A DNA stretch of 61,274 bases. It comes from a virus (Duplodnaviria; Caudoviricetes). The position numbers and the translations under genes were made by a program. Location of the stretch: the IMG/VR virus record IMGVR_UViG_3300025769_000007, positions 1-61,274 of that record; one strand, written 5' to 3'. The notes beneath the pieces were generated by a model, which saw only the letters and a list, made by a program, of their open reading frames with translations, was not told the DNA's origin and made no database searches. This document shows, piece after piece, positions 1 to 61,274 of this stretch; positions within the stretch are counted from its first letter, which is position 1, and each line of letters opens with the position of its first letter.

Positions 1-127
1 AGAGATTATCAACTATATTGATGACAATGGTACAACAGATGAGCATTGGCGACTACTCCACGCTATCAAACAAATGGAAAAACTAAACAATACAGACAAC
101 CTATTAAACGACTAAGACTAAAAAAAA
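1..127. repeat. Terminal direct repeat, copy 1 (identical to 61148..61274); circular assembly overlap
   Basis: AGAGATTATCAAC...GACTAAAAAAAA occurs at both ends; 127 nt matches a common assembler k-mer size; ORF 61041..61262 runs through the repeat. Confidence 0.95.
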
Positions 128-130
128 ATT

Positions 131-295
131 ATGAGACAAGTTAATGAAATTGAATTTGGGAAAAAATACCCACAACTTTACAAGTCAGTAAAACACCTAA
201 GACAAGGTGGTGTTATAATTATTCGTAACGTCAAGTTATTTAAATCAAGGTGCGATAGTTTAGCACATAGAGACATTCATATTAATATTATATAA
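131..295 (+). CDS. Small early hypothetical protein (54 aa, not in ORF track)
   Basis: MRQVNEIEFGKKYPQ...NII*, A-rich leader, packed among early ORFs. Confidence 0.55.
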   Translation: MRQVNEIEFGKKYPQLYKSVKHLRQGGVIIIRNVKLFKSRCDSLAHRDIHINII

Positions 296-308
296 AACGA
301 CTAATACT

Positions 309-677
309 ATGGACTATCAAAAAGAAGCACACAATTCGCTTGTTAAATTGTATAAAGAGAAAGTAAAAGAATGTGATAGACTTGAAGAAAAGGTCAGACA
401 ACTTCGACACAATCTTAAATGTACTGAAGAAGAATTTGAAGTTTACAAAGCACTTGCAACTGATGGTGCTATATATGTAAACACCTACTCACAAGATTGT
501 GATGGTGTTCGTTCTTATAGTACAGACAAGTTTGATTCTGCTGAAGATTATTTTAATGCCTATGAATCATTTTGTAAATCTGTTGAAGGCTCTTGCTCTT
601 GGGAAATTGTATCAAAAGAAGATGCAAGACCACAAGAAGAATGTGGTACTTACGGACAAGGATGGGGAATAAAATAA
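309..677 (+). CDS. Early hypothetical protein
   Basis: 122-aa ORF with ACTATG start context and N-terminal coiled coil. Confidence 0.75.
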   Translation: MDYQKEAHNSLVKLYKEKVKECDRLEEKVRQLRHNLKCTEEEFEVYKALATDGAIYVNTYSQDCDGVRSYSTDKFDSAEDYFNAYESFCKSVEGSCSWEIVSKEDARPQEECGTYGQGWGIK

Positions 678-690
678 AAAAACTAAAACT

Positions 691-942
691 ATGAAAGCAA
701 AACAAATGCATAAATACCTTATGGATAATTATGGTAAGGTAGTACACGACATGGACAATATGGAATACGCTTGTTCAGAACTTGCAAACCTACACGATAT
801 AAATGCAGAGGACATCTTCTTCTTTATGGTAGAGAATAGACCTATACCAAGTATGTATACACATAGCTATGGGTTTAACACAAGAGAGGGTAGAGCCTTG
901 AAACAACAATTTGAAGCATACTATTACGAAGTTATCCAATAG
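691..942 (+). CDS. Early hypothetical protein
   Basis: 83-aa ORF with AAACTAAAACTATG leader. Confidence 0.75.
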   Translation: MKAKQMHKYLMDNYGKVVHDMDNMEYACSELANLHDINAEDIFFFMVENRPIPSMYTHSYGFNTREGRALKQQFEAYYYEVIQ

Positions 943-1173
943 AATATAGTATGGGCTTATACACAAACGTAACGAGTGGGGTTATCCCTTTAGTTTTGGT
1001 AGACATTCCTCCCGATACCCGATGTGGTCTCACTTAGGTCGGACATTGCTACCAAAAGAGTGTGATATTTCACAAATTTGAAAAGTTATATCTTATCTGC
1101 CACCCTTACTTTAGGGAAACGAAGTTACAAGAAATATTTTAAAAAGTCAAGGAATTTAAAAAAATTAACAATT

Positions 1174-1494
1174 ATGAATAGAACAAAAGCATTAAAGATA
1201 TTAAAGACTTATGGCAGACCGACCTTTAATATTGGCAACACTAAATTTCAGTTTTCAAGACAAAGTGAGCCTCAACTAAAAGAGATAGAGAATAAAACAG
1301 ATGATGAACTTATAACTGAATGGAAAAGTTTAGTTTGGATGAATGAGATTTATGGTCAAGTATCTCTTAACGATATGCAAAGAATATCTTTGATAGAGTT
1401 AGAGTTTGATGATAGAAAAGATATAAAAGATGAAGATTTAAATTCTTGGTACGATAAAGAATTAAAGAACTTTAATATAGATGATGTAAAATAA
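1174..1494 (+). CDS. Early hypothetical protein (probable start MNRTKAL rather than TTG at 1078)
   Basis: ATG at 1174 follows an A-rich leader. Confidence 0.65.
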   Translation: MNRTKALKILKTYGRPTFNIGNTKFQFSRQSEPQLKEIENKTDDELITEWKSLVWMNEIYGQVSLNDMQRISLIELEFDDRKDIKDEDLNSWYDKELKNFNIDDVK

Positions 1495-1495
1495 A

Positions 1496-1527
1496 TTTGT
1501 ATATGTAAAATATATTTACTAATATTG
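1496..1527 (+). promoter_or_regulatory. Bacteroidota-type promoter with overlapping GTAAA-N5-TTTAC inverted repeat
   Basis: TTTG at 1496, TAATATTG at 1520-1527 (variant of TAnnTTTG), GTAAAATATATTTAC at 1505-1519. Confidence 0.55.
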
Positions 1528-1548
1528 CCTAACCAAAAACTAAAAACT

Positions 1549-1761
1549 ATGAATACACAAACAACTTTGCAAGAGGGTAAAGACTACGAGGTAGTAGTGG
1601 ATGCCTACGTTACCAACGAAGATCTAGAAGTCAATAGTATTATGTTTCATTGTAGAAAGACAATGACTGCAGTGGATATTACAGACTTTCTATACGACTA
1701 CCTAAGTGTAGATTGTATCAACGATTTAGACCAAAGAATTATTAACAACGCAAAAGACTAA
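1549..1761 (+). CDS. Early hypothetical protein
   Basis: ATG after AACCAAAAACTAAAAACT leader. Confidence 0.7.
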   Translation: MNTQTTLQEGKDYEVVVDAYVTNEDLEVNSIMFHCRKTMTAVDITDFLYDYLSVDCINDLDQRIINNAKD

Positions 1762-1765
1762 AGAC

Positions 1766-1993
1766 ATGAAGATAAGAGAACTTATAAAACAATTACAAGA
1801 GGTAGAAGACCAAGACAGAGAAGTATCTATTGTAATAGGAAACGAGGACAACAACTCAATGGTATTTGATGAGTTTGAATTACACAATACAGATAATGAT
1901 GAAACAAGTGTAGAGGTATTCTGCTTTGACAATTATATGTTTGAACAAGATTACTGCTACTCAATAAGAGATATTAACAACACAAAAGACTAA
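1766..1993 (+). CDS. Early hypothetical acidic protein
   Basis: MKIRELIKQLQE N-terminus typical of small phage proteins. Confidence 0.75.
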   Translation: MKIRELIKQLQEVEDQDREVSIVIGNEDNNSMVFDEFELHNTDNDETSVEVFCFDNYMFEQDYCYSIRDINNTKD

Positions 1994-1997
1994 CACT

Positions 1998-2162
1998 ATG
2001 GGAAAAACTAAAGAATTATTTATGGAAATGGCTCAAGGATTTATGGATGGTATAAATATAGAGAGAGAGCTAAGAGGTAGAATGGCTGATGAAGAATATC
2101 AGTACACTATATATAAAAAGAATCGTAACAAAAAAACTAAAAGCAATGGAAGAAAACAATAA
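1998..2162 (+). CDS. Small early hypothetical protein (54 aa, not in ORF track)
   Basis: MGKTKELFMEM...GRKQ* with ACTATG start. Confidence 0.6.
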   Translation: MGKTKELFMEMAQGFMDGINIERELRGRMADEEYQYTIYKKNRNKKTKSNGRKQ

Positions 2163-2249
2163 ACTTATAGCAGAATAGCAGTACCTAACATACAACAAGT
2201 ATATTATTTAGTAGTAGAATTTATTAAGGAATATAACCAAAACAACTAG
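2146..2249 (+). pseudogene. Internally deleted remnant of a small phage gene
   Basis: MEENNKLIAE* followed in another frame by AVPNIQQVYYLVVEFIKEYNQNN*; these resemble the two ends of a phage family recalled as NKLIAEFM...VVEFIK.YN. Confidence 0.55.
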
Positions 2250-2254
2250 AAATT

Positions 2255-2536
2255 ATGAGAAAAGTAACAATAACAGAACGTAGAGTATATCATAAGGTGG
2301 CTAAGATAACAATCGAAATACCAAACGATATACCATTAGAAGAAACTGATGAGTGGCTATGGGGTAATGATGCTTGGGAACAAGCCTTAGATGATAAGTT
2401 TGAAACTGCTGAACTTGAATATGGTACAGGGCTTAGAGAAGTACCTCACATGAATGAACCCGAATCAGATAGAGAAATAAGATATGATGTTATTAATGAA
2501 AAATCATTTTTCGAAAAATGGGGGGGACACTTATAA
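2255..2536 (+). CDS. Early hypothetical protein
   Basis: 93-aa ORF ending GGHL. Confidence 0.75.
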   Translation: MRKVTITERRVYHKVAKITIEIPNDIPLEETDEWLWGNDAWEQALDDKFETAELEYGTGLREVPHMNEPESDREIRYDVINEKSFFEKWGGHL

Positions 2537-2784
2537 TGGCTAAGATATATATAGACAATTCAAGGTACATGGAATTTATAGATGATGTAGCAACTATAAT
2601 AACTGAGCTTCAGTTTAGAGATGATGCTTATAAGGAAATTAAAGATGGTTTATCAGATGATACTTGTATTGTATTCACAGATGAAGCACAAGACTTGTAC
2701 AACGATACTTATGACTTAATAGAAGGCTTGTTAAATAGAAACCTAAACATACATAGTAATAACGAACTAATAAACGATAATTAA
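2536..2784 (+). CDS. Early hypothetical acidic protein
   Basis: TAATG coupling with the upstream ORF (MAKIYID...). Confidence 0.7.
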   Translation: MAKIYIDNSRYMEFIDDVATIITELQFRDDAYKEIKDGLSDDTCIVFTDEAQDLYNDTYDLIEGLLNRNLNIHSNNELINDN

Positions 2785-2785
2785 T

Positions 2786-2977
2786 ATGGCACTATACGAA
2801 TTAGAAATAAAATGGTGGGATGACCTTTGTGTTGAAACAAAGATTGTATCTACAAGTCCATCATCCGTAGATGATAATACTATCTTCTACACATTTGAAA
2901 ATGAGGATGAGATAGAATCATTTACCCTTGAAGATCCGATAAGAGAGTTTCAAGTATTGTCTTACACAAAATTATAG
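2786..2977 (+). CDS. Early hypothetical protein
   Basis: 63-aa tightly packed ORF. Confidence 0.65.
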   Translation: MALYELEIKWWDDLCVETKIVSTSPSSVDDNTIFYTFENEDEIESFTLEDPIREFQVLSYTKL

Positions 2978-2980
2978 ACT

Positions 2981-3253
2981 ATGGAAAGTAGAAAGGAATT
3001 TATAAGTAGAATGATTTGGATGTTAGCAGAGGTAGATGAGTCTGAGTTTAAAACTCTAAACTCTTTATCTCTGCTAGAGTTTCACTTAAAACAGAGAGAA
3101 TTAGACTTACTAAAGCAGACTAAAGAACTCCTCGTAAACTCTATGGAGTATAGGGCTAACAAGAGGCTTAGGTCTGGTATAGAAATAAGTTTAGGTAGGC
3201 TGATTATCCACACCCACGAAGAATTTAACGATATAATAAAAAAACTAAAATGA
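2981..3253 (+). CDS. Early hypothetical protein
   Basis: 90-aa ORF with ATGA overlap to the next gene. Confidence 0.7.
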   Translation: MESRKEFISRMIWMLAEVDESEFKTLNSLSLLEFHLKQRELDLLKQTKELLVNSMEYRANKRLRSGIEISLGRLIIHTHEEFNDIIKKLK

Positions 3254-3471
3254 TAGTGGACTTCAATAAACACACATGGGTACATCAAGGAAATATAAAC
3301 AAAGTAAAAAAACTAATTATGGATGTAGAAGAATTTCAAAGAATAAGGATAGAGGCTATGGAAAAGAAAATTAAAGACCTAGAGTTAACCATAGACCTAG
3401 ATAGGGAAATGTACAGAAGTATTATAACAAATTTAGAGGTAGAACTAGATAAATTTAAAGAAGATGAATAG
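3250..3471 (+). CDS. Hypothetical coiled-coil protein
   Basis: 73-aa ORF with overlapping stop/start. Confidence 0.65.
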   Translation: MIVDFNKHTWVHQGNINKVKKLIMDVEEFQRIRIEAMEKKIKDLELTIDLDREMYRSIITNLEVELDKFKEDE

Positions 3472-3802
3472 TCAAGTAAGAACAATTGATGTAGACCAAG
3501 TATGGATGAGGGGAGAGAAAGATCCTTGTGCTAAGTATGTTTTATACGCTAAAGTACAGAGGAAGTATATCAACCCTATAATTAATGATATAGATAGTAT
3601 ACAATCTATTTTAAAAGGTGAAAAGCTCTTTAAGTTAGATAGGGCAAGTAATAAAAATAAAATATATAACATAGTAGATGCAGTAGATAGATCTTTTAAC
3701 AATGATGATCTTGAAGAATTACTAGAAAAAGAGTTATCTTTAATAGAATTTATCTACAAAGTCTATGCAATACGAAAAAGAAATGCTGGAGAACTTGCTT
3801 AA
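3464..3802 (+). CDS. Hypothetical protein
   Basis: 112-aa ORF in operon. Confidence 0.7.
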   Translation: MNSQVRTIDVDQVWMRGEKDPCAKYVLYAKVQRKYINPIINDIDSIQSILKGEKLFKLDRASNKNKIYNIVDAVDRSFNNDDLEELLEKELSLIEFIYKVYAIRKRNAGELA

Positions 3803-4127
3803 AGATTCGGGAATTGAACACAGATTAGATAACCGAATAAGACCTAATAAGCACCCAAACATGAAACGATTAGAGGTTGCTTTAAAAGAGCATGGAGTCA
3901 ATTATATGTACTTCCATCAGACAGATAGCCTAGCAGTAACACAGGTAGATATAGGTAAACATAACGCTTTGTGTCATACACTTATGATGCCATCAGAGGA
4001 TGGTATAAGTGTTTTAATGGTAGTAAACAACGATATTGATTTAGAGTTAGTTATGGAAGGTATAAGCCAAAGCCTAGACAGAATCATACCTAAAGATATA
4101 TCGTATAATATTTTAGGAATAATATAG
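3765..4127 (+). CDS. Hypothetical protein
   Basis: 120-aa ORF in operon. Confidence 0.7.
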   Translation: MQYEKEMLENLLKDSGIEHRLDNRIRPNKHPNMKRLEVALKEHGVNYMYFHQTDSLAVTQVDIGKHNALCHTLMMPSEDGISVLMVVNNDIDLELVMEGISQSLDRIIPKDISYNILGII

Positions 4128-4133
4128 TAATAT

Positions 4134-4155
4134 GTAAAATAATTTACTATATTTG
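4134..4155 (+). promoter_or_regulatory. Promoter of the recombination/replication operon with GTAAA-N4-TTTAC operator-like repeat
   Basis: GTAAAATAATTTAC at 4134-4147 abuts the consensus -7 box TATATTTG at 4148-4155. Confidence 0.7.
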
Positions 4156-4190
4156 CATCAGAAGTTAATTAAATTTAAAAACCAAAAACT

Positions 4191-4760
4191 ATGGAAAAGT
4201 CAGAAACAATTGGCAAGTTAACCCTTGCCTTATCAAAAGTGCAGTCTCAATTAAGACCTGCTAAAGAAAACTCAAAAAACCCTTTCTTCAAGTCAAGCTA
4301 TGCCGATCTTGGATCAGTATGGGATTCTGTTCGTAAACTACTAGCAGATAATGAGTTAGCTATTATCCAAATGCCTACAGATGTAGGTGGTGTAACAACA
4401 ATCTTATCGCATTCTAGTGGAGAGTTTATATCTTCTACTATGTATATACCATCAAAGGAAGATGCTCATGGCGTAGGCTCTGCTATATCTTACGCTAGAA
4501 GATACGCACTTGCGTCTTTTGTAGGGGTGGTTACAGGTGATGATGATGGTAATGGTGCAGTTAAAGGGACACCTACTACTACATCTAAGAAATCTACATC
4601 TAAGCCTAAGCTAACTGATTCTCAGTACAAGGGTATGATGAAGGCTATCGAGGATGGTAAGGGTAGCGTTGTTGAGCAAAAGATGGGTGGTTATACCATG
4701 ACTAAGAATCAACAAGACAACCTTAACAAAGTCCTTAAAATATCTAAGACCTTAGTGTAA
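4191..4760 (+). CDS. erf: Erf-family single-strand annealing protein
   Basis: KNPFFKSSYADL, LSHSSGEFISS and GSAISYARRYAL...DDDGN motifs of ERF superfamily. Confidence 0.92.
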   Translation: MEKSETIGKLTLALSKVQSQLRPAKENSKNPFFKSSYADLGSVWDSVRKLLADNELAIIQMPTDVGGVTTILSHSSGEFISSTMYIPSKEDAHGVGSAISYARRYALASFVGVVTGDDDGNGAVKGTPTTTSKKSTSKPKLTDSQYKGMMKAIEDGKGSVVEQKMGGYTMTKNQQDNLNKVLKISKTLV

Positions 4761-5527
4761 TGAGTTTAGATAACTTTATAAAGAAGTTAGTCGATGACTC
4801 TTTTTATTACTCTGACTACGAGTTTGTAACGAACTCGCAGTTAGGGTTAATAAAGAAAGATGTCAGGACTTACAAGATGATGAGGGATAATCCCGAACTC
4901 AACAAGGAAACTATGCCTATGATCTTTGGTAGAGCATATCATGTTGCCATGTTAGAGCCTAACGAGTTTAACGACAAGGTCTTAGTATTTAATTCAGCTA
5001 CAAGGACTACTAAAGGATACAAAGAGTTTAAGGCTGATAATCCTAACGCACCTACTATAATCTTACAGAAGGAGTACGATAAGATTATGTACATGCAAGA
5101 CGTATTGTTCTCTCATAACGAGGTTAAAGACTTACTCCAAAAGGAAGGAGAGAGAGAGATAGCTAACGCTTGGAAAGATGAGGATACTAACGTGTTCTGT
5201 AAAGGTAAAGCAGATTACCGTAATGGTAAGACTTTAATAGATCTTAAAACTACTGGTGATGGTAGCCACTGGGGTTTCTCAAACTCTTGTAAGAAGTACG
5301 GTTATGATAGGCAGTCAGCCTTCTATATGGATGGTTTTGGTTGTGATGAGTTTGTATTTATAACTCAGGAGAAGGAGAGACCTTATAACGTATCTATATT
5401 TTATGCTGGTGACGAGTTCATAGAGAGGGGTAGGCAAGAGTATAAGTACCTACTAGATGTTTATAGAAGATTCTTTATAGACAACGAGGAGGTTGTAGAT
5501 GACCACTTAATAATGGAGACACTATGA
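4760..5527 (+). CDS. PD-(D/E)XK exonuclease, RecE/ExoVIII-like (DUF3799-like)
   Basis: FGRAYHVAMLEP, CKGKADY, IDLKTT, YGYDRQSAFY; coupled to erf. Confidence 0.88.
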   Translation: MSLDNFIKKLVDDSFYYSDYEFVTNSQLGLIKKDVRTYKMMRDNPELNKETMPMIFGRAYHVAMLEPNEFNDKVLVFNSATRTTKGYKEFKADNPNAPTIILQKEYDKIMYMQDVLFSHNEVKDLLQKEGEREIANAWKDEDTNVFCKGKADYRNGKTLIDLKTTGDGSHWGFSNSCKKYGYDRQSAFYMDGFGCDEFVFITQEKERPYNVSIFYAGDEFIERGRQEYKYLLDVYRRFFIDNEEVVDDHLIMETL

Positions 5528-5733
5528 CATTAAAAGAAAAATTAAAAGAAAGTAAAATATACAAGCCTTGGCTTGCAGAAAGATTAGGGTTAAGTCGTCC
5601 TACCCTAGACAAATACTTAGACAAACCTGACGAGTTTAAAGTTAAGCATCTCAGAAGAATTGCTAAGTATATAGAAACAACAGAAAGGAAGGCATTAGTT
5701 AATTATTTTATAAAAGCTGAAAGCTATGAGTAA
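5524..5733 (+). CDS. Helix-turn-helix DNA-binding protein
   Basis: WLAERLGLSRPTLDKYL HTH pattern. Confidence 0.8.
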   Translation: MTLKEKLKESKIYKPWLAERLGLSRPTLDKYLDKPDEFKVKHLRRIAKYIETTERKALVNYFIKAESYE

Positions 5734-5998
5734 CAAAACAACAGAAAAAATCTACGTAGGAAACGGAGTAGAAAAATTTGACGGAGACTTAGTTCAATTC
5801 TCTTTGAACTTGACTAAGTTAAAACAAGAAGCTGGAGATTACATCTTCGATGGTAAAACAGGTGATAAATTTATAACCTTAAAGGTTGTAAAGAAACGTA
5901 ACGGTGCTGATGATTATGGTAAGACTCATTACGTTGAGGTAGACACTTGGAAACCTGAAGTTAAGAAAGAAAAAGTAGCTGACGATTTACCATTTTAA
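5726..5998 (+). CDS. Putative single-stranded DNA-binding protein
   Basis: Acidic tail DDLPF, DDYGKTHYVEVDTWKP motif, position in recombination operon. Confidence 0.7.
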   Translation: MSNKTTEKIYVGNGVEKFDGDLVQFSLNLTKLKQEAGDYIFDGKTGDKFITLKVVKKRNGADDYGKTHYVEVDTWKPEVKKEKVADDLPF

Positions 5999-6002
5999 TA
6001 TT

Positions 6003-6028
6003 GGAGGGGAGAAATCCCCTCCCTTTTT
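6003..6028 (+). terminator. Intrinsic terminator
   Basis: GGAGGGGA-GAAA-TCCCCTCC followed by CTTTTT. Confidence 0.85.
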
Positions 6029-6056
6029 AATCTTATTAAAAATTTAAATTGTAGTT

Positions 6057-6539
6057 ATGAAAAAGTACGTTTTTTATGTTTTTTATTTTGGATTATTGGT
6101 TAATCAAAAATCGTATTCACAAACAGATTCTGATAAAGTTTTAAAAGACCTGTCTAAAGATTACATTAACTACCTTGAGTCTGAAGGCTTTCGCCCAAAG
6201 ATTGATGATGTAGGTGATGTAAGCTTTAAGTTTGAGGGGTCAACGTTTTGGGTCATGCCTTACTACTCTGATTTTTTTTCTTTGAGTAGATTTTTATCTC
6301 TTGATGAAAATCAAAAGTGCACAAAAGGTCTTATGAATATGATTAATGATTTTAATTTCGATAGAGTTAGCGATGCAGCTCGTGTTTACGATAATTGTAA
6401 AACAATTGAAATAAGATCTACAAGCCACTTGCCAAATAAAAATGATTGGAAGTATATTTTTGAACCCTCTGTGATTTGGTTGAACAACTCTTCAATTGAT
6501 TTCTCAGAAAAGTATAGGGAGTTCTTAGATAAAAACTAA
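6057..6539 (+). CDS. Exported YbjN-like domain protein (moron-like)
   Basis: Signal-like N-terminus ending SYS|Q; YLESEGFRPKIDDVGDVSFKFEG resembles the YbjN family. Confidence 0.55.
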   Translation: MKKYVFYVFYFGLLVNQKSYSQTDSDKVLKDLSKDYINYLESEGFRPKIDDVGDVSFKFEGSTFWVMPYYSDFFSLSRFLSLDENQKCTKGLMNMINDFNFDRVSDAARVYDNCKTIEIRSTSHLPNKNDWKYIFEPSVIWLNNSSIDFSEKYREFLDKN

Positions 6540-6585
6540 CTTAAAAAACAACCAAAAAACAACCAAAAAACTAACTAAAAAAACT

Positions 6586-7080
6586 ATGAAGTACAGAGTA
6601 TCAGACACAGACATTATCAGTATAGATAAGGTAGAGTTTATTGAGGTCGATGGTCGTTATATTAATTTTCATACTTCAACAAATACACACCAATCTATTT
6701 ATAATAACGATATGGAGTCAAATTGTGTTTTCAATAATATTGTTAACCATTTTGCTACTATAGATCTTAGGTTTAGTGATACTAAAAAAGTTGAGACTGA
6801 ATCTGAAAGAAAAGAAAAGGCATTTAATATGTTTTGGAATCTATACGACAAAAAGGTAGACAGACCTAACGCTAGAACAACATTTATGAACTTAACACTT
6901 ACCGAAATGGGTGAAGCCATAAAGGGAGTTAAGGATTATGTTGATTCAACGCCAGATAAAAAATATAGAAAAAATCCTAGAACTTGGTTAAATGCCAAGG
7001 GATGGGAGAACGAAATACATATAGATAAAAAGAAAACTAACCGATACGTTAAACCTAAATATATTACAGATGAAAGATAA
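6586..7080 (+). CDS. Putative replication initiator / helicase-loader-associated protein
   Basis: FNMFWNLYDKKVDR...KNPRTWLNAKGWENE motif of phage initiator C-terminal domains; overlaps dnaB. Confidence 0.7.
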   Translation: MKYRVSDTDIISIDKVEFIEVDGRYINFHTSTNTHQSIYNNDMESNCVFNNIVNHFATIDLRFSDTKKVETESERKEKAFNMFWNLYDKKVDRPNARTTFMNLTLTEMGEAIKGVKDYVDSTPDKKYRKNPRTWLNAKGWENEIHIDKKKTNRYVKPKYITDER

Positions 7081-8392
7081 TATGGATATGGAGATGAGAC
7101 TTATCGGTAAGATTATGTCTAATCCAAGAGACTATTACGATTGTCATAGCCTTATATCTGAGGAAATATTTACCGATCCTTTAAATAGAAAGATATATAA
7201 AGTTGTATCAGAAAGATTAGATAAAGGAGATAAGGCTGACATGATTGTAATATCATCTTCTATTAAAGATCCTCTTGTGGACCTCAGGGTAGCTGAGTGT
7301 ATGAGTTCTGATCATTACGCCTACATAACAAAAAACATGGTCTTATACCTATCTCAAGAGGATAAAAAGATAAGGCTTAAGAAGTTGGCAGAGCTTACCA
7401 CAAAGAAAATTGACAATGGTGATGACTTATTTAACATCATAGACTTTGTGGATGCTGAGATGAAATCTATATCTGAGATTAGAGGTAGTGATATACCTGA
7501 TATTAAAAAGCAGTTAAAGGTTTTGCATGACGATATACAAAGAAGAATGGCATCTGATAACATGGTGGGTTTACCTACAGGTTTCCAATCAGTAGATAAG
7601 TTTACTGGTGGGTGGCAAGAGACAGACTTTATTGTAATTGGTGGTGCTTCATCTATGGGTAAGACATCACTGGGTTTAGCTTTTTGTTATAACTGTGCTA
7701 AGGCTGGTATACCTGCTGCCGTATTCTCTTACGAGATGGGGGACACTCAGCTTCTTCAGAGGTTGGTTTCCCTAGAGAGTGAGGTAAATAATAGGTACAT
7801 AATGAAGGGTGCACTAGAGAGTAGTGAACTAAGTAGAGTGGATACAGCTATAGGTAAACTTGAAGGTGTTAGTCTATTTATAGACGAGTGCAAAGACTCA
7901 TCTCTTAGGTATCTTCTTAATAAGGTTAGACAATACGTTATAACTAAAGAGGTTAAGTTTGTTCTTGTGGATTACCTACAACTTGTTAAGGGTACTGGTA
8001 CCTCTAGAGAGCAAGAGGTTGCTATGGTGGCTCGTGAGCTAAAAAATCTAGCTAAGGAGCTTAATATAACAATAGTGGCTCTCTCACAGCTTAGCAGAGG
8101 TGTAGAGAGAAGAGATGGCTGTAGACCTAGCCTGTCCGATCTTCGTGAGAGTGGTGAGATAGAGCAGGCATCTGATATTGTTATGCTTGTGTATAGACCT
8201 GAGTACTACGGCATCATGACCGATGATAGTGGAAAGTCTACCGAAGGTCTTGTAGATTTAATCTTTGCTAAAGGTAGGAACATAGGTACTGGAACTTTAC
8301 CTCTAAAGTTTAAGAAAGAGTACACTAAGTTTATAGACCCTCAAGATTATACTGAGAAGTATATATCATCTAGTCCTTCAGAATCTTTTTAA
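7070..8392 (+). CDS. dnaB: Replicative DNA helicase DnaB
   Basis: Walker A GASSMGKT, FSYEM, VDYLQL, ALSQLSR, SDLRESGEIEQASD. Confidence 0.97.
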   Translation: MKDNMDMEMRLIGKIMSNPRDYYDCHSLISEEIFTDPLNRKIYKVVSERLDKGDKADMIVISSSIKDPLVDLRVAECMSSDHYAYITKNMVLYLSQEDKKIRLKKLAELTTKKIDNGDDLFNIIDFVDAEMKSISEIRGSDIPDIKKQLKVLHDDIQRRMASDNMVGLPTGFQSVDKFTGGWQETDFIVIGGASSMGKTSLGLAFCYNCAKAGIPAAVFSYEMGDTQLLQRLVSLESEVNNRYIMKGALESSELSRVDTAIGKLEGVSLFIDECKDSSLRYLLNKVRQYVITKEVKFVLVDYLQLVKGTGTSREQEVAMVARELKNLAKELNITIVALSQLSRGVERRDGCRPSLSDLRESGEIEQASDIVMLVYRPEYYGIMTDDSGKSTEGLVDLIFAKGRNIGTGTLPLKFKKEYTKFIDPQDYTEKYISSSPSESF

Positions 8393-8394
8393 TT

Positions 8395-8487
8395 ATGGAG
8401 GTAGATTTTATTTTTATTATAGATTTTATAGTAGGGGTTATATTTATTATTTGGCTTATTGAAGAACTAATTAACTCGCTAAGATGA
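8395..8487 (+). CDS. Small hydrophobic peptide (30 aa, not in ORF track)
   Basis: MEVDFIFIIDFIVGVIFIIWLIEELINSLR*, ATGA overlap with next ORF. Confidence 0.45.
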   Translation: MEVDFIFIIDFIVGVIFIIWLIEELINSLR

Positions 8488-8747
8488 GAAAAGAGATATA
8501 TCACGCCACAGTTCATTACAGATGGAGAACTTTAAGATTTGTAAAAGGAGTCGAGAAGCCTGCTAAGAAGTGGAAAAAATCTACTCACAGGACATGTATT
8601 ACTGAGCTTGATCCTGAAAAACTACAGAATGTTAAGCATTTTACAAGAGGATTAGAGATAAAACACAAATCAACTAACGATATACAAATAAAGATAGATA
8701 AGGTAACTGACTATGAGTTTATATGTATGTCCCACGATGTTTATTAA
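8484..8747 (+). CDS. Hypothetical basic protein
   Basis: 87-aa ORF in operon. Confidence 0.7.
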   Translation: MRKEIYHATVHYRWRTLRFVKGVEKPAKKWKKSTHRTCITELDPEKLQNVKHFTRGLEIKHKSTNDIQIKIDKVTDYEFICMSHDVY

Positions 8748-8758
8748 AAGATATAGAT

Positions 8759-8950
8759 ATGAAATTATATTGTAAAAATTGTGAAAAAACAATTGAAGTT
8801 AGTAAATTTACAATGAAAGTCGTTGATAATAAGGTAATTAAACCTGAGTCAATCTGCGATTGTGGTGAACAAATGAAAGACGTTTCAGAGTACAAAGGAC
8901 TTGGTGGTATTATAAAAAGACCAGGTGGTAAAGTAGGAGGTAAGATATAA
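8759..8950 (+). CDS. Zinc-ribbon protein
   Basis: MKLYCKNC...ICDCGEQM. Confidence 0.65.
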   Translation: MKLYCKNCEKTIEVSKFTMKVVDNKVIKPESICDCGEQMKDVSEYKGLGGIIKRPGGKVGGKI

Positions 8951-9216
8951 TGAAAGAAGAAAATCAATTAAACTTACTGCTATTACTAGCTACGTTTAAA
9001 AGCTTTAGTGAGCAGTTGTACAACCTAAAGGGTGAGCATTCAGGGCTGGTTAAAAAGAAGTTTAACATGCTAATGAACGCTGTAAGTAGTTACGAGAGAA
9101 CCATAGACGAAGAGTGGTTAAAAGAAAATAAGTCTGTTATTGAGGACTTAAACGACTCAGTTACTGATTTTATTTATATACTAAGAGACGAATCCATTAA
9201 ACGAAATACTAACTAA
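8950..9216 (+). CDS. Hypothetical protein
   Basis: 88-aa coupled ORF. Confidence 0.7.
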   Translation: MKEENQLNLLLLLATFKSFSEQLYNLKGEHSGLVKKKFNMLMNAVSSYERTIDEEWLKENKSVIEDLNDSVTDFIYILRDESIKRNTN

Positions 9217-9228
9217 AAACAATATAGT

Positions 9229-9414
9229 ATGGAACATGATTCAATTGAGTGGGGATGGGAAAGCCAAAGCCCACTAAACATGAGAAGTCAAGAGCATATA
9301 GCTTTTTTACTTAAAAGGTACAACGAAGGTAAACCTGAATCAGAACACGTAACAACAATGGCTCAGTTAAACAGAGCATTATTAAAAGAAGAGTCAGAAA
9401 ATTTGAATAGTTAA
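9229..9414 (+). CDS. Hypothetical protein
   Basis: 61-aa ORF with A-rich leader. Confidence 0.6.
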   Translation: MEHDSIEWGWESQSPLNMRSQEHIAFLLKRYNEGKPESEHVTTMAQLNRALLKEESENLNS

Positions 9415-9443
9415 ATTAAGTTAAACAATTAAATTAAATTAAA

Positions 9444-9710
9444 ATGGTCGTAGTAGCGATAACAGTCGTCTGCGTTATATGTATTCTTATAGCGTGGGAC
9501 ATGGTAAAGTATTCTCAAAAAATTAAAGAAAGTGAAAGACATAATAACAGAGTTCTTGAAACTATCAAAAAAGAAAAATCTAAGACTAAGCGTAGTCCAA
9601 AGATTTCTAAAGATCAAGTATCGAATAAACGTAAGTATAAGAGTGCTAAAAAGAAGGCTGTTGAATCTAAAGTAAAGAAAAATGCAGGAAGAAATAAGAA
9701 AAAAGTGTGA
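9444..9710 (+). CDS. Membrane-anchored basic protein
   Basis: N-terminal TM helix and Lys-rich tail. Confidence 0.65.
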   Translation: MVVVAITVVCVICILIAWDMVKYSQKIKESERHNNRVLETIKKEKSKTKRSPKISKDQVSNKRKYKSAKKKAVESKVKKNAGRNKKKV

Positions 9711-10041
9711 TGAGATCAGGGACTTGTTAATAGAAAAGAATAAGTCTTACGGAAACTCAGTTTTTGATAAAGGAGTTTTGTTTAATGTTGATCCTATGTA
9801 CGCTATCCAAGCTCGTATAAATGACAAGCTTAACCGTATAAAAAGTAAGGAAACCTATATGAGTGAGAATGATCTCATGGATCTTACGGGATACCTTATA
9901 TTATTACAGGTTTATATGGACGAGGTAGATAAAAGAATGAGTGAAACTATTAAGTCTGCTGAGACATATAAAGAGGGTGAAACACCATTTACTTACGAGT
10001 GGTCTACAAATGGAGAAGATGAGACTGGAACCCCGATTTGA
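9682..10041 (+). CDS. DUF1599 / nucleotide-modification-associated domain 1-like protein
   Basis: LLIEKNKSYGNS...ARINDKLNRIK...DLMDLTGYLIL. Confidence 0.75.
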   Translation: MQEEIRKKCDEIRDLLIEKNKSYGNSVFDKGVLFNVDPMYAIQARINDKLNRIKSKETYMSENDLMDLTGYLILLQVYMDEVDKRMSETIKSAETYKEGETPFTYEWSTNGEDETGTPI

Positions 10042-10462
10042 AAGTAAAGAGGATAGAGAAAGAGAGGCTGAAACTCTTCGCATCCTCCTCGAGGGAAAAG
10101 ATTTAACCTTTAAGCAGTTAGATAAGTACGCACCAGTAGATGCTGAGATTATAGATAATAAGACCATGAAGGTTGTATCTTTATGCGAAATTAAAACAAT
10201 GTCTTTAAATATGACTGACGTACAGAGAGCTAGAACTTCAGTAAGAAAGATACAGCATTGCCAGAAAGAAGCCCTTCAAAAAGAGTTACCTTTATGTATA
10301 GCTTGGAGATTTCTCGATGGAATTGGTTATATTTGGATGCACGAAATAACAAAAGCCACAGTTGAGTGGGGTGGCATGAGAAACCCACGACCAGGATCTA
10401 TATGGGATAGAGAATTGTTATTCTATATAGACCTAGATTTACTAACTATAATTAAATTTTAG
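10010..10462 (+). CDS. PD-(D/E)XK-fold nuclease-like protein
   Basis: YAPVDAEI...LCEIKT motif; start probably at 10010 or 10019 rather than 9941. Confidence 0.6.
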   Translation: MEKMRLEPRFESKEDREREAETLRILLEGKDLTFKQLDKYAPVDAEIIDNKTMKVVSLCEIKTMSLNMTDVQRARTSVRKIQHCQKEALQKELPLCIAWRFLDGIGYIWMHEITKATVEWGGMRNPRPGSIWDRELLFYIDLDLLTIIKF

Positions 10463-10464
10463 AC

Positions 10465-10656
10465 ATGAACAAGCAACAGAAAGACAGAGAACAACAGGTT
10501 AGACTATTAAAGTTTGACTGTGAAATGAGAGCTAGAGTATTAGAGATAGCCTCAGGACTACCAACAAGTAAGAACGCTAAATCTCTTTTAGAGAACGCAG
10601 ACAAGCTTGCCAAATATGTATTTGGTATACCAGATCAGCCTAAGGAAAAGAAATAA
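10465..10656 (+). CDS. Hypothetical protein
   Basis: 63-aa ORF. Confidence 0.65.
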   Translation: MNKQQKDREQQVRLLKFDCEMRARVLEIASGLPTSKNAKSLLENADKLAKYVFGIPDQPKEKK

Positions 10657-10688
10657 TTCGTATCTTGCGTGTTATAATATAGTTTAGT

Positions 10689-10961
10689 ATGGCACGAAAT
10701 AAATTAGCTGGTAAGATTAACGGTAAGAGCAAAAGCTCTAAGCATTACGCTAAAAACCCTAAGTCTAGAAAAAAGAAAAACGAATACGATAAAGAGTATT
10801 CCTCTTCTGAAGAGAGGAAAAAGTATCGTGTTAAGTTAAATCTTTTTAATAGAAAGAAAGGTAAGAAGGGTGACGGCATGGATGCTTCTCACACAAAAAA
10901 TGGTGGGCTAGTTATGGAAGGGCAGTCTAAAAATAGAGCAAGGAATAGAAATAAAAAATAA
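10689..10961 (+). CDS. Small basic protein with degenerate HNH-like motif
   Basis: GDGMDASHTKNG...SKNRARN. Confidence 0.6.
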   Translation: MARNKLAGKINGKSKSSKHYAKNPKSRKKKNEYDKEYSSSEERKKYRVKLNLFNRKKGKKGDGMDASHTKNGGLVMEGQSKNRARNRNKK

Positions 10962-10982
10962 TTATTTTCGTAACTTGCTTTA

Positions 10983-11444
10983 ATGCGATTTAAAAGACGA
11001 AAGGGAAAACAGATAACTAAAGCTAAGAAACACGTTGTAGATGGTATTACATTTGCTTCAGGACTAGAGCTGTACTGTTATAAAGCCCTAAAGAAAGCAA
11101 AGATCCCCCACGAATATGAAGGAAAGACCTTTGAGCTTGTAGAGAAATTCAAGTTCGAGGGTCTTCTCATGGATAAGGGTAAGACAAAAGGTAAAACCAC
11201 CTTTAAACAAAAGCCTGGTAACATAAGAAATATATCTTACACACCAGACTTTATTAATTTAGAAGAGGGTTTTATTATAGAAACAAAAGGTATAAGAACT
11301 CCTGAATTTAAGATGAGGTTCAAACTATTTTTAAAGTATCTTTATGATACTAATCAAAAATTAGACGTATATGTCCCATCAAATCAAAAGGAAGTTGACG
11401 CAACTGTAAACCTTATTTTAAACAGGGGTTCTTTTAAAAAATAG
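10983..11444 (+). CDS. Endonuclease I-like Holliday junction resolvase
   Basis: FASGLE, YEGK, SYTPDF, IIETKG motifs of the T7 endonuclease I-like family. Confidence 0.8.
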   Translation: MRFKRRKGKQITKAKKHVVDGITFASGLELYCYKALKKAKIPHEYEGKTFELVEKFKFEGLLMDKGKTKGKTTFKQKPGNIRNISYTPDFINLEEGFIIETKGIRTPEFKMRFKLFLKYLYDTNQKLDVYVPSNQKEVDATVNLILNRGSFKK

Positions 11445-11662
11445 CTCTCCATTTTTTTTACTTATTTATAAGTTTTTTGGATTTAATTTACAGGAGAGTT
11501 TAGTACGAGAGCAAGCTGCGTGAGTGCTGCATAGTATACGAGAGTGGGCTGCGTGAGTGCTACATATCTAAATCCTGGCTTTAAGCAATATGGGCTAGGT
11601 TGTTCTTGTATTCGGGGGGTTTTTGAGATTTGGTCGTCCATGCGGCCCCCCAATACTTTTTT
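11445..11662 (+). ncRNA. Candidate structured small RNA with tandem repeat hairpins
   Basis: Non-coding, locally GC-rich; two copies of TACGAGAG-NNN-GCTGCGTGAGTGCT-R-CATA, further hairpins and a U-tract. Confidence 0.5.
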
Positions 11663-11676
11663 AAAATAATATAGTA

Positions 11677-11832
11677 ATGTTACACGATAGAGATGAAGCT
11701 TTAAGAGAAGCGTTAAGAAAGTCAGACGAGTCTAGAGATAACCTTTTTGAATCATGGATAGTAGATCTTGTAGATCCAGAAGATGAGGACGAGTCTTGTG
11801 AAGATGGTTGTTGTGGAGATAGCTGTGAATAA
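11677..11832 (+). CDS. Small acidic Cys-rich protein (51 aa, not in ORF track)
   Basis: MLHDRDEAL...ESCEDGCCGDSCE*, TAATG coupling to phoH. Confidence 0.65.
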   Translation: MLHDRDEALREALRKSDESRDNLFESWIVDLVDPEDEDESCEDGCCGDSCE

Positions 11833-12491
11833 TGACAGATAACAAGGATAAAAAAAGACCCAAGGGTAACATTAAGTTTAATATAACCCTATCTGAAGAA
11901 CAGAAGAAGGCTAAAGAAAGTATCTTGAGCCACGCTTTTAGTTTTGTAATAGGTAAGGCTGGATCTGGTAAGACCCTTCTTGCCGTTCAAGTCGCTCTTG
12001 ACATGTTCTTTAAAAGGCAGTATAGTAAGATTATAATTACTAGGCCTACTATAGCTACTGAAGATAACGGTTTCCTCCCAGGTAGCGAGAAAGAAAAGCT
12101 TGAGCCTTGGCTTGTACCAATCATGTCAAACATGCGTAAGGTTTACAATAAGGCTGATAAGATTAATAGTATGGTTGAGAAAGGGGAGATAGAGCTTGTG
12201 TCTTTATCTCACTTTAGAGGTAGGACGTTTGACAACTCTGTAGTTATAGTAGATGAGTTTCAGAACTTAACTAAGGCTCAGTTTCGTATGGCTTTAGGTA
12301 GGCTAGGTAAAGATTCTATAATGATATTCTGTGGTGACAATCAGCAGATCGACCTTAAAGATCAGAACTACTCAGCAATACATGACGTTGCTAAAATAAA
12401 AGATAGTGATTTTGTATTCAAGGTTATACTAGAAGATAACCATAGGCATCAAGCGATAGATGACGTTCTTAAGCTACTTAGCGGCTACTAA
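11832..12491 (+). CDS. phoH: PhoH-family ATPase
   Basis: GKAGSGKT, ITRP, GFLPG, FRGRTF, VDEFQN, GDNQQID. Confidence 0.95.
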   Translation: MTDNKDKKRPKGNIKFNITLSEEQKKAKESILSHAFSFVIGKAGSGKTLLAVQVALDMFFKRQYSKIIITRPTIATEDNGFLPGSEKEKLEPWLVPIMSNMRKVYNKADKINSMVEKGEIELVSLSHFRGRTFDNSVVIVDEFQNLTKAQFRMALGRLGKDSIMIFCGDNQQIDLKDQNYSAIHDVAKIKDSDFVFKVILEDNHRHQAIDDVLKLLSGY

Positions 12492-12619
12492 TCCCAGATA
12501 ACATAGAAGCATATAACTCCAGCAAAGATCTGGATTTCGCTGTATGGCATAGATTCTGTTGGGGCAAATAATCTGAACCCAAACATAACCCCATTGAGTA
12601 ATTGTATTCCTATTTCCAT
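12488..12619 (-). CDS. Small hydrophobic protein (43 aa)
   Basis: MEIGIQLLNG...FYVIWD; promoter-like TATATTAG just upstream. Confidence 0.55.
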   Translation of the reverse strand: MEIGIQLLNGVMFGFRLFAPTESMPYSEIQIFAGVICFYVIWD

Positions 12620-12633
12620 AGAGCTAATATAGT

Positions 12634-12662
12634 AAAAAAAAAGGAGGGAACCACCCCTCCTT
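12634..12662 (-). terminator. Intrinsic terminator ending the late arm / sRNA
   Basis: Minus strand AAGGAGGG-GTGGTT-CCCTCCTT plus T-run. Confidence 0.85.
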
Positions 12663-12735
12663 TCAAACAACCAAAAAACTAATCTATGAATGCGAACAAA
12701 AAAGCAAACTGCTCCAGAATGGAGCCTTAGAAAAG
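12634..12735 (-). ncRNA. Candidate trans-acting antisense sRNA of about 100 nt
   Basis: Bounded by a TAAATTTG promoter (12741-12748) and a terminator (12634-12662); 18-nt perfect complement to leader 6557-6574. Confidence 0.6.
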
Positions 12736-12740
12736 TACTA

Positions 12741-12748
12741 CAAATTTA
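12741..12748 (-). promoter_or_regulatory. -7 promoter box TAAATTTG
   Basis: Matches TAnnTTTG; no ORF between it and the terminator. Confidence 0.6.
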
Positions 12749-12782
12749 GTAATTAATTATTTAATTATATAATGTTTGTAAA

Positions 12783-15700
12783 TTATTTAGCCTCTACGTT
12801 TATATAATCTTCTTGGTATCTAGATTTAGCTCTCTGATCTACAAGCTTTATAACTTCTTCACTAATTCTAGAGTTCCTAAATATAGCTAAAATATCATCA
12901 CCTTCTATACTGTTTAGTATACCTGCACCATAAACATCAACAAGTCTATTAACGTAGTTATCCATTTTAGAATCATAAGTAGATCCTCCAGAGTTAGACG
13001 TATTCATTAACATGTCTTGATCTTTCAAAACTTCATATCCAACTCTATCTATCATATCTTTGTAAACGTAGTAAGCCTGTATAGACATATTCTTATTTAC
13101 GTTAACTCTACTTACTCTTAACCCAAAGAAAGCTAGTACCTCATACTCAGGAACCATTTCAGAATCTCTATCCATTGAATCGTAAATTCTTTTTCCTGTT
13201 TTTAAAGCTCCAGGACCGATCTTATTACCCACGTAAGACATAACACTAGCTATCTGCATGTGAGGTTTATCTGTAGGGTTAAACACCTTATTTCCATCGT
13301 TATTTATAGCGTCCCTCAATACCTTTAAAGTCATCTCCTCTCCTAAGAATGGAGCGTAAACCTTTTCTAAAACATCCATCATGGATTCTTTACCTATCTT
13401 AGTGTTAAGATCGTTAAACATAATTCTCATTATGTCTTTCGTATAACCAACACCAGATATGCTAGAGAAGTTTATGTAATCAAAGTATTTATCTTTTTGT
13501 GTTTGACCCTCAGTTTGTCTAGAGTCAAGTTCACCTTTAGATATGTAAGATATATTTCCTGAAGCGTCCCATTCAGGCATTAAAGTTCTCATCATTCTCT
13601 CCTCAATCTTCTCATCATCCTCTCCACCTAAGCCAATCATTTGACCTAAGAACTGTGCAGTATACAACTGAATACTTTCCATTAAGTACATAGTAAATAT
13701 AGTACCTGCTATTCTTGTAGCTCCAATCTTTTTAATCTTTGAATTATCACTTCCCATCTCCTCAAATCCTAGTGCTAAAGTATTCTTAGCGTTACGAACA
13801 GATTCAGCCTGGAAAGCAACGAATGATCCAACTAAAGGAGAACGACCAAGTAATCTAATTATACGAGGAACCTCGTTGTAGTTAGGGTAAAGGTTTCTAA
13901 TGTTTTTTGCAGCCATCTCTTCAGCTGTTGAAACATCTAAACCAGCCTTTATGTATCTAGCTTTTTCAGATATAAACCCAAAGATTTTCCAAATATCATC
14001 TTCAGCCTGATAAGCACTCATAGCTTTATCATCAAATAGTTTAATAAGTTTTTTACTACCTCTACCTACTTTAGCTATTTGCTTACCAACATATCCCTTT
14101 GATTCATCTAAGTATTCTGATAAGTCAAAGTTACTATCGTATACATCGTTAGCTATACCTCTTATCTCTTGAAGTGAAGCTGAAGAGTTTACCACACCTA
14201 ACTTAACTAGCTTTGAGTATAAAGCTTCAAGCTCAGCATCCTTAAGACCTCTTACTGCGTTAAAAGATGTTTTACTATCCTTATACATTCCACCTCTAAA
14301 CCCTATATGACCATTCATGGTAGCAAAAGCACTGTTACCAATAATGTTTTTAAAGTGAGTGCCAGGATTCCACACAGTCTTCATCTTCTTATTAAATAAG
14401 ACTACCTTCATGTAGAAGTTATACCACCACTTGCTATCAAAACCGTCAGAGACCTGATTCATAACAGCAAACATCTCTTCGTCAACAAACTTACCCTCTA
14501 AAGATCCAAACTTAGATCCCTTTAACTCGTAGTAGGTATCACTAGTCTGCTCGTTAGATATAAACTTGCCATTACCAACGTCATATATTTCTCTAAACAT
14601 TCTTTCGGCAGAAACTGTTCTAGCAAGCTTACTAACTGTGTTGCTATAATTAAATAAAGGGTTATCTATTTGACCCCAAAGTTCTCTAATCTCTTCAGGT
14701 ATAACCTTCTTCTCTTTAAATATAGAGCTAACTCTGTTTAAGCCATCAAGGCTAGTTGAGTTTTTCATGTTATAAAGAAACTCTTTATCTTCTGTAATCT
14801 TTCTATAGTTAACTTCAGCTTTATCTTTTATTTTATCTTTTGACATTAAAGTTATTGGTTCCCCATTTTCATCTAACCTACCCTCTTCAACATCTTTTTT
14901 GTTTTGAGACTCAACCTCTCTGTATAAGAACTCTTTAGCTTTCTTTATTATATCGTTGTCTGTCTGCTCCCATCCTTTAACCTCAAACTGTTTGTAAGAT
15001 CTTCTAACGTAGACACCCATGTTTTCATCTACAGTAAACATAGTGCTACCCTCAATCATTTCTTCTTCTATAAGGGTTCTACTAAGTTGATCTATGTGTA
15101 TTCTCATATCCATAAGAATAGACTTAATTTCTGAGTCTTCCATGGATCTAATCTCATCCATGTTATGAAGTAGATCGTTTATTTGACCTGATGTAAAGTC
15201 AGTACCTTCTAAAGCTTTCTTTAACGCTTTACTGTTTTCTGAAACTCTAAGCAACTCAGCGTTAAGATTACCTCTACTAAGTACCATTATCTCTTTAATC
15301 TCTTCGTTAGAGTGAGTGCCAAATGGCTTACCTAAAAGTTGAGACAATCTTATTTCATATTCTTTACCTTTATCAAATCCTGCTTTAGATAACTTTCCAG
15401 TTAAATACTTTCCTGCTTTATAATCAGCCTCAATAACTTTATCAGCAATATCAAAAGCTATAGTTGTTAACCCCGAAGTGTATACGTTAGTCTCTCCTTC
15501 TGCTTGAGGAGCCTGCATTCTAATATCAACAACAGGTCTAGCCATCTCAATCTTTCTTTGTCTTCTAGCTTGAGTTGTACCTTCACTTAATTTTTCTCCT
15601 GTTCTAGAATCTATTAAGAACTTATCAGCTAAGTTAAGTTCATCCCAAACTTCTGAAGCGTCAACAGACTCATCAAAGATCATTAAAGGCTCTCCCTTAA

Positions 15701-18700
15701 CAACGTATGGATAAGTAGGGTGATCTTTTATTTTATCGTCAAGCCTAGAGTCAACATATCCAGCATCTACATCTATTCTGATAGCAGATACTATAGGGTT
15801 TCCTTTTAGGTCTTTTATAATGTCTTGATTAACAGTGTTATATATTTCCTTCATAGAAGGAATACCCCACTTTTCAAATATCTTACTCTGGATAGATTTT
15901 CTTATTATATCTTTTCTAACACCAAAAGCCTGAGGCATAGATAGAACTAAATTACTAAACTCTTTTACAGATTTAATCTTAGACGTTTTTATACCTTGAT
16001 CCTTAGCTTTAGAGTCAAAAGACTTAATAGTCATCTTTTTATTAAGGAAGTCTACAACTTCTTTTTTAGTAGCTCTCTTATCTTTTATGGCTTGATCAAG
16101 TTCTTTCATAACGTAATCAAACATGTTAACGCTACCGTCAATAGATCCTGGAGCCATAGCAGTTAAGAAAACTAAACCATCACTTTCTTTAGCTGCGTTA
16201 ATCATTCTAGTCGCTGCAGCCTTATCTGAGAATGCCCAAACACCTGTGTCTTCTTGGTAAGGATAAAACACTCCACCATCAAACTCATGTTTAACTCCTG
16301 TTGGAGATACAACCATACCAGATGCTGACCTATCGGTTAACATAAGTAAAGCCTTCTGACCATTAAACTCTTTTATACTACCTCTTTTTACTTTTGATAC
16401 GTCAAAGTTTGGGTAAAATTCAGGAGCTTGAAATCTTATCTCTTGGGTTTGAGTATTATCTGGTATATTTATGTTTACAACACCAAGGTCAGAATTGTTT
16501 TCTAATTTGTCTACTTGAAATTTAATAGACTCGTTAACCTTATCTTTATCAGCTTGTATGTCTCCAACTTCAAACTCTACACCTCCAACGTTAATCTTTC
16601 TACCATTCACTAAAGCTTCAGCTAAATCTGTTCTTAAATTAGATAAAGACATCTGATTAAGATCTATAGCTTCAACATTATCAAAAGGGGATGTAATACC
16701 AAGTCTAGATAACATCGCTTTTATAACTTCTCTAATTCTAGATAGTTTAGATTGACTGTTTACAAAGTGACCATAAGCAGCGTCACCCATCATCTCAGCA
16801 AAAGCTTCCTCTATAAGTCCTTCTTCAGAGAGACCTTCGTAGTTTGCTTCAGCCCACTCAAGATAAGACCCCTTCATTCTATTACCATCCTTCATCACTC
16901 TTCTCTTAACACCACTCTCTTTAACTTCAGCCTCTATTCTTTCATATAAAGCTGGGTCAGTCTTCTTAATGAAGTCAACCATTGGGTGAATGATCTCGTG
17001 GAATAAAGTGTTACCCTGAACAGTTTCAAGGTTTACATATATAGTCTTGTTAGATCCTCTAAAGAAAGAACTCATTTTTTTAGAAGGGTCTTGTCCTATA
17101 GTTTTTAATTGCTCTTCCATAGCCTTACTGTTCCTAACAACAGTAACGTTAAGACCACCAATAGAACTAAGTAATTTAAAGGCAAAGCCTAAAACTCTTT
17201 TTCGATCTTTAGTTAAACCTTGAAACACTTCACTATCATGGTTAGGATCACTCTCGTCTAACTTGTGAATGTTATCTGAGTTAAAGTTTTTACCATAACT
17301 TGTGTTGGCCCACTCAAGACCTGTATGTATAGATGTTTTTTCACCTGCAACATTCATTATAGTTAAGGCATCTCTTTTTCTAGCGTCAACCCCCTTAGCT
17401 ACATCTCCGTTTAAAGGAACTACACGTCCATCACCAAACATCAACCCATCCTTAGACGAGAAGATAGACTCTTGTTGGAATTGGTTACCTATATTTAAAG
17501 CAGTGGCGTTATCTATTCCTGTTACCACAAGGCTTTCTTCAGCAACCCCGTTGTAAACACCTTGAACGGTATAATAAGTTGCACCAGCCTCATCTAGCAT
17601 AGACTTAAGACTCTCCATTCTAGAGACTCTCTCTTGCTCTGTTAGACCTTCTTTCTCTGAAGTTAACACGTGGTAATCGTTGTTATCTATAACCTCTTGA
17701 GGTATCTCGTCAAGAGTTTCTTTCTTTGTTTTTAAGAATAGTTTATTGTTAATAGGAAATGAACCACTACCTGTAGTGCTTTTAGGTCTTTCAGCTCTAA
17801 GTTTAGCTTTTCTATTTTCTACTATACTTTCACTATAGTTAGCTTCAAATCCTTCTCTAGTTTCTTTCTCTCTTTTATTTAAACTATATCCTTCATCTTC
17901 AGCAAATGGATGTAGTCCATCAATAAGCTGTTCATTACTTGCAGGATTATCTTTACTAAATTTTTCGCTAGAATATCTAGTACCTTCTTCATCTTTAAGC
18001 TCTACTCTTTTAGAACCATCTTTACTAGTTTTTACCTCAACAGTTTGTGAATTACCATCTCCGTCTGTTATAGTATAGTATTCTGTTCTAATAATACTGT
18101 CGTCTTGAGCTAACTCATCTGATGTAAACTCTTGTTCTGCTACTTCCTTTTTAGATGCCTTATTAGCAACCTCAAAGTCTTTCATAGCGTTCCTAGCTGC
18201 AGAAACACTTTTAAACTTACCTTGAGTTATCTCTGACGTTTGAGATACTTCGCCATTAACCTTTATACCACTTTGGTTTTGAGACTGAACCACTGTTGGC
18301 TTTCTCTTACCATCCTCCAATTGTTTCTTAACAGCGTCATACTGCTCTTGACTATCTATCTTTGTAGCGTCTACAGTTTCAGTGACTTTAGATACAGACG
18401 TGTTTTGAGATTCTACAGCGTCTACTATTTCTATATTGTTGTCATCAAGGATTTTTTTAGACTCAGCTCTAGCAGCTCTAGTGCTTTCAGTAACGTTGTA
18501 CTTAGACTTCTTACCTTCAGCCTCCATTTCAGAGATAGCACTTGCAAGACTAGAGACGTCCTCCATAGAAACCTCGTAGTCTTCTTTTTTAGCTTTAGCA
18601 TCCTCTTTTGCTTGATTGATTTTTCTAGATAAGCTAGATACAGCTTTCTCTTTTTCAAACATCTTAGCTTTAGCCTGCTGAGCATCAGGTGCACTGTGAC

Positions 18701-20621
18701 CATAAACTAAATCATCTATAGCCTGTCGAGCCACATCACTTACAGAGTAGTCTACCTTAAGTTTACCATCTCTAATTTGTTGAGCTACTTCTGGATCTTT
18801 AGCAAGGTTAATAGCCTCACCTCTAGACACCTCTCTTGTTTCACCCTTTTCGTTTGTAAAGATTACAGAGGTGTTGTCGTTGATTATGTTTAGATTTCTG
18901 CTAATATCTTTAGCACCCCTAACTGTGGTATAAGTAAGTCCACCAAATAGAGATGATATAATGGCTGTATCTACCATCCTAATAGCAAACTCTCCAGAGT
19001 CGAACTCTTCTAACCCTACAGCCGCATCAGATAGATACTGAGAACCTTCTGTTGCTACCTCAGAAGATGTTTCTATAAACATAGATTTTTTAATACCTTG
19101 GAAGTAACTATCAAGTAAAATATTAGGATCTGTAATAGCTTTAAAACCACCAGCAGTTCTAGCAGAGTTTATAATTCCTTGGGTGTACTTTTCAAAGAAA
19201 GCCTCTGAAACAGCAGTAACACCTTCACTAAAGTGTATTTGCCAATCCTTTATATCTTCACCTTTTCTTCTTCTTTCTTTAAGTTCTAAAGATTTCATAC
19301 CTCCAGCTGAGGCACCACCAAGTATAAGGGGAACTGTTCCTCCACCTGCCAAGGCTATAGATAAAGTAAAAGGAACTGCGTTAGCAATACCATTACCTGT
19401 ATTAAAGAAAGCGTCATCAAAGTTGCCGTCAAATATAGCCTTTGTAATAGATGACTCTTCAGGTATTCTAGTCTTCTCTCTTATATGCTCAGCGTAATCG
19501 CTAACCTTATTAGCATAGTATCCACCCTCTTGCATATATAAATCCCAGGCAGATAAATCTTCAAACTCTTCTGAATCAGCTAAAGGAGACGGTTTCATCC
19601 CTAAGGCTGCAGGAGCTTTCTCTAACTGCTCAAGAGCCCCAGCACCTAAATCTATAGTTGTAGCTAAAAGATTCTGCCCCCAATCACCAAACCTTCCTCC
19701 AGAATCTATCTGTCTATTCATAAAGTCTTCAACGTACTTTATAGCCTCGTAGCTTGGGTCACTTGGATCTGGAACTCTTATACTAAAGTTTACGCTTTCC
19801 CCATCTTGGGCAGCGTTAACATTATCAGTCTTCATCCAATAGTCTAAAGCTTCGTTAATAGAAGCTTCTTTGCCATCTATAGTCATGGCAGACATTCTTA
19901 TATTGTTTGAGTCTATATCTGAATCTTCTAAGGCTTTAGAAAATTCTTCAGGTGATTGAGATGATTTAGCTATGGATTGAAACAAAGCGTTATCATACTC
20001 TGTCTTTGCAGCTTTAATCTTTTCTTCGTTACCAGATAGGTATAGTTTTGAAGTAGCGTCTTTCTCAGCTAGTTCGGTTTGTTCTTGGTTGTATTCTGAC
20101 CAATTAGAAAACCTGTCGTACCACTTCTCAGCCCAAGAGGCTTGATTATCTTTCTCTTCTTGAGTCTTTTTTGTTGACTCAACCTCTTCCTCTTTATTTT
20201 TTGCTGATAAAAAGTCATCGTAATTTAAACCCTGATCTTCAAAGAAAGGTCTTTGGTCTTCTTGTCTAGCTATCTTTATCTTATCCTCGTTGGAAACACC
20301 ATCATAACTAGCTAATCTTTCTTCTAAACTAAGCTGAACGTCTTGTTCCAAAGAAGATTGACCATCTTCCGATACTGATGGAGACACCCCTGAATCCACT
20401 TGGGCACTCGCACCTTGAGGCATAGAAGAATCTTTTTTTTTTAACCTAGACTCGTATTGCTCATAGTCACCAAGGTCTATGCCTTTACCAGAAACAGTAT
20501 CGTAAAAACTTTTACGCATATCTTCTGTTTCCATTTTAGCAGAAAAGTCATCAAATGAACCAACATCAAACTTAGTTGAAATTGCTTCGTATAGTTTTTT
20601 TAAATCGTCATTCATTACCAT
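12783..20621 (-). CDS. Giant polyvalent virion (probably ejected) protein with SAM-lyase-like and zincin-like domains
   Basis: 2612 aa, last gene of the virion module; FHEIIHP...EEAFAE; VLTS...QGVY...EESLVV...FQQESI; true start probably 20615 (TAATG coupling). Confidence 0.75.
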   Translation of the reverse strand: MVMNDDLKKLYEAISTKFDVGSFDDFSAKMETEDMRKSFYDTVSGKGIDLGDYEQYESRLKKKDSSMPQGASAQVDSGVSPSVSEDGQSSLEQDVQLSLEERLASYDGVSNEDKIKIARQEDQRPFFEDQGLNYDDFLSAKNKEEEVESTKKTQEEKDNQASWAEKWYDRFSNWSEYNQEQTELAEKDATSKLYLSGNEEKIKAAKTEYDNALFQSIAKSSQSPEEFSKALEDSDIDSNNIRMSAMTIDGKEASINEALDYWMKTDNVNAAQDGESVNFSIRVPDPSDPSYEAIKYVEDFMNRQIDSGGRFGDWGQNLLATTIDLGAGALEQLEKAPAALGMKPSPLADSEEFEDLSAWDLYMQEGGYYANKVSDYAEHIREKTRIPEESSITKAIFDGNFDDAFFNTGNGIANAVPFTLSIALAGGGTVPLILGGASAGGMKSLELKERRRKGEDIKDWQIHFSEGVTAVSEAFFEKYTQGIINSARTAGGFKAITDPNILLDSYFQGIKKSMFIETSSEVATEGSQYLSDAAVGLEEFDSGEFAIRMVDTAIISSLFGGLTYTTVRGAKDISRNLNIINDNTSVIFTNEKGETREVSRGEAINLAKDPEVAQQIRDGKLKVDYSVSDVARQAIDDLVYGHSAPDAQQAKAKMFEKEKAVSSLSRKINQAKEDAKAKKEDYEVSMEDVSSLASAISEMEAEGKKSKYNVTESTRAARAESKKILDDNNIEIVDAVESQNTSVSKVTETVDATKIDSQEQYDAVKKQLEDGKRKPTVVQSQNQSGIKVNGEVSQTSEITQGKFKSVSAARNAMKDFEVANKASKKEVAEQEFTSDELAQDDSIIRTEYYTITDGDGNSQTVEVKTSKDGSKRVELKDEEGTRYSSEKFSKDNPASNEQLIDGLHPFAEDEGYSLNKREKETREGFEANYSESIVENRKAKLRAERPKSTTGSGSFPINNKLFLKTKKETLDEIPQEVIDNNDYHVLTSEKEGLTEQERVSRMESLKSMLDEAGATYYTVQGVYNGVAEESLVVTGIDNATALNIGNQFQQESIFSSKDGLMFGDGRVVPLNGDVAKGVDARKRDALTIMNVAGEKTSIHTGLEWANTSYGKNFNSDNIHKLDESDPNHDSEVFQGLTKDRKRVLGFAFKLLSSIGGLNVTVVRNSKAMEEQLKTIGQDPSKKMSSFFRGSNKTIYVNLETVQGNTLFHEIIHPMVDFIKKTDPALYERIEAEVKESGVKRRVMKDGNRMKGSYLEWAEANYEGLSEEGLIEEAFAEMMGDAAYGHFVNSQSKLSRIREVIKAMLSRLGITSPFDNVEAIDLNQMSLSNLRTDLAEALVNGRKINVGGVEFEVGDIQADKDKVNESIKFQVDKLENNSDLGVVNINIPDNTQTQEIRFQAPEFYPNFDVSKVKRGSIKEFNGQKALLMLTDRSASGMVVSPTGVKHEFDGGVFYPYQEDTGVWAFSDKAAATRMINAAKESDGLVFLTAMAPGSIDGSVNMFDYVMKELDQAIKDKRATKKEVVDFLNKKMTIKSFDSKAKDQGIKTSKIKSVKEFSNLVLSMPQAFGVRKDIIRKSIQSKIFEKWGIPSMKEIYNTVNQDIIKDLKGNPIVSAIRIDVDAGYVDSRLDDKIKDHPTYPYVVKGEPLMIFDESVDASEVWDELNLADKFLIDSRTGEKLSEGTTQARRQRKIEMARPVVDIRMQAPQAEGETNVYTSGLTTIAFDIADKVIEADYKAGKYLTGKLSKAGFDKGKEYEIRLSQLLGKPFGTHSNEEIKEIMVLSRGNLNAELLRVSENSKALKKALEGTDFTSGQINDLLHNMDEIRSMEDSEIKSILMDMRIHIDQLSRTLIEEEMIEGSTMFTVDENMGVYVRRSYKQFEVKGWEQTDNDIIKKAKEFLYREVESQNKKDVEEGRLDENGEPITLMSKDKIKDKAEVNYRKITEDKEFLYNMKNSTSLDGLNRVSSIFKEKKVIPEEIRELWGQIDNPLFNYSNTVSKLARTVSAERMFREIYDVGNGKFISNEQTSDTYYELKGSKFGSLEGKFVDEEMFAVMNQVSDGFDSKWWYNFYMKVVLFNKKMKTVWNPGTHFKNIIGNSAFATMNGHIGFRGGMYKDSKTSFNAVRGLKDAELEALYSKLVKLGVVNSSASLQEIRGIANDVYDSNFDLSEYLDESKGYVGKQIAKVGRGSKKLIKLFDDKAMSAYQAEDDIWKIFGFISEKARYIKAGLDVSTAEEMAAKNIRNLYPNYNEVPRIIRLLGRSPLVGSFVAFQAESVRNAKNTLALGFEEMGSDNSKIKKIGATRIAGTIFTMYLMESIQLYTAQFLGQMIGLGGEDDEKIEERMMRTLMPEWDASGNISYISKGELDSRQTEGQTQKDKYFDYINFSSISGVGYTKDIMRIMFNDLNTKIGKESMMDVLEKVYAPFLGEEMTLKVLRDAINNDGNKVFNPTDKPHMQIASVMSYVGNKIGPGALKTGKRIYDSMDRDSEMVPEYEVLAFFGLRVSRVNVNKNMSIQAYYVYKDMIDRVGYEVLKDQDMLMNTSNSGGSTYDSKMDNYVNRLVDVYGAGILNSIEGDDILAIFRNSRISEEVIKLVDQRAKSRYQEDYINVEAK

Positions 20622-22111
20622 TCAAGTTTTTCTGGAGCCCCACCACCTTGTTGAGATGATTCTAAATTAGAGTATTCTATTATTTTAGCACCTGTACTTC
20701 CCTTCTCAAATTTATTCTTAAATAAAGAAGAGTCTAGCCTACCTAAAGGAACTAAGAATGAAGATCCTTTGTATTCCATTACAGCTACAGGCTTATTATC
20801 CTCAGTTAAAGCAATTCTTTGAAGATTAGCTTCAATACTATCTGAGTCAGAGTCGTACCAGTTCTTGTTATATAAGAACGTTCCTGTAGTTTCTTTGTCC
20901 CCAACATTCTGACCTTCAACACCTTGTAAATCTTCTAAAAATACTGAAACTTTAGTTACATCTCTTACGACAGCACTCTTATTATCATCAAGTTTAACTG
21001 AAATATTATTTATGTTTTTAAGTTGTTCTGACGGACTCTCTAGTAAAGATATAGAATCCTTAGATAAGACTTCTTCTTCTGCCTTTTTAGTTGAAGGTTT
21101 AGAACCTCTTCGAGGGCCTCTGTTTTCGTACTCTCTATCAGAAATCTTTTTACCTAAATACTCAGCGTACTGGTCAGATAACTCTTTATTAAAGTTTTCA
21201 CTTTGAGGATCTAACTGTCCAATTAACTCTTCATCAGGGGATGTAATACCACCAACAACAGAGTCATTATTTGGATTAATATAAGCTTCTAAGAAAAAAG
21301 CCTCCTTACCAGTCATAGATTCTCCGTTTACGATAAGTTGCTCAGTATTATATATCCTTTCAGCGTTTTTATCATCATGCCTATTATAAGCATTCACCTT
21401 TAACTTTGTAGTTATTTTATCTGTAGTCTGAGATTTTTGATCGTCTGATATACTTAAGTATTCCCAACCATCTTTTCCTATAGCTTTTCCTTCACGATTT
21501 TTATCATCTTTCTCGAAGTAATCGTCTTTAGACATATAAAAGGGAACAAACTCACTCTCGTTAACCATAGACTGAGAGTCTATAGGATAAGCCTCTAAAG
21601 CTTGATCTAAGTCCATCTCACCGCTATTTACAGCCTCTTGAACTTGACTCCAGTTGTACTTATAAAGGTACTCACCATCTTCAGTCAACTTAAGGTTATC
21701 AGCCTTTCCTGCAGTAACAAGATTATTTAAAGATGTTAAGTCATTACTTATGCTGTCATACTTAGATTTATTAGCAGTAAGATCTCTTTCTAGGCTTAGT
21801 TGTTGATTTTTAGCCTCGTTATCTCCATCATATATGGCCATAGCTTTTTCATTGGCAAAACCTTGGTATTCACCAACTTGCGATTGAAACTGATCAACCA
21901 AGAAAGGATCCATTCCTTCTACAGAATAATCTTTTATTTGAGCTTTAGAACCTTTTCTTCTAGCTTCTTTCTTTTTATCAGCAAGTTGTTGCTTCCTAAG
22001 TTCCAACTCTTCTTTTTGAATAGCGAGTTGCTGCCTAGTAGCCTCTTCTTTTAAAAGATCACGATTGTTTTTAAAAACTGTACCTGTGAAAAATAAACCT
22101 TCTCCAGCCAT
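20615..22111 (-). CDS. Probable internal virion / ejection protein
   Basis: 498 aa, N-terminal coiled coil, middle of a three-gene block after the tail genes. Confidence 0.6.
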   Translation of the reverse strand: MAGEGLFFTGTVFKNNRDLLKEEATRQQLAIQKEELELRKQQLADKKKEARRKGSKAQIKDYSVEGMDPFLVDQFQSQVGEYQGFANEKAMAIYDGDNEAKNQQLSLERDLTANKSKYDSISNDLTSLNNLVTAGKADNLKLTEDGEYLYKYNWSQVQEAVNSGEMDLDQALEAYPIDSQSMVNESEFVPFYMSKDDYFEKDDKNREGKAIGKDGWEYLSISDDQKSQTTDKITTKLKVNAYNRHDDKNAERIYNTEQLIVNGESMTGKEAFFLEAYINPNNDSVVGGITSPDEELIGQLDPQSENFNKELSDQYAEYLGKKISDREYENRGPRRGSKPSTKKAEEEVLSKDSISLLESPSEQLKNINNISVKLDDNKSAVVRDVTKVSVFLEDLQGVEGQNVGDKETTGTFLYNKNWYDSDSDSIEANLQRIALTEDNKPVAVMEYKGSSFLVPLGRLDSSLFKNKFEKGSTGAKIIEYSNLESSQQGGGAPEKLEW

Positions 22112-22116
22112 GTTTC

Positions 22117-23376
22117 TTAGTATTTAGATTTCATGTAGGCTCCCATTCTAGCCTTAATCTTAGATAGGTAACCTCCACCTTTCATTTGAGGTGCGTCAAC
22201 TCTACCTTTCTCTTTAATCAATTGCTCTCTATAGTTTTTAATAAAGTCAATCTCAGCTTTACTTGTTGAATCTATATCGAAAGAAAGCTTATCACCAATA
22301 TACTTAACAAGTCCAGCAGGATTTGTTGGGTCTTCATCGAAAGGAAGTTCTCCAACGTTTCTAACTTGATCAGCGTTACCTTTCATTACTCTTACTATTT
22401 CCTGAGCCTTGTCTTGATTTAAAGGTGGTACAGTAGGTTTTTTAACCTTACCTCCCTCTTGAGCTTCACTATCATCATCACCTATGACATTCTCGTCATA
22501 CTTAGCAACTAAATCTTTCATTAAGTCAAAAGCAACATCTTTATCTTCACTCTTTAAAGCCTCTCTAATGTTGTCAACATCATCAGGAGGTAGTATAAGT
22601 TCTCCACCTGTAGCCTCACCAATCTTCTCACCGTCCTTGACCATATCTATAGGGTTACTGTTGTGATCAAACTTCCCTGGTGTTACTCCGCCCTCTTCAG
22701 AATCAATTTTACCACCTTTTTTCAGGGTCATTTTACCACCTCTAAGCTTTGCTTCTGGCTGATCATAATCTATACTAGATACCTGATCCACAGGATCTAA
22801 AGTTACAGCTTTTTGACGACTACCAAAATTCATAGCACCAATACCACTAGCTATATCCTCAAGACCACCAAATATATTTTGTTCTGCAGCAGCCTTCTGA
22901 CCTACTATACCTTTAAGTTCAGATTCAGCAACACCCAGTCTTTGACTCTCAGCCATTTGTTGTTCTTGAGACAATCTTTGTAAAGCCTGAGTTTTAGCTT
23001 CTTGTTGTTCACCAAGTAAACCTAACTCTTGCTCTCTAGCTTGTCTTTGAATACCCATAGCACCAGATAATGCTGCTCTAGGGTCTCTAGCTAAGTTTCT
23101 CATAGCTGTAGCTTGACTAGCAAGCCTAGATTGCTCTAAGCCTTCTATGTAATCCTGATCAATAGGCTCATCAACCATTCTTCTAGTAGCTGAACTAATT
23201 CCTCTTTCCAATCTACCTTTATCAAAAGCTTCCTGAGCCTTTCTAGCTTTTCTAGCCTGAATACCACCGTATATTGCCCTACCTAAGCCAAGAGCTGCTG
23301 TTGCAGCTCCAACAAAAGCTTTAGGTGCTTTTTTATTTTTGTTGTATTTTATCTTAGTTTTTACTCTACGTGCCAT
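22117..23376 (-). CDS. Probable internal virion / ejection protein
   Basis: Ala/Gly-rich amphipathic N-terminus, Gln-rich helices, KKGG/EGG motifs, TPGKFDHNSNPI...EATGGE. Confidence 0.65.
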   Translation of the reverse strand: MARRVKTKIKYNKNKKAPKAFVGAATAALGLGRAIYGGIQARKARKAQEAFDKGRLERGISSATRRMVDEPIDQDYIEGLEQSRLASQATAMRNLARDPRAALSGAMGIQRQAREQELGLLGEQQEAKTQALQRLSQEQQMAESQRLGVAESELKGIVGQKAAAEQNIFGGLEDIASGIGAMNFGSRQKAVTLDPVDQVSSIDYDQPEAKLRGGKMTLKKGGKIDSEEGGVTPGKFDHNSNPIDMVKDGEKIGEATGGELILPPDDVDNIREALKSEDKDVAFDLMKDLVAKYDENVIGDDDSEAQEGGKVKKPTVPPLNQDKAQEIVRVMKGNADQVRNVGELPFDEDPTNPAGLVKYIGDKLSFDIDSTSKAEIDFIKNYREQLIKEKGRVDAPQMKGGGYLSKIKARMGAYMKSKY

Positions 23377-23391
23377 GTTATTGAATTTTTA

Positions 23392-23399
23392 CAAATGTA
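23392..23399 (-). promoter_or_regulatory. -7 promoter box TACATTTG for the ejection-protein block
   Basis: Consensus match 16 nt upstream of ATG 23376. Confidence 0.65.
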
Positions 23400-23413
23400 C
23401 TAATTTTTTTTTA

Positions 23414-26400
23414 TTATTTATTACTAAGCTCACTCTTGTCTACATCTACGTTTGCAGCGTACAAATTAAATTTGTATTTAGACTGATACCAGTGAGATGT
23501 AAGGATTGTTTTAAGGTAGTGACCTTTTAGCTTCTCACCGTCTATAAGACCCTCCTTAACTATAAAGTAAAACTTATTACCTTGTATATCGTTGTAATTA
23601 TCTGATATAAATTCAACCCTTTCCTGTGTCACGTTGTAAACCCATCCTGCGTGTTTAGTTTCTCCTGTCTTAACATCCATACAATGCAAAGAGTATTCAC
23701 ATGGGAAAACAGAAGACCTAGACCTAGATGATGTTCCATTTTTAGCTACAAAAATTCCTCTAGGTGGATTTACTTTCTGAATATTTAAATTATTTATATA
23801 AAACTCAGGTTGATTTTCTTCAGATCTTATATATAAATAAGGGTCAATGTTTTTGTCACCAGAGTTTAACTCAATTTCATGATTTTGTAAGTAATTTGTA
23901 TTGTCAATTGAAATAGTCTGAAATGACGAACCTAGTTTACCAGATTGATTAACTCTATCTCCAATTCTAAAAGACAAAGAAACTTTACTTCTGTCTAATA
24001 CATCTATTAAGTTTAATCTAAAAGAAATTATATACTTAGAATTAGACTTAAAGTCTATAGTAGAACTTGTCCTTACTTGAGATGAAGAATTTTGTTTGTC
24101 AAAATACAAAACGTTACCACTTCTTTTTTTGTTTTTTTGAACTTTAACTCCTGAATCTACAACAGTCCAATCAGAAGAGTTCGCAAAATTACCTTTAGAA
24201 GATAAGATGTCTTTACCTTTATTGAGGCCACCATTAAGATCAAAAACTTCTTCAAACTTAAAATCTTCTCTAATATCTAAAATTCCGTACACTCCACCAG
24301 GAATTATATTAGAAACAGTAGTAGATTTACTACCCATAAAAGGAAGACTGTTAGATTTAAAATCACCTTTAAGGATAAAATTAGAACCATAACTACTTGC
24401 ACTAAACATACCTAATCCAAAAATATTAGAAGCGTCTCCATCAAAATCACCTTGAAAGTCACCATACTCATTTACGTTAAACTTGCTTGGAGCAAAAGGA
24501 ATTTGAGAATATTGAACGCCCTCCTTTGTTTTATAATCTATAACATCAATTCTATTGTTTTTTGACCTGTAGTTAACGGAGTTGTCTAAAATAACTTTTT
24601 GTTTTGTTAAGATACTTTTAACTACATTGTACTGAGGACTTAAATTTTCTGCATTATAGAACCTAATTAAATCACCTGGAGATAAATCTTTATAAAAGTT
24701 AGAGCTTGGAGATCCATAAAGGCAGTAAGGAGAGTCTTCTTTCGTTGATATAGTTCCGTCAACTTTTTTATAACCTATCTGAGTAGATACAACAGAGTCA
24801 TAAGAGTTATTGTATTGACCCATATTAGTAGACATGTTAGTTAAAAGCTTTGTGTCACTTTCTAACGATATGCTATTATAGGTTTTTACAGATGATGGGT
24901 CTGAGTTAAACGGAAACTCTATATTAGAGTTGTATCTAACACCATAGAAAGTATTAAAATTACTTTTATTTTCAGTGTTGTGTCTGTATATTTTACCATT
25001 TTTATACGTAACAAACTGTCTATTTATTTTGCCATAAAACTCTGGTTTATAGCTATAAAAAGATGTCCACTTTTTTAAAGTGTCATTAAAAGCTATAGTT
25101 TTAGCAGGGTCAAAAACTGCAGCATCTTGATTACTAACTAAACTGTAAGACTCGTCAAAATTAACAGAATCAAATCCCCAAAATCCAGAATTATTATAAT
25201 CTTCAGTTTTTAATATAGCTGGTAGAGTAACTATATACTCATCATACTTAGGATCGTAGCCAGCAACAATTTTAAGGCTTTCAAATTCTTGATCTATATA
25301 CACTTGACCTTTATCTCTAATATAATCAGACAATCCATAGTCAGAGATTCTTGTAATACCATCTCCGCCAAGCCTTAATATAGAACCTCTCTTTATGTCT
25401 ACAAAATAAAACCTATCATTATTCTCAACTATACTTTCAGGGTTGAGGCTACAACCATTCTCTGCAGAATACACCTGAGCATAATCAGCAAGTATATCTT
25501 TAGATAGCGTTAGATTAGAGTTACCATCAGCATAATTAACTATATTTTTACCAACCAAAGCTCTACCTACTCTATTCTCATGAAATATCAAAAGGTCATC
25601 ACCTTTAATCATTAAAGATTGTATTGACCCAAAGTCTTGATTGTAGTCGTAGTATGGAGATGTTGCCATATCAAAAGTACTAAGACCATTAAAATTAGCC
25701 GTACCTTGAAAAACATCAGAGTAGTATACTGAGGCTGACAACCTTCTCTCTTCAGAATAAGGATTTACTATATTGACTCTACCCTTATCCCAGTTGTCAG
25801 AATTATAGAAATCTGTTAGGTAATAACTCTCGCAAGCAAAAGCAACTTGTTCAACCCCCGAAGTTAGGTTCCCATCACTTTCAACACGTTTTTCATGATA
25901 AGGAACCATAACCCTTCTTCTAGTGTAAACATCACCATGAAGTAAAGTTCCAGCAGCATAGTTTGTAGTTTGGTTTCCACTATCATCAATAGGTCCATTT
26001 AGACCATCTATAGCTGTAACCTCCATTCTAGACTCTTCGTCAAAAAAGTAATCAGAACCTTGCCCCTGATGAGACCTAAAATCAGTTCCTGGATTCTCTA
26101 TCTCAAACTTTTCTCCTACCTCATAAAACAAACCAGAAACCTCTGATTGTATAGATTTTTTAGGTCTATATATTTCTACTATAAGTCTATTATAGCCGTT
26201 ATGTGAAAAATCATAGTCAGTATGATCAACATCAGCATGATCAATAGCTATACTACCATCAATAGTTCCATTATTTGCTGTAGAAAAATCTATATCGTTA
26301 CCAGCATCTGTAGGACTATCTATAACAATGTAAAATCCTGGAATACGATCAGATCCACCAACAGCATCCTGAATCTCCTCTTGAGTGTAAAAATCATAAG

Positions 26401-29254
26401 AAGATATAGGAATGTCTATAGACTCTTTAAAATAACGCCTAGAGTTTTCATTACTATTATCATTTGACTGATTTGATAAACCAAAAGATATGTACCTAAC
26501 CCTATCACCTTTTGCGTAAACATAATCTATTACAGCTGATGTAGAATCTAAGTAACTCTCCATATCAATATCCTCTTCACCTAATCCTTTTAATGACCCT
26601 AAGCCTAAATATATCTTATTAGAGTTGTTACCAGTTCCTTTATACGAGTTTAGTATAGGGATTTGTATAAACTCATCTACAGTAGTATTACCAGAATAAA
26701 CCCACTGATAATGAGTTGCCCACACTGGAGGTTTGTGATATATCTTCCACTCAAGACCATTAAATGTACTTTGATTTTGAGAAATCTCAGTATAAAAAGG
26801 TGCGTACACGTTTGTACCTGAATTAAAACTATTTATAGCCTTTGAGGTATTAACAAAAGAAGCTCTATTTGTCTCGTCATAATAGACTAAGCCAAAACCA
26901 TGATTAGCCCCAGTTTTGTAAGATTTACCAAAAGAAGGTGCACCTCTAAAAGACGATTTTATAGCAGATATTTGACTATGATACATGTTTGTAGTTCCAC
27001 CTGAACTAGTTCCTTTACCTGCAAATTCTAAATTAGGAGTTGTGCCTTCACCAGTTTCTGTATAATTAGTGTCATTACTAGGTATGTCAATAAATATACT
27101 GTCAGGTAGTGGGTCATAATCTTGTAAATAAGTAAATGTTATAGATAATTTTTTATCAGATGTATTGTAAGACGCTGTTGTTAGGTCATGTTTAGGTGCA
27201 GTTTGCAAACTACCACCAGTATAAGTATGGACGAAATAACCCACACTATTATCTAAATCAAAGTCTCCAACGTTAATTCTTTCTTCAAGGTGTAATCCTA
27301 TAGCGTTAATATTACCAGGATTAAATATAGATGATTCATGTCTAAAAAAACCACCTCTAGGAATAATACTTGATCCTCCAAACTGCCCATGATTTTGAAA
27401 TAAAGTTTTAGTCCATTCGTAATTAATTTCTATAATTCCTTCACCACCATTTGTTTCTGGGTCTATATTAGAAAGATCAAAACTAACCTTAAAAACAGTA
27501 CTAATGTTTGGACCACCTGCATTTACAACTTCAAAGTCAGGACCACCACTATAATTAGTTATGCTACCTCCAGTAATTGAATTTATAAACTGATTAGAAG
27601 CTTCTAAACTAGTTACAGGGTTTATCTGTAAATTGCAGTATATATCTGTATTGTCATATCCATCAACAACGTTACCATACGCTATTCTATTCTTAGGTAG
27701 TATAGTTTGAGCTTTCGCTAGTTTAGGTAAAGCATCTTGAAGCTTATCAATATCTGTTTTAGATACAAAAGGATAAACACCATCATTTCTAAATATTGCA
27801 GTTGAAAACTCAACATTAGTTTGAGTAGATCCACCAAAAAACAAACTAGGGGTAAAGAAAAGAGATTCGTTCTTTCTTCTTTTTAAGTACTTTATAAAGT
27901 CATTAGGTATAGTTTCTACAAGGAAAAACTCACCATCATTACCATCCCTAGCTACAACTTCTACCTTATCCACATAAGATATACTATCGTTATACTTTAT
28001 ATTTATAATATTATTTACAGCGTTGTTAATAGTAGTGTTGTCTTCACCAGAAATATATCTTTTAGTATAAACGCTTTGGTTAGCTACATCTGATATACCA
28101 CTATATGCTGATACAGTACCATCCTTGTAAACATATCTATATCTAAACTGAAAAAATTTACCAACTATATGGTTTACCCTAGCAGGCTCTTTGTTAAAAG
28201 AAAATTCAGGCTTATATCTTGGTTGATGAGATAAAGCGTCAAGGTATACCATCTTATCTTCAACTTCCCCAAAACTAATTAAAGGAGAGTAAGCGTCATC
28301 AGGCTGTGCGTACAACACTCTACCCCCAGGAGATGTTTCTGCTAAATCAATAAATGGCGTACTAGTTATAATACCATTATCAGTATTTAAAGCAGAATTA
28401 AAAGATGATAAATCAAAATTGATATAACTAGCACCTGCATAAGCCCACTCAGTAGTAGCTTCAAAAGTATGAGTGTCAACGATGTAGTCAATCTCAATTA
28501 AATGTGCATTACCACTAACCACAACGCAAACAAAGTCACCAGGAAACAATTCATCAGTAGGAGTAGTTCCCTGCATTGTAACAGTTTTATTGTTTTGCGT
28601 TAAGGTAACATGAGTTGTTCCTTTTGCGAACCTCTTAATAATACCGACAGCTTTAGCGTAACCATTATACCCTTTACCTAACAAGTCTGGAGATATTATA
28701 CCAAACTGTTGAAGATACAAGTGATCGTTTTTTTCAAAAGGGTGATTATTAGTTACACCAACTAATATAGTTCTAGTATCTTCTTTCAATGTAGATGAGA
28801 ATACAGCAGTAGTACTTGACCCTGAAGTTGACTCTTTTAATATACCTTGAAATGTAGGACCAAGTTTTATATACTGCTCGTTTCTTTTAGCTTTCTCTAC
28901 ATCAATCTTTCTAGGTCTATTAAGGTTATCTGTCCAATACAGTATATCTTCAACCTTATTGATACCAGTTATAAGGTGGTCTTTATCAAAGTTTAAGATA
29001 TTTTCATTAATCCCATTACTACCTGTTTTACCATCTTGATAAACCACAGTAGTCTTGTTTTCAACTTGGCTATACTCTATAATGCAATCGTACTTACCAG
29101 AAACACCAATATTATCTTCAGAGTATAAAAAGTAATATATACAATTTGTAGTCTTATCTTCATAAGAACCTATGCAGGTATACTCTCCCGACAAAGATTT
29201 AGTTGAAAAACTTTTATGTAAGTCTGAGTTTTTATTTTTTATTGTTAAAGACAT
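23414..29254 (-). CDS. Tail nozzle / stabilization protein (crAss-like, P22 gp10-like), lacking its usual first ~50 aa
   Basis: CIGSYED...LITGINKVEDILYWTDNLNRPRKI, FQFRYRYVYKDG, RIAYGN, FGLVYYDE, YGLSDY, GYDPKYDEY, WTSFYSYKPE, GEKLKGHY. Confidence 0.8.
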   Translation of the reverse strand: MSLTIKNKNSDLHKSFSTKSLSGEYTCIGSYEDKTTNCIYYFLYSEDNIGVSGKYDCIIEYSQVENKTTVVYQDGKTGSNGINENILNFDKDHLITGINKVEDILYWTDNLNRPRKIDVEKAKRNEQYIKLGPTFQGILKESTSGSSTTAVFSSTLKEDTRTILVGVTNNHPFEKNDHLYLQQFGIISPDLLGKGYNGYAKAVGIIKRFAKGTTHVTLTQNNKTVTMQGTTPTDELFPGDFVCVVVSGNAHLIEIDYIVDTHTFEATTEWAYAGASYINFDLSSFNSALNTDNGIITSTPFIDLAETSPGGRVLYAQPDDAYSPLISFGEVEDKMVYLDALSHQPRYKPEFSFNKEPARVNHIVGKFFQFRYRYVYKDGTVSAYSGISDVANQSVYTKRYISGEDNTTINNAVNNIINIKYNDSISYVDKVEVVARDGNDGEFFLVETIPNDFIKYLKRRKNESLFFTPSLFFGGSTQTNVEFSTAIFRNDGVYPFVSKTDIDKLQDALPKLAKAQTILPKNRIAYGNVVDGYDNTDIYCNLQINPVTSLEASNQFINSITGGSITNYSGGPDFEVVNAGGPNISTVFKVSFDLSNIDPETNGGEGIIEINYEWTKTLFQNHGQFGGSSIIPRGGFFRHESSIFNPGNINAIGLHLEERINVGDFDLDNSVGYFVHTYTGGSLQTAPKHDLTTASYNTSDKKLSITFTYLQDYDPLPDSIFIDIPSNDTNYTETGEGTTPNLEFAGKGTSSGGTTNMYHSQISAIKSSFRGAPSFGKSYKTGANHGFGLVYYDETNRASFVNTSKAINSFNSGTNVYAPFYTEISQNQSTFNGLEWKIYHKPPVWATHYQWVYSGNTTVDEFIQIPILNSYKGTGNNSNKIYLGLGSLKGLGEEDIDMESYLDSTSAVIDYVYAKGDRVRYISFGLSNQSNDNSNENSRRYFKESIDIPISSYDFYTQEEIQDAVGGSDRIPGFYIVIDSPTDAGNDIDFSTANNGTIDGSIAIDHADVDHTDYDFSHNGYNRLIVEIYRPKKSIQSEVSGLFYEVGEKFEIENPGTDFRSHQGQGSDYFFDEESRMEVTAIDGLNGPIDDSGNQTTNYAAGTLLHGDVYTRRRVMVPYHEKRVESDGNLTSGVEQVAFACESYYLTDFYNSDNWDKGRVNIVNPYSEERRLSASVYYSDVFQGTANFNGLSTFDMATSPYYDYNQDFGSIQSLMIKGDDLLIFHENRVGRALVGKNIVNYADGNSNLTLSKDILADYAQVYSAENGCSLNPESIVENNDRFYFVDIKRGSILRLGGDGITRISDYGLSDYIRDKGQVYIDQEFESLKIVAGYDPKYDEYIVTLPAILKTEDYNNSGFWGFDSVNFDESYSLVSNQDAAVFDPAKTIAFNDTLKKWTSFYSYKPEFYGKINRQFVTYKNGKIYRHNTENKSNFNTFYGVRYNSNIEFPFNSDPSSVKTYNSISLESDTKLLTNMSTNMGQYNNSYDSVVSTQIGYKKVDGTISTKEDSPYCLYGSPSSNFYKDLSPGDLIRFYNAENLSPQYNVVKSILTKQKVILDNSVNYRSKNNRIDVIDYKTKEGVQYSQIPFAPSKFNVNEYGDFQGDFDGDASNIFGLGMFSASSYGSNFILKGDFKSNSLPFMGSKSTTVSNIIPGGVYGILDIREDFKFEEVFDLNGGLNKGKDILSSKGNFANSSDWTVVDSGVKVQKNKKRSGNVLYFDKQNSSSQVRTSSTIDFKSNSKYIISFRLNLIDVLDRSKVSLSFRIGDRVNQSGKLGSSFQTISIDNTNYLQNHEIELNSGDKNIDPYLYIRSEENQPEFYINNLNIQKVNPPRGIFVAKNGTSSRSRSSVFPCEYSLHCMDVKTGETKHAGWVYNVTQERVEFISDNYNDIQGNKFYFIVKEGLIDGEKLKGHYLKTILTSHWYQSKYKFNLYAANVDVDKSELSNK

Positions 29255-29275
29255 TGTTGTTGTTTAATTAATTTA

Positions 29276-32200
29276 TTAATCAAATGGGACACCATTATTT
29301 ATTGTAAACTCAAGTGCTTTACCAATATGAGAACCAAACCAAAATATTCCTCCACTTGTAGACTCAGCAAATCTTTTTAAATAAATATCATCTGAAAATG
29401 TTACATTATCACCTTCATTTTGGTTATAATAAAGTAATATCTGAACCATGCCTATATCAAAAAACTCACTTAAGGAATCTACATTAATTACTGGATCAAC
29501 AAAATTTACACCTGCACTAATAGTAGGATTTGGTGCTGTAGAAGTTAACTCAGTAGTGTTTTCGTCAAAGTTAGCAAATATAATATGCATAACTTGAGTT
29601 GGATAACCACCTCCTGGTATCTCAAACTCAATAGTTTGACCATTAGTAAACTTGTTTGTTATATAGTAACAGAAATTATTTGTAGGGCTATGTGGTTGAT
29701 CACGCAAAGCGTCCAATTCTTGTTCGGTTATAAAAACTATGTTTTCGCCATAAAAATCTTCACCATTGATTGTCCATTCTGGCTTTACACCACAAAAAGC
29801 ACCTGCTGTGTGAAAATATGAAGGAGTTGCCCATTCAGAAGTGATCCCAACCTCTGGACCCTTTACACAATAAGTTCCTGCAACAACATTATCTCCCAAA
29901 AGTATATTATCTAAAACAGGATCGAAACCAAGCCCAGCATTCATATTCTCTATAGTAAATATAGCGTTATCAAGTTGAAATTGTAAATCATCAATGTACA
30001 GTTGTGCAGCATCAAGGTTTCCTTCTAAAGTGGATACAGTTAATTGATGCGATTGCTGCATAGTTTCTAAAGCAGAAATATCTGCATTTGAAGCTAAGAC
30101 ATATAGGTTGTATTGATTATAAAGCTGAGTCGTAACAGCGTTAGAAAAATCTGTAACAGAGTCTACATAATCTGAAAGTCTATCTCCTAGGGGAGTAAAC
30201 GCAGTAGTCTCTGAATAGCCAGGAACGATTAATGATAGATAATTCTCATACTGTGACTCACCTATAAACTCCTTAAAGGTATCTAAACCAGAATCTTGCC
30301 ACCCTATAACATCAGAGTTAATTAAATTAAATAATTCATTAAAGGACGTTTGATGTTCTGGAACTAAATTATTTAAATTAAAAGCAAACATCTCTTGAGC
30401 ATCATTACCCACTCGAATATTTGTGATTCTATATTCAATATTTACATTCGGAACAGGAGGAAATACAATAACAATATTAGCGTATCTATCTAAATAATCA
30501 CCTTGATACCCTACGTTATTATTAACAACAGTAAAGGTATGTAAAAAAGGTTCTGGGTTATTTGATCCTCCAGGAGTTAAATTGTATTGTTCATCAATGG
30601 CAACCTCTTCAGATGAATTATAATTACCTGTAGTATCCCATTGATTAGTTATCTGCACACTTATATTATTTGGTATTGACGCAGAACCAGATGTAGATGT
30701 ATTAACAACTTCAAAAGTTATTGACAAAGTTATTTCAGCACCATTTACCCAAGCTGCTGAGTTTTGAAAGGAACTGTAAGGAAGTCTAAAAGCTCCATAA
30801 GAACTTCCTACACTAGAAATTGCTTTTAAGTGGCCGTTTTGTTCAAATAAAAATGAAGGTAATGAATTTACAGAGTTTCCAGCAGTAAGATATGCATTAT
30901 CATAAAAAGTCCACTCATTTTCATAATCAGAAGTTGGAGAAAAATCCTCCTCATAAATAATTTGATTATCTATATTTAAAGCGTTATATGCTTCTAGACT
31001 TAGATTATATGATAGAGTTGTATCGATATAAATTTGATTAAAATTATCAAGTATAGACAATATTATAGCATCAGATATAGCGTTAGCATTAAGCTGTTCC
31101 TGCAACGCATCTATTTGCTCTCCAAGTTCGTAAACGTTAGTCTGAAGATTAACTATTGTGGCATCTTGATCCGAAACCTGAGTGGTAAGGGAAGTAATAT
31201 CTACTTCTAAAGCTGCTACTTCAGCATTATGCTGTGCATTAAGATCAGCTAAATCTTGATCAAACTGTGCTTGCAAAGCGTATTGTGCAGCTTGGTCAGC
31301 AGCTTCTGCATCATCTAAAGCTTGTTCATGTTGAGCAATAAGGACAGCCACTGCATGATTATGATCCAATGTTAATTGAGCAATCTCTGCAGCATGTTCA
31401 TCATCTTGATCCTCCATGTCTTGAACATACTGAGCTAACATTTGATTAAGAGCATCCACAAGATCCTCAAGGTTATTATTAGCATTTTCAAGTAATGCTA
31501 TCTCAGCCCCTAACTCAGCCTCTAAAGCTGCTAATTCACCTCCATGAGCCACATTTATAGCTATAATAGCGTCTGCTAATGTTACTATCTCTGCATTAAG
31601 TTCAGCTATTGTTATTACTTGAGATGCTGTTAAATCCTGTTCAGCTTCTAAATCGTTTACAGCTATATTTAATTGAGACTGAACGTAATTTAACTGATCA
31701 CCAACTGACTCTAAATCTTCATTCAAACTAGCTATCTCTATAAGCATAGCGTCATTTTGCTCTTGATAAAAATCAAGCTGCTGACCCAGATTACTAATAG
31801 TACTAACGTGATCAGAAATAACACTTTCAGCTAATTCTAAATTAGACTCAGTCTCTCCTAGTTCTGCCAATGCTGTTGCTGTTAAATCTATCTGATTAGC
31901 AAGATCCTCCTGTAAATTGTTATTAGTAATATTTAGTTCAATTAAAGTCTGTTGTTGCTCACCATATATTTGAATTTGATGTGCTAATTCTTCTTGTAAG
32001 CTATTAAAATCATTAATTATAGAGTCTGTAATTTCGATGGAATTTTCAACTATTTGATAACTATTAAGAGTCATCATTGTTCCGTTTCCAAAAACTTGCA
32101 AAACATCAGATTCTCCAACATCAAATCCTTCTGCTTGACTTAAAATATTATTTATGCTATGATAACTATACCCTAAGGCTAACTTAAATTTAACACCAAC

Positions 32201-33376
32201 AGGTCCTACAACGATAACAGTAAAGTTGTTTTCACCATTAAAAGTTGCGTTTTCAGAAAATGTTAAAAAGAATTTTTCAGGATCTATATTAAAATTTAAA
32301 GGCAAACCGTCACAAAGGATAGTTTTACTTTCAGAAAATTCATTATGTAAAAATGCAGATAAGTTATTTTGATTTGAGTCAAACTCAAACTGTCCAGATG
32401 AAAATGTAGATGAATTTATAGTCAAAAAAGGCTCAAACTCATAATCATTATTTTGATCTGCTGGGTTAAGGCTCTCCCTATAAGAGAAAACGTTTACTTC
32501 AGGGAAATTCGCAGGTGACGTAGGCTCTTCTCCTGCAACAAACGTAATTCTCCATACAGTTCTATTACCAACTTCGTAAAAAGTACCGTTAGGACTTATA
32601 ACAACACCATCATCATTAGCGTCTGTATTAAAAACACCTCCAGTATCAAAAGATGGTAACAACATTATAGAAACGTTTTCACTAGGAGTTATTGGTATAC
32701 TAGAATCTTCAGAAAAAGTATAAGTATACTGAATATCAGGTAGGCCAGGGGGAGAATACCTTTCACCGCCTGTTGAATTTAAAGATACAGATACACCAAG
32801 ATCAAAATTAACACCAGCAACGTCACACTCAACTACAACATCAAAATAACCACCATGCAACATAGCGTTTTGACCAAATGTTAAAAGTTTTATGCTTGCC
32901 GTATATTGATCTCCAGTATTTACATCATACACGTTAATACCGCTATTGTAAGGACCAACACTACCAAACTGAGAGTATAAATATTGAGCTGTAAAAGTAT
33001 GATTAACATTTCCAGACCAATTAAACTCACCAATAGGAATATTTCCATTTGGCCCAACTGAAAGTAAAGTAAATCTGTATTCAGAATTATTTTGTTCCCA
33101 TCCTTGTATCCTTATAACCTTTTGATAGAATACAGTCGCAGGATTTATTTCTTCATATAAACCATTATCATTAACAAAAAATGTTTCTGATTCTGTAGAA
33201 TAAAAATCAAAAGGGACTACCTCGTTACCTTCTATATTCTCTAAAGACCCAACAGTTCCATCAACAGATGTTGCTGCTCTAACATTTAAAGCGTCTATGT
33301 AATCTGGGTTTTTAATAAGACGAACATCTCCGTCTTTATTCATACCACCTAAAAAACTTCTCTTATCTAAAGGCAT
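29276..33376 (-). CDS. Acidic coiled-coil virion protein carrying the nozzle N-terminal motif
   Basis: Starts FLGGMNKDGDVRLIKNPDYIDALNVR...GSLENIEGN, then a long heptad region with no K or R. Confidence 0.7.
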   Translation of the reverse strand: MPLDKRSFLGGMNKDGDVRLIKNPDYIDALNVRAATSVDGTVGSLENIEGNEVVPFDFYSTESETFFVNDNGLYEEINPATVFYQKVIRIQGWEQNNSEYRFTLLSVGPNGNIPIGEFNWSGNVNHTFTAQYLYSQFGSVGPYNSGINVYDVNTGDQYTASIKLLTFGQNAMLHGGYFDVVVECDVAGVNFDLGVSVSLNSTGGERYSPPGLPDIQYTYTFSEDSSIPITPSENVSIMLLPSFDTGGVFNTDANDDGVVISPNGTFYEVGNRTVWRITFVAGEEPTSPANFPEVNVFSYRESLNPADQNNDYEFEPFLTINSSTFSSGQFEFDSNQNNLSAFLHNEFSESKTILCDGLPLNFNIDPEKFFLTFSENATFNGENNFTVIVVGPVGVKFKLALGYSYHSINNILSQAEGFDVGESDVLQVFGNGTMMTLNSYQIVENSIEITDSIINDFNSLQEELAHQIQIYGEQQQTLIELNITNNNLQEDLANQIDLTATALAELGETESNLELAESVISDHVSTISNLGQQLDFYQEQNDAMLIEIASLNEDLESVGDQLNYVQSQLNIAVNDLEAEQDLTASQVITIAELNAEIVTLADAIIAINVAHGGELAALEAELGAEIALLENANNNLEDLVDALNQMLAQYVQDMEDQDDEHAAEIAQLTLDHNHAVAVLIAQHEQALDDAEAADQAAQYALQAQFDQDLADLNAQHNAEVAALEVDITSLTTQVSDQDATIVNLQTNVYELGEQIDALQEQLNANAISDAIILSILDNFNQIYIDTTLSYNLSLEAYNALNIDNQIIYEEDFSPTSDYENEWTFYDNAYLTAGNSVNSLPSFLFEQNGHLKAISSVGSSYGAFRLPYSSFQNSAAWVNGAEITLSITFEVVNTSTSGSASIPNNISVQITNQWDTTGNYNSSEEVAIDEQYNLTPGGSNNPEPFLHTFTVVNNNVGYQGDYLDRYANIVIVFPPVPNVNIEYRITNIRVGNDAQEMFAFNLNNLVPEHQTSFNELFNLINSDVIGWQDSGLDTFKEFIGESQYENYLSLIVPGYSETTAFTPLGDRLSDYVDSVTDFSNAVTTQLYNQYNLYVLASNADISALETMQQSHQLTVSTLEGNLDAAQLYIDDLQFQLDNAIFTIENMNAGLGFDPVLDNILLGDNVVAGTYCVKGPEVGITSEWATPSYFHTAGAFCGVKPEWTINGEDFYGENIVFITEQELDALRDQPHSPTNNFCYYITNKFTNGQTIEFEIPGGGYPTQVMHIIFANFDENTTELTSTAPNPTISAGVNFVDPVINVDSLSEFFDIGMVQILLYYNQNEGDNVTFSDDIYLKRFAESTSGGIFWFGSHIGKALEFTINNGVPFD

Positions 33377-33381
33377 TTAAT

Positions 33382-34605
33382 TTATATTTTTGGAGATTGC
33401 TTAAATGCTTTCCTAGAAACCTGCATAGCAGCCTCTTTATTAAAGTTCATCATCCTAGCTCTAGCTAATCTCTTCTCGTTATAGTAAGCTCTTTTAGCCA
33501 TTTGTTTCTCGTTAGCAGGAATACCACGTTTTCTCTGAATGTACTTGTAGTACATATAAGACCTTAAAGCTTCTTCGCAAAACTTATGTATCTTAGGTAC
33601 ATCACCTGAAGAACCTAATTGAAGTAAAGATTGGCTATCTACAGAAAAAAATGCAGATGAGCCATCATACAAATTACTATCAAACTCTCCATCAGTACTT
33701 AGTAAATCTAAAGGATCTGAAGTAAGATTACTAATTGTTATAATAATATTATTTTGATCATCAACTGCTGTTATGTTAGAGTCGTTAGGAGAAACATGAT
33801 ACCTTGGGTGACCATTATTTATAACATCAGTTAAAGCTTCTGCAACGTCAATGCTTGAGCCATCAAATAAATTAACATAAACCTCTGTAGATAAAGGATT
33901 ACTACTTAAATTATCGTAATCATATATTATTGCTCCAGTCGAATCCATTACAGCAGTATCTTTAAAAGTATAAGTAATCACACCTCCAGACCTAGATGGT
34001 ATTTTAATTGTTGTATCGTTAGAAATACCAGCAAGAAGATTTGAACTTGCAAGAGGAGTAGCTATATTAAATTTAACAATATGATCCTCTCCAGGTGTAG
34101 CGGTAATGCCATCAGATATATACTCCATAAACACTGTTTTACCACCAACATCTGAAGAGAAGTTTATAGTACCATCTTGTCTATTTATTCTGTAATAACC
34201 TAAAGTATTTTTTCCTCCACCTATACCAAACTTTTTTCCTATATCTGTATGATAATAAGGATTGTTTTCATCATAAGCTTCATCCCCAACTTGAGACGCT
34301 ACACTAGCATCTAACACTAAGTTAGGGTTACTACCTAAGGAGTGAAATTCATCATCATCTCCTCTATATCCAATTCTATTTATTTTTACGTAATCAGCAG
34401 GTAAAGTACACTGAAGTGTTGTAGAGTTTACAGCAAGTGTAGTAGTCTTAACCCTTTGCTCAACATCAAACGTAAGCTCTCTTAAGCCTTGTAAGGCTAA
34501 CAATCTTAGCTGATATACACTAGCTTCTTTTTCGTAAGATGTGTCGTCAATCATTAACTGAAAATCGTTAACAATTTCTTCTATTGTTGTGTAATCTATT
34601 GCCAT
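33382..34605 (-). CDS. Tail ring / head-tail adaptor protein with internal insertion
   Basis: GLRELTFD, INFSSD...MEYISDG and IHKFCEEAL motifs of crAss-like ring proteins. Confidence 0.7.
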   Translation of the reverse strand: MAIDYTTIEEIVNDFQLMIDDTSYEKEASVYQLRLLALQGLRELTFDVEQRVKTTTLAVNSTTLQCTLPADYVKINRIGYRGDDDEFHSLGSNPNLVLDASVASQVGDEAYDENNPYYHTDIGKKFGIGGGKNTLGYYRINRQDGTINFSSDVGGKTVFMEYISDGITATPGEDHIVKFNIATPLASSNLLAGISNDTTIKIPSRSGGVITYTFKDTAVMDSTGAIIYDYDNLSSNPLSTEVYVNLFDGSSIDVAEALTDVINNGHPRYHVSPNDSNITAVDDQNNIIITISNLTSDPLDLLSTDGEFDSNLYDGSSAFFSVDSQSLLQLGSSGDVPKIHKFCEEALRSYMYYKYIQRKRGIPANEKQMAKRAYYNEKRLARARMMNFNKEAAMQVSRKAFKQSPKI

Positions 34606-34607
34606 AA

Positions 34608-35351
34608 TTAACTATCTGCTTTTAATTCGTTACCTTGAGCATACTGAACTAATTGAGCCTCTCTTAAGTTAACCCCAAGATATTCTAATATTTTAACTAC
34701 AATTTCACCATGAACTCTAGAAGGTAATCTAAACTGAGTTGAATTAGACGGGTCATGTACAGGCTTTCCAGCGACAGTAACATAGTTCCACTGAGGTGGT
34801 ATAGACGGTAAATGGTAGTAGTAAACCATCACATTCTTTATAGAATCAGGAAATATTTTTATTTTTAACCTTTCGCTTGTAGAAGATCCACTCATAAGAC
34901 CTATAGGAAAGTCCATTGAAGGTTTAACCAAACTACTTCTAAGTACTTTATTTATATCTTCAGGTTTTACTATTTCTAAAGGTACATGAGAGTTTATACC
35001 AAAATTTTCATCTGGTAATATAAAAATTTCTTTTATTAAAAGAACATCGTTGGAAAGACTAACCTCTGCCTCTGAGTATCCAGATGCAACTACAGAGGAT
35101 GAAACGTTAAATCTTTTTGATACTAAAAAGGGAGCTAAATCTTGTTCTGCCACTTCAGGTGTCAAAGACTCCTCTATAAATCCTGCAGCCTTTTTTTGTG
35201 TAGACTTTTCTTGTAGTATACTTAACCTTTTGTTTACTAGCTCTAACTCTGCTTGTTTAGCTAAAAGATTAAAATCAGACGGTGTTATAAACCCTCTCTG
35301 CTCTTTATTAGCAAAGGTTTGTACCAGTCTATATATTTCATCAATCGTCAT
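34608..35351 (-). CDS. Tail ring / adaptor protein
   Basis: ANKEQRGFITPSDFNLLAKQAE...ILEYLGVNLRE. Confidence 0.7.
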   Translation of the reverse strand: MTIDEIYRLVQTFANKEQRGFITPSDFNLLAKQAELELVNKRLSILQEKSTQKKAAGFIEESLTPEVAEQDLAPFLVSKRFNVSSSVVASGYSEAEVSLSNDVLLIKEIFILPDENFGINSHVPLEIVKPEDINKVLRSSLVKPSMDFPIGLMSGSSTSERLKIKIFPDSIKNVMVYYYHLPSIPPQWNYVTVAGKPVHDPSNSTQFRLPSRVHGEIVVKILEYLGVNLREAQLVQYAQGNELKADS

Positions 35352-35373
35352 TATTGTATATTTTATTCCCTAG

Positions 35374-35381
35374 CAAAAGTA
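35374..35381 (-). promoter_or_regulatory. -7 promoter box TACTTTTG for tail genes
   Basis: Consensus match between a terminator and ATG 35351. Confidence 0.65.
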
Positions 35382-35399
35382 CGAAATTAATTCGTATAA

Positions 35400-35430
35400 C
35401 AAAAAAAGGGAGACTGTTAAGTCCCCCTCT
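35400..35430 (-). terminator. Intrinsic terminator after the capsid block
   Basis: Minus strand GGGGGAC-TTAACA-GTCTCCC plus T7. Confidence 0.75.
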
Positions 35431-35451
35431 TGCATATATAACATTAATACA

Positions 35452-36330
35452 TTATCCATTAATTGCTTTTAGCCTACGCTCTATCTCAGCGTATATCTGC
35501 TCTCCCTCACCTTCAGAGCAAAAGTCTACCATTCTCTCGATAGGCTTAACTCCAATTGCAGGGACACAAATAGTGTTACCTGAAGATACCCAAGTTACAC
35601 CTGTCTTCTTCATAGAGATAATACCTGATTCCTCAGCCATTAGTAAAAGTTGCTTCATCTCTGTACGAGGGTCATTCATACCTGCTAAGAAAGCTGTAGG
35701 ATTCTTCTCTGCTTGAATCTTCATATCCCAGCGAATTTCATCTACACTCTTGTTAGTGTTAACACCTAATACCTTAGCATACCCTACAAGCTCATTTAAA
35801 GGCATTTTAAGGGCAGCTTGAACAGCGTCTATAACATCGTTTACTTGAGATATTTTTTCTTGAGCATTCTTCTCATCATCCTTTACAGTAAACAATACAG
35901 TTTTAGATTTTATTCTATGAGGATTACTACCATTAGCATTACAAGTGTCTAGATACTTTTTAAGGGTAGGATTAGTATGATCTACAAATAAATATCCGTT
36001 ATTAAAAGCTATAGGTTCTCTCATCTTAGCACCCTCTGGTTGTTCATCTACAAATATAGATGGCTCTCCAGGGATATATCTAATCTTTCTGTTTTCTCCT
36101 GTCTCAGGATCAAATATAACATCCTCAGCCTTTAGTAAAGAAACTATAGGGTACTGAGGCATACCATTTCTTTTTTTAGAATAAGATTTAAGATTATAAA
36201 CAGTTGGTTTGAAATCTTCTTTTCTATTAGTAAATCGAGGGGTGAATTTTTTTTCTACTACGGGAGCTTTAGCTTCAACCTTAGTATTCGTAGGAGGCGT
36301 AACAGCCTTACGAGTTTTTGTTGGTGTCAT
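35452..36330 (-). CDS. Conserved phage protein downstream of major capsid
   Basis: RKIRY...SIFVDEQ...IAFNNGYLFV motif and position. Confidence 0.7.
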   Translation of the reverse strand: MTPTKTRKAVTPPTNTKVEAKAPVVEKKFTPRFTNRKEDFKPTVYNLKSYSKKRNGMPQYPIVSLLKAEDVIFDPETGENRKIRYIPGEPSIFVDEQPEGAKMREPIAFNNGYLFVDHTNPTLKKYLDTCNANGSNPHRIKSKTVLFTVKDDEKNAQEKISQVNDVIDAVQAALKMPLNELVGYAKVLGVNTNKSVDEIRWDMKIQAEKNPTAFLAGMNDPRTEMKQLLLMAEESGIISMKKTGVTWVSSGNTICVPAIGVKPIERMVDFCSEGEGEQIYAEIERRLKAING

Positions 36331-36366
36331 AATAATTATTTTCTAAAATTAACTTAAAGTTTTATA

Positions 36367-36391
36367 AAGGGGGAGAGTAAATCCCTCCCCC
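36367..36391 (-). terminator. Terminator-like hairpin after capsid/decoration genes
   Basis: Minus strand GGGGGAGGG-ATTTA-CTCTCCCCC-TTT. Confidence 0.65.
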
Positions 36392-36415
36392 AGTAATATA
36401 ATCAACTATTGCTTA

Positions 36416-36739
36416 TTAAGCAGCACCTGATATTCCAATAGAAGCTACTGTAGCAGATGTAGGTAAAGCCTCTACATCAATAAAGCCAACATGATTTTTT
36501 GGTAGGCTATTTATAGCCTCAGCAAGATCATGTAAAAAAGCTTTAGCGTCTCCACTAGCAACTGTAATAACAGCTTTCGCTTGTTCATCGTTTGCAGTCT
36601 CGTCTGTTGGATCTGCAAGCAAAGTTTGATAGAATATCTCTATTGAAGTTGCAGAAGCACCATCTATAGCTAATATTCTTGAAGCAGGAAGCATCATGTA
36701 ATCAGTACTTGAAACTTCTAAATATAAGTATCTCTCCAT
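36416..36739 (-). CDS. Small structural protein (possible capsid decoration)
   Basis: 107 aa, Ala-rich, directly after the major capsid gene. Confidence 0.55.
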   Translation of the reverse strand: MERYLYLEVSSTDYMMLPASRILAIDGASATSIEIFYQTLLADPTDETANDEQAKAVITVASGDAKAFLHDLAEAINSLPKNHVGFIDVEALPTSATVASIGISGAA

Positions 36740-36765
36740 TTTCTTATGTCTTTATATATTAATAA

Positions 36766-38181
36766 TTATGATTTTTTGAACAATAAGAAACGGTTAGGAG
36801 CAAATCCTTCAAAACCACGTTCAGTACGGTAGTTACAACGTAACTCATCTGTTTCGTTAGTTTTGTTTTGTAGAACTGCAGAACCAGTTAACCAGTGCTC
36901 CATCTCACGAGAGTATCCGTTAGCTGCTTTATATCGCATACGTAACGAAGGAATCTTCTCACCAGAACGAGCATCTTTTTGTGAATCCATAGGGATACAC
37001 ATACCGTAACCATTGTAGTTAAATCCAGTACCACCTAATAAGTCAGGACGGTTAAATAGGTCGTAAGTTTTCTTGTGGAAAGTGTAACCACCACGAGAGA
37101 ACGAGTTGAAACCTAAGTTCAACGCCATGTCTTTGTTATTAGCGAAAGTACCATAGTTAGCACCACCAGCAGCGTAAGCTCCTTGTGCAGCTAATAAGTC
37201 ATCAATATCTAAAGATAAGTTGATACCAGCGTAAAGAGCCATCTCTTTTGAACCTCTGTATTTGTCTAAAGACTTAACAGCAGCATCAAAGTCAGCCATT
37301 GTAATTGCTGAAGAACCAAGACCCATAGTTTGACCTTTGTTTTCAATAAATGGTAAAAGACCTTCAGTTGTTACAATAGAAGAACCTGTTGCGTCATCAG
37401 CAGCACCATCACGTAAAGTACCATCACCAGACTGACCAATAATCATTGCTAATTCAGCATAATCTTGGAATCTTTGATAAGTATCAGCCTCACCTTGTAG
37501 GTACCATAAGTAACCAGAACCAAACTCAGGAGAGTTTACTTTTACATAAACAGCGTTAGTTGCCTCAGAACCAGAAACAGTGAAAGATTCTTTAATAATC
37601 TGACATTTGTTTTGGTATTGAGTTACACGAGGCGTAATACCAACTGGTTGACCAGTTTGCTCTGCATAAGCATTACCTACTATAGCGTAAGCTTGAGAAG
37701 CTTTAGTTGCAACAACAGCACCATTCATATCTTTTACGGTAAAGTCGTTGTCGTTACCTAAAACTGCTGTTACATAGTACATGCTGTTATCAGCACCTAA
37801 AATTAAATCTCCATCACGAAGAGCTGAGTTTCCAGCATCACTAGAACCATCAGTAAATCCGTCAGCAATTTCTAACTCACTAGATGCAATTTCTGCCTCA
37901 AAGTGATTATGAAGAAGAGTTTCTTCATAGTGCTCAAAAGTTTGAGCTGTTGTTTCTTTTTTAGAACCTAAAAGTTCCATTAAGCCAGTAATACCTTGAT
38001 TACCGTATCGCTTAATTAGTTGCTCATCCACATCACGTTTATGTAAAGGTACATTTGCTGCTGTTCCGTCAGAAGACGCTAACAAAGTAGCACTACCAAC
38101 ATAGTTAGATGTAGTTGCAACTGCTACATTAGAAGGAGTAGGCACCATAGTAGGTGACGTTCCTAAACTTACACTTGCCAT
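36766..38181 (-). CDS. Major capsid protein (crAss-like HK97 fold)
   Basis: RYGNQGITG, IIKESFTVSGS, GYLWYL, LNLGFNSFSRGGYTFHK; order portal-scaffold-MCP. Confidence 0.88.
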   Translation of the reverse strand: MASVSLGTSPTMVPTPSNVAVATTSNYVGSATLLASSDGTAANVPLHKRDVDEQLIKRYGNQGITGLMELLGSKKETTAQTFEHYEETLLHNHFEAEIASSELEIADGFTDGSSDAGNSALRDGDLILGADNSMYYVTAVLGNDNDFTVKDMNGAVVATKASQAYAIVGNAYAEQTGQPVGITPRVTQYQNKCQIIKESFTVSGSEATNAVYVKVNSPEFGSGYLWYLQGEADTYQRFQDYAELAMIIGQSGDGTLRDGAADDATGSSIVTTEGLLPFIENKGQTMGLGSSAITMADFDAAVKSLDKYRGSKEMALYAGINLSLDIDDLLAAQGAYAAGGANYGTFANNKDMALNLGFNSFSRGGYTFHKKTYDLFNRPDLLGGTGFNYNGYGMCIPMDSQKDARSGEKIPSLRMRYKAANGYSREMEHWLTGSAVLQNKTNETDELRCNYRTERGFEGFAPNRFLLFKKS

Positions 38182-38220
38182 TTTTTTATATTTTTAAAAT
38201 GATAATTAATTTATTTTTCC

Positions 38221-39306
38221 TTAACCAAGTATTTGTCGTCTCAACATGTCGAGAGTTGACTCTTGCTTTGCAGGAGCTTCTTGTTTATCCTGAGTAAACG
38301 AAGGGTTCTTAATCTCATTAATTACGCTTTCTGTTCCTTTACTTCTATACTGATTAGCGACACCCCTAACAATCTTATCTATATTGTTTAAGATGTACAT
38401 ATCCGTATTTAAAGCGTCAAAGTCCCAGTCACCACTTTCATTAACATACTTGTCAAAGAAGTTTTCTAGGTTAGAGTTATACCCTTTAATCTCCTGACGA
38501 GCTTCGTCATCAAGATTGTAAATAAACTCTTCGCCTTGGTCATTCATTTCAAATGATAAACCATCGAGGTCATCGACCTCAGATTCCATTTGACCTAACC
38601 ATTCACCTCTTTCTGCTTCAGATATTCCAGGATCATCTGCTTGCATTGGCATAGCATAATCTTCCTTGATCTGATTAAAGTAGTCTCTAGCAGCTTTAGC
38701 GTCCTTCATAAGTTGAACCTTACCAGCGTTGGTTTCTCTCTCACTATAAGCCTCTTTGTCTGTTTTGTACGTTGTCGCCATATAATCATTTAACTCTGCA
38801 TCAGTTAAATTTGGATTATCTAATCTTAGATACTCCTTCATTAAAGCGTCATCAGACACGTTGGTTAAATCAACCGTTTGAGTGTTTAGGTAATCTTGAA
38901 CTGTACGACCAGTATTCTTAACATACTCATTAATAACTTGAAGCTGCTCGCTAGCAAAGTCATTGCTTTCTGTTTCTGTACTAGTAGTCGTGTTAAGATC
39001 ATCAAATGATGTTAGGTCTCGCCCAAGCTTTTCGCTAAGGTATTGTAAGACAACTTCATCATCACTGATTTCCTCACCCTCTTGTGGTTGACTAGTTTGA
39101 GGTTGTTCCTCAACGTTAGTAGTTTCTTCAGTATTTAAAGAACTCTCACCTGTCAAGTCTATAACGTTAGATTGCTCCTCTGCTACAGGTTGCTCTGACT
39201 CGACTGCTTGGTTTTCATCACCAGTCAAGTCAACGATATTTTGTTTAGATTCAGGTTGTACAACCTCGCCTCCAAACTGTTTTACTAATTCATCTCTTAT
39301 ATCCAT
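38221..39306 (-). CDS. Putative capsid scaffolding protein
   Basis: Very acidic 361-aa protein between portal and MCP. Confidence 0.65.
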   Translation of the reverse strand: MDIRDELVKQFGGEVVQPESKQNIVDLTGDENQAVESEQPVAEEQSNVIDLTGESSLNTEETTNVEEQPQTSQPQEGEEISDDEVVLQYLSEKLGRDLTSFDDLNTTTSTETESNDFASEQLQVINEYVKNTGRTVQDYLNTQTVDLTNVSDDALMKEYLRLDNPNLTDAELNDYMATTYKTDKEAYSERETNAGKVQLMKDAKAARDYFNQIKEDYAMPMQADDPGISEAERGEWLGQMESEVDDLDGLSFEMNDQGEEFIYNLDDEARQEIKGYNSNLENFFDKYVNESGDWDFDALNTDMYILNNIDKIVRGVANQYRSKGTESVINEIKNPSFTQDKQEAPAKQESTLDMLRRQILG

Positions 39307-39335
39307 TGTCTTAAATTTAATTTATGTTATTTTCG

Positions 39336-39343
39336 CAAATATA
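39336..39343 (-). promoter_or_regulatory. -7 promoter box TATATTTG for scaffold and capsid genes
   Basis: Consensus match in the intergenic gap. Confidence 0.65.
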
Positions 39344-39366
39344 AACTATTTTATATTAATGTCAAA

Positions 39367-41766
39367 CTATTGAGGTATGTTTTGATTCTCACCTAAAGGA
39401 CCTCTATTGCCTTGTCTCTGTTCAATCATCTGAGATTGATTCATAGCAGACTGCTCTTGGACAGCTTTACGAACCTCTCCCTGAATAGACGCAGCACCCT
39501 CTTTACCAAGGTTACTAAGCTCTATTTCCCTCAACCTTCTTTGATGCTGAGATTGTTCAAACTGTTCTTTTAACTGAAACTCTAATTGTTTAAGTTGCAT
39601 ATCAGCTTGAACTTTAGCTTGAACACGAGCCTGTTCTATCTGCATCTCAGTCTGCAACTCTTGTTGCTTTAGCTGTGCAGCTTGTTGAGCAGACTGCTGT
39701 TGTAGTTCAGCGTTTTGCTTAGAAGCTTCTTGTGCTTGCAATTGCTGCTCTTCTTGATATTTCTTCCTTCTTAAAACAAGCATTTGATTAGCCATCTTAA
39801 TATTCTTAATAGATCTAATCATAATGGCATCTTCTAATCTAATTTCTTTCTGAGCTATAGATGCTTGTATATTCTGCTCCATCATCTGCTTCTCTTCCTC
39901 GCTAGGTGCAACATCTAGTGTTATACCAAACTCGTGAATAGAAAGCTTCTTCATCATATCTATAGAGTACATTGCAGTATCACCTATAACGTTAGCATAC
40001 ATCTTATGTAACCCTTTAAAGTTTACTAAATCTTGCATACGAACAGTTATGCTTTGAGAAACTCTTGTTGTAACGTTAAGATAAGCATCGTTAATATCTC
40101 TAGTAGCATTGTTAGATGCTAATAGAGATAGTTTTTGAACTCCTACCAAAGCTTCGCTAGATGGCTTAGAAGCGTCTCTAGATTCGTTTACACCAGTCAC
40201 ATCACGAATCATTTGCATGTTGTGATTATAAACACCTATAAGAGTGTTAAAATCACGACCTATACCATTCTCTAACTCCTGAATTGGCATAGCCCCAGTC
40301 ATCTGACCTTCATCATCTATACGTCTGTAATATATATTACCAGTTTGATCGTATATCTCTTGAAGCTCCATAGGCGTAAATGTACCACCATCACCTTTTG
40401 AAACGTTTTCCAAAGAACCTATTTCAAAAGCCGCACCCTTTGGTCTAGCTTTAGCTAAAGTATGTTGTATTTTAAGGTGAGCTAATTGTATTTGGTCAGC
40501 AAAAGGAATCATTCTATCTACTAAAGAACGACTCTTCATTTTGTATAAGTTTGGTTGATACACTATATAAGACAACCTTGTTTCAGATAAGTTAGACTTA
40601 GCCCTAGGCATATCTTGCATCATGCCATAATTAAATATATAATCTGTTCCTACAATGTACTTACCCTTGTATATAACCTTTACTGTTTGACCTATATCTT
40701 CTCTCTTTGTTTTAGAGTTTTTAGGTTTTTTATAATTAGAAGGTTTTTTGTTTACAGAGTAACCACCAAATCTATTTTCTTTCTTCTCATATTTTAAAGA
40801 GTGACTTGTAATAAACTCAGCATCTAATATATTAACACTAAACTTATCGTAGTCATAAGTCTCGTTACCATTCTCGTAATAAGCTTGAGTGCCATAATTT
40901 GCTGGGTTATTATTTTTTCCAGCATACTCTCTAGCTATTTTAATATAATCCTCTTCACTAAACTCATCTCCAGCTTGCATTTTTAAGTCAGCAATAGTGA
41001 TAGAATAAACCTCACCTGCGTGTCTTATATTTTTAAAGTCTGGTTTAGCAGAAAAAGAAGTTATAAGGTTTACGGGGTCAACGTGACGTATCTTAACACC
41101 TTCTGTTTTTGAAATTTCTGTTTTAGCAGCACATAAACCTAAAACAACAAGATCACGAATCATATATCGTTTAACCTCGTCATAGTCGTTAATATCTAAA
41201 GTGTACTCTATTGCTTTCTCTAAAGCTATTTCTACATTTTGCTTATAATTAAGTGCCATAAACATTTCAACTTCTTCAGAGCTTTCAGCAACAAACTCTT
41301 TAGGAGCTAAAGGTAAACCAGTTTCATCCTCTAAGTTTTGTAAGAAATCTTTAGTTAACATGTTGCCATACAACTGCTTTTTCTTTTCCATTCTTTCGTT
41401 AGCAGCAACAGGATCTATAGTTTTAGCTTTTATATCATAGTCTTGATTAACCATTCCGTTAACAATAACGTCAACAAACTTAGGTATAACAGATACAGGG
41501 CTCCAGTCTATATTTAAATAAGAAGAATCCCCTTGAACATCAAGAAGGTCTTTATATTTACCTACATCTTGGTTTCCCTCAGCGTAAGATCTGTTACGAT
41601 TATATCGCATCTTACGATCTCTAAAATATACGTCACCATTATTATGCCACTCGTAGTACATGTTTTTAAAGTACTCAAGTCCATACTCTTTAGTAGCTTT
41701 TTCTTCGTTAGTTGCTAAAGGTGATGGATAACCATTTAATTTGTTTTTATTATTACCGTAAGTCAT
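39367..41766 (-). CDS. Portal protein
   Basis: SYLNIDWSPVSVIPKFVDVIVNGM, IRDVTGVNESRD, LVGVQKL; follows terminase. Confidence 0.88.
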   Translation of the reverse strand: MTYGNNKNKLNGYPSPLATNEEKATKEYGLEYFKNMYYEWHNNGDVYFRDRKMRYNRNRSYAEGNQDVGKYKDLLDVQGDSSYLNIDWSPVSVIPKFVDVIVNGMVNQDYDIKAKTIDPVAANERMEKKKQLYGNMLTKDFLQNLEDETGLPLAPKEFVAESSEEVEMFMALNYKQNVEIALEKAIEYTLDINDYDEVKRYMIRDLVVLGLCAAKTEISKTEGVKIRHVDPVNLITSFSAKPDFKNIRHAGEVYSITIADLKMQAGDEFSEEDYIKIAREYAGKNNNPANYGTQAYYENGNETYDYDKFSVNILDAEFITSHSLKYEKKENRFGGYSVNKKPSNYKKPKNSKTKREDIGQTVKVIYKGKYIVGTDYIFNYGMMQDMPRAKSNLSETRLSYIVYQPNLYKMKSRSLVDRMIPFADQIQLAHLKIQHTLAKARPKGAAFEIGSLENVSKGDGGTFTPMELQEIYDQTGNIYYRRIDDEGQMTGAMPIQELENGIGRDFNTLIGVYNHNMQMIRDVTGVNESRDASKPSSEALVGVQKLSLLASNNATRDINDAYLNVTTRVSQSITVRMQDLVNFKGLHKMYANVIGDTAMYSIDMMKKLSIHEFGITLDVAPSEEEKQMMEQNIQASIAQKEIRLEDAIMIRSIKNIKMANQMLVLRRKKYQEEQQLQAQEASKQNAELQQQSAQQAAQLKQQELQTEMQIEQARVQAKVQADMQLKQLEFQLKEQFEQSQHQRRLREIELSNLGKEGAASIQGEVRKAVQEQSAMNQSQMIEQRQGNRGPLGENQNIPQ

Positions 41767-43856
41767 GATTTTATTTGTTTGCTAAACATTCCTTTGTTAC
41801 TATATCTTTTAACTAAAGGAGATGACACCTTTAATTCTTTTTTAGGTTTTATATATTTCTGTGACGCTAGTAAAGCCAATGAAGACGATATACTAGCATC
41901 ATACTTTGTTCTATTATCTATCTCGAACCTACTCCAATCATCAAGAAGCGTATTAAAAAAACATCTACCAATCTCTCCAGTCTCTGCGTTATACCCTACA
42001 TGATCATATATATATGTTGCTATAGCCTCTGCTTGAGCATTTATAACTGCAGCACCTGATCCAGGTATACCTTTAGTCTTTTGTTTTCCTCTACTCCACT
42101 CTGTGTGAGTCATATCTGGTCTATCCATCAAGTACTCATAGTATCCTCTGTTTTCAAAATACTTTAGTATTCCCACCTTATTATTCTCTACCAATATCTG
42201 ACAGCCATAGAATACGCACATCTTAATCATATCCTCGTAAAATATTTCTGCTTTAGGAGGTCTATTAATGTACTCACATACAAACTGCATAGACGCATCA
42301 CTTGACATGCTAAACTTATGAAATACATGAGCAGCAGCATCAGACCTTCTACCATCGGTAGTCGTATCATGATCGTAAGGGTCACAGCCTGCAACAAGTT
42401 GATCTGATCTACCAGGAAACTTTTTATTAAATCTAGACGATACAACGTTTTGATTCTGAGCCTCTGGAACCCAAGTGATTTCCCACTTACCCTTTCTGTG
42501 AGGTATCCATATAACCTCGCTATCCTGTACGCCATTTTTCCAAACAAACTCACCCCTTGTTGTAGGAGTATTATTAACTTCGTTGTAATCCATTTGTTGA
42601 TAAATTCTCTCGACATCAAATATACAACTTTGTGTATCATTTCTAAATGCCTCTTCTATAGTAAACGGAAACTGACGCTTAAACTCTGATAACGCTGTTG
42701 TATCATTCTTTAAAGCATCCCTTCTGTTTTGTATATAATCTTTAGCACCAGTATCAACAAGCATATCATCAATCCCCATTACAGGAGTCTTTGGAGTATC
42801 TACAACACTATAACCATACTCGTCAATAAATCCCTCTAGGTTATCAAACGCAGGTATAAATAACTTATACAAACCGCTCTTTGTCCTACCATTGAGATCT
42901 TTCTCTCCCATATCAGAGTTGTAGAATATATCTTTAAACTCTGCACCACCATCCTGTTGTTTATTAGCAGTGGAACCCATCATACACTTTCCAACAACCT
43001 TTCTACCCAGTAGTAAACAAGTTTGAGTTACACCCCAGTTTTTCTTAATAGAGTTTTGCCCTGTCCACTTACCAGCCTCATCATGTATAAGAAGTTTAAG
43101 CTTCATACCATCATAGCTGTTGTCTGCTGTGTTTCTCCAATCTATTATAGAATTTAAAGCTTCAGACTTTTCTATATGCTTTTGATTCTTAGTAATCTTT
43201 TTAGCTGGCTCTCTAAACGCTAGCTCTACACGAGGATTACTAGAACCATCCTGTATAGGTTGAAAGAAGAAAGGGTAGTTTCTATATATACGAACTACTT
43301 TGTCAGTAAACATAGTCTTAGCATCAGCTCCAGTTTTAGAAAGCAAACCAAAGTTACTATCGTAAATCTGTGTAGCCTGATTAACTATCTCACTACTAGC
43401 CATATAAGAAAAACCACTACGTCTGTTCTTAAGAAAACACATTCCGTAAGAGTTCTTGTCGTTTTTACACGCTTCCCAAAAAATAAAGAACGTTCTGTTA
43501 GCATCCCTATAATCAGGATAACCAACATCTATTTTACTCCACTGGATAAACATATAATGAGATCCAGTAATATAAGTAGGGATGCCATTGTTGTAAAACC
43601 ACAATCCTTCTCTTCTACGTCTAAACTCCTCTTCTATGTAGTCTACATAATCTGTAGCATTATCCCTTGTTAAACCCTTTGGTATATCCTCTCTAGTCCA
43701 CTTTTGTTTTTTCTTAGGGAGGTTATGATATAGTATATCTTTTTTATATCTAGGCTTTTTAGGTAGAACTATCTTTAAGTTATCAAACTCTAAGATCTCT
43801 CCTTCGTTACCCTCTATTAGATATATAGTATCACTTTTTTGCATACCGTTCAGCAA
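41763..43856 (-). CDS. terL: Terminase large subunit
   Basis: LKNRRSGFS (Walker A), LIHDEAGK (Walker B), MGST, GCDPYD nuclease motif, LVENNK. Confidence 0.93.
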   Translation of the reverse strand: MLNGMQKSDTIYLIEGNEGEILEFDNLKIVLPKKPRYKKDILYHNLPKKKQKWTREDIPKGLTRDNATDYVDYIEEEFRRRREGLWFYNNGIPTYITGSHYMFIQWSKIDVGYPDYRDANRTFFIFWEACKNDKNSYGMCFLKNRRSGFSYMASSEIVNQATQIYDSNFGLLSKTGADAKTMFTDKVVRIYRNYPFFFQPIQDGSSNPRVELAFREPAKKITKNQKHIEKSEALNSIIDWRNTADNSYDGMKLKLLIHDEAGKWTGQNSIKKNWGVTQTCLLLGRKVVGKCMMGSTANKQQDGGAEFKDIFYNSDMGEKDLNGRTKSGLYKLFIPAFDNLEGFIDEYGYSVVDTPKTPVMGIDDMLVDTGAKDYIQNRRDALKNDTTALSEFKRQFPFTIEEAFRNDTQSCIFDVERIYQQMDYNEVNNTPTTRGEFVWKNGVQDSEVIWIPHRKGKWEITWVPEAQNQNVVSSRFNKKFPGRSDQLVAGCDPYDHDTTTDGRRSDAAAHVFHKFSMSSDASMQFVCEYINRPPKAEIFYEDMIKMCVFYGCQILVENNKVGILKYFENRGYYEYLMDRPDMTHTEWSRGKQKTKGIPGSGAAVINAQAEAIATYIYDHVGYNAETGEIGRCFFNTLLDDWSRFEIDNRTKYDASISSSLALLASQKYIKPKKELKVSSPLVKRYSNKGMFSKQIKS

Positions 43857-44118
43857 AAGACCCTTTAAAGTCTTTTTTCTCTTCTATTAAGGATTCACCT
43901 TCCTTGATTCTATCCTCAAGGTTTTTTATTCCTAAAAGAATTTCTTGACAATCTTCAAAGCATTCTCTTTTTGCTTTTATAGCTTGTCTTCTTTTAGCAT
44001 CATCTTCCTCTATTAAAGGTTTGCCTATCTCTTCAATAAGAAGATCTACAGCTCCTTTACTTGCTTCTATTAACTTCTCTAAAGTCTTAAGAGCATAATC
44101 TCTATTCTGCTCCTTCAT
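43831..44118 (-). CDS. Putative terminase small subunit
   Basis: Helical 95-aa ORF overlapping the terL start. Confidence 0.5.
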   Translation of the reverse strand: MKEQNRDYALKTLEKLIEASKGAVDLLIEEIGKPLIEEDDAKRRQAIKAKRECFEDCQEILLGIKNLEDRIKEGESLIEEKKDFKGSFAERYAKK

Positions 44119-44677
44119 ATACAGCTAATACATCAAAGTTACGCATACGAAGAAGTTTTCTACCATCTATGTCCATATCGTACTCAGAGTTCTCGCTCCA
44201 CATAACTCTATCTCCCTCGCTAACACCCTGCTCTTTCATCCAGTCAGTTATTATAACTGCTTTACCATGAAGCTCAACTTCAGATGCTGAAGTCTCTAGA
44301 AATATTCCAGACTCAGATTGCTCTGGTTCTTTCATCTCTTGCTCCATGAAGTTCCATACTCCTACAGGAATGTACTCTTCGCCTCTTTGTATAAGATATA
44401 TCTGCTCTGCAAAAGCTTGATATATATTATCTTTATCAGCATGTTTAACAAGGTTTACAGGTGTTGCTATAAAATGGTGAAACCAAACTTTATCACCCTC
44501 CTGTATTCCTGTCTCTTTAGTGTCCTGCATTGGTACCTTATATACCGTACCATACTGTCTCGCTAACTTCATAGGATCGTAAGAGGTATCTCTATACAAC
44601 TCCTTACCGTTTAACATTATAGTATCTTCTGTTTCTTTTTCTACCTCTATCCAGTAGACATCTTTAATTGGCTTCAT
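44102..44677 (-). CDS. Tandem GroES-like co-chaperonin
   Basis: MKPIKD...GIQEGDKVWF and SESGIFL...GVSEGDRVMW...LLRMRNFDVLAV. Confidence 0.75.
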   Translation of the reverse strand: MKPIKDVYWIEVEKETEDTIMLNGKELYRDTSYDPMKLARQYGTVYKVPMQDTKETGIQEGDKVWFHHFIATPVNLVKHADKDNIYQAFAEQIYLIQRGEEYIPVGVWNFMEQEMKEPEQSESGIFLETSASEVELHGKAVIITDWMKEQGVSEGDRVMWSENSEYDMDIDGRKLLRMRNFDVLAVYEGAE

Positions 44678-44705
44678 TTTTGCTTATATTTACGTTTACT
44701 TTTTT

Positions 44706-44984
44706 TTACTTAACCTCGTACTCTTCTTCCAGTACTGCAGTGTTATACTCTATAGCTGTGGGTTGAGAGAAAAACCTTTTCCAAGGTCTTGAAAACTCTT
44801 CGCCATCTTTCTTTATATATACATCGTATACAACCTGTTGGTGTTTATACCACGCAGCTTCGTCTTGTATAATAGCTGTAACCTCTAGTGAACCCCCAAG
44901 CATTCTCTGACCTACCTGGTAGGTAAGACCTTGCTTTAAGTCCCCTATTGTTATCTTTCTTATAATGGGGTTTATTGATTCCAT
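44706..44984 (-). CDS. Conserved hypothetical phage protein
   Basis: IIRKITIG...YQVGQ...PWKRF...AIEYN. Confidence 0.7.
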   Translation of the reverse strand: MESINPIIRKITIGDLKQGLTYQVGQRMLGGSLEVTAIIQDEAAWYKHQQVVYDVYIKKDGEEFSRPWKRFFSQPTAIEYNTAVLEEEYEVK

Positions 44985-45013
44985 TTTTCTTTAATTTAAA
45001 TTTGTTATGTATT

Positions 45014-46564
45014 CTACTCGTATAAATCTCTAGACATTTTTATAAATCCAATCTGGATACCTCTACCTGCTGCACTTAAAGCTTGAACTCCTACAAAAGG
45101 CAACAAATCTATATCGTCAGTCATAATTAAAGATTTTGTTGTACTAACAGATTGAGTTGCACCACCTGCTGTAGCAGATGTAACTAGACCATACTGAATA
45201 TTATTTACAAAAACACTAATTTTTCTATTTTCATCAATAGAAATTCTTAATTTATACACAGTGCTAGCAGCAACTGCTATACCTAAATCTGTTATATAAT
45301 CTACTCCCGATACACTATACACAAAATGAAGATTACCATTAGTTGTTAAAGCTCCTAAATCATCATCAGTAGCGTACAAAAAGTAAGCTTGATTTGCGTC
45401 TGTAGCGTAAGCACCAACCTCTGTTAGCTTTAATCCTGCCCATATAGCAGAATTGGTTATAGTACCCGATGTAGATATAGCAGAATCAAACTGTATTCTA
45501 TTTTCTGTACCAAAAGGCACTGAAGACCATGCAGAAGAATCAAAAGTAGCTGGCATTTCAGTCTCACCATCTCTAGTGGTTAAAACAGTAAAATCATTAT
45601 CAGTAGTTCCTGTAACTAGTTTAATCCCAGCAAAACCATTAGTAGGTCTTCCAGCATTACCGCTTACTTGAACAGAGCCAGAATTAGCACCACCCAAAAC
45701 AAAATTTTGATTAGGAGTAATATAAGAATCTATTACAAAAAATAATTTAAACACTGTGGCTGAAATATCAGTTCCATTAGTACCAATTCTAATTCTACAA
45801 CTACCATCAGCAGTATCAAAAACTATTACGTTAACCATAGCATTGTCTGCAAGATTTACACTTGAATCTATTATACTAACTAAAACTTGAGATGTAGCTC
45901 CGTATATATGATCATTGTTAAATTCAAACTGTACAGTATCTGTAGCAGCTAAATCAACTGATTGCATAGTTATAACACCATACTTAGCATTCAAGGTTAC
46001 AGCCGTTGTTGCACTTGAAGCTTGAGTTACTTGAGCATCTGCTATACCTAAACTTGGAACTTTTTCAAAATACTCTACAAGCTCAAACCTATCATCTGAT
46101 TGAGATACTGTACCATTCACTTTAAGATTTGAGTTTTTATCTAAAGTCATAGACACAGATCCATTAGTGCTAAAACTAAATGAATCATCAGAATGATTGT
46201 AAGATATTTTACCTACATCATTGTCATTAGCATCACCAAAAAACATATTACCTTTATGTGACGCACCTGATAATATAGATAAACCAGTATTAGTTGAAGA
46301 CTCTAAAACAATTTCATCAGCTAAAGAGTTTGCTGTAACTGAACCTGCAGATGTAGACAAAACGTGTAATAATCCATCAGGAGTAGACCCTGTATTACCA
46401 ATACCTACTTTAGGGAAAACAGCTTTATCTGTAGACAACTTCATAGCAACATTATTTCCAGCACCACTTTGAATTTGTTTTAAGTTAGTGTTAGAAATCT
46501 CACTTGAAGATTGAATTAAATTTTTATATGTAGATGCTATTGATCTTCCTTTTAAATCTGACAT
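45014..46564 (-). CDS. Tail fibre / spike-like structural protein
   Basis: Ser/Thr/Gly-rich; VGIGNTGSTPDGLLHV fibre repeat. Confidence 0.65.
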   Translation of the reverse strand: MSDLKGRSIASTYKNLIQSSSEISNTNLKQIQSGAGNNVAMKLSTDKAVFPKVGIGNTGSTPDGLLHVLSTSAGSVTANSLADEIVLESSTNTGLSILSGASHKGNMFFGDANDNDVGKISYNHSDDSFSFSTNGSVSMTLDKNSNLKVNGTVSQSDDRFELVEYFEKVPSLGIADAQVTQASSATTAVTLNAKYGVITMQSVDLAATDTVQFEFNNDHIYGATSQVLVSIIDSSVNLADNAMVNVIVFDTADGSCRIRIGTNGTDISATVFKLFFVIDSYITPNQNFVLGGANSGSVQVSGNAGRPTNGFAGIKLVTGTTDNDFTVLTTRDGETEMPATFDSSAWSSVPFGTENRIQFDSAISTSGTITNSAIWAGLKLTEVGAYATDANQAYFLYATDDDLGALTTNGNLHFVYSVSGVDYITDLGIAVAASTVYKLRISIDENRKISVFVNNIQYGLVTSATAGGATQSVSTTKSLIMTDDIDLLPFVGVQALSAAGRGIQIGFIKMSRDLYE

Positions 46565-46565
46565 T

Positions 46566-46952
46566 TTATTTTTTTCTTATTTTCTCTATAGACCTACCTG
46601 CAAAGTAAGCTCCATATACTGTTATTAATAATGTTTGATATATAGGTATATAACTCTCCTGAATAGCAAACTCCCCTATATTACCGTCAAACACTGACAA
46701 AACTACAAAAATTGCAGTTAAAAATATACATATCAAAGGTCTAATGTTCTTAGATAGCCAGTTATCAGACTTCATGTCGGCCTCCCAACGTCTAGTAACT
46801 TGTTCTTGTGCTTGAGATTCAGCTTGCATAAGAACTTCTTCCATTTTACGCTTTGCTTCTAATCTCTCCTCTTCAGAAGTGCTAAGATTATCTATTACAT
46901 CACCGACTTGTTTAACAACACCACCACCTAAAAAATTTAGTAACTTACTCAT
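46566..46952 (-). CDS. Holin (3TM / GTA-holin-like)
   Basis: RWEADMKSDNWLSKNIRPL, TM helices, YFAGRSIEK; adjacent to endolysin. Confidence 0.8.
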   Translation of the reverse strand: MSKLLNFLGGGVVKQVGDVIDNLSTSEEERLEAKRKMEEVLMQAESQAQEQVTRRWEADMKSDNWLSKNIRPLICIFLTAIFVVLSVFDGNIGEFAIQESYIPIYQTLLITVYGAYFAGRSIEKIRKK

Positions 46953-46954
46953 AT

Positions 46955-47404
46955 CTATACTAATCTGTAAGCAGTGTCCCCTTCATCATCTTTGTACGCT
47001 TCTAAAATCTGCTTTCTATTACTATTCTTTTTTAAGGATATGTGTATCCAGGAGAAGTCAAACTCGTTTATCATCTGATCAAATTCTAACCCTGACTCTA
47101 TAATCCAATCATAAATAACTTTGTTATTCATTTTTCCTTTTTCCCAAAACTGGAGATCCAAAGCTTCAGCTTTGCTATGCTGGCTACGAGATGAACCGCC
47201 AATTGCACGATTAAGTGACGGGGAACGATAACCACTACTAATCCTAACAGGACCAATAGCGTCACGAAGAGGCTGTATAAGATTATCAATGAGCCTTTGC
47301 ATGTTTTCCAAGTGTTTCTCCGACATCTCATTGTTTATACCTAATCTTTTTGCTGTGTTACTGTGTTCTATCTCTGCACGAGAGAAATTTTTACTTAGTT
47401 TCAT
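46955..47404 (-). CDS. Endolysin, peptidase M15A family
   Basis: LSKNFS, ISSGYRSPSLNRAIGGSSRSQH...ALD, WIHIS. Confidence 0.92.
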   Translation of the reverse strand: MKLSKNFSRAEIEHSNTAKRLGINNEMSEKHLENMQRLIDNLIQPLRDAIGPVRISSGYRSPSLNRAIGGSSRSQHSKAEALDLQFWEKGKMNNKVIYDWIIESGLEFDQMINEFDFSWIHISLKKNSNRKQILEAYKDDEGDTAYRLV

Positions 47405-47413
47405 AATTTAAAT

Positions 47414-47752
47414 TTAAAACGCTTCCATGACTATTTCATCTATAGAGTTTTGAACCTCCTTAAGGGTTGCTTCCATAGTCATCATAATATTTGCTTGAAA
47501 TCTTTTTACTTCTTCGTTATTATTAAATATAACAATAGTAGGAACAACCACTATTTTATATTCTTTAGACCATCTTGAATCTGCAGCTATATCAACTCTT
47601 TGAATTTCACAGTCTGATAGTTTTGATAACCAAGCCACTTCGTTAGCTTTATTAAAACTAGCATTAAACTCAACAGCAACCATTCCGTCAGAAAAATCTT
47701 GACCGTATATTGTTGATGTCAGAATAAAAAATATAATTAAAAAGTTTTTCAT
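47414..47752 (-). CDS. Exported thioredoxin-fold protein lacking CxxC
   Basis: Signal peptide IYG|Q; VEFNASFN replaces WCxxC; YKIVVVPTIVIFNNNEEVKRF. Confidence 0.7.
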   Translation of the reverse strand: MKNFLIIFFILTSTIYGQDFSDGMVAVEFNASFNKANEVAWLSKLSDCEIQRVDIAADSRWSKEYKIVVVPTIVIFNNNEEVKRFQANIMMTMEATLKEVQNSIDEIVMEAF

Positions 47753-47756
47753 AAGA

Positions 47757-48041
47757 TTACCTTAACTTATCAATCTTCTCCTCCATTCTAATCATTTGAC
47801 TCTTAATGTCTTTAACGTCATCCTGAGTTGACATAATTGTTTGTCTAATAAGTTGATCTTTCATATCATACTCCATACGAGTAATTTCTGGATCAGGAGG
47901 AAGAGGTAATTTTTTAGCCTCTGCTATATCTGCTTGCAGTACAAACCAACCACTAATTACTGCAGCCATTACAAAACCTATACCTGCTAAAGTCTTTAGA
48001 CTTATATTAAAAGACGTTTCTTCGCTTAGTTCTTTTGCCAT
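47757..48041 (-). CDS. Single-TM coiled-coil protein
   Basis: TM helix at about residues 17-34 and C-terminal coiled coil. Confidence 0.65.
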   Translation of the reverse strand: MAKELSEETSFNISLKTLAGIGFVMAAVISGWFVLQADIAEAKKLPLPPDPEITRMEYDMKDQLIRQTIMSTQDDVKDIKSQMIRMEEKIDKLR

Positions 48042-48043
48042 TT

Positions 48044-49141
48044 TTAGAATATTACATAATTAAGGCCAACGCTAAAGTTGTGCCACTGTCTGTTCCAATA
48101 CTTATTGTATCTTCCTTCCACAAATATACCAAAACTTTTATTAAATCTATAACCATAAATTAAACCTAAAGAATAGTCAACCCATTGACCTTCATTAAAC
48201 TTATGATAAGAGTAAGTATTCTTAGTGTCTAAGTGGTATGGCATAACATTACCCCAAGTGTGAAACCAGAAGTCTTTTGTGAAATGATAATAGTCCATAC
48301 CCACAACAAAAGAATACTCAACTATATTAGATATAGAGTTTCTTTGTTTTTCTACATAATTATTTATAACTTGTGGTATAACAACTTCTTCCCACACTTC
48401 TTGACTGCTGGCTACAAGAGTTCCATCAGGCGAAAAGTACTCTCCCCCTAGGGTGATGTTGTACCCCTCTTGAAGAGCAAGGTATGTATAATGAAGAGTT
48501 CCATTATCTAATACCCAGTCTTCTAAAGGATTAAAGCCATAAGGTTCGGCAAGTCTTTGTACTAAACCCCCATTTAATGAAAGCTTACCGCTCCTTATCT
48601 TTAATCTAAATCTTTCTGATGCTTCAAAATATTTTATATCTGCAAAACCATCCTCAAGGTACTCTACTTTACTCACCCATTTATCTGCAACATATCTTAC
48701 AAAGTGATGATGATTAGTGTAGTTTACCCCTAAACGTCTTACAAAATCAGCCTCGAACAAATATTCAAAACCATCAACTCTACCAATGGTTGCGGCATCA
48801 GAATAAGAGTTTTCCGTACCATTATAAAAAGTGTTGGCTCTGTTCTCATATCCGAATCTTTTAATCTTTCTAATACCAATAGATATATTATAATCAAATG
48901 GTGTTTTAATAGTTTCTTCTTCTAAAGATCCAGATGTTACAGACCATATTTGATCATCACCTAATGATGTACCACCATTAACTGCAGCGTAAAATGTAGA
49001 GTATTTAAATATTTTATGTAAATCTTGAGCTTTACAAGACGGAGCAAATAATCCAAAAAACACAACATAAAATAAAACTAGTATTACCCAAAATAACAAA
49101 TACCCAACATCAGGTGTAAAAAATTCTTTTAATCTTTTCAT
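48044..49141 (-). CDS. Putative outer-membrane beta-barrel protein
   Basis: Signal CKA|Q, aromatic alternating strands, C-terminal beta-signal FSVGLNYVIF. Confidence 0.7.
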   Translation of the reverse strand: MKRLKEFFTPDVGYLLFWVILVLFYVVFFGLFAPSCKAQDLHKIFKYSTFYAAVNGGTSLGDDQIWSVTSGSLEEETIKTPFDYNISIGIRKIKRFGYENRANTFYNGTENSYSDAATIGRVDGFEYLFEADFVRRLGVNYTNHHHFVRYVADKWVSKVEYLEDGFADIKYFEASERFRLKIRSGKLSLNGGLVQRLAEPYGFNPLEDWVLDNGTLHYTYLALQEGYNITLGGEYFSPDGTLVASSQEVWEEVVIPQVINNYVEKQRNSISNIVEYSFVVGMDYYHFTKDFWFHTWGNVMPYHLDTKNTYSYHKFNEGQWVDYSLGLIYGYRFNKSFGIFVEGRYNKYWNRQWHNFSVGLNYVIF

Positions 49142-52100
49142 TTCTTTAATATGCTTTTAGTAGTAGTTACACCATCATATGTTACACTAAAATAATACAC
49201 TCCTGAATTTAATAAACTCATGTTTAATTGATTTAAACCTTTTTTAGTATATCTTTCTTTTACGTGTATTACTACTTTACCTGCTGAGTCATAAACAACA
49301 ACCTCTACCTTTCCGTTAGTTAGTATATTTATATAGTCAGTTACGGGAACAGGATACATAACTACGTTATGTCCTCTCAATAAATCTCTAGTATCTAATG
49401 GGCTATCCCAGCTACAGCTCCAGTATAATTCTTGACATTTATCGTCCCACTCATTATTACAACAATAAGGATCTACCATTAAAACCCAAGCGTAACATGT
49501 GTCATTCAACCAATATGGATTACCAGGACCATCAACACAACCTGCGTCATACAAACAACTACCATCCTCTGTATTAGAAAACTCGCTATAATTATGTGCC
49601 ATCTGATCCATACATCCTTCTATAATGTCTATACAAGCATCATTATCTGTGTTAGCTGTTTCGTCATAATTAAACGACTCTGGATTAGTGCATCCTAATA
49701 CAATATCAATACAAGAGAAGTCCTCTGTGTTAGCGTTTACACTATAATTAAACGCTGCAGGATCTGTACAACCATAGACTACTTCAATACAAGATTGGTT
49801 GTCTGCATTTGCAAGAACATCGTAATTAAAAGCAGTAGAGTCCATACACCCATATATAGGAAGGATACAAGTATTATCGTCAGTATTTGCTTCAGCGTTG
49901 TAATTTAAAGCGTTAGGATCATCGCATCCATATATAAATGATACGCAAGATTGATTATCGCTATTTGCAAGTGGATTGTAGTTATACATTGTATTGTCTG
50001 TACAACCGTATATAGGTGTAATACAAGACCCGTCATCCAGGTTAGCATCTAAAATATAATTTAAAGCTATAGGATTTGTACACCCATAAACTATTCCTTC
50101 ACAACTCTGATTATCAGTGTTAGCTAACGGGTTATAATTATAAGCTGAAGAATCAGTACAACCGTATATTATATTTATACAAGAACCATCATCAGTATTT
50201 GCGTCCTGATTGTAGTTCAAAGATTGAGGGTTTATGCATCCGTAAATATATTCTAAACAGGTTCCGTTATCTGAGTTAGAAAGAGGATCATAATTAAATG
50301 CAGTAGAATCACCGCACCCAAATACAAAAGAAATACAATTATTGCTTTCTGTGTTTGCTTCTTCATTATAGTTATACATTGTTGCGTCCATACATCCAAT
50401 AACAACTTCTACGCATAACCCGTTATCTGTATTTGCTGCTATATTAAAATTAAACATGCTTGGATCCGTACAACCTTCTATAACATCAACGCAACTTTCA
50501 TCGTCTGTATTAGCTAAAGGTTCATAATTAAAAGATGCCTCGTTAGTGCATCCATACACGTATGGTATACAATCATCGCTACTATCTGTAGCCTCAGGCA
50601 TAAAGTTAATTGATAAAGGATTAGTGCAACCAACAACTTCAAGTTCATCACAAACTTCATCTAAATCAATATCATTAAGACAATCTCCGTTACAATCTTC
50701 GTAAACTTCTACTGGATAAAAACAACCACCATTGTCTGCGTTAGCTTCTTGGTCATAATTACAAGCCTCAGAATCAGTACATCCTAAATAAATACAATTG
50801 CCATCGTCTATATTAGATTCTGCATTATAGTTCCAAGCCTGGTTGTCCATGCAACCATAAACTATAGCTTCACAACTTTCATCATCAACATTAGCTTCTG
50901 CATTATAGTTAAACGCTAAATCGTTTGTACAACCTAATACAATATCAATACATTCTTCAGATTGAGTGTTAGCAAGAGAATCGTAATTTAAAGCAAAAGG
51001 ATCTAAACAACCTTCTACAACTGGAATACAATAATCTCCACAATATGGCATAACACTATATACATGCCAAAAAGGAGCTTGATAAGCTTTTAATATTCCC
51101 GCCCCATTATTCATAAAAGGATTAGTTCCCGCTTGTATTGTTGTAACACCATTAGAGTTTATTAGTCTAAAAGAATTGTGCATTGTTTGGAACTCTACTT
51201 CAGCTTGAGGCTGCTGAGGCTTCCCTATCTCGAAATAATAAATATCTATAGGTTTATCAGTAGATAAAGTTATTTCAAACTCTTGATAGTATTCTCCTGC
51301 TACCACAGTATAAGTTCCTATAGATACACCACCCTGAACTAAACCTATATAGGAGTCTCCCCATCCATCACCTGCATCATCCTCTATAATTAAAGTGTAA
51401 TCACAAGATGGGATTATATCATTTAATGTAGCCTCAGGATTGTAATTAAATGAAGATGGATTTAAGCAACCTAAAGTGTGTGGGTTTGTACAACTTCCAT
51501 CATCTACATCTGCAAAAGGATTATACTCTATATAGTCAGGATCCATGCAGCCATAAACTACAGGTATAGGGCAGTTTTCTAATTGTATAACTCCTGAGTA
51601 TGCTGCGTTACCAAAACCTGCATCAGGTAAAGACCATAAAGTATCTAAAACCCCGCAAGGTTCTAAGTCACCTAAAATAACAAAGTTACCATCTACACCT
51701 CCGCTATATAACGACCCTTGCATACCGTCACCGTATGTATCACTTATTATAAGTTCCACACCAAATTCTGGAGCACACAAACTATAAGATATTGTAGTAT
51801 TTGCTTGATTGTAATTATAAGTGTTGCCTAGAACACTTTCTACTGGTTGTCCTGTAGATATATCAGTAAGAATCCACCCAGTTTCGTTTGGATATTGATC
51901 TAGAGTAACTTCTAAAATCATTCTAGCCTCACCATCGCTACACTCTGTATTTATACAGCTACCATTGTCAACCTGCGCCCAAGGGTTATAATTGTTAGCA
52001 TCTTGATCTGTACAACCCAATACTGGAAACTGACAAGAATTATTATCAACATTGGCTAGAGAGTCGTAATTAAGAGCTAAGGGATCTACACAACCTAACA

Positions 52101-52326
52101 CTGTGTCTATTGGTGCTTCACAGTCACCTGCGTCATAACCAAATTCTTCACAATTAAAATCTATAGGGTTACCATTCCATGTATACGAACCATCGTCACA
52201 AAAACCATCACTTAACCAGTTTTCTGGAGATGGTGTTCCAAAACAGTCAACAAATGTGCTGTCTTGAGAAAATGAGTTAATAGTAATAAATAATAGTAGG
52301 TAACTTAATTTCTTTAACACTTCCAT
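49138..52326 (-). CDS. Cys-rich repeat protein with T9SS C-terminal sorting domain
   Basis: Signal SFS|Q; LNR-like WLSDGFCDDG...FNCEEFGYDAGDC; 22 GCxDxxAxNYxxxANxDDxSC repeats; CTD MYPVP...VYDSAGK...LNSGVYYF...TKSILKK. Confidence 0.85.
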   Translation of the reverse strand: MEVLKKLSYLLLFITINSFSQDSTFVDCFGTPSPENWLSDGFCDDGSYTWNGNPIDFNCEEFGYDAGDCEAPIDTVLGCVDPLALNYDSLANVDNNSCQFPVLGCTDQDANNYNPWAQVDNGSCINTECSDGEARMILEVTLDQYPNETGWILTDISTGQPVESVLGNTYNYNQANTTISYSLCAPEFGVELIISDTYGDGMQGSLYSGGVDGNFVILGDLEPCGVLDTLWSLPDAGFGNAAYSGVIQLENCPIPVVYGCMDPDYIEYNPFADVDDGSCTNPHTLGCLNPSSFNYNPEATLNDIIPSCDYTLIIEDDAGDGWGDSYIGLVQGGVSIGTYTVVAGEYYQEFEITLSTDKPIDIYYFEIGKPQQPQAEVEFQTMHNSFRLINSNGVTTIQAGTNPFMNNGAGILKAYQAPFWHVYSVMPYCGDYCIPVVEGCLDPFALNYDSLANTQSEECIDIVLGCTNDLAFNYNAEANVDDESCEAIVYGCMDNQAWNYNAESNIDDGNCIYLGCTDSEACNYDQEANADNGGCFYPVEVYEDCNGDCLNDIDLDEVCDELEVVGCTNPLSINFMPEATDSSDDCIPYVYGCTNEASFNYEPLANTDDESCVDVIEGCTDPSMFNFNIAANTDNGLCVEVVIGCMDATMYNYNEEANTESNNCISFVFGCGDSTAFNYDPLSNSDNGTCLEYIYGCINPQSLNYNQDANTDDGSCINIIYGCTDSSAYNYNPLANTDNQSCEGIVYGCTNPIALNYILDANLDDGSCITPIYGCTDNTMYNYNPLANSDNQSCVSFIYGCDDPNALNYNAEANTDDNTCILPIYGCMDSTAFNYDVLANADNQSCIEVVYGCTDPAAFNYSVNANTEDFSCIDIVLGCTNPESFNYDETANTDNDACIDIIEGCMDQMAHNYSEFSNTEDGSCLYDAGCVDGPGNPYWLNDTCYAWVLMVDPYCCNNEWDDKCQELYWSCSWDSPLDTRDLLRGHNVVMYPVPVTDYINILTNGKVEVVVYDSAGKVVIHVKERYTKKGLNQLNMSLLNSGVYYFSVTYDGVTTTKSILKK

Positions 52327-52847
52327 CGTCTTCGTGCTTGTCGGATTCTTGAATTAGGATCGTTTTGAGTCTTTTGACTGCTACGTTTTAATTGACCTAG
52401 TGATCTAGCACAATAAGATTTACGTCTTTTAGCTGCTTTACTACCAGGCTTTACTTTACCAGTTACTGCAGTTTTAAGCTTGCTACCAGGGTTTGCACGT
52501 CTGTAAGCCTTAACACCTTTCTGTGTCATACCTGCACCAGACTTAGTAGGCCTAAAGTTACCAGACTTAATACTAGTCTTTATGCCCATACCTTTTTTAG
52601 CTTTCTTTACTGCTTTCACTTTTTTATATCTAGATACTCTGCCTTTAGTGTTCTTTTCTATTTGAGCTCTACGTTTCTCTCCAGGAGTGAGTTCACTCCA
52701 AGTAGTAGGCGTATCTTTTGTTATTCTTTTAGTAGGGCGAAAAGTATTTTCTCCACCCTCGTAACCTTTTTTGCCTTTAGGTGTACGCCAGTCTTCTTTG
52801 AACCAGCGTTTAAGTCGTAAACCTGCTGCTGTCTTTCTAACTGCCAT
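52314..52847 (-). CDS. Basic conserved phage protein (two small fused domains)
   Basis: LKRWFKEDW...TPTTWSEL and GAGMTQKGVKAYRRANPGSKLK...RRKSYCARS...RRWKC. Confidence 0.7.
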   Translation of the reverse strand: MAVRKTAAGLRLKRWFKEDWRTPKGKKGYEGGENTFRPTKRITKDTPTTWSELTPGEKRRAQIEKNTKGRVSRYKKVKAVKKAKKGMGIKTSIKSGNFRPTKSGAGMTQKGVKAYRRANPGSKLKTAVTGKVKPGSKAAKRRKSYCARSLGQLKRSSQKTQNDPNSRIRQARRRWKC

Positions 52848-53230
52848 TACTTTTTCTTTTTAGAATAAAGTTTATCACCTTTCTTTATTACTTTATAACC
52901 AAGAGCTCTTTCTATTTTTTTTGTTTTATATATGGTAGGATGTTTTCTACCTTTTAAAATTCTACCTGTTTCAGGAACTCTTGATTGCATGTGTCCAGTA
53001 GCGTCAGGTTTTATACCTCTTTTATTAGCCTCTTCATAGTCATACCCATATTTAAGTTGAGTTGACTTTTCTTTACTAGTTCCTTTTGCTTTATCAATTT
53101 TTTTATCTGCACGTTTATACCTGCGAATATCTTTTTTAGACATTTGCTCTCCTTTGTACATGCGTCCTTTAGCAGCCTTTTTAGCAAACCTTTTTTCTAA
53201 TTTTTTTATTTTTTTAACAGGATCTGCCAT
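52847..53230 (-). CDS. Basic hypothetical protein
   Basis: GHMQSRVPETGRILKGRKHPT motif. Confidence 0.65.
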   Translation of the reverse strand: MADPVKKIKKLEKRFAKKAAKGRMYKGEQMSKKDIRRYKRADKKIDKAKGTSKEKSTQLKYGYDYEEANKRGIKPDATGHMQSRVPETGRILKGRKHPTIYKTKKIERALGYKVIKKGDKLYSKKKK

Positions 53231-53445
53231 TACTTCTTCTTTTTACCACCTTCACCCCAGTTAGCAGCACCTACTTTTCTACACTTAGCCATTGCACCAC
53301 TTCTATAAGCTGAAGTCTTAGGTCCGTATCTAGATACTACCTTGTGGTAGCAAGCGTCTTTTACAGAACCACCTTTCTTCATAACCTTTACGCTACTACC
53401 TTTCTTCTTTCGCTTTACAGCTTTACAAGTGCAATTCTTTCCCAT
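53230..53445 (-). CDS. Small basic conserved phage protein
   Basis: KDACYHKV...SAYRSGAMAKCRKVGAANWG. Confidence 0.7.
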   Translation of the reverse strand: MGKNCTCKAVKRKKKGSSVKVMKKGGSVKDACYHKVVSRYGPKTSAYRSGAMAKCRKVGAANWGEGGKKKK

Positions 53446-53657
53446 TATTTTTTAGCAAATTTTTCTACACCAGAAATACCAAACGAGCCTAACACAACCC
53501 ACACGAAGGAATCGTATACAAACTCGTTTATTACTAGGTCTGATCCAACCCACCCTGTAACAAGGTCAGCTATCATTATAAGGCACATAATAGCAAAGGC
53601 TATAAACCCTACGATAGCTTTCTCGTTCCAGGCGTTATCGTTTTTAAATATTTCCAT
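53445..53657 (-). CDS. Two-TM membrane protein (holin-like)
   Basis: Two hydrophobic helices, 70 aa. Confidence 0.6.
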   Translation of the reverse strand: MEIFKNDNAWNEKAIVGFIAFAIMCLIMIADLVTGWVGSDLVINEFVYDSFVWVVLGSFGISGVEKFAKK

Positions 53658-53659
53658 TA

Positions 53660-54139
53660 TTAAAGAACTTCAAATCCAAATGTAAATACAAGACCTGAAG
53701 CTGCATATGTTTTAGTAGCAGTAGCAACACCAGCAACATATATAGCACCTTCATCATTGTCATCTCCATCAGATTGAACTACTAAGTCTATATCAGTAAG
53801 AGTGCTTATATTTCCTAGTATATAATCTCCTACTCCACCAGAAAGTGCAGGCATAGTTACACAACCTAATGGCTTTGCTAATAATAAATTAGCATCTGTA
53901 ATATCTATTACATCACCTAAGGTTCCTAAGTCTTTGCTAACTTGAAAAAAATATAAATCTACAGCAGCTTGATTATCATCAGTATCAACCATAACTGCAG
54001 ATTTTAATAAAGATGCTGCATCTCTAGGGCAAGCACCAGGAATTTTTACTGGATTAAATAATACATCTGCATCATCAACTGCTGCACCAGTTTTACAAAC
54101 AGGAGTTACAGTTACTGTGTGATATTTTCTTTGTGCCAT
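53660..54139 (-). CDS. Probable virion structural protein
   Basis: 159 aa, beta-rich, first gene of the late arm. Confidence 0.55.
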   Translation of the reverse strand: MAQRKYHTVTVTPVCKTGAAVDDADVLFNPVKIPGACPRDAASLLKSAVMVDTDDNQAAVDLYFFQVSKDLGTLGDVIDITDANLLLAKPLGCVTMPALSGGVGDYILGNISTLTDIDLVVQSDGDDNDEGAIYVAGVATATKTYAASGLVFTFGFEVL

Positions 54140-54172
54140 TATTTTTTTATTTTAAATTTTTTATTTTATACG

Positions 54173-54218
54173 CAAATGTAATGATAATTTTTTAATTATA
54201 ATAAAATTATTATCTTTG
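54173..54218. promoter_or_regulatory. Divergent promoter pair
   Basis: TACATTTG on - (54173-54180) and TATCTTTG on + (54211-54218) at the strand switch. Confidence 0.7.
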
Positions 54219-54238
54219 ACCTAATTTAATCTAAGACA

Positions 54239-54562
54239 ATGAGGAATTACCTGAAGTATCTAAGTGATACCATGTACTCCTTCCAAAGAAAGTACGACCT
54301 TACAGATAACCAGATGAGGTTCCTTCTTTTTATAAATGACGAGAAAGGGTCTTTCACTAAAAGGTTTATAAGGGAAAATATGTACGTTAGTAAAAACTTT
54401 AATGATAGAATGTTTCCCGAACTAGTTAAAAGGGATTACATCTTTGTCTTTGAAAAACGAGCCTGGAACTCAAATCAACCGAACCAGTATCGTGTAACAC
54501 ATAAAACTCATAGGTTGATTAATAAATTTTATAACGTCCTTGAGGGGACAGAGGAAATATAA
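54239..54562 (+). CDS. Winged-helix (MarR-like) protein
   Basis: YDLTDNQMRFLLFI...ELVKRDYI...YRVTHK. Confidence 0.6.
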   Translation: MRNYLKYLSDTMYSFQRKYDLTDNQMRFLLFINDEKGSFTKRFIRENMYVSKNFNDRMFPELVKRDYIFVFEKRAWNSNQPNQYRVTHKTHRLINKFYNVLEGTEEI

Positions 54563-54563
54563 A

Positions 54564-55508
54564 ATGATGAAACTTTTAAAAAAGAGAAAAGAAAAAAGAG
54601 CAGCTAAAAAAGCAGCTATAGATGCAGCACCTGGTACATCTAGATTAGAGAAAAGATTAAATGTTGCTGGTGCAAAGGCTAGAGCTAAAAAAGCACAACG
54701 TCAAAAAGTAAAAGAAGCTAAAAAAGCATCAACAACTAAACTTTCTGACAAGCAGGCGGCTGAATTTGAAAAATTTGCTGGTGTTAAAAGCACAGTTGTT
54801 GCAAAAAAACCTAAGCCTGGAGATAGAATAGTATCTTCAAAACCAAAAGCAAAAGTTGTACAGCCTGAAAAAAAAGAAATATCTAAAGTTGATAGAACCG
54901 CAGGTATGACATTTAATCAAGCTTTTGCTGCTGCTAGAAAAGCAGGTCAAAAACGTTTTGAGTGGAGAGGTAAGTCATACAATACTAAATTAAAAGGTGA
55001 GGCTAAACATGGTGGTGCAGTAGCTATAATGATTGCACCCGTAAAAGCAAAAAAAATGAAAGCTGTTAAAAAAGCAAAGATGGGTGCTAAACTAAAAGAA
55101 GTACCATCAGATAATAAAGGTTTAGGTAAACTACCAAAAGAAGTTCGTAACAAGATGGGTTACATGAAGAATGGTGGTAAAATCGGTTCTAAAATGAACG
55201 ACCTTATATCACAACAAAAAGCTCTACAAGAAAAATTATCTAGGGCAGCTACAAAAGATAGTATAATGAAGAGTGAGTTTACAGTTGCTCAGGTTAGGAA
55301 GATGAAGTCAGACTTAAAATCTTTGGATGCTAAGATAAAAGAACTAAAAGGTGCAGGTTCAGGAACAGTAGAGAAAGCAACTCCATTGGGAAAAAGAGTA
55401 GGTAAAGATGGGAAGAAACTTATGTACGGTGGTGCTATGAAGAAGGCTATGTACGGTTCTAAGATGAAAAAAAAAGCAATGTACGGTGCTAAATTAAAGA
55501 AGAAGTAA
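54564..55508 (+). CDS. Highly basic Lys/Ala-rich protein (possible DNA-associated capsid cargo)
   Basis: TFNQAFAAARKAG...FEWRGKSYNT and MYGx[AK][ML]KK repeats; ATG at 54564. Confidence 0.65.
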   Translation: MMKLLKKRKEKRAAKKAAIDAAPGTSRLEKRLNVAGAKARAKKAQRQKVKEAKKASTTKLSDKQAAEFEKFAGVKSTVVAKKPKPGDRIVSSKPKAKVVQPEKKEISKVDRTAGMTFNQAFAAARKAGQKRFEWRGKSYNTKLKGEAKHGGAVAIMIAPVKAKKMKAVKKAKMGAKLKEVPSDNKGLGKLPKEVRNKMGYMKNGGKIGSKMNDLISQQKALQEKLSRAATKDSIMKSEFTVAQVRKMKSDLKSLDAKIKELKGAGSGTVEKATPLGKRVGKDGKKLMYGGAMKKAMYGSKMKKKAMYGAKLKKK

Positions 55509-55511
55509 TAA

Positions 55512-57623
55512 ATGAAATCACCCCTCAAGAAATCCATAGGTGAGGTAGTCACTGATTACGGAACTAAGGTAATGAGAATAATGAAGAAAAGGCTACAGCG
55601 TAGCCTTTTTGATTTTTACGGAGACGTAAAAGCTGACAACCTTAGAACAAGAGAAGCTATAAATGCTCCAACAACTCCTGTTGATGGTGATGGTGGTGTT
55701 ATATACACTAAGTCTGCAGACGGAAAACTATACTATAAAAGTAACGAAGTTGCAGAAGTTGAACTTAGTGCTTCTGATACTGTACTAACTACAGAACAGG
55801 TTCAGGATATTGCAGGTCCACTTGTAGCAACAGGGGGTACAAAGACTGGTATCACTATTACATACGATGATGCTAACAACGATATGGATTTTGTTGTTGA
55901 CCACGATGCTGCAACAAACTACGTTGCTGAAGAGCATTATAGATGGGACAACGATATACAATCTACTGCTACTATAAACCATGCTAACTTATCTTCTGAT
56001 ACAGGTTCAGATGGTGAAGTCCTTGTTGTTATAGATGGTGACGCTGTATGGGGACACCCTGAAAAGATACACCTACAGGTAAGAAACGATGAAGGTGCTA
56101 CTATACCTGCAGGGGCACCGCTATACTCTAAAATAGAACTAGGAGGTAGTGGTAGATTAAAGGTTGGAATATGTGACGCTAACGATCCTGCTAAAATGCC
56201 TTGTATAGGTCTTGCTGAGGCAGAGATGAATACTACATCTACTAAAGATAACTTTGCTATAACGCAAGGTATATACAACACAAACATATCTGGGTTTACA
56301 GGTCTTGCTGTGGGAGATACTTTGTATGTAGATACTTCAGGTTCTGCTCCATACCTTACACAAACAAAACCTACAGGGGAGTCCTCCCTTATACAAAACG
56401 TTGGTATTGTCGTAAAAACTAACGGTACTATATGTCAAGGACTACAAGTTTCTGCTATTGGTAGAACTAATGATGTGCCTAACTTAAATAGTGGATACAT
56501 ATTCTATGGTAACGGTAGTAACCAAGCAGCATCTACACAACTAAGTACTCTACTTCCTCCTGACTTAACAGTAGATGGTGCAGGAACCATACACGTTAAT
56601 AATGTGCCTACGTTAAATCAAAGTACAACTGGTAACGCTGCTACAGCAACATTAGCTACTAATGCACAAGGAATAACTGGAGCTACTGATGGAGATGTAA
56701 CAATTACATCTGATGGTGAAGTAACTGTAAAGCTTGATTCAGATAATGATGAATCTCTTCAAAAATTTAAAATAACAGACAATTCAGATGCAGTAGTTTT
56801 TAGTGTTGATGAAGGTGGAGCTATTTTTACATCTGGAAGTACTATAAGTAACACTGGTTCAGATAATGATTTACAGATACAGTCTGACGGTAATATGACT
56901 TTTGTTATTGATAGAGACAATGACGAAACAAGTCAATCCTTTTCTTTTAAAAACTTTAATGTAGAAGTAGCAAACTTAGATGAGTCAGGTAACCTTCAGA
57001 TAGATGGAACTTTAGAATTAGGGCACGCAAGTGATACTACAATAGCGAGATCAGCTGCTGGAAAAGTATCTATTGAAGGAGATGATATTCAGACTCAAGG
57101 TGAGAAGATAGGACAGTATTTTCAAATCAAAATAAAAGATTTAAACTCTTACATGTTTTACATGTATAATGATGACTATTGGTATAGTGCAGGTAGTGGG
57201 ACTTTAGCTATATTAGGATTAAGTACTGCTCCTTCAGCTATATCTAGTGCTAACAGTGAGTATCAAAGTAGAACAGCTTGCTATACTGCTGTAGCAGATT
57301 GTACTGTAAAGAAATTACAGCTAACATTTTATTGGAGTTCTTCTGTTGTTAACTCTGCAGATATAGATTTTGCTTTTAGTAAGTTCACACCAATAACAGA
57401 TGGTACAGCAGCAAGTATAACAATGAACGCTATTACAGCAACAGACCATAACGGGTCATATACAGAAAATAAACCATATCAAAAAACATTTACTTTTTCT
57501 GGAGCTAACGCTTCTTTGTCAGCAGGTGATGCTCTTGGGTTTCATATGAGAACAACAGGAGGTAGCAGTGCTCAAAGAGTTTTTATTTACGGAACAGCAA
57601 TATTATCAGTAGAATTAGATTAA
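55512..57623 (+). CDS. Fibre / receptor-binding structural protein
   Basis: 703 aa, Thr/Ser/Gly-rich; TGNAATAT and internal D[SR]DNDE repeats. Confidence 0.65.
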   Translation: MKSPLKKSIGEVVTDYGTKVMRIMKKRLQRSLFDFYGDVKADNLRTREAINAPTTPVDGDGGVIYTKSADGKLYYKSNEVAEVELSASDTVLTTEQVQDIAGPLVATGGTKTGITITYDDANNDMDFVVDHDAATNYVAEEHYRWDNDIQSTATINHANLSSDTGSDGEVLVVIDGDAVWGHPEKIHLQVRNDEGATIPAGAPLYSKIELGGSGRLKVGICDANDPAKMPCIGLAEAEMNTTSTKDNFAITQGIYNTNISGFTGLAVGDTLYVDTSGSAPYLTQTKPTGESSLIQNVGIVVKTNGTICQGLQVSAIGRTNDVPNLNSGYIFYGNGSNQAASTQLSTLLPPDLTVDGAGTIHVNNVPTLNQSTTGNAATATLATNAQGITGATDGDVTITSDGEVTVKLDSDNDESLQKFKITDNSDAVVFSVDEGGAIFTSGSTISNTGSDNDLQIQSDGNMTFVIDRDNDETSQSFSFKNFNVEVANLDESGNLQIDGTLELGHASDTTIARSAAGKVSIEGDDIQTQGEKIGQYFQIKIKDLNSYMFYMYNDDYWYSAGSGTLAILGLSTAPSAISSANSEYQSRTACYTAVADCTVKKLQLTFYWSSSVVNSADIDFAFSKFTPITDGTAASITMNAITATDHNGSYTENKPYQKTFTFSGANASLSAGDALGFHMRTTGGSSAQRVFIYGTAILSVELD

Positions 57624-57625
57624 CT

Positions 57626-58063
57626 ATGGCATTAGCAGATAAAAAACACTCAGCAGTACATACAAGAACAGGAGACGCTAAGACAGCTCTTAAAAATAAA
57701 TTTGATGAAGGTCATATAAATACTTTATTAGATTTAGCAGATAACGAAATTAATCCTGAGTTTGGGGCTTTAGTATATCAAATACAACAAATGCAAGATG
57801 AATTAGACGAACTTAGAAGACATCTTCTAAATGATGTTGTAGGGCAAAGAGGTCCTGCAGGTGCACAAGGACCACAAGGACCACAAGGACCAGCTGGTAG
57901 TAACGGTGCTGCAGGAGCTAAAGGAGACAAGGGAGATACTGGAGCAACAGGTCCTGCGGGTACAACAGATGCATCACAATTAGATGCAAGTAGACTTCCA
58001 ACAAGAAGACCATCAAGTAGAGGTTTGCTATGGAACGATAGAGGTATAGTAAAAGTATCTTAG
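57626..58063 (+). CDS. Collagen-like fibre protein
   Basis: Coiled coil followed by GXY repeats (GQRGPAGAQGPQGPQGPAG...). Confidence 0.8.
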   Translation: MALADKKHSAVHTRTGDAKTALKNKFDEGHINTLLDLADNEINPEFGALVYQIQQMQDELDELRRHLLNDVVGQRGPAGAQGPQGPQGPAGSNGAAGAKGDKGDTGATGPAGTTDASQLDASRLPTRRPSSRGLLWNDRGIVKVS

Positions 58064-58084
58064 TATAATAATAGATAATTTTCA

Positions 58085-58092
58085 TATATTTG
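58085..58092 (+). promoter_or_regulatory. -7 promoter box TATATTTG
   Basis: Consensus match upstream of ORF 58121. Confidence 0.6.
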
Positions 58093-58120
58093 CAAACAAA
58101 CACATTAATTAAAAAATAAA

Positions 58121-58522
58121 ATGGCAACAGTAACACCTAAATTAACATTAACTAGTGCAGACCTATTATCTCAAAACTTGAATTTATCTGTATCTACTTC
58201 AATTACAGCATCTCACACAACAGGGATTGCTCGTGCACCTATCACTTCAACCGCTAAAGGAACAGCATCTGGACAGGTTACTCTATACACTGGAGATGAC
58301 TACGCAGCAATAGCTTACTTGTACGTTAAAAATACAAACTCTACAGCAGCAAATAAAATATACATATACGATGACACCTCAACTGGTGACCCTATATGGA
58401 TGCAGCTACAAGGTGGAGAGTTTGCTTTTGTCCCTATGCATGGTGATAAAACTTTAAAGGCTTACTCACCAGGAGGTAGTAACCCAATCGTAGAGTGGAT
58501 GGTATTTGGTACTGATCAATAA
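58121..58522 (+). CDS. Probable virion structural protein
   Basis: YLYVKN...LQGGEFAFVP beta-sandwich-like pattern. Confidence 0.6.
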   Translation: MATVTPKLTLTSADLLSQNLNLSVSTSITASHTTGIARAPITSTAKGTASGQVTLYTGDDYAAIAYLYVKNTNSTAANKIYIYDDTSTGDPIWMQLQGGEFAFVPMHGDKTLKAYSPGGSNPIVEWMVFGTDQ

Positions 58523-58524
58523 GA

Positions 58525-58893
58525 TCAAGACCTCTTCCTTTGCTCACTCTTAATCTTCTTACACCCCTCACATCGACAACCGTTTCTATACGCTGTCGTT
58601 GAGGGGCAAGACCTTGATTTACCTGCCCTGGCAGCCCTGTAGTTACAACTCTTGTGAGAGAAAGCTATGTTGTCAATATCAAAAAACAAACCCCTAGGAT
58701 CTTCTGAGTGAAGCCAAGGGGTTTTATGTTCTACAGTGAAGTCATCACACGACTCTATTTCAGCACCACACTGATAACACCAGTGCATATCTAATCTCTT
58801 CGCAAACTCAAACAATAAGTTCTTCTTTAACCTGTTTGAAGCAGTGCCAGGATCCATACCCAACTGCTTAGTCTTCTCTTGCTTAATTCCCAA
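58525..58893 (-). CDS. HNH endonuclease
   Basis: CYQC...EHKTPW...NIAFSHKSCN and C-terminal YRNGCRCEGC. Confidence 0.8.
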   Translation of the reverse strand: MGIKQEKTKQLGMDPGTASNRLKKNLLFEFAKRLDMHWCYQCGAEIESCDDFTVEHKTPWLHSEDPRGLFFDIDNIAFSHKSCNYRAARAGKSRSCPSTTAYRNGCRCEGCKKIKSEQRKRS

Positions 58894-58895
58894 AA

Positions 58896-59081
58896 TTAAA
58901 AGATTGGTTCGTCCAAGTCCGTAACACTTAACTCTATCAACTCACCCGACATAGACTGAATTACTACAACGTAATGAGAGTCGCCAACGTAAAATCCAGA
59001 AGCCATAATGTGAGATTCACCATCTTTTGACACAGCAGCACCGCATACATTTTCAAACATAGATTTTTGATTTTTTTGCAA
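58896..59081 (-). CDS. Hypothetical protein
   Basis: 61-aa ORF co-oriented with the HNH gene; start may be 59060. Confidence 0.5.
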   Translation of the reverse strand: MQKNQKSMFENVCGAAVSKDGESHIMASGFYVGDSHYVVVIQSMSGELIELSVTDLDEPIF

Positions 59082-59481
59082 TATATAATTTTTTCTGAGA
59101 AATAAAAAGGGTGGGGGTTATATATGTAATCTGTGAGTGTGTTCCATACACCGAAACCCGAATCCCGAAACGGGGTACCCAAACTAAAATACAATGCATG
59201 CATTCTAAATGTCGTTTTCTATTTTCAGTCTGTTAGGCTAACTATCATCAGCTATGCTATCTGTCAGTACTAAGAATCCTAAACATTGTCTTATATGCTC
59301 CCTAAGATACCCCAAACGGAACGTATCGCAGTAACTATTACAAGGAAAGGAGCTGAAAGAGGTGGTGTAATATCCCCAATAAACAACCCAACCCCCAAGA
59401 TATACAAACAACACAAAAAAAAGTTTACCCTCTCAATCCCTTGCTATCAGTACGTTTGCAATATTTGTTGTAACATTTAAT

Positions 59482-59523
59482 GTAAAATAATTTGACACGT
59501 ATTGTTTTTTATTCGTACATTTG
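59482..59523 (+). promoter_or_regulatory. Major early promoter (-33 TTTG / -7 TACATTTG)
   Basis: TTTG at 59491-59494, TACATTTG at 59516-59523, GTAAAATAATTTGAC overlapping the -33 box. Confidence 0.75.
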
Positions 59524-59550
59524 TCCCAACAATGATTCAATATCGTTGTC

Positions 59551-59561
59551 GTTCTTTAACA
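59551..59561 (+). promoter_or_regulatory. boxA-like antitermination element
   Basis: GTTCTTTAACA fits boxA consensus GYTCTTTAANA and follows a hairpin ACAATGAT/ATCGTTGT. Confidence 0.6.
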
Positions 59562-60080
59562 TACTGATTCAGATATAGCACACGTGATGGTTGTGGCAAC
59601 GTCCCTAGGGATTAGCAGTAAGACCACGTTAACCTAGTGTAGCATCTGACTATCAAGTCTCTTTCGAGGGTGTTGAGATAGCATATCAGTAATAGACCTT
59701 TAGCTTGATTGAGGGTCGTAAGTCTTAGTCACGATACGTGGCAGTAGCATTGCCTACCTAAACGTATTAGAGCAATAATTCAATCAGCGTTTGTCAGTAT
59801 CGAATCAACTGAACGGAAACCACTGCCGACAACCAAGTGGGCTTGGATAGACCAATAGGCTATCATCAAGTTAGGTAAAGCACCATAGGGGATGTAAGAA
59901 ATCCGTACCGATTAATATGGGAAGTCTATCAGAGGGGATACTGATGATAGGTGGTAAGCAATTGAAGTGCCACCTTGATAGGTATGAAACTAAGTGGCAG
60001 TTAGTTTGAAGCAAGATAGACACCACGCCTTTGTGTGTTAAGGCGTGACTAATAACAACACACAAACTCCTTTTGATTTG

Positions 60081-60105
60081 GTGGGGGAAGTTTCCCCCAT
60101 CTTTT
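60081..60105 (+). terminator. Intrinsic terminator whose U-tract overlaps the twister P1 stem
   Basis: GTGGGGGAA-GT-TTCCCCCAT followed by CTTTT. Confidence 0.7.
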
Positions 60106-60153
60106 AAAGCTACCTAAGGCAGTTACAAGTCTGCATAAAAGCTGAGTAGAGGA
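60100..60153 (+). ncRNA. Twister self-cleaving ribozyme (type P1)
   Basis: TCTTT TAA AGC TACC TAAG GCAG TTACAAGT CTGC ATAAAA GCT GAGTA GAGGA: P1, P2, P4, conserved UAA and both pseudoknots present. Confidence 0.85.
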
Positions 60154-60194
60154 AACAAATCAATAAACTAATCATTAATCTTAAATTATTTACT

Positions 60195-60530
60195 ATGGAA
60201 AGTGTAAGAGAATTACTAAATGAACTGAATACATATTCAGTAAAGGATGCAAACGCAATCAATAAAAAGGTACTATTTAAAAATGGTATTGAAGTAACGT
60301 ATCATGTCAAGAATAATTTGCAAAATGAAGATATGGTATTCCAAGCAGTACTTGTTATATCTTACAAGAATAGTGAGCCTATCGTATGGGGATGCACCAC
60401 AAATGAGGATAACTACCAAGTGGTTAGATGGTTTGAGAGGAAAGATGCTGGTATGCTTCAAAAGAAGAACAAGCAGAGAGAGACAGACACTCGAATATTA
60501 GCATCACTAATTGATGTATCGAAGTTATAA
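60195..60530 (+). CDS. First early hypothetical protein
   Basis: 111-aa ORF with ACTATG start, downstream of the ribozyme. Confidence 0.75.
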   Translation: MESVRELLNELNTYSVKDANAINKKVLFKNGIEVTYHVKNNLQNEDMVFQAVLVISYKNSEPIVWGCTTNEDNYQVVRWFERKDAGMLQKKNKQRETDTRILASLIDVSKL

Positions 60531-60535
60531 AAAAT

Positions 60536-60556
60536 GGGGGGAAAAATCCCCCCTTA
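60536..60556 (+). terminator. Hairpin / weak terminator
   Basis: GGGGGGA-AAAA-TCCCCCC-TT. Confidence 0.5.
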
Positions 60557-60575
60557 ACCTTAACAATTAGAAACT

Positions 60576-60836
60576 ATGAAATCAAACGAGAAATTAGCAC
60601 AAAAAATGTACAATGAAATATGGGACATATATAATACCTATGGTGGGTATGACTATAACGATAGTATGTTATGTCAAGCACAAGGCTCATCAGATGCCTT
60701 TGATTATTGGATATATGAAAAGGATGAAGACTGGGGTAACTTGGTTAAAGAATTGACACCATGCTTGGAGTATATGCGACACATCAAGAAGATACGAATA
60801 CTACAAGAGAGTATCCCACAACCTTTATATTGCTAA
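60576..60836 (+). CDS. Early hypothetical protein
   Basis: 86-aa ORF with TAACCTTAAcAATTAGAAACTATG leader. Confidence 0.7.
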   Translation: MKSNEKLAQKMYNEIWDIYNTYGGYDYNDSMLCQAQGSSDAFDYWIYEKDEDWGNLVKELTPCLEYMRHIKKIRILQESIPQPLYC

Positions 60837-60861
60837 ACATTAACCTTAAAAATTAGAAACT

Positions 60862-61035
60862 ATGAAAATTATTATTGAAGATAAATCAGGAAATTATTTA
60901 TGCTCTTTTAATGTTTACAATAATCATCATTATTATGATGATGATGTAGAAATAGATAGAGATAGTTTAAAAGATTGCAACACATCAGTAGATGAAAAAG
61001 GAAATGAAATCGTTAAAATACAAATAAATAAATAG
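60862..61035 (+). CDS. Early hypothetical protein (57 aa, not in ORF track)
   Basis: MKIIIEDKSG...QINK* with the same leader as 60576. Confidence 0.6.
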   Translation: MKIIIEDKSGNYLCSFNVYNNHHYYDDDVEIDRDSLKDCNTSVDEKGNEIVKIQINK

Positions 61036-61040
61036 AAACT

Positions 61041-61262
61041 ATGAGCAGTTACACAACAATAGGCTACTTGCAATCTAAGATGATTCGTATGCCTCTAAAC
61101 CTAAACACGAATTGGAACAACGACATCAATTCACTATCATCTGTCCAAGAGATTATCAACTATATTGATGACAATGGTACAACAGATGAGCATTGGCGAC
61201 TACTCCACGCTATCAAACAAATGGAAAAACTAAACAATACAGACAACCTATTAAACGACTAA
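61041..61262 (+). CDS. Early hypothetical protein (3' part duplicated at 1..115)
   Basis: 73-aa ORF with TAGAAACTATG leader. Confidence 0.65.
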   Translation: MSSYTTIGYLQSKMIRMPLNLNTNWNNDINSLSSVQEIINYIDDNGTTDEHWRLLHAIKQMEKLNNTDNLLND

Positions 61263-61274
61263 GACTAAAAAAAA
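61148..61274. repeat. Terminal direct repeat, copy 2
   Basis: Identical to 1..127. Confidence 0.95.

What the first reader, a model, noticed from the sequence alone, without database searches (positions are those of the whole stretch)
12634..12748. Small RNA antisense to the translation-start region of the replication initiator and other early genes
Seen: after the last virion gene, a TAAATTTG promoter and a strong terminator enclose about 100 nt on the - strand with no credible ORF and a hairpin GCTCCA-TTC-TGGAGC. Its complement AAACAACCAAAAAACTAA (12665-12682) is identical to 6557-6574, the leader of the initiator-dnaB operon. The adjacent CTATGAA (12684-12690) matches 6584-6590 across the start codon. 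Partial matches occur at 1531-1554 (AACCAAAAACTAAAAACTATGAAT) and the erf leader (ACCAAAAACTATG, 4181-4193). Known: Bacteroidota initiate translation on A-rich leaders without SD. Inference: a trans-acting sRNA that occludes a shared leader to shut off replication and recombination genes late in infection, or to exclude related phages. The match is low-complexity, so chance must be tested.
Basis: partly seen in the sequence, partly recalled or inferred. Interest (0 to 1): 0.8.

Follow-up and report, generated by a model that had tools for sequence, protein, structure and literature searches.

The report
Candidate phage small RNA mirroring early-gene leaders
Between the early and late genes of a 61-kb marine phage lies a conserved, roughly 100-base non-coding unit that looks like a small regulatory RNA able to pair with the start regions of the phage's own replication and recombination genes, though nobody has yet shown that it is made or that it acts.

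Summary
All quoted matches sit at the stated coordinates.

On the - strand, a TAAATTTG -7 box (12748-12741), a 15-nt hairpin, a U-rich stretch and a strong terminator (hairpin 12643-12660 plus U9) enclose about 100 nt with no conserved ORF. I aligned 24 distinct versions from related viral contigs. All keep a TAnnTTT[G/A] box, the terminator and a UUUUUGGUU block. That block is predicted unpaired in 23 of 24.

Its complement, AACCAAA, occurs in the early region only in the leaders of four early genes, including erf and the replication initiator.

The unit has the architecture of Bacteroides FopS/GibS sRNAs, which block translation starts. FopS is the top or second Rfam match in 3 of 3 versions tested, but at 18.8-22.2 bits against a cut-off of 56.

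Cautions:
- Pairing energy barely beats shuffles.
- Co-variation is weak.
- The 18-nt identity is confined to one clade.
- The unit is nearly always followed by a conserved 43-aa ORF.
- No transcript data cover it.

Verdict: a good sRNA candidate with an unproven mechanism.

The parts
12741..12748 (-). Bacteroidota-type -7 promoter box TAAATTTG (consensus TAnnTTTG)
   Evidence: Read directly. A TAnnTTT[G/A] box lies 45-82 nt before the terminator in 23 of 23 related loci. There are 9 different boxes, with TA and TTT fixed and the nn positions free. Consensus taken from passages of PMC7366714. The transcription start near 12735 is inferred, not mapped.
12711..12725 (-). 5' hairpin GCUCC-AUUCU-GGAGC
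   Evidence: In 7 type A/B relatives, two stem pairs co-vary (CG x4 / UA x3; UA x5 / AU x1 / CG x1). One pair is A-U or G-U on the - strand only. Other lineages have a different hairpin here or none.
12665..12710 (-). Single-stranded U-rich body; reverse complement of an early-gene leader plus start codon. Carries the anti-start CAU (complement of 12686-12688).
   Evidence: Best predicted duplex is with the initiator start region, -28.9 kcal/mol.
12669..12677 (-). Conserved block UUUUUGGUU (complement of AACCAAAAA)
   Evidence: Nearly invariant across 24 aligned versions. Mean predicted unpaired probability exceeds 0.5 in 23 of 24.
12634..12664 (-). Intrinsic terminator: stem GGAGGG(G)/(U)CCCUCC, loop UGGU, then U9
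   Evidence: The stem has compensatory variants (GGAGGA/TCCTCC, GGGGGA/TCCCCC) and a T-run is kept in all relatives. It also serves as the only terminator for the late operon that ends at 12783.
12488..12619 (-). Conserved 43-aa ORF (MEIGIQLL...) starting about 15 nt after the U-run
   Evidence: Protein-level conservation at 51-100% identity in relatives. No Pfam or PHROG hit. There is no room for a promoter of its own, so it must be reached by terminator read-through (inference).
6546..6590 (+). Leader and start codon of the replication initiator gene (6586-7080); predicted main target and paralogue of the unit
4180..4193 (+). erf leader AACCAAAAACTATG; predicted target
   Evidence: The erf leader keeps AACCAAA in all 6 genomes examined.
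1531..1554 (+). Leader of the 70-aa early ORF 1549-1761, AACCAAAAACTAAAAACTATGAAT; predicted target
2235..2257 (+). Leader of the early ORF 2255-2536 (AACCAAAAC...ATG); predicted target

Best explanation
The region is a small non-coding RNA gene on the - strand.

How it is made (inferred):
- Host RNA polymerase starts about 6 nt after the TAAATTTG box. Late-operon transcripts also run into the same stretch.
- Transcription stops at the GGAGGGGUGGUUCCCUCC-U9 terminator.
- The product is about 100 nt here and 60-75 nt in most relatives.

What it looks like (shown by sequence and folding):
- Its body is U-rich and unpaired.
- It carries UUUUUGGUU and, in many lineages, UUCAUAG.
- It is therefore the antisense copy of the 'AACCAAAA...ACUAUGAA' leader shared by a subset of early genes: erf, the replication initiator and two small ORFs.
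- In several relatives it is antisense to the initiator's whole 'terminator hairpin + leader + AUG' module.

How it most likely works (inferred): it base-pairs across the A-rich leader and start codon of those mRNAs and blocks ribosome loading. Bacteroides FopS and GibS sRNAs act this way on their targets.

Status of each step:
- Shown: anatomy, conservation, complementarity, motif restriction to leaders.
- Inferred: the transcript itself, its timing, pairing in vivo and repression.
For: 1. Anatomy on the - strand: -7 box, hairpin, terminator. The 107-nt stretch folds far better than shuffles (z = -4.0; 0 of 200 shuffles fold as well).
2. Conservation: 24 distinct versions from IMG/VR contigs keep the TAnnTTT[G/A] box, the terminator (with compensatory stem changes) and UUUUUGGUU, while the rest varies.
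3. The block is predicted unpaired in 23 of 24 versions.
4. Strand evidence: the T-run lies only on the - strand side. G-U pairs in the 5' hairpin and at the terminator loop form only on the - strand.
5. No conserved ORF inside: the + strand ATG is missing or mutated in about half of the lineages.
6. Target motif: AACCAAA occurs 5 times on the + strand of the early region 1-12491, and 5 of 5 lie within 45 nt upstream of an early start codon. Over six genomes, 33 of 51 occurrences are in leaders, which make up about 9-12% of the sequence.
7. The best predicted duplex is with the initiator start region, and the 8 strongest predicted targets are all early genes. Against 575 dinucleotide shuffles, 13 reach the best energy, 27 reach the count of 7 sites at or below -20 kcal/mol, and 3 reach the early-gene mean.
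8. In L004, L007, L055 and L058 the unit aligns over 50-60 nt with the initiator's upstream hairpin + leader + ATG. Own-versus-foreign similarity gives permutation p 0.017 (11 lineages) or 0.039 (10 lineages).
9. Rfam: FopS is the best or second-best family by bit score on the - strand in 3 of 3 versions tested, in full-length alignments sharing UUCAUaG, GGUU and the terminator (18.8, 22.2, 22.1 bits).
10. Literature: FopS and GibS bind next to start codons and block translation. They have sigma-ABfr promoters and a single-stranded 5' stretch plus terminator, and one member is 3'-UTR-derived (passages of PMC11697453 and PMC7366714).
Against: - No expression evidence. Four metatranscriptome runs, held only as contigs, leave 12504-12670 uncovered.
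- A U-rich RNA pairs with A-rich leaders anyway. The best energy is reached by 13 of 575 shuffles and the second-best by 52 of 575.
- Seeds of relatives pair as well with foreign leaders as with their own.
- A leader-only co-variation test is not significant (p 0.068).
- Own-leader similarity is absent in L008, L009, L026, L051 and L054.
- The 18-nt identity is clade-specific.
- FopS scores are far below the gathering score of 56.
- With the terminator masked, an HMM built from the 5' parts of cellular FopS-like units finds nothing at the phage units.
- A (U)UUGGUU word also precedes this same hairpin at the 3' ends of protein-coding and tRNA genes in other contigs (L091, L096, L105). The block may therefore belong to a portable terminator cassette rather than serve as a seed.
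- The unit is followed by the 43-aa ORF in nearly all contigs.
- A like module, 'A-run, hairpin, TTAACC leader, ATG', stands before a real + strand gene at 60536.
- The canonical -33 TTTG at 19 nt was seen only in L005 and L054.
Confidence: 0.4

Rival explanations
1. The unit is the 5' leader, with an attenuating terminator, of the conserved 43-aa ORF. The promoter exists to express that ORF, and the short terminated RNA is a by-product with no action in trans.
For: The ORF starts 18-23 nt after the hairpin in almost every contig that carries the unit. No promoter fits between the U-run and the ATG. In L015, where the ORF is inverted onto the + strand, the -7 box is degenerate (TAACTTAG).
Against: The terminator is the minimum-free-energy structure in 24 of 24 versions, and no competing antiterminator helix appears. 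The unit persists without the ORF downstream in L094 and beside the inverted ORF in L015. This reading does not explain why the body is an antisense copy of early leaders, nor why UUUUUGGUU is as conserved as the stem.
Confidence: 0.2
2. Nothing here acts as a regulator. The hairpin is simply the late-operon terminator. The leader-like sequence beside it is a paralogue of the + strand 'terminator hairpin + leader + ATG' module that punctuates the early operon, kept alike by recombination or as part of a portable terminator cassette.
For: Module paralogy runs over 50-60 nt in L004, L007, L055 and L058. The same module type precedes real genes: window 60536, and the initiator in relatives. UUGGUU accompanies this hairpin in unrelated contexts. 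Gene 6057-6539 is inserted exactly at such a module boundary. There is no genome-specific pairing advantage.
Against: An inert relic should decay. Instead the block, the -7 box (TA and TTT fixed, nn free) and the unit's 5' end are kept across lineages whose small protein is only 51-65% identical. No + strand gene follows in any of the versions.
Confidence: 0.2
3. It is a FopS-like sRNA, but its targets are host mRNAs (A-rich start regions of Bacteroidota genes) and not the phage's own early genes.
For: It has the architecture of FopS, and FopS is the top Rfam match. FopS members repress host susC-type mRNAs, and a FopS sequence was reported in a Bacteroides phage (passage of PMC11697453). Cellular units with the identical terminator hairpin exist in Bacteroidales genomes assembled from metagenomes (MAGs). 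Pairing with phage leaders is generic.
Against: The host is unknown, so no target could be examined. The 18-nt identity and the 50-60-nt module paralogy point to the phage's own initiator.
Confidence: 0.12
4. The function lies on the + strand or at the DNA level. AACCAAAA would be a site for a phage or host protein (translational repressor, replication or transcription factor) or a leader for a micro-ORF.
For: The motif is restricted to leaders and repeated in tandem before the initiator gene. The ATG sits at a leader-like distance (17 nt) from AACC.
Against: The micro-ORF is not conserved. The + strand lacks a U-run after the hairpin and has no conserved promoter. The G-U pairs fit only the - strand.
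Confidence: 0.08

Closest known systems
FopS family and GibS sRNAs of Bacteroides thetaiotaomicron (Rfam RF04319; PMC11697453, PMC7366714, passages read)
   Same: Canonical TAnnTTTG promoter. Length about 65-70 nt (60-75 nt in most phage versions). [quoted passage not shown] Known action is pairing next to the start codon and blocking initiation in a phylum without Shine-Dalgarno use. One FopS member derives from a 3' UTR. FopS is the top or second Rfam match here.
   Different: Scores are 18.8-22.2 bits against a gathering score of 56. The R1/R1' seed is not conserved beyond UUCAUaG, and an HMM test with the terminator masked is negative. There is a single copy per phage genome, not 12-15 paralogues. 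It is carried by marine phage contigs and not by gut Bacteroides. Predicted targets are the phage's own early genes. RbpB binding is unknown.
Phage antisense RNAs that act on duplicated or overlapping target sequences: P1/P7 c4, P4 CI RNA, P22 sar, lambda OOP (recalled from general knowledge, no call)
   Same: A short phage RNA whose target complementarity arises because the RNA gene is a copy of, or overlaps, the target's leader. It is used to shut down early, replication or anti-repressor functions.
   Different: Those act in Proteobacteria at Shine-Dalgarno-dependent sites or by transcription termination, and mostly in temperate-phage immunity. Here the target would be an A-rich leader without a Shine-Dalgarno sequence, and several early genes would share it.
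3'-UTR-derived and terminator-embedded sRNAs
   Same: The unit sits at the 3' end of the late operon and shares its terminator, so late mRNA would carry the same anti-leader sequence.
   Different: Here a conserved -7 box of its own lies between the late gene's stop codon and the RNA body.

Membership tests
FopS sRNA family (Rfam RF04319) | Covariance-model score at or above the curated gathering score (56 bits) | tested here: not met
   18.8 bits (window), 22.2 (L055), 22.1 (L058). Cellular look-alikes in L123 reach 27.7-33.3 bits.
FopS sRNA family (Rfam RF04319) | [quoted passage not shown] | tested here: met
   Folds of 24 versions. Most are 60-79 nt. The window's version and its closest relatives, at 95-104 nt, carry an extra 5' hairpin.
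FopS sRNA family (Rfam RF04319) | Canonical sigma-ABfr promoter (TAnnTTTG at -7) | tested here: met
   TAAATTTG at 12748-12741. TAnnTTT[G/A] in 23 of 23 related loci. This is sequence evidence only; no start site was mapped.
FopS sRNA family (Rfam RF04319) | Conserved R1/R1' seed sequence at the 5' end | tested here: not met
   Only UUCAUaG is shared in the model alignments. An HMM of the 5' parts of FopS-like cellular units finds no phage unit once the terminator is masked.
FopS sRNA family (Rfam RF04319) | Multicopy paralogues in one genome | tested here: not met
   My model R1 finds one strong copy in the window (69.3 bits) and only a weak antisense hit at 60529-60593 (27.3 bits).
FopS sRNA family (Rfam RF04319) | Binding by RbpB and repression of translation at the target start codon | not testable with these tools
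   Needs CLIP, EMSA or in-vitro translation.
Intrinsic (Rho-independent) terminator | G+C-rich stem-loop followed by a U-run on the transcribed strand | tested here: met
   11 pairs plus a T-run on the - strand. Compensatory stem variants and a T-run are kept in relatives.
Transcription attenuator / 5' leader of the 43-aa ORF | Alternative (antiterminator) structure competing with the terminator | tested here: not met
   The terminator is in the minimum-free-energy fold of 24 of 24 versions, with no competing helix. Protein- or RNA-mediated antitermination is not excluded.
Type I toxin-antitoxin pair | Small hydrophobic toxin ORF plus an antisense RNA with extended complementarity to its mRNA | tested here: not met
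   The RNA and the ORF are on the same strand in tandem. By my own reading of the sequence, only about 8 pairs (UUCAUAGA with UCUAUGGA) are possible. The hydrophobic stretches are only 13-14 residues long.

The most novel reading that the evidence does not exclude
A clade of marine Bacteroidota phages carries a dedicated FopS-like small RNA. It arose as an antisense copy of the replication initiator's own 'terminator-leader-start' module. It uses one conserved seed (UUUUUGGUU plus an anti-AUG) to switch off a whole set of early genes (erf, initiator, small ORFs) that share the AACCAAAA leader. This would be an RNA-based temporal switch in a phylum without Shine-Dalgarno translation. Because the leader motif is shared among relatives, the RNA might also act on co-infecting related phages.
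Probability: 0.3. Interest if true: 0.75.

Novelty: new variant of a known kind. Interest (0 to 1): 0.58.

Why it matters
RNA regulators in Bacteroidota are barely charted. In the papers I read, GibS and FopS are the characterised base-pairing examples.

Two literature searches listed no paper describing a characterised sRNA of a Bacteroidota phage; I judged this from titles and abstracts only. The FopS paper notes only that a FopS sequence occurs in one Bacteroides phage.

If this unit is made and acts as proposed, it would show three things:
- How a phage times its early genes by RNA pairing at A-rich start regions that lack a Shine-Dalgarno sequence.
- A natural route by which such a regulator is born, namely inverse transcription of a duplicated target leader.
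- A compact, testable seed-and-leader pair for work in Flavobacteriia and Bacteroides.

If it is only a terminator beside a duplicated module, it still marks the recombination joints of this phage group.

Tried and rejected
- **Chance.** Rejected for the repeat. Composition-preserving shuffles of the RNA body show only a modest excess of pairing, so energy alone proves little.
- **Known RNA family.** No Rfam family reaches its threshold. There are no tRNA or tmRNA genes.
- **Close isolates.** None in the phage collection by DNA. DnaB's best hits are about 32-35% identical.
- **Expression.** One run search found 5 RNA runs with small shares, all held as contigs. Laying four of them gave no cover of 12504-12670 and only pieces of the flanking genes. 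This says nothing either way.
- **Co-variation.** A cross-genome matrix of seeds against start regions is not diagonal. The leader-only test gives p 0.068. The full-module test gives p 0.017 or 0.039.
- **Homology to FopS-like cellular units beyond the terminator.** The nhmmer test with hairpins masked was negative.
- **Junctions in other relatives.** My crude junction finder failed where the gene order differs, so those loci were dropped. Of the 80 PhoH loci, about 26 share the junction.
- **Inverted small-ORF arrangement.** A pattern search found only the two contigs already held.
- **Virion RNA polymerase.** I considered one as the source of an early-promoter motif. Only DFDxD-type motifs and a sub-threshold muzzle-domain hit turned up, with no PDB sequence match. 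The crAss-like phage paper reports no common motif upstream of early transcripts (passages). The idea was dropped.
- **Type I toxin-antitoxin pair and + strand micro-ORF.** Both rejected; see the membership test and the rivals.
- **Supplementary files.** Not opened. The FopS paper's Supplementary Fig. 5a (the phage copy) and the alignments might bear on membership.

Full report
**Setting**

The window is a complete 61,274-bp virus record with 127-nt direct terminal repeats and about 34% G+C. The + strand carries early-type genes from 1 to 12491:
- Erf (4191-4760)
- an exonuclease (4760-5527)
- a replication initiator (6586-7080)
- DnaB (7070-8392)
- a resolvase-like protein
- PhoH (11832-12491)

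The - strand carries a long block from 54139 down to 12783, ending with a 2612-aa ORF of unknown function. The finding lies in the convergent gap, 12492-12782. No close isolate exists in the phage collection. Promoter-like TAnnTTTG boxes stand before several genes on both strands. I read this as transcription by a Bacteroidota host polymerase. The consensus comes from passages of PMC7366714.

**Checking the observation**

All quoted strings are at the quoted places.
- The 18-mer AAACAACCAAAAAACTAA is exact at 6557 and 12665. One of 100 shuffles gives three matches at up to 3 mismatches.
- AACCAAAAA occurs five times, all on the + strand. Four copies are in early leaders and one is here.
- On the - strand, TAAATTTG (12748-12741), the hairpin at 12725-12711 and the terminator at 12664-12639 with a long T-run are present. 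These are the only two terminator-like sites within 2.5 kb.
- The 107-nt stretch folds with z = -4.0 against shuffles.

**Relatives**

PhoH brought in 80 IMG/VR loci. About 26 of them share this junction. A search with the exact terminator hairpin gave 36 viral contigs. From these I collected 24 distinct versions of the unit. All of them have:
- a TAnnTTT[G/A] box 45-82 nt before the terminator. There are nine different boxes, with TA and TTT fixed and the middle two positions free.
- the terminator, with compensatory stem variants and a T-run on the - strand side only.
- a nearly invariant UUUUUGGUU a few bases before the stem.

The remainder varies in length (60-104 nt) and sequence. The block is predicted unpaired in 23 of 24 versions. 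In the seven versions closest to the window, the 5' hairpin shows two co-varying pairs and a G-U pair possible only on the - strand. The + strand ATG is absent or mutated in about half of the lineages and its peptide is never conserved.

Together this is what a small RNA gene looks like in this phylum: a promoter, an unstructured AU-rich body and an intrinsic terminator. These are the criteria used for 'high-confidence' intergenic sRNAs in B. thetaiotaomicron (passages of PMC7366714).

**What the body is complementary to**

On the + strand of the early region, AACCAAA occurs five times. All five lie within 45 nt upstream of an early start codon, for the genes at 1549, 2255, 4191 (erf) and 6586 (initiator, twice). 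None lies in early coding sequence. In six genomes together, 33 of 51 occurrences lie in leaders, which make up about 9-12% of the sequence. The erf and initiator leaders keep the motif in all six.

Duplex prediction of the body (12665-12710) against 71 start regions puts the initiator first at -28.9 kcal/mol, followed by seven other early genes.

Controls temper this. Of 575 dinucleotide shuffles:
- 13 reach the best energy
- 52 reach the second-best energy
- 27 reach the count of strong sites
- 3 reach the early-gene mean

A U-rich RNA pairs with A-rich leaders whatever its order.

**Origin: a paralogous module**

In relatives, the initiator gene is preceded directly by a + strand terminator hairpin, a T-run, an AACC-rich leader and the ATG. 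In the window, a 160-aa ORF (6057-6539) has been inserted between that hairpin (6003-6022) and the leader.

In L004, L007, L055 and L058 the unit aligns with this initiator module over 50-60 nt, hairpin included. The small RNA would therefore be antisense to the initiator mRNA's entire 5' region.

Tests of whether each phage's unit tracks its own initiator module are weak:
- Leader only: mean score 11.5 against own leader versus 10.5 against foreign leaders, p 0.068.
- Whole module: 31.6 versus 28.3, p 0.017 with 11 lineages and 0.039 with 10. Five lineages show no own-module preference.

Seeds of relatives pair about as well with foreign leaders as with their own. The 18-nt identity is thus a feature of one clade. 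The conserved core is only 8-9 nt.

**Comparison with what is known**

Rfam gives no match at threshold. However, the Bacteroides FopS family is the best or second-best family by bit score on the - strand in all three versions I tested: 18.8, 22.2 and 22.1 bits against a gathering score of 56. The alignments run along the whole model and share UUCAUaG, GGUU and the terminator.

From passages of PMC11697453, the FopS sRNAs:
- are about 65-70 nt long
- are driven by canonical sigma-ABfr promoters
- have a single-stranded 5' stretch and a terminator
- bind next to the start codon of susC-type mRNAs and block translation
- include one 3'-UTR-derived member
- have been noticed in one Bacteroides phage

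The same exact hairpin occurs in 21 genome contigs, 13 of them Bacteroidota. This count is close to what an 18-mer would give by chance in a collection of that size (my estimate). But in Bacteroidales MAGs it closes small units with -7 boxes, some in tandem, that score 27.7-33.3 bits against FopS.

Against membership:
- The scores are below threshold.
- With hairpins masked, an HMM of the 5' parts of the cellular units does not find the phage units.
- The phage has one copy, not many.

So it works like a FopS/GibS-type RNA on paper, but I do not file it as a member.

**Evidence that cuts the other way**

- A (U)UUGGUU word precedes this hairpin also at the 3' ends of a protein gene (L091), of another gene (L096) and of a tRNA cluster (L105). 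Its conservation may belong to a travelling terminator cassette.
- A similar 'A-run, hairpin, TTAACC leader, ATG' module precedes a real + strand gene at 60536. My model hits it antisense at 27.3 bits.
- The 43-aa ORF follows the unit in nearly every contig. L094 is the exception, and in L015 the ORF is inverted and the -7 box is degenerate. A leader/attenuator role is therefore a serious rival, although no antiterminator fold appears in 24 of 24 versions.
- RNA runs were available only as contigs and do not cover the unit.

**Verdict**

My odds:
- 0.40: a small - strand RNA, made from its own promoter and also carried at the late operon's 3' end, that pairs with the AACCAAAA/AUG start regions of the phage's early genes and blocks initiation, as FopS and GibS do.
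- 0.20: a leader or attenuator of the 43-aa ORF.
- 0.20: only a terminator plus a duplicated module.
- 0.12: a FopS-like RNA aimed at host mRNAs.
- 0.08: a + strand or DNA-level site.

I rate it a new variant of a known kind. It is of moderate to good interest because it gives a compact, testable seed-and-leader pair in a phylum whose RNA regulation is little known.

Noticed in passing
window 12488-12619 (- strand): Conserved 43-aa ORF (MEIGIQLL...WD) starting 18-23 nt after the terminator hairpin in almost all related contigs. It is inverted onto the + strand in L012/L015, and weaker, partial similarity lies on the + strand in L016-L019. It has no Pfam or PHROG match.
   Followed up: partly
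window 23414-29254 (- strand): A 1946-aa ORF with DFDLD (residue 664) and DFDGD (residue 1603) motifs and a sub-threshold hit to the crAss-virus muzzle C-terminal domain. It has no sequence match in the PDB. It may be a virion-packaged polymerase or cargo protein.
   Followed up: partly
window 49555-52095 (within ORF 49138-52326, - strand): Sixteen copies of a 63-nt repeat core, mostly spaced 78 nt (26 codons) apart, inside a 1062-aa ORF.
   Followed up: no
window 60536-60578: A-run, GGGGGGAAAAATCCCCCC hairpin, TTAACC-type leader and the ATG of gene 60576-60836. This is the same module type as the finding, but with a real gene behind it. Near-identical leaders stand at 60840-60867 and before 61041.
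   Followed up: partly
window 6003-6585: The 160-aa ORF 6057-6539 sits between a terminator hairpin (6003-6022) and the initiator leader. The close relative L004 lacks it, and the leader repeat AACAACCAAAA is duplicated in the window. This looks like a gene insertion at a module joint.
   Followed up: partly
L123 6350-7000; L129 6737-7123; L135 5689-5758; L119 5360-5426; L137: Bacteroidales MAG contigs carry small units, three in tandem in L123 and two in L129. Each has a -7 box, a body ...GGUUUUUCAUA(A/G)GUAA...AGGUUAGGU... and the same terminator hairpin as the phage. They score 27.7-33.3 bits against Rfam FopS, below the cut-off. They are probably unannotated FopS-like sRNAs.
   Followed up: partly
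window 940-1080 and 58900-60190: Two long stretches without a predicted ORF, one with two G+C-rich hairpins (60024-60047, 60082-60099). No tRNA gene lies there. They were not otherwise examined for RNA genes.
   Followed up: no
window 1-127 and 61148-61274: An exact 127-nt direct terminal repeat. An early ORF (61041-61262) runs into it.
   Followed up: no

What the first reader, a model, noticed from the sequence alone, without database searches (positions are those of the whole stretch)
17308..17685. SAM-lyase-like domain embedded in the giant ejected protein
Seen: YHVLTSEKEGLTEQERVSRMESLKSMLDEAGATYYTVQGVYNGVAEESLVVTGIDNATALNIGNQFQQESIF. Known: T3-type SAM lyases show a hydrophobic strand ending S/T, a helix (xxNxxRxxxL), G-x-Y/W, E-x-S/T-hydrophobic and Q-E/D-S/C-V/I in this order. 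They deplete SAM and counter type I restriction-modification and BREX, and are usually small stand-alone early proteins. Inference: here the domain is packaged and injected with the DNA, giving anti-defence before any phage transcription.
Basis: partly seen in the sequence, partly recalled or inferred. Interest (0 to 1): 0.82.

Follow-up and report, generated by a model that had tools for sequence, protein, structure and literature searches.

The report
SAM-lyase domain inside giant phage protein
About 130 residues in the middle of a 2,612-residue late protein of a complete phage genome have the fold and key residues of the phage T3 enzyme that destroys S-adenosylmethionine, so this anti-restriction enzyme may travel inside the virus particle instead of being made after infection.

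Summary
The quoted peptide is aa 983-1054 of a 2,612-aa minus-strand ORF (12783-20621).

**Fold and residues**
- An AlphaFold model of aa 956-1132 (pLDDT 86.5) matches one solved fold well: T3 SAM lyase, Z 12.7 and 11.6. The next unrelated chain scores 6.8, or 5.8 in an unbiased search.
- The model has T3's monomeric barrel: nine strands and two main helices.
- T3's E68, Q94 and D95 align with E1028, Q1050 and E1051. The G-x-Y motif is present.

**Family**
- By Pfam thresholds the domain is DUF3293 (26-27 bits, cut-off 25). It does not reach S-AdoMet_lyase (22.6 bits, cut-off 28).
- Stand-alone relatives match both families and bridge to T3.

**Distribution and context**
- The domain is widespread: 697 clusters. 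Of the best 150, 98 are proteins of 1,000 aa or more, and sampled ones carry polyvalent-protein domains.
- The ORF ends the virion-gene block. Its C-terminal part is homologous to a virion protein of Cellulophaga phage phi18:3 that was detected by mass spectrometry.

**Not shown**
- SAM cleavage, packaging and ejection are all inferred.
- A family-wide Asn is Arg here, and two close relatives lack G, Y and E.
- A few injected copies may be too slow to deplete SAM.

The parts
12783..20621 (-). Giant ORF of 2,612 aa (P0001). It is the last gene of the minus-strand late (virion) block, and its start overlaps the stop of the upstream ORF 20615-22111.
   Evidence: PHROG 22602 'virion structural protein' matches aa 1754-2366 at E 2e-26.
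17313..17702 (-). SAM-lyase-like domain (DUF3293 / T3-type fold), aa 974-1103.
   Evidence: Model residues 19-148 align to T3 SAM lyase residues 4-153 (Z 12.7, rmsd 2.7 A, 124 aligned). Coordinates were checked by translation. Pfam DUF3293 scores 26.0 bits and S-AdoMet_lyase 22.6 bits.
17532..17561 (-). GVYNGVAEES. G1021 and Y1023 correspond to Svi3-3 G56/Y58. E1028 corresponds to T3 E68 / Svi3-3 E69. S1030 corresponds to Svi3-3 S71.
   Evidence: Residue roles come from passages of PMC7877911.
17466..17474 (-). QES. Q1050, E1051 and S1052 correspond to T3 Q94/D95/C96 and Svi3-3 Q104/E105/S106.
16722..17225 (-). Region just downstream of the domain (aa 1133-1300) with an invariant HExxH (HEIIH, aa 1208-1212, window 16986-17000) and a conserved EEAFAEMMGDAA segment. 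It is probably a zincin-like metallopeptidase module.
   Evidence: Invariant H76, E77 and near-invariant H80 of the segment in a 17-sequence alignment. HEIIH checked. The model has pLDDT 57-86 over its first ~160 residues. Best VIA matches are nearly all zincins but weak, Z <= 6.9. No Pfam hit.
13083..15362 (-). C-terminal conserved module (aa 1754-2513), shared with virion proteins of cultured phages.
   Evidence: PHROG 22602. tblastn to Cellulophaga phage phi18:3 gp123 over aa 1863-2513, 24% identity, E 4e-27. gp123 is annotated 'virion structural protein, annotation based on experimental MS/MS proteomics analysis'. Atlas look-alikes are viral clusters, some carrying LPD38 (61%) or LPD39 (55%) (lead only).

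Best explanation
Residues about 974-1103 of the 2,612-aa late protein form a T3-type S-adenosylmethionine lyase domain. It is a monomeric nine-stranded barrel with two outer helices.

The proposed mechanism follows T3 gp0.3 and Svi3-3. Tyr1023 would pack against the sulfonium, and Glu1028 and Gln1050 would hold the amino group of SAM. Water would be excluded, so the carboxylate attacks the gamma-carbon and gives methylthioadenosine plus homoserine lactone.

The carrier is a phage polyvalent protein. Its parts are a long N-terminal region, the lyase domain, a probable zincin-like peptidase and a conserved C-terminal virion module. It is probably built into the particle and delivered with the DNA. 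The lyase would then be present in the cell from the first moment of infection and would act against SAM-dependent defences (type I/III restriction, BREX).

Shown: fold, homology, conserved residues, gene position, and homology of the C-terminal module to an MS-detected virion protein. Inferred: catalysis, packaging of this particular protein, ejection and the defence target.
For: **Fold.**
- The AF2 model was built without templates from an 11-sequence alignment: pLDDT 86.5, pTM 0.80, nine strands and two main helices.
- Foldseek PDB: the top five hits are T3 SAM lyase chains (best E 3.4e-4, TM 0.49/0.58), followed by Svi3-3.
- VIA-align: 8bb1_E Z 12.7 (rmsd 2.7 A, 124 of 147 residues) and 7ock_L Z 11.6 (rmsd 2.7 A, 123 residues). 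The next unrelated chain has Z 6.8.
- In a Foldseek-independent search of 48,161 chains, only 7ock_L reaches Z >= 8; the second best is 5.8.
- T3 SAMase is described as a monomeric nine-stranded barrel with two helices (bioRxiv 10.1101/2023.02.27.530186, section 11 read).

**Sequence.**
- Pfam DUF3293 scores 26.0 bits (cut-off 25) and S-AdoMet_lyase E 1.1e-4 on the excised segment.
- Of 27 stand-alone relatives found with the domain profile, 27 match DUF3293 and 24 match S-AdoMet_lyase, best E 1.4e-22.
- Their profile finds T3 SAM lyase as its only PDB hit at E 2e-4. hhalign to T3 gp0.3 gives probability 92.6%, E 4.7e-7.
- T3 gp0.3 itself is PF23780 at 143 bits.

**Residues.**
- T3 E68/Q94/D95 align with E1028/Q1050/E1051, and G-C-Y aligns with G-V-Y.
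- In 164 domains of 149 representative relatives, G occurs in 151, Y in 146, E in 117, Q in 159 and the S of QES in 148.

**Carrier.**
- The window is a complete virus record with terminal repeats.
- The gene order is TerL, portal, virion proteins, giant ORFs.
- The C-terminal module is homologous to MS-proven phi18:3 gp123.
- Flavobacterium phage elemoE gp88 (3,694 aa) is annotated 'structural protein; DUF3293' and has the domain at aa 1311-1443.
- Of 20 sampled giant relatives, 19 carry DUF3293, 6 ART-PolyVal and 4 LPD22; LPD37 and LPD38 occur in one each.
Against: - Pfam's curated S-AdoMet_lyase cut-off is not reached (22.6 bits against 28). A six-frame search of the whole genome with PF23780 found nothing at E <= 1.
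- On the whole protein, DUF3293 also falls below its cut-off (21.2 against 25).
- Direct searches of PDB sequences with the domain or with the close-clade profile did not find any SAM lyase.
- hhalign of the close-clade profile against T3 is weak: probability 16%, E 0.0016.
- The family's nearly invariant Asn (N in 147 of 164 domains) is Arg998 here.
- Two close homologues, P0010 and P0011 (81% and 80% identical in the searched 161-aa region, aa 960-1120), have D, S and K in place of G, Y and E. P0036 also lacks these residues in its matching copy. The domain can therefore be kept without the catalytic set.
- Among embedded domains in proteins of 1,000 aa or more, only 61 of 99 keep G, an aromatic residue, E and Q together, and 26 have Q for the Glu.
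- No activity, virion proteomics or ejection data exist for this protein.
- Quantity: Svi3-3 turns over 9.5 per second and T3 makes about 10,000 SAMase molecules per cell. Internal virion proteins of this size are usually present in a few to a few tens of copies (recalled, not from a call). Bulk SAM depletion by injected protein alone would therefore be slow.
Confidence: 0.5

Rival explanations
1. The domain is an active lyase of this family, but its substrate is a low-abundance sulfonium compound rather than bulk SAM. An example is the type III CRISPR signal SAM-AMP, or a related defence messenger. A few injected enzyme molecules would be enough to destroy such a signal.
For: - The same superfamily contains SAM-AMP lyases, including a phage-encoded one fused to an N-terminal domain and proposed as an anti-CRISPR. 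Only the catalytic Glu and the Gln are structurally conserved between SAM and SAM-AMP lyases, so these residues do not fix the substrate (PMC12255297, sections 21 and 24 read).
- The nearest TerL relatives infect Bacteroidota: of 132 records, 68 are named Flavobacterium, 15 Cellulophaga, 3 Bacteroides and 2 Tenacibaculum. SAM-AMP signalling was described in Bacteroides fragilis (abstract of PMC12255297).
- The quantity argument against bulk SAM depletion favours a scarce substrate.
Against: - The model is much closer to T3 SAM lyase (Z 12.7) than to the trimeric Svi3-3 type (Z 5.5), to which the SAM-AMP lyase is said to be closely related.
- No residue-level test of an AMP pocket was possible.
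Confidence: 0.15
2. The domain is a catalytically weak or dead descendant of a SAM lyase, kept as a binding or structural module. It might bind SAM, bind a host protein (as T3 SAMase binds and inhibits MetK independently of catalysis), or serve as a folded spacer in the virion protein.
For: - Close relatives P0010 and P0011 have lost G, Y and E together while staying about 80% identical, and P0036 has lost E and the acidic residue of QES.
- Arg998 replaces the family's conserved Asn.
- 26 of 99 embedded domains in giant proteins have Gln for the Glu. Svi3-3 E69Q is nearly inactive.
- The catalytically dead T3 E68Q/Q94A mutant still has anti-BREX activity through MetK binding.
Against: - 32 of 37 domains in the close clade, including this one, keep G, Y, E and Q. 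S1030, E1051 and S1052 are kept in 36 of 37. This is hard to explain without selection on the pocket.
- According to the authors, T3's MetK-binding residues are conserved only among close T3 relatives.
Confidence: 0.2
3. The domain is an active SAM lyase but works mainly in the cell that produces the phage, late in infection and as part of the abundant unassembled protein. In this reading the giant protein is a fixed structural part that does not enter the next host.
For: The gene lies in the late block. Ejection is not shown by any search. Late proteins are made in far higher numbers than are packaged (general knowledge).
Against: - SAM depletion late in infection has no obvious benefit.
- Polyvalent proteins encoded among virion genes are predicted to be injected (PMC5512222, passages).
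- The domain co-occurs with ART-PolyVal and LPD domains typical of such proteins.
Confidence: 0.12
4. The resemblance is a generic ferredoxin-like alpha-beta sandwich with chance motif matches, not homology to SAM lyases.
For: Many ferredoxin-like chains score Z 4-7. The Pfam S-AdoMet_lyase cut-off is not reached.
Against: - There is a gap of about 6 Z units between T3 SAM lyase and all other folds, with 124 of 147 residues aligned, including the barrel-closing C-terminal strands.
- Sequence bridges to T3 run through 27 stand-alone relatives.
- The family-wide invariant residues coincide with the residues shown by experiment to matter.
Confidence: 0.03

Closest known systems
Phage T3 gp0.3 SAM lyase ('SAMase'; PDB 8BB1, 7OCK; Pfam PF23780)
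   Same: Same fold over nearly the whole enzyme (Z 12.7, 124 of 147 residues). Both have nine strands and two helices, as in the monomeric barrel described for T3. The aligned residues are G-x-Y, Glu (E68/E1028), Gln (Q94/Q1050) and an acidic residue (D95/E1051).
   Different: - Identity is 16-18%, and the PF23780 cut-off is not reached.
- The loop between G-x-Y and the Glu is shorter: 4 residues here against 10 in T3.
- The domain sits in the middle of a 2,612-aa late protein, whereas T3 gp0.3 is a 152-aa early protein.
- T3's N-terminal MetK-binding tail is outside the aligned region.
Svi3-3 SAM lyase (PDB 6ZM9, 6ZNB)
   Same: The same functional residues are present in the same order: G56, Y58, E69, S71, Q104, E105, S106 (passages of PMC7877911). 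The core is ferredoxin-like.
   Different: The structural match is only moderate (Z 5.2-5.5, 84-85 residues). Svi3-3 is a trimer with active sites between subunits. This domain has extra C-terminal strands that close a barrel, as in T3.
Pfam DUF3293 (PF11697), function unknown
   Same: The domain passes its cut-off when scanned as a segment (26.0 bits) and in six-frame search (27.4 bits). 19 of 20 sampled giant relatives and 27 of 27 small relatives match it.
   Different: DUF3293 has no assigned function. No paper in the searched library mentions it. Here it is linked to the SAM lyase fold and residues.
Polyvalent proteins of phages and conjugative elements (Iyer et al. 2017, PMC5512222)
   Same: It is a giant multidomain protein encoded among virion genes. 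Relatives carrying the same domain also carry ART-PolyVal, LPD22, LPD37, LPD38, GGDEF and HD domains. One close homologue carries PF18838, which the Atlas output names LPD23.
   Different: The main text of that paper contains none of the words SAMase, S-adenosylmethionine, AdoMet or DUF3293. Its supplementary domain lists could not be seen.
Clostridium botulinum SAM-AMP lyase and the phage enzyme the authors name AcrIIIB4 (PMC12255297)
   Same: Same superfamily and the same Glu/Gln pair. The phage version is also fused to another domain.
   Different: Those enzymes are trimeric and PII-like, and are specific for SAM-AMP. No SAM-AMP lyase chain is named in the rows listed from the fold searches.
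Virion-packaged effectors and anti-restriction proteins (T4 Alt, T4 IPI, P1 DarA/DarB, N4 virion RNA polymerase)
   Same: Same proposed logic: an effector packaged in the head and injected with the DNA (introduction of PMC5512222, passages).
   Different: None of these is a SAM lyase. Delivery of this protein is not shown.

Membership tests
T3-type SAM lyase (Pfam PF23780 S-AdoMet_lyase) | Score above Pfam's curated gathering cut-off (28 bits) | tested here: not met
   22.6 bits, E 1.1e-4, on aa 960-1120. The family is not listed for the whole protein. The six-frame genome search gave no match at E <= 1. T3 gp0.3 scores 143 bits.
T3-type SAM lyase (Pfam PF23780 S-AdoMet_lyase) | Monomeric nine-stranded beta barrel with two outer helices | tested here: met
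   The model has nine strands and two main helices. Z is 12.7 (rmsd 2.7 A, 124 residues) to 8bb1_E and 11.6 (rmsd 2.7 A, 123 residues) to 7ock_L, covering residues 4-153 of the enzyme. This is a predicted structure, not a solved one.
T3-type SAM lyase (Pfam PF23780 S-AdoMet_lyase) | Conserved Glu that holds the SAM amino group (T3 E68, Svi3-3 E69) | tested here: met
   E1028 aligns with T3 E68. This column is E in 117 and Q in 34 of 164 relatives' domains.
T3-type SAM lyase (Pfam PF23780 S-AdoMet_lyase) | Conserved Gln followed by an acidic residue (T3 Q94-D95, Svi3-3 Q104-E105) | tested here: met
   Q1050-E1051. Q occurs in 159 of 164 domains.
T3-type SAM lyase (Pfam PF23780 S-AdoMet_lyase) | Gly-x-Tyr (Svi3-3 G56, Y58) | tested here: met
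   G1021-V-Y1023. G occurs in 151 and Y in 146 of 164 domains.
T3-type SAM lyase (Pfam PF23780 S-AdoMet_lyase) | Cleaves SAM to methylthioadenosine and homoserine lactone | not testable with these tools
   This needs an enzyme assay.
T3-type SAM lyase (Pfam PF23780 S-AdoMet_lyase) | MetK binding through the N-terminal tail and the beta4-beta5 loop (a feature of the T3 clade only) | not tested
   T3 residues 1-11 lie outside the hhalign alignment. The authors say these residues are conserved only among close T3 relatives.
DUF3293 (Pfam PF11697) | Score above the curated cut-off (25 bits) | tested here: met
   26.0 bits on the segment and 27.4 bits in six-frame search. The score is 21.2 bits when the whole 2,612-aa protein is scanned.
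DUF3293 / SAM-lyase superfamily | Nearly invariant Asn at the start of helix 1 (the 'xxNxxR' motif) | tested here: not met
   The residue is Arg998 here. The column is N in 147 of 164 distant relatives' domains. In the 37 close-clade domains it is R in 27, K in 6 and N in 2.
Svi3-3-type trimeric SAM lyase (PII-like) | Trimer with active sites at subunit interfaces | tested here: inconclusive
   Z is 5.2-5.5 to 6znb and 6zm9 over 84-85 residues. Oligomeric state was not predicted.
SAM-AMP lyase | Extended pocket for the AMP moiety; specificity for SAM-AMP | not tested
   Only the Glu and Gln are shared between the two enzyme types, so the residues seen here do not discriminate.
Polyvalent proteins (Iyer et al. 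2017) | Several domains of disparate activity in one large polypeptide | tested here: inconclusive
   The lyase-like domain is secure. The HExxH region has only weak fold matches to zincins, Z <= 6.9, from a model of pLDDT 54.6. The other regions have no assigned domain. Relatives do carry ART-PolyVal and LPD domains.
Polyvalent proteins (Iyer et al. 2017) | Encoded among virion or packaging genes of a phage | tested here: met
   TerL 41763-43856, portal 39367-41766, virion-protein PHROGs 33382-39306 and giant ORFs down to 12783, all on the minus strand.
Polyvalent proteins (Iyer et al. 2017) | Packaged in the virion and injected with the DNA | not testable with these tools
   The only support is homology of aa 1863-2513 to MS-detected phi18:3 gp123.

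The most novel reading that the evidence does not exclude
DUF3293 is the SAM-lyase domain, and its main home is in giant virion-delivered polyvalent proteins found in hundreds of protein clusters, rather than in small early proteins. Phages of Bacteroidota and others would then inject a ready-made lyase with their DNA. It would disarm SAM-dependent defences (type I/III restriction, BREX) or SAM-derived immune signals before any phage gene is transcribed. The adjacent zincin-like peptidase might release the domain from the carrier after entry.
Probability: 0.3. Interest if true: 0.8.

Novelty: new variant of a known kind. Interest (0 to 1): 0.66.

Why it matters
**What is known.** SAM lyases are known as small early phage proteins that switch off SAM-dependent restriction and BREX. 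Known packaged anti-restriction proteins (DarA/DarB, IPI) work in other ways.

**What would be new.** A SAM lyase built into a virion protein would be a new way of delivering this counter-defence. It would act before the phage genome is exposed to transcription-dependent steps.

**Wider reach.**
- The result gives a function to an uncharacterised Pfam family, DUF3293.
- The domain recurs in many giant phage proteins: 697 clusters at 50% identity, and 98 of the best 150 hits are 1,000 aa or longer.
- It adds metabolite or signal degradation to the activities of polyvalent proteins.

**Testability.** The idea can be tested with a cultured relative, Flavobacterium phage elemoE gp88, and with a simple enzyme assay.

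Tried and rejected
**Searches that gave nothing useful**
- phmmer of the domain against PDB sequences gave only chance hits, E 0.66 and above.
- The close-clade profile A1 against PDB sequences gave only HSP82 at E 1. The link to T3 by sequence appeared only with the profile of small relatives.
- A PF23780 six-frame search of the genome found nothing.
- Pfam on the other three parts of the protein gave nothing below E 0.006.
- PADLOC and NCBIfam were not searched.

**Weak or lead-only results**
- The model of aa 1133-1500 was poor (pLDDT 54.6; residues 191-368 below 50). Only its first ~160 residues were informative, and no match reached Z 8.
- Atlas look-alikes are leads only.

**Ideas considered and set aside**
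- An embedded domain might be unable to work because Svi3-3 needs a trimer. This was set aside because T3 SAMase is a monomeric barrel and the model has that architecture.
- No complex prediction was run. Oligomeric state and any contact with the peptidase region are therefore open.

**Tools and sources that were closed or missing**
- A paper on the elemo phages was not found in the library. Whether 'structural protein' for gp88 rests on proteomics is therefore unknown.
The domain lists of Iyer et al. 2017 may name this domain under another label.

**Literature**
- No paper in the searched library holds DUF3293, or PF11697, PF23780 or S-AdoMet_lyase.
- 'Polyvalent protein' together with 'SAM lyase' occurs in one paper, and only as unrelated mentions.
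- 'SAM lyase' with 'virion' gave 12 papers. None is on a packaged SAM lyase, judged by title and the start of the abstract.
- Two further searches, each found 14 papers (one search listed 13 of them). Their titles and abstract starts show none either.
Full report
**1. The observation**

The window is a complete virus record of 61,274 bases with direct terminal repeats. The finding's coordinates lie inside a 2,612-codon ORF on the minus strand, 12783-20621. The plus-strand frame there is full of stops. The given range 17308-17685 equals aa 979-1105.

**2. What the domain is: sequence**

Pfam on the whole protein gives only a sub-threshold DUF3293 match: 21.2 bits against a cut-off of 25. On the excised aa 960-1120 the results are:
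- DUF3293: 26.0 bits, above its cut-off.
- S-AdoMet_lyase (PF23780): 22.6 bits, E 1.1e-4, below its cut-off of 28.

A six-frame search of the genome confirms one DUF3293 site at 27.4 bits and finds no PF23780 site at E <= 1. T3 gp0.3 itself is PF23780 at 143 bits and does not match DUF3293.

A word-indexed search with aa 960-1120 found 35 proteins of 1,802-3,757 aa among 290 candidates. Identity in the region is 36-96%. I aligned 11 domain segments (A1; 11 of the 36 available, chosen to span the identity range).

The A1 profile was searched against 1.84 billion representative proteins. It found 697 clusters at E <= 0.001, 47 at 1e-10 and 8 at 1e-30. Of the best 150:
- 98 are 1,000 aa or longer;
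- 25 are 200-999 aa;
- 27 are under 200 aa.

The profile was built from embedded copies, so this ranking favours embedded forms.

The 27 small proteins (A2) behave as a bridge to T3:
- All 27 match DUF3293, and 24 of 27 match S-AdoMet_lyase, best E 1.4e-22.
- Their profile has a single PDB hit, T3 SAM lyase (7ock, 8bb1), at E 2e-4.
- hhalign to T3 gp0.3 gives probability 92.6%, E 4.7e-7.

The direct comparison of A1 with T3 is weak: probability 16%, E 0.0016. The domain alone and A1 found no SAM lyase among PDB sequences. The sequence link to T3 is therefore real but transitive.

**3. What the domain is: structure**

AlphaFold2 without templates, run on A1, gave pLDDT 86.5 and pTM 0.80. The model has nine strands and two main helices, plus two short N-terminal helices.

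| Search | Best match | Next best unrelated |
|---|---|---|
| Foldseek vs PDB | five T3 SAM lyase chains, best E 3.4e-4, TM 0.49/0.58; then Svi3-3 | not applicable |
| VIA-align on Foldseek's top chains | 8bb1_E Z 12.7, rmsd 2.7 A, 124 residues of a 147-residue chain; 7ock_L Z 11.6, rmsd 2.7 A, 123 residues | Z 6.8 (Svi3-3 scores Z 5.5) |
| VIA-align on 48,161 chains, no Foldseek | 7ock_L Z 11.6, the only chain at Z >= 8 | Z 5.8 |

The alignment covers model residues 19-148 and enzyme residues 4-153.

In the viral library the best matches are:
- a Flavobacterium phage elemoC 'structural protein';
- an 'ART-PolyVal-like' protein;
- many small uncharacterised phage proteins;
- several proteins annotated S-adenosyl-L-methionine hydrolase;
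- one 'DUF3293 domain-containing protein'.

The T3 paper describes the enzyme as a monomeric nine-stranded barrel with two outer helices, unlike the trimeric Svi3-3 (bioRxiv 10.1101/2023.02.27.530186, sections 10 and 11 read). This removes the main structural objection to an embedded domain, because no trimer is needed.

**4. Functional residues**

Passages of Guo et al. (PMC7877911) name the Svi3-3 residues that bind SAM:
- G56, Y58, E69 and Q104;
- also S50, S71, E105 and S106.

Passages of the two papers show that T3 E68, and not E67, is the equivalent Glu. They also show that the single mutants E68Q and Q94A reduce activity, and that the double mutant E68Q/Q94A abolishes it.

In the alignments:
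- T3 G-C-Y pairs with G1021-V-Y1023;
- E68 pairs with E1028;
- Q94-D95-C96 pairs with Q1050-E1051-S1052.

An HMM of A2 was run on all 185 collected proteins. It gave 164 domains in 149 representatives, with these counts at the key columns:

| Column | Count in 164 domains |
|---|---|
| G of G-x-Y | 151 |
| Y | 146 |
| Glu | E 117, Q 34 |
| S of E-x-S | 135 |
| Gln | 159 |
| Acidic residue of QES | E 118, D 23 |
| S of QES | 148 |

The residues that experiments single out are thus the ones the family conserves, and this protein has all of them.

Results that weigh against activity:
- The family's conserved Asn (147 of 164 domains) is Arg998 here. In the 37 close-clade domains that column is R in 27 and K in 6.
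- P0010 and P0011, 81% and 80% identical in the searched 161-aa region (aa 960-1120), carry D, S and K for G, Y and E.
- P0036's matching copy carries T, E, K and Q-K-S at these positions.
- G, an aromatic residue, E and Q occur together in 26 of 27 domains in small proteins. In proteins of 1,000 aa or more they occur together in only 61 of 99.

**5. The carrier protein and its genome**

PHROG scans give the following map.
- Plus strand, early/replication block: Erf (4191), exonuclease (4760), DnaB-like helicase (7070), resolvase (10983), PhoH (11832).
- Minus strand, late block: TerL 41763-43856, portal 39367-41766, and several 'virion structural protein' families at 33382-39306.
- The late block continues with ORFs of 1,366, 1,946, 419 and 498 aa, and ends with the 2,612-aa ORF.

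tblastn of the giant protein against 50,697 phage records matched 81 records, none over 80% of its length:
- aa 1863-2513 match Cellulophaga phages phi18:3, phi19:3 and phi13:2 at 24% identity, E about 1e-26;
- aa 968-1581 match Flavobacterium elemo phages at 23.5% identity, E 3e-8.

phi18:3 gp123 is annotated as a virion protein from MS/MS proteomics, but it lacks the lyase-like domain. elemoE gp88 (3,694 aa, 'structural protein; DUF3293') has the domain at aa 1311-1443 with the full motif.

The lyase segment is the shared module among the 149 representatives. It has BLAST hits in 138 of them, whereas the other four segments of the protein have hits in only 3-8.

I scanned 20 of the 98 giant representatives. 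They were taken from the higher-ranked ones outside the query's own clade and were limited by the 50,000-residue cap. The Pfam matches were:
- DUF3293 in 19;
- ART-PolyVal in 6;
- LPD22 in 4;
- DUF7178 in 3;
- S-AdoMet_lyase in 2;
- LPD37, LPD38, GGDEF, HD_5 and HD in one each.

These are the polyvalent proteins of Iyer et al. 2017. Those authors predict that such proteins are packaged and injected (PMC5512222, passages).

Just downstream of the domain is an invariant HExxH with a conserved acidic segment. The model of that region is of low confidence. Its best structural neighbours are zincin peptidases at Z <= 6.9.

TerL relatives infect Bacteroidota, so the host is probably a member of that phylum.

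**6. How it most likely works, and the limits**

The most likely reading is an active SAM lyase domain carried into the cell by a virion protein.

- Shown: fold, homology, residues, gene position, and homology of the C-terminal module to a protein found in virions.
- Inferred: catalysis, packaging of this protein, ejection and the defence target.

There is a quantitative caveat. Svi3-3 turns over 9.5 per second at 1 mM SAM, and T3 makes about 10,000 enzyme molecules per cell. Proteins of this size are, as far as I recall, present in a few to a few tens of copies per particle. Injected enzyme alone would then lower a normal SAM pool only over many minutes, unless the host cell is very small or the enzyme is much faster. 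This keeps two rivals alive:
- a scarce substrate such as the SAM-AMP defence signal;
- a binding role like the catalysis-independent MetK inhibition by T3 SAMase.

**7. Novelty**

The parts are known: the SAM lyase family, DUF3293, polyvalent proteins and packaged anti-restriction proteins. The combination was not found in print in the searched library.
- No paper holds DUF3293, PF11697 or PF23780.
- The main text of Iyer et al. has no SAM-related term.
- The searches combining SAM lyase with polyvalent or virion terms gave nothing relevant.

Supplements could not be read, and databases already show DUF3293 inside giant phage proteins (the annotation seen). I therefore class the finding as a new variant of a known kind.

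Confidence:
- about 0.93 that the domain is a homologue of T3-type SAM lyase;
- about 0.55 that it cleaves SAM;
- about 0.5 for the full best explanation.

Noticed in passing
window 16722-17225 (-), aa 1133-1300 of the giant ORF: There is an invariant HExxH (HEIIH at 16986-17000) and a conserved EEAFAEMMGDAA segment directly after the lyase-like domain. Weak fold matches (Z <= 6.9) are almost all to zincin metallopeptidases. This region may cut the carrier or host proteins.
   Followed up: partly
window 23414-29254 (-) and 29276-33376 (-): Two more giant ORFs (1,946 and 1,366 aa) lie in the same late block. The first matches PHROG 14478 'virion structural protein' (E 1e-78). The second has no PHROG match.
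   Followed up: no
proteins P0010 and P0011 (close homologues): The lyase-like domain is 80-81% identical to the window's, but G, Y and the key Glu are replaced together by D, S and K. These are natural 'active-site-dead' variants. P0010 comes from a 54-kb contig.
   Followed up: partly
proteins P0128, P0057, P0051, P0052 (representatives): These proteins of 589-881 aa carry 3-5 tandem copies of the DUF3293 / SAM-lyase-like domain.
   Followed up: no
domain column of E1028 across relatives: A sizeable subgroup has Gln for the key Glu: 34 of 164 domains, 26 of them in proteins of 1,000 aa or more. This is the substitution that nearly inactivates Svi3-3, and it may mark a different activity.
   Followed up: no
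window 44102-44677 (-): An ORF of 191 aa matches phage co-chaperonin GroES families (E 9e-18), between the terminase gene and the lysis genes.
   Followed up: no
window 41763-43856 (-): The terminase large subunit's relatives are all phages of Bacteroidota or uncultured viruses. They include records whose organism names begin with IAS, Azobacteroides and Bacteroides. The best match is an uncultured Caudoviricetes genome of 60,850 bases at 47.6% identity.
   Followed up: partly
window 57626-58063 (+): A 145-aa ORF matches a short segment (about 40 residues) shared by 38 PHROG families; most of the 25 listed are tail-fibre or tail proteins. It lies on the opposite strand from the virion block.
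   Followed up: no
BFVD entry H6VUC5: A 164-aa protein of Escherichia phage phiKT is labelled 'phage tail tape measure protein' but matches the lyase-like model (E 9e-7, TM 0.53/0.57). It is probably misannotated.
   Followed up: no

Follow-up and report, generated by a model that had tools for sequence, protein, structure and literature searches.

The muzzle protein gp44 of PhicrAss001 forms a hexamer at the tail tip, in which a seven-bladed propeller similar to that of the T7 nozzle is combined with a ring-joining domain (Bayfield et al., Nature 2023, PMC10172136). Length variation in the gp44 family is reported to be due to insertions into the crass and IG2 domains rather than behind the N-terminal segment, and the available part of that report mentions no split (PMC10172136). 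A split nozzle has been described for the Pseudomonas podophage A1002, where it consists of a nozzle-rope protein (gp39) and a nozzle-base protein (gp42) (PLoS Biol 2026, PMC13730344). According to the accessible text of that study, the nozzle core is without some of its platform and propeller strands, which the rope supplies by beta-strand complementation, and the rest of the rope protein forms the fibre apparatus (PMC13730344). Single genes of 1324-1551 aa, with neither an insertion nor a separate protein for the N-terminal motif, are found in phi38:1 of Cellulophaga (gp097), Gundel_1 of Tenacibaculum (gp60) and the Flavobacterium elemo phages. The tail fibre gp17 of T7 docks at the adaptor-nozzle interface via a conserved N-terminal anchor.

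The window analysed here is a stretch of 61,274 nucleotides of viral DNA, in which the muzzle sequence is distributed over two adjacent genes of the minus strand. The first gene (P0001; 29276..33376, with the stop TAA at 29276-29278) encodes a 1366-aa protein beginning MPLDKRSFLGGMNKDGDVRLIKNPDYIDALNVRAATSVDGTVGSLENIEGNE. This product opens with the crAss-type muzzle (nozzle) N-terminal motif, hereafter the N-motif, and has approximately 1310 residues downstream of it. The second gene (P0002; 23414..29254) encodes a 1946-aa muzzle core without the N-motif. It starts approximately 25 residues upstream of the first propeller motif, with CIGSYEDKTTNCIYYF at residues 27-42, and sequence comparison places the first propeller motifs, CIGSYED...IYYF...YWTD, within residues 21-135 (28850..29194). 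The junction (29255..29278), read as ...F D TAA TAA ATT AAT TAA ACA ACA ACA ATG, holds the stop TAA and a 21-nt spacer with two further in-frame TAA codons; both ORFs are in the same frame. The N-motif occurs once in all six frames of the window, and no replacement for it was found by sequence in P0002. The first-pass annotation had placed the muzzle N-terminus on a separate 1366-aa protein, behind three in-frame stops and in the frame of the core, and the ORFs, the junction sequence and the division of one Pfam family between both products bear this out.

The upstream genes encode portal, capsid and ring-type structural proteins, the last of 407, 247 and 292 aa, and the muzzle gene has the same place as in PhicrAss001. 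No terminator-like site lies between the genes of P0001 and P0002. Promoter-like sites are at chance level (25 vs a mean of 23.7) in a scan run without a Bacteroidota promoter model. None of the sequencing runs listed as carrying the locus is an RNA run.

The family concerned is PF25731 (crAss_MUZ; cut-off 27 bits), which is matched by cut pieces of both proteins and is not listed in the scans of full-length P0001 or P0002. When the first 100 aa of P0001 are scanned alone, residues 6-61 match positions 5-61 of the profile (35.9 bits, E 3.3e-9). Residues 1200-1419 of P0002, likewise scanned as a piece, match positions 1047-1223 (58 bits), with no PF25731 match in residues 1-600. The full-length scans gave only sub-threshold Filament, Sec10_N and crAss_MUZ_C. 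The last of these (PF25729) scored 21.8-22.8 bits against P0002 residues 1432-1480, below the cut-off of 27, and a precomputed match to it is present in many homologues. For pieces scanned alone, the assignment is to the same family as PhicrAss001 gp44 (PF25731, with PF25729 below its cut-off here). P0002 also matches phrog_14478 (E 1.1e-78); PHROGs gave no match for P0001, and PDB sequence searches with P0001, P0002, the unsplit P0101 and a 16-sequence profile returned no muzzle or nozzle chain.

With a 70-aa N-motif query, 568 representative proteins were recovered at E<=0.001; of the 150 listed, 149 are matched from their N-terminus onward. Since these homologues accompany a PF25731 score above the cut-off, the N-motif match is not due to chance. 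In the unsplit proteins P0100, P0101 and P0103 the best PF25731 stretch runs unbroken from positions 4-7 to 150-215, across the split site. A PF25731 muzzle would be a single polypeptide, and in the window its N-segment and core stand on two ORFs with three in-frame stops between them. At the level of sequence, P0001 and P0002 jointly, and neither alone, correspond to one member of the crAss_MUZ family.

Unsplit relatives are abundant. From 186 viral-contig relatives, 80 were taken in, and among 100 distinct loci the motifs lie on a single ORF less than 100 aa apart in 58 and with a gap of 100-255 aa in 13. A single giant ORF accounts for 11 more loci and a pair of ORFs for ten, and eight are cut by the contig end. 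The statement in the first-pass annotation that the two motifs are contiguous in single nozzle proteins holds, as they stand 6-11 residues apart in one protein in Gundel_1 gp60, phi38:1 gp097 and UOF82506 (MW202828). The proteins of phi38:1, Gundel_1 and the elemo phages are homologues of P0002 with 26-34% identity over the best segments, show the N-motif and then the propeller motif within 6-11 aa, and share the gene order of the window. The two-ORF class is made up of the window and nine contigs, one of which is unclear, giving nine clear split loci. The layout is therefore clear in eight other contigs, with muzzle-gene identities of 37-86%. At locus L087, 1.5 kb separate an N-motif ORF of 627 aa from a truncated propeller ORF, and this locus was not counted as a clear split.

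The giant single-chain muzzles, of 2758-4131 aa, carry the N-motif, an insert and the muzzle core in collinear order. Their first 350-800 residues are homologous to P0001: residues 1-762 align with the giant P0063 (26.9% identity, E 1e-36) and residues 1-384 with the giant P0070 (30% identity), and in most giants the N-terminal 330-400 aa share 26-34% identity with the proximal beta domain of P0001. The intervening residues of P0001 had been called unrelated; their number, about 1310, was correct, but they are homologous to the insertion inside the giant muzzles of relatives. The giants share a linker, ...LGAKRF[VI][RK]N...-CIG. In a second split clade the N-proteins end ...LGAKRFVKNKI, and the muzzles of the window's clade begin MSLTIKNKNS, a start of the form MSL[TI][IV]KNK being conserved across that clade. 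As the linker pieces differ between the split clades, the cuts fall at different residues of one linker.

In the tree, the 20-row split clade of the window (support 99) has as its sister group a clade of 51 rows (support 98), made up of giants and of further split clades nested among them, and at least three changes between split and giant states are needed. Holding the 28 split rows together cost 80.9 lnL (p-AU 7.6e-07), in an AU test whose split group was named after the first tree was seen and before which P0076, P0093 and 11 other rows were dropped. P0076 and P0093 were rejected as splits, being near-identical to giant or partial rows and probably truncated gene calls. Within the giant/split group, the root of the tree is not reliably placed. 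The split is conserved, has collinear fused homologues and has more than one origin. As far as sequence comparison reaches, it is an old state with at least two origins, in which a shared linker was cut at different residues. P0001 and P0002 are probably the products of fission in the gene for a giant muzzle of the crAss type, the podophage nozzle, the change having run, we infer, from fused to split.

P0001 has the predicted layout of a long appendage. Residues 1-58 (33203..33376), which hold the muzzle N-terminal motif, are the proposed docking strands on the grounds of PF25731, conservation and the predicted interface. They are followed by a beta-rich proximal domain common to the giant fused proteins (residues ~66-445; 32042..33181), with strands in the model and a block pLDDT mostly of 76-89. 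Residues 451-799 (30980..32026) are assigned by DSSP of the model to five long alpha-helical segments, approximately 350 residues in all, and form a putative coiled-coil shaft; Pfam Filament matches residues 524-660 weakly (E 5e-4, below cut-off). Next is a predicted jelly roll with a fold like that of carbohydrate-binding modules (CBMs) (residues ~805-992; 30401..30964). Aligned with CBM4 1gui_A by VIA-align, it gave Z 11.4 and an rmsd of 3.0 Å over 137 aligned of 155 residues, with CBM22, CBM16 and CBM61 ranking just behind, and in the model this likeness is at the level of the fold only. An Atlas search of residues 795-1010 gave a weak lead to CBM_4_9 (0.90, 136 shared features). Predicted last are a second helical stretch (residues ~993-1150; 29927..30400) and a C-terminal beta domain (residues ~1164-1361; 29294..29887), for which an Atlas search of residues 1135-1366 found no usable match. 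Foldseek matches of the 1200-residue model to long helical proteins had a meaningless whole-chain TM of 0.05-0.09 and were discarded.

This architecture is common to 26 of 26 matches in the length band. Over 20 relatives, identity to P0001 is 62-100% in residues 1-58, 20-93% in 59-450, 12-76% in 451-790 and 10-70% in 791-1200. The N-motif is the most conserved part of the family, and the C-terminal beta domain is the most variable among relatives, the C-terminal ends of clade members being unrelated; in the contig of one relative, other sequence takes the place of 29255-29555. Conservation of an N-terminal anchor combined with variation of the distal part is the pattern of a fibre or receptor-binding protein. 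Beyond residue 58, P0001 is accordingly described here as fibre-like by prediction, from its beta domain, helices, CBM-like jelly roll and variable end. The appendage probably serves host-surface (glycan) binding, a fibre function suggested by this layout.

The first-pass annotation had suggested that the N-terminal 50 or so residues complete the nozzle propeller in trans and attach a long appendage at the tail tip, and had named a complex prediction with the 1946-aa protein as a check. For this prediction P0002 was entered as residues 1-135 and 1140-1946 with P0001 1-58 as the partner, a departure from the calibration of the tool in that P0002 was given as two chains with residues 136-1139 omitted. 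The ipSAE values were 0.84, 0.83 and 0.82, and the best of three controls reached 0.00; the mark applied is attained by 58 of 80 solved complexes vs 2 of 110 mismatched pairs. The docked partner has a pLDDT of at least 77 and the runs share at least 92% of contacts. The main predicted docking surface is P0002 residues 1388-1457 (24884..25093), joined by the conserved strands of the extreme C-terminus (residues 1912-1939; 23438..23521). The tightest predicted pairs are P0001 26-31 with P0002 1398-1401 and 1441-1448, and W1396 and Y1400 of P0002 are nearly invariant. P0001 residues 1-58 are thus predicted to sit among the C-terminal sheets of the muzzle, where they may be part of either the last blade of the propeller or the ring-joining (platform) domain. 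The alignments supplied also contained fused and unsplit homologues, and the pass indicates that these segments touch in the family and is not proof that the P0001-P0002 pair binds; it may reflect likeness to solved nozzle or muzzle structures. Folded alone as residues 1-1200, P0001 has a block pLDDT of 31-49 over residues 1-60. This low confidence, the collinear fused relatives, the conservation of the N-motif and the complex score of 0.83 vs 0.00 together support docking in trans by the N-terminal 50-58 residues, with the binding itself predicted.

The oddity of three in-frame stops is all that speaks for an assembly artefact or a recently broken pseudogene, and the chance of either is negligible. 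The same layout is present in the eight other contigs, the ORFs are open over 1366 and 1946 codons, and the start of the muzzle core is conserved in the clade. A misassembly at the junction, raised as a possible refutation at the outset, is contradicted by run X6 of a separate study and sample, in which a 460-nt contig bridges positions 29000-29459 with 0 differences. The shared frame might instead suggest that one giant protein is made from both ORFs through stop-codon readthrough, recoding or a suppressor, given that the ORFs of the window and of its two closest relatives (L004 and L005) are in frame with spacers of 21 and 27 nt. All three loci, however, have three in-frame TAA codons within 24 nt. 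Searches for tRNA genes in the window and for Rfam elements in 23000-34000 (E<=1) found none, and under table 11 the remaining long ORFs read normally. The ORFs are out of frame in six of the nine clear split loci, among them L028, L029 and L035, which belong to the same clade as the window. The shared frame noted in the first-pass annotation is therefore real but incidental, and readthrough is very improbable.

A reversed history, in which two genes are ancestral and the giants arose by gene fusion, draws on the unrooted giant/split group and on the position of the window's split clade as sister to the whole giant-bearing clade. Against it, the N-motif is present in the muzzle of all short outgroup forms (58 loci). 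Because these carry it, its separation from the core needed an insertion within one gene or an inserted gene. The linker pieces also lie on different sides of the cut according to clade, for which separate cuts are simpler than repeated fusions, and ancestral separation is unlikely. Slightly less probable still is a genuine split in which the N-motif of P0001 does not plug into P0002, binding the ring or adaptor alone or persisting as a vestige, with P0002 closing on itself. The ring-joining domain of PhicrAss001 is described as contacting the ring protein R5 in the part of the source available (PMC10172136), so the role of the motif could be partly ring contact. The conservation of the N-motif above the rest of its family, with no replacement in P0002, argues against this reading. 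The predicted interface is large, with 204-219 confident contacts that include the most conserved columns on both sides, and the same segments belong to one chain in the fused relatives.

In the wider muzzle family, the loop directly behind the first ~58 residues is an insertion site. It is empty in the short proteins, holds 100-255 aa in some and carries a fibre-like module of 1100-2400 aa in the giants. Under the preferred reading, fission followed by docking in trans, in the lineage of the window a stop and a new start would have arisen in the linker at the end of the module, leaving the N-terminal strands at the head of a separate 1366-aa protein. During tail assembly, P0001 1-58 would insert as beta-strands between strands of P0002 (~1388-1457 and 1912-1939) and restore the N-to-C closure of the muzzle core at its ring-joining end. 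One appendage would thereby be fixed per muzzle subunit, and a hexameric muzzle like that of PhicrAss001 would carry six. A more tentative suggestion is that this loop has been a cradle for tail fibres, in which a whole receptor-binding fibre grew inside the nozzle gene, producing the giant 3000-4000-aa muzzles, and later left it as a gene of its own, on two or more occasions and probably on three or more, with an anchor derived from the nozzle fold. If such a history is general, the N-terminal fibre anchors of podophages could stem from detached nozzle or adaptor strands, and split points would mark sites for the non-covalent attachment of foreign receptor-binding modules.

A1002, as far as the available text describes it, is the closest precedent, with a core lacking strands and a long neighbouring protein carrying them, although complementation is predicted here. 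In A1002 complementation is by the platform-C and propeller-C parts at the C-terminus of the rope (~150 aa), whereas in the window it would be by the N-terminal 58 aa of P0001. The A1002 base keeps its own N-terminal platform strands, and here the N-terminal ~58 aa are relocated. The A1002 rope docks separate fibre dimers, while the appendage of P0001 has a putative coiled coil and CBM-like domains of its own. The two cases belong to different phage and protein families, set apart by description, and fused intermediates with repeated fission are documented in the present one. PhicrAss001 gp44 is, in the consulted part of its description, one polypeptide, whereas here the N-segment is on another protein and relatives have a 1100-2400-aa insertion at that point. 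Fibres and tailspikes of the T7 gp17 type resemble P0001 in their conserved N-terminal anchor, variable distal part and long shaft. The anchor of P0001 differs in that it is not an adaptor-binding domain of its own but a part of the nozzle fold itself, going back to a single ancestral chain.

With docking as predicted, split-protein complementation would occur naturally in the virion of these phages and be conserved among them. All stages are extant in related phages, from the unsplit form through the small insert and the giant fused protein to the split, reached at least twice, and they show how a fibre gene can originate with an anchor taken from an existing fold. The only described split nozzle, that of A1002 (2026), is thereby extended to another phage group, the other end of the protein and an evolutionary series. 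A nozzle with a built-in fibre is a possible explanation for the 3000-4000-aa muzzles of uncultured phages. Cultured relatives of the giant-muzzle phages infect Flavobacteriia.

The muzzle (nozzle) gene of the window is divided over two consecutive ORFs on the minus strand. The first (29276-33376) encodes a 1366-aa protein, P0001, whose N-terminus reads MPLDKRSFLGGMNKDGDVRLIKNPDYIDALNVRAATSVDGTVGSLENIEGNE. The second (23414-29254) encodes the 1946-aa muzzle core, P0002, with CIGSYEDKTTNCIYYF at residues 27-42. The two share a reading frame across a 21-nt spacer, the junction running ...F D TAA TAA ATT AAT TAA ACA ACA ACA ATG. When the ORFs and junction were re-read, the coordinates, N-terminal motifs, stops and shared frame described in the first-pass annotation were borne out at every point. 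The window holds a single copy of the muzzle N-terminal segment (N-motif; P0001 residues 1-58). Misassembly had been raised as a concern, and the junction is bridged by an independent 460-nt contig of sequencing run X6, from another sample and another study, which spans 29000-29459 with 0 differences. Runs X1 and X2 contain the entire stretch and may themselves be the source of the window. The split layout is no artefact, and the split-gene observation is confirmed.

A tblastn search of phage records with P0002 matched 91 records, all at <60% identity and most of them phages of Flavobacterium, Cellulophaga, Tenacibaculum and Maribacter. Gundel_1 gp60, phi38:1 gp097 and UOF82506 of MW202828 are each a single protein that begins with the N-motif of P0001 and carries the propeller motif (C-I-G/S...IY[YW]F) 6-11 residues past it; the contiguity of the two motifs in unsplit nozzle proteins is thus real. 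The profile PF25731 (crAss_MUZ; 1224 positions, cut-off 27 bits) is shared out over the pair. The first 100 aa of P0001 scanned alone match positions 5-61 (35.9 bits), P0002 residues 1200-1419 match positions 1047-1223 (58 bits), and in the unsplit homologues P0100, P0101 and P0103 the best stretch runs unbroken from positions 4-7 to 150-215. PF25731 was not reported in scans of full-length P0001 and P0002, nor in P0002 residues 1-600 scanned as a piece, and crAss_MUZ_C scored under its cut-off in P0002. That P0001 (29276-33376, minus) was missed at full length, with its first 100 aa alone above the gathering cut-off, illustrates that whole-protein scans can miss short conserved heads of long, compositionally biased proteins. 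A 70-aa query retrieved 568 proteins at E<=0.001 among 1.84 billion representatives, and the match begins at the protein N-terminus in 149 of the 150 listed. Among proteins of 751-2391 aa, all 26 that match P0001 residues 1-70 are built like P0001, with the N-motif and no propeller.

A layout census of 105 rows (104 loci and the window) covers 100 distinct places, five contigs being duplicates. One ORF with the motifs <100 aa apart is found in 58 places, one ORF with a 100-255-aa gap in 13, one giant ORF with a gap of >1000 aa in 11, and two ORFs in 10, these being the window and nine contigs; in the remaining 8 a contig end interrupts the locus. The 100-255-aa inserts in a single muzzle ORF (13 loci; L010-L017, L019, L020, L022, L024, L026, L079) occupy the site of the giant insert, after the N-motif and ahead of the propeller start. 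Among the two-ORF contigs, L087 (2590-9579) is ambiguous: a 627-aa N-motif ORF is followed by about 1.5 kb without a single long frame, and the muzzle ORF after it begins within the first propeller region. The locus may represent a decayed copy, another kind of split or a fault of assembly. The 3328-aa muzzle of L021 (7998-17984) has its N-motif and propeller start just 7 aa apart, so its length must be due to insertions elsewhere in the protein.

In total, 74 proteins matched P0002 residues 1-420. Close relatives (1763-2074 aa) begin about 25 aa ahead of CIG. The giants, a large set of 2758-3388 aa and others of up to 4131 aa retrieved by the 70-aa query, have the N-motif at residues 1-58 and the propeller start not until residue 1164-2427. 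P0001 residues 1-762, for example, align with the N-terminal part of the giant P0063 (26.9% identity, E 1e-36) and residues 1-384 with that of P0070 (30% identity), so P0001 and P0002 together are collinear with a giant single-chain muzzle. A linker common to the giants, ...LGAKRF[VI][RK]N..L.KTTV.DNSSSSYK-CIG, precedes the propeller. N-proteins of a second split clade (L006, L007) terminate in ...LGAKRFVKNKI* or ...GARRMTKNNI*, and that of L041 in ...RMTKII*; the window-clade muzzle starts MSLTIKNKNS, retaining the IKNK part. Pieces of the linker thus fall on opposite sides of the split in different clades, a single linker having been cut at more than one position.

The conserved N-terminal muzzle region was used for an 80-row tree, in which the window clade comprises 20 split rows (support 99) and its sister is a 51-row clade (support 98) of giants with nested split clades. 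At least three split/giant changes are still required after removal of 13 doubtful or long-branch rows, which preceded the constraint test. Holding 28 split rows together cost 80.9 lnL (p-AU 7.6e-07) in what was a post-hoc test, the group having been chosen after the tree was inspected. An insertion site just past the muzzle N-terminal strands probably hosted an insert that grew to the giant form, which was then split repeatedly by fission. The reverse order, with two ancestral genes and giants formed by fusion, is less likely. Readthrough of both ORFs as one protein is very unlikely. In-frame splits are confined to the window, L004 and L005, whose spacers (21 and 27 nt) all contain further TAA codons; L028, L029 and L035 of the window's own clade, as well as L006, L007 and L041, are split out of frame (spacers of 2-14 nt), and searches found no tRNA gene in the window and no Rfam element in 23000-34000. 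The shared frame is therefore incidental.

The claim that the first ~50 aa dock in trans on the 1946-aa protein is supported by a single complex prediction of three chains (P0002 1-135, P0002 1140-1946 and P0001 1-58 as partner), each with its own alignment. It scored 0.84, 0.83 and 0.82, the best of three controls reaching 0.00. When the tool was calibrated, with a layout other than that of this job, 58 of 80 solved complexes attained this mark, as did 2 of 110 mismatched pairs; for a split gene a pass may arise from likeness to solved nozzles or from fused homologues in the supplied alignments. The partner has a pLDDT of at least 77, with at least 92% contact agreement between runs; in P0001 1-1200 folded alone, block pLDDT over the first 60 residues is 31-49. 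Predicted contacts fall on P0002 1307-1311, 1337-1339, 1388-1402, 1416-1457, 1477 and 1912-1939, and on residues 59-68 of the first chain. They coincide with the most conserved columns in both families. The tightest pairs join P0001 26-31 to P0002 1398-1401 and 1441-1448, a P0001 strand being sandwiched by two core strands. The strands predicted to dock may complete the final blade of the propeller or belong to the ring-joining (platform) domain; the PhicrAss001 paper names both such a domain and a seven-bladed propeller (PMC10172136). With corrections, the earlier interpretation is supported.

The P0001 model (mean pLDDT 67.2) comprises a beta-rich domain (~66-445), five long helices (451-799), a beta sandwich (~805-992), more helices (993-1150) and a C-terminal beta domain (~1164-1361). 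The sandwich resembles CBM4, CBM22, CBM16 and CBM61 modules at the fold level only; its best structural match is 1gui_A (Z 11.4, rmsd 3.0 A, 137 of 155 residues aligned), and Foldseek again returned the jelly-roll class. The shaft would measure about 50 nm if the helices make a single extended coiled coil. Identity to relatives declines from the N-motif toward the C-terminus, and the C-terminal ends vary. A run X8 contig of a relative is similar up to 29254, and the similarity stops precisely at the P0002 ATG; beyond it, 328 other letters stand in for 29255-29555, where the appendage gene has its 3' end. The break coincides with the gene border and resembles the edge of a recombination or replacement event. 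Together these features fit a fibre whose distal part can be exchanged.

The PhicrAss001 muzzle gp44 belongs to the same family as the window pair. In mechanism, the split nozzle of phage A1002 (PMC13730344) comes closest; the present case differs in phage and protein family, in that the detached piece is the N-terminal end, in an appendage with its own shaft and CBM-like module, and in fused and intermediate forms occurring alongside repeated splits. In the open-access literature searched, no description of a split or giant crAss-type muzzle was found.

On the coding strand the pair is preceded by genes for the large terminase subunit, the portal, an SU10-like capsid protein and three virion structural proteins, and followed by two ORFs without assigned function and a 2612-aa virion protein, in the gene order of phi38:1, Gundel_1 and MW202828. 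The 2612-aa ORF (12783-20621, minus), downstream of the tail genes, has as its sole match the PHROG virion structural protein family phrog_22602 (E 2e-26); its product could be an internal or cargo protein of giant size. Within P0002 ~1616-1946 (window 23414-24410), a variable stretch at ~1616-1850 is flanked by conserved segments on one side and a highly conserved extreme C-terminus (...DGEKLKG...NVDVDKSELSN) on the other, a diverged form of which ends short unsplit relatives; the stretch may represent a second module of variable sequence at the surface.

Follow-up and report, generated by a model that had tools for sequence, protein, structure and literature searches.

The segment 60100–60153 on the plus strand of the phage genome analysed here was confirmed, at the level of sequence and predicted structure, as a type-P1 twister ribozyme without the optional P3 stem. 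The ribozyme class is a known one; new is its context after a large structured RNA. The ribozyme always stands at the 3′ edge of this conserved RNA, with the early genes directly after it, and this layout indicates a role that can be put to the test. We give a probability of roughly 0.7 to the reading that this is an active minimal P3-less twister that would cut the large RNA free from the early messenger. This reading draws on the membership of the element in the class by sequence and structure, on covariation and on the conserved linkage with the large RNA.

The window, that is the whole stretch of DNA that was analysed, is the entire IMG/VR virus record IMGVR_UViG_3300025769_000007 (61,274 nucleotides). 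Its terminal 127 bases are identical at both ends, and this overlap indicates a circular map of about 61.1 kb. The record encodes a portal protein, a large terminase and a DnaB-like helicase. The terminase is nearest to those of phages of Flavobacterium, Cellulophaga, Maribacter and Tenacibaculum (identity at most 48%) and the RNA libraries that contain near relatives of the region carry marine labels, which suggests that the host is probably a member of the marine Flavobacteriia. The tail-fibre-like genes on the plus strand stop at 58522, and none of the open reading frames in 58894–60194 is longer than 79 amino acids. The features of the region are the following:

58525–58893, minus strand: HNH endonuclease gene (phrog_23251, E 7.5e-34), with tail-fibre genes on one side and the noncoding region on the other
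59491–59523, plus strand: promoter-like site (−33 TTTG, −7 TAnnTTTG), an exact pattern match upstream of the large RNA
59527–60080, plus strand: body of the large structured noncoding RNA, with the start placed from the promoter; the end would be the cut at 60105
59550–59567, plus strand: boxA-like leader element, occurring once in the window and almost unchanged across nine aligned relatives
60081–60100, plus strand: GC-rich hairpin at the end of the large RNA, from the minimum-energy fold; terminator-like with the U run that follows
60100–60153, plus strand: type-P1 twister ribozyme (RF03160) without P3, from the Rfam match, the R1 model and covariation
60195–60530, plus strand: first downstream open reading frame (111 amino acids, no family), starting 42 nt past the ribozyme

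Position 60195 opens a plus-strand block of small open reading frames that runs over the ends of the record. A protein search with the product of the first one found a single relative, 83% identical, in locus L002. Within the phage collection, blastn matched the HNH gene to two Klebsiella phages and to no others.

Twister elements and class membership

In type-P1 twisters the helices P1, P2 and P4 are nested, P1 holds both ends of the RNA, and two pseudoknots (T1 and T2) connect the loop of P4 to the two internal loops. The P3 stem is optional within the twister class, and a P3-less type-P1 form is already known. Cleavage by twisters leaves a 2′,3′-cyclic phosphate and a 5′-hydroxyl. The class was reportedly described by Roth et al. 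in 2014. In the window, its elements were assigned as follows:

60100–60104 with 60149–60153, plus strand: P1, from the twister alignment
60105–60107, plus strand: UAA, the cleavage-site bases in the Rfam model alignment
U60105/A60106, plus strand: predicted self-cleavage site, from the position of the UAA in the Rfam model alignment
60108–60111 with 60140–60143, plus strand: P2, four pairs
60112–60113 with 60129–60130, plus strand: pseudoknot T2
60119–60121 with 60132–60134, plus strand: P4, with a possible extra pair G60122–C60131
60124–60126 with 60146–60148, plus strand: pseudoknot T1

An earlier note on this DNA, made from its letters, had mapped the twister fold element by element, and every element that it named was found at its position. 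Only P2, for which helix and place were right, had been given as three pairs and comprises four. The cut predicted in that note agrees with where the UAA falls when the site is aligned to the Rfam model, and both this alignment and the minimum-energy fold place the 5′ strand of P1, as it had said, in the U-rich run 60100–60105 after the hairpin. Its description of the pseudoknot changes as compensatory also held, since these depart from the consensus on both sides with pairing kept, and since T1 and T2 covary in viral sequences.

The twister-P1 model search named in the same note as a check gave a full-length match, covering 60101–60152 and model positions 1–68 of 68, but its 43.6 bits lie below the gathering score of 67.2 bits. 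The E value was 5.5e-8 when 1.4 kb were searched with 4227 families and 5.8e-10 when the whole 61-kb record was searched with this one family. At gathering thresholds, no Rfam family was matched anywhere in the window. In the alignment to the model only the P3 stem is deleted, and the remaining departures from the consensus are confined to the two pseudoknots, where three of the five pairs differ from it on both sides and yet pair. Apart from P3 and the pseudoknots, each base shown in upper case in the consensus is matched. As the covariance model leaves pseudoknots unscored, the compensatory changes are support that is independent of the score. The window element therefore shares with RF03160 the helices P1, P2 and P4, the two pseudoknots, the loop bases and the cleavage-site UAA, whereas it differs in the missing P3, the three off-consensus pairs and the sub-threshold score. 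Furthermore, all 16 invariant columns of alignment A2 are present in the window, most of which had been fixed by the search pattern. The minimum-energy fold contains the nested ribozyme helices together with the upstream hairpin. The folding energy of 60100–60153 as a single sequence is unremarkable (z −0.57), so that it is the models and the covariation, and not this energy, that support the assignment.

In total, ten loci were run against Rfam. Eight other P3-less viral twisters scored 40.2–60.8 bits, all below 67.2, including one that has the consensus pseudoknot, and two P3-bearing viral twisters stayed below the threshold as well (52.5 bits, and 53.6 bits for L003). The twister of L036 was not reported by Rfam at E 0.01. 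As other P3-less viral twisters are equally sub-threshold, the low Rfam score is no warning. The gathering threshold appears to be set for P3-bearing forms and is a curation cut-off that describes no structural feature. By every structural test made on its sequence, the window element is a twister, and it falls short of the curated score threshold only.

To collect comparable elements, two patterns were used. With the pseudoknot bases of the window fixed, 25 viral contigs were found, which form groups differing in P1, P2 and P4 and some of which bear a P3 stem. A looser pattern, in which the helices and T1 were free and the P3-less length was fixed, found at least 117 viral stretches. The results also show that many twisters without P3 in viral contigs go unnoticed at the Rfam threshold. 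Over all loci gathered there were at least 126 matches, 102 of them distinct. P2 and P4 are perfect in 117 of the 126 listed matches, and in all those 117 T1 and T2 are perfect too. T1 occurs in eight pair combinations, the window's own being present in 15 of these 117 listed matches, and the T2 type of the window in 22 of them.

Pairs were counted over all 102 distinct listed sequences, including three nearly without P2/P4 pairing and six with one P2/P4 mismatch. In this set, 92.0% of the cells are paired compared to 65.5% in shuffles (none of 500 shuffles reached the observed value), whereas slid controls pair at 22–44% only. Changes on both sides were found in 15 of 17 pairs, among them every pair of P1, P2 and P4. 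The share of paired cells is 77.8% in P1, 97.3% in P2, 96.4% in P4, 99.0% in T1 and 99.5% in T2. We also built a covariance model (R1) on 87 of the minimal twisters of viruses; the window, the RNA-linked relatives and the three matches nearly devoid of P2/P4 pairing were excluded from it. R1 aligned to 60100–60153 gap-free with 60.2 bits (rough E 2.7e-15), and the runner-up in the window had 12.5 bits. Since the collecting pattern was drawn from conserved bases of the window, neither R1 nor the covariation set is wholly independent of the window.

Some of the contigs gathered showed further arrangements. The P3-bearing twisters with the pseudoknot bases of the window (L003, L004, L011, L012, L016, L017, L020, L021 and L024) occupy one conserved site in viral contigs of 53–152 kb. 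Two minimal twisters per contig are present in L051, L106, L125 and L132. In L050, a Pistol ribozyme is located about 420 nt 5′ of the twister (1133–1199 and 1615–1666), and L009 has a hammerhead-like match 55 nt from its twister and a RAGATH-16 RNA about 1.3 kb off (9005–9183, 10352–10423).

The large RNA and its linkage with the ribozyme

The large RNA is about 570 nt long and the open reading frames in it all have at most 64 amino acids. An alifold prediction from nine aligned sequences gave 156 pairs, 44 of which have changes on both sides, and an 11-pair long-range helix closes the 3′ domain immediately before the terminal hairpin. The approximately 500 bases after the leader are 72–93% conserved in relatives. 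No Rfam family was found for this RNA, neither in the window at gathering thresholds nor in 59000–60400 at E up to 10, where besides the twister only chance-level matches to mir-1923 and the DUF2693 RNA (E 2.8) were seen, the latter overlapping the boxA-like leader. The analysis brings to light a large phage RNA without an Rfam family.

The promoter-like site at 59491–59523 presumably follows the consensus of Bacteroidota-type promoters. Its pattern has three exact matches in the window, each just 5′ of a gene start, at 3.4 expected by chance. This number is not above chance, which counts against co-transcription of the large RNA with what follows, an assumption that builds on the pattern. Relatives show a similar −7-like box upstream of the large RNA, and no exact match is present between 59523 and the open reading frame at 60195. 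The element at 59550–59567 resembles boxA, an element of Nus-type antitermination leaders that is situated near the 5′ end of the transcript and bound by NusB and NusE, and is preceded by a small covarying hairpin.

To avoid seeding on the ribozyme, we searched for relatives with a 49-base pattern that was taken from the large RNA's core. The scans found nine viral and 15 metagenome loci, some contigs being present in both collections, and all are of marine type as far as the record labels tell. Counting the window and one contig with two locus ids, there are 26 core loci, of which L139 (278 bases) is too short to assess. In all 25 assessable loci, representing 15 distinct contexts, a twister is located 219–288 nt downstream of the core on the same strand. 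Two versions of the ribozyme occur among the RNA-linked loci, with paired changes in one P2, two P4 and one T1 pair, and in L147 a C replaces the otherwise invariant U. The layout of the unit that had been proposed for the window is indeed kept in the relatives: a promoter and the boxA-like leader come first, then the large RNA with its hairpin, and the ribozyme and the early open reading frames follow.

When 58400–60600 was compared by blastn to 50,697 phage records, two short matches were found, both under the HNH gene, whereas the RNA and the ribozyme had none. In three phages with a related terminase (37–48% identity), twister-P1 had no match at E up to 1, which suggests that the device is dispensable in the wider group. 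A cultured carrier was thus found neither among the phage records searched by blastn nor among these three phages.

Relatives of the large RNA are also present in contigs of marine RNA libraries. This evidence consists of assembled contigs from four marine runs, and the word shares of the runs matched to the region were all at most 0.17. Contig record 6 of run X1 corresponds to 59991–60146 and crosses the cut site, indicating that uncleaved RNA, or DNA, with the site exists in that library. Among the other contigs, one stops at 60101 and one continues into a variant ribozyme. No pile-up of contig ends was seen at 60105 in the four runs; assembled contigs are unable to show RNA ends.

Hairpin, U run and the 3′ end of the large RNA

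At 60081–60105 a GC-rich hairpin stands directly before a U-rich tract, as in an intrinsic terminator, and an RNA released by the ribozyme would look terminated as well. The 50 nt before the cut fold with −16.7 kcal/mol. A scanner that calls a tail terminator-like when at least five of the eight bases after the stem are T did so for 60083–60097 with its T-rich tail, 60100–60105 having five T in six bases. The idea that terminator and ribozyme are interlocked, put forward in the earlier note, is borne out in part: relatives keep the hairpin and a few U after it, but the U tract is terminator-like in only five of the 14 tabulated RNA-linked contexts (the window and four others; L147, the 15th context, is outside this scoring). 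One of these five (L036/L144) has a weak predicted stem. The other nine contexts have at most four T after the stem, mostly three or four U, and several relatives carry an elaborated terminal stem of 60–70 nt, followed by three U, in place of the simple hairpin.

These data bear on the possibility that hairpin and U run form a working intrinsic terminator that makes most of the 3′ ends, while the ribozyme is a fail-safe trimming read-through transcripts to nearly the same end. The scanner result and the five contexts with at least five T agree with such a terminator, the U run doubles as the 5′ strand of P1, and a boxA-like leader would suit partial read-through; however, the nine contexts with at most four T and the long stems followed by only three U do not fit, and we consider this explanation unlikely. 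The U residues carry no argument for termination by themselves, as P1 and the U of the cleavage site constrain them as well. Since the ribozyme is present in 25 of 25 loci whereas the U tract is patchy, the conserved maker of the 3′ end appears to be the ribozyme beside the terminal hairpin. Compared with an intrinsic terminator, the end in the window would arise by self-cleavage after passage of the polymerase and carry a cyclic phosphate, and the U tract is short or absent in most members of the family.

The minimal viral twisters (loci L028–L138) allowed the same question to be asked more broadly. The 50 bases before the cut reach −10 kcal/mol or lower in 68 of 100 listed contexts but in only 19 of 100 upstream controls, the control being the mean energy of windows further upstream (paired Wilcoxon p 6e-13 for pre-cut stability against these windows). 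In 65 of the 68 hairpin-bearing listed contexts, the stem ends 0–7 bases before the cut. Among 89 listed contexts with enough flank, 57 have a hairpin before the cut, and a terminator-like T run follows in only two of these 57, which again speaks against a working terminator. Within 150 nt, an open reading frame on the same strand starts downstream in 62 of the 89 (median 35 nt) and one ends upstream in 61 of the 89. These counts suggest that a stable hairpin, a twister and the next gene, in this order, are a common layout in the listed contexts. Judged by its sequence, the window is a variant of this layout with the large RNA as the upstream gene.

The proximity of the next gene, together with the fact that type P1 leaves almost the whole ribozyme on the 3′ product, would also suit a function directed mainly at the downstream messenger. 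The ribozyme would then strip off a long leader, the 5′-hydroxyl and the compact fold would protect or tune the early mRNA, and the large RNA would be a cis-acting leader, for instance in antitermination. A comparable processing of polycistronic transcripts into parts differing in stability or translation has been suggested for bacterial twisters, according to a review (PMC6765202). However, the 44 covarying pairs and the closing long-range helix exceed the needs of a disposable leader, and the terminal hairpin would protect the large RNA after the cut, so that we regard this explanation as improbable, slightly more so than a working terminator. Neither explanation is exclusive, as both are compatible with a release of the large RNA. 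It is very improbable that the element resembles a twister by chance or is a copy that has decayed and lost its activity: the score below the gathering threshold, the ordinary single-sequence fold and the altered invariant base of L147 would fit it, but all five helices show paired changes, the window has every base that is invariant across the 102 listed sequences, and the ribozyme is kept in all assessable large-RNA relatives.

Proposed release of the large RNA and comparison with known systems

Under the preferred reading, release of the large RNA by the twister, we infer a common transcript, its cleavage in the cell and the following fates of the two products. Transcription would start at the host-type promoter 59491–59523 and yield a transcript containing, in this order, the boxA-like leader, the RNA of about 570 nt with its GC-rich end hairpin, the ribozyme and the small early open reading frames. 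The polymerase would run on past the large RNA, the ribozyme would fold once its 3′ half exists, and the folded ribozyme would cut between U60105 and A60106. This would set the large RNA free with its hairpin, a tail of four to five bases and a 2′,3′-cyclic phosphate, the hairpin protecting the released RNA, whereas the downstream messenger would begin with a 5′-hydroxyl and a nearly complete folded ribozyme. In this genome, hairpin and U run may halt some polymerases at about the same base, and termination at the cut position is possibly an extra in some genomes.

A wider reading, which we put forward tentatively and hold to be somewhat doubtful, is that the module of hairpin and twister is a general phage device for producing terminator-like RNA 3′ ends without a polymerase stop. 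Here it would free a new class of structured RNA of about 570 nt, which phages of marine Flavobacteriia would make at the onset of infection from a transcript that is led by a boxA and resists termination. If true, a twister ribozyme would thereby have a biological function that is defined.

According to PMC10879173, theta ribozymes, which are minimal HDV-like ribozymes, are located directly downstream of phage tRNA genes and cut at the tRNA 3′ end, a layout like that in the window. They are proposed there to mature phage tRNA without host nucleases, and the phages concerned infect Bacteroidota, among others (PMC10879173). The systems differ in the ribozyme class, in the RNA released (a tRNA versus an RNA of about 570 nt) and in the origin of the samples (gut versus marine; PMC10879173). 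Among the published texts covered, the theta ribozyme at phage tRNA 3′ ends is the nearest functional analogue in print. The 2019 review describes the role of most genomic small ribozymes, bacterial and phage twisters included, as undefined (PMC6765202). The bacterial and phage-associated twister and hammerhead ribozymes treated there are placed in intergenic spacers of phage operons, as is the one in the window. In contrast to those ribozymes, whose purpose is undefined (PMC6765202), that of the window has a conserved structured RNA upstream, which gives it a concrete and testable role. In a literature search made mainly outside the subscription journals, no paper was found on a twister coupled with a terminator or with a large RNA of phages.

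Some further observations were made in the window and its relatives. A second conserved noncoding stretch, 59103–59227, is located between the HNH gene and the promoter, about 300–500 nt 5′ of the large RNA, and has 72–82% identity in six relatives (L008, L010, L013, L014, L018 and L019). Near the end of a plus-strand gene block, 11504–11566 contains two 30-base direct repeats that are 87% alike and separated by 33 bases. A G6/C6 hairpin is located at 60536–60553 between the first and second early open reading frames; it resembles the hairpin before the ribozyme in style, has no U run on the plus-strand side and is listed by the scanner as a minus-strand terminator only. The 11-base motif TAGAAACTATG, with the start codon at its end, stands exactly before three successive early open reading frames (60568, 60854 and 61033, plus strand), and with at most one mismatch it occurs nine times, compared to 3.2 expected occurrences.
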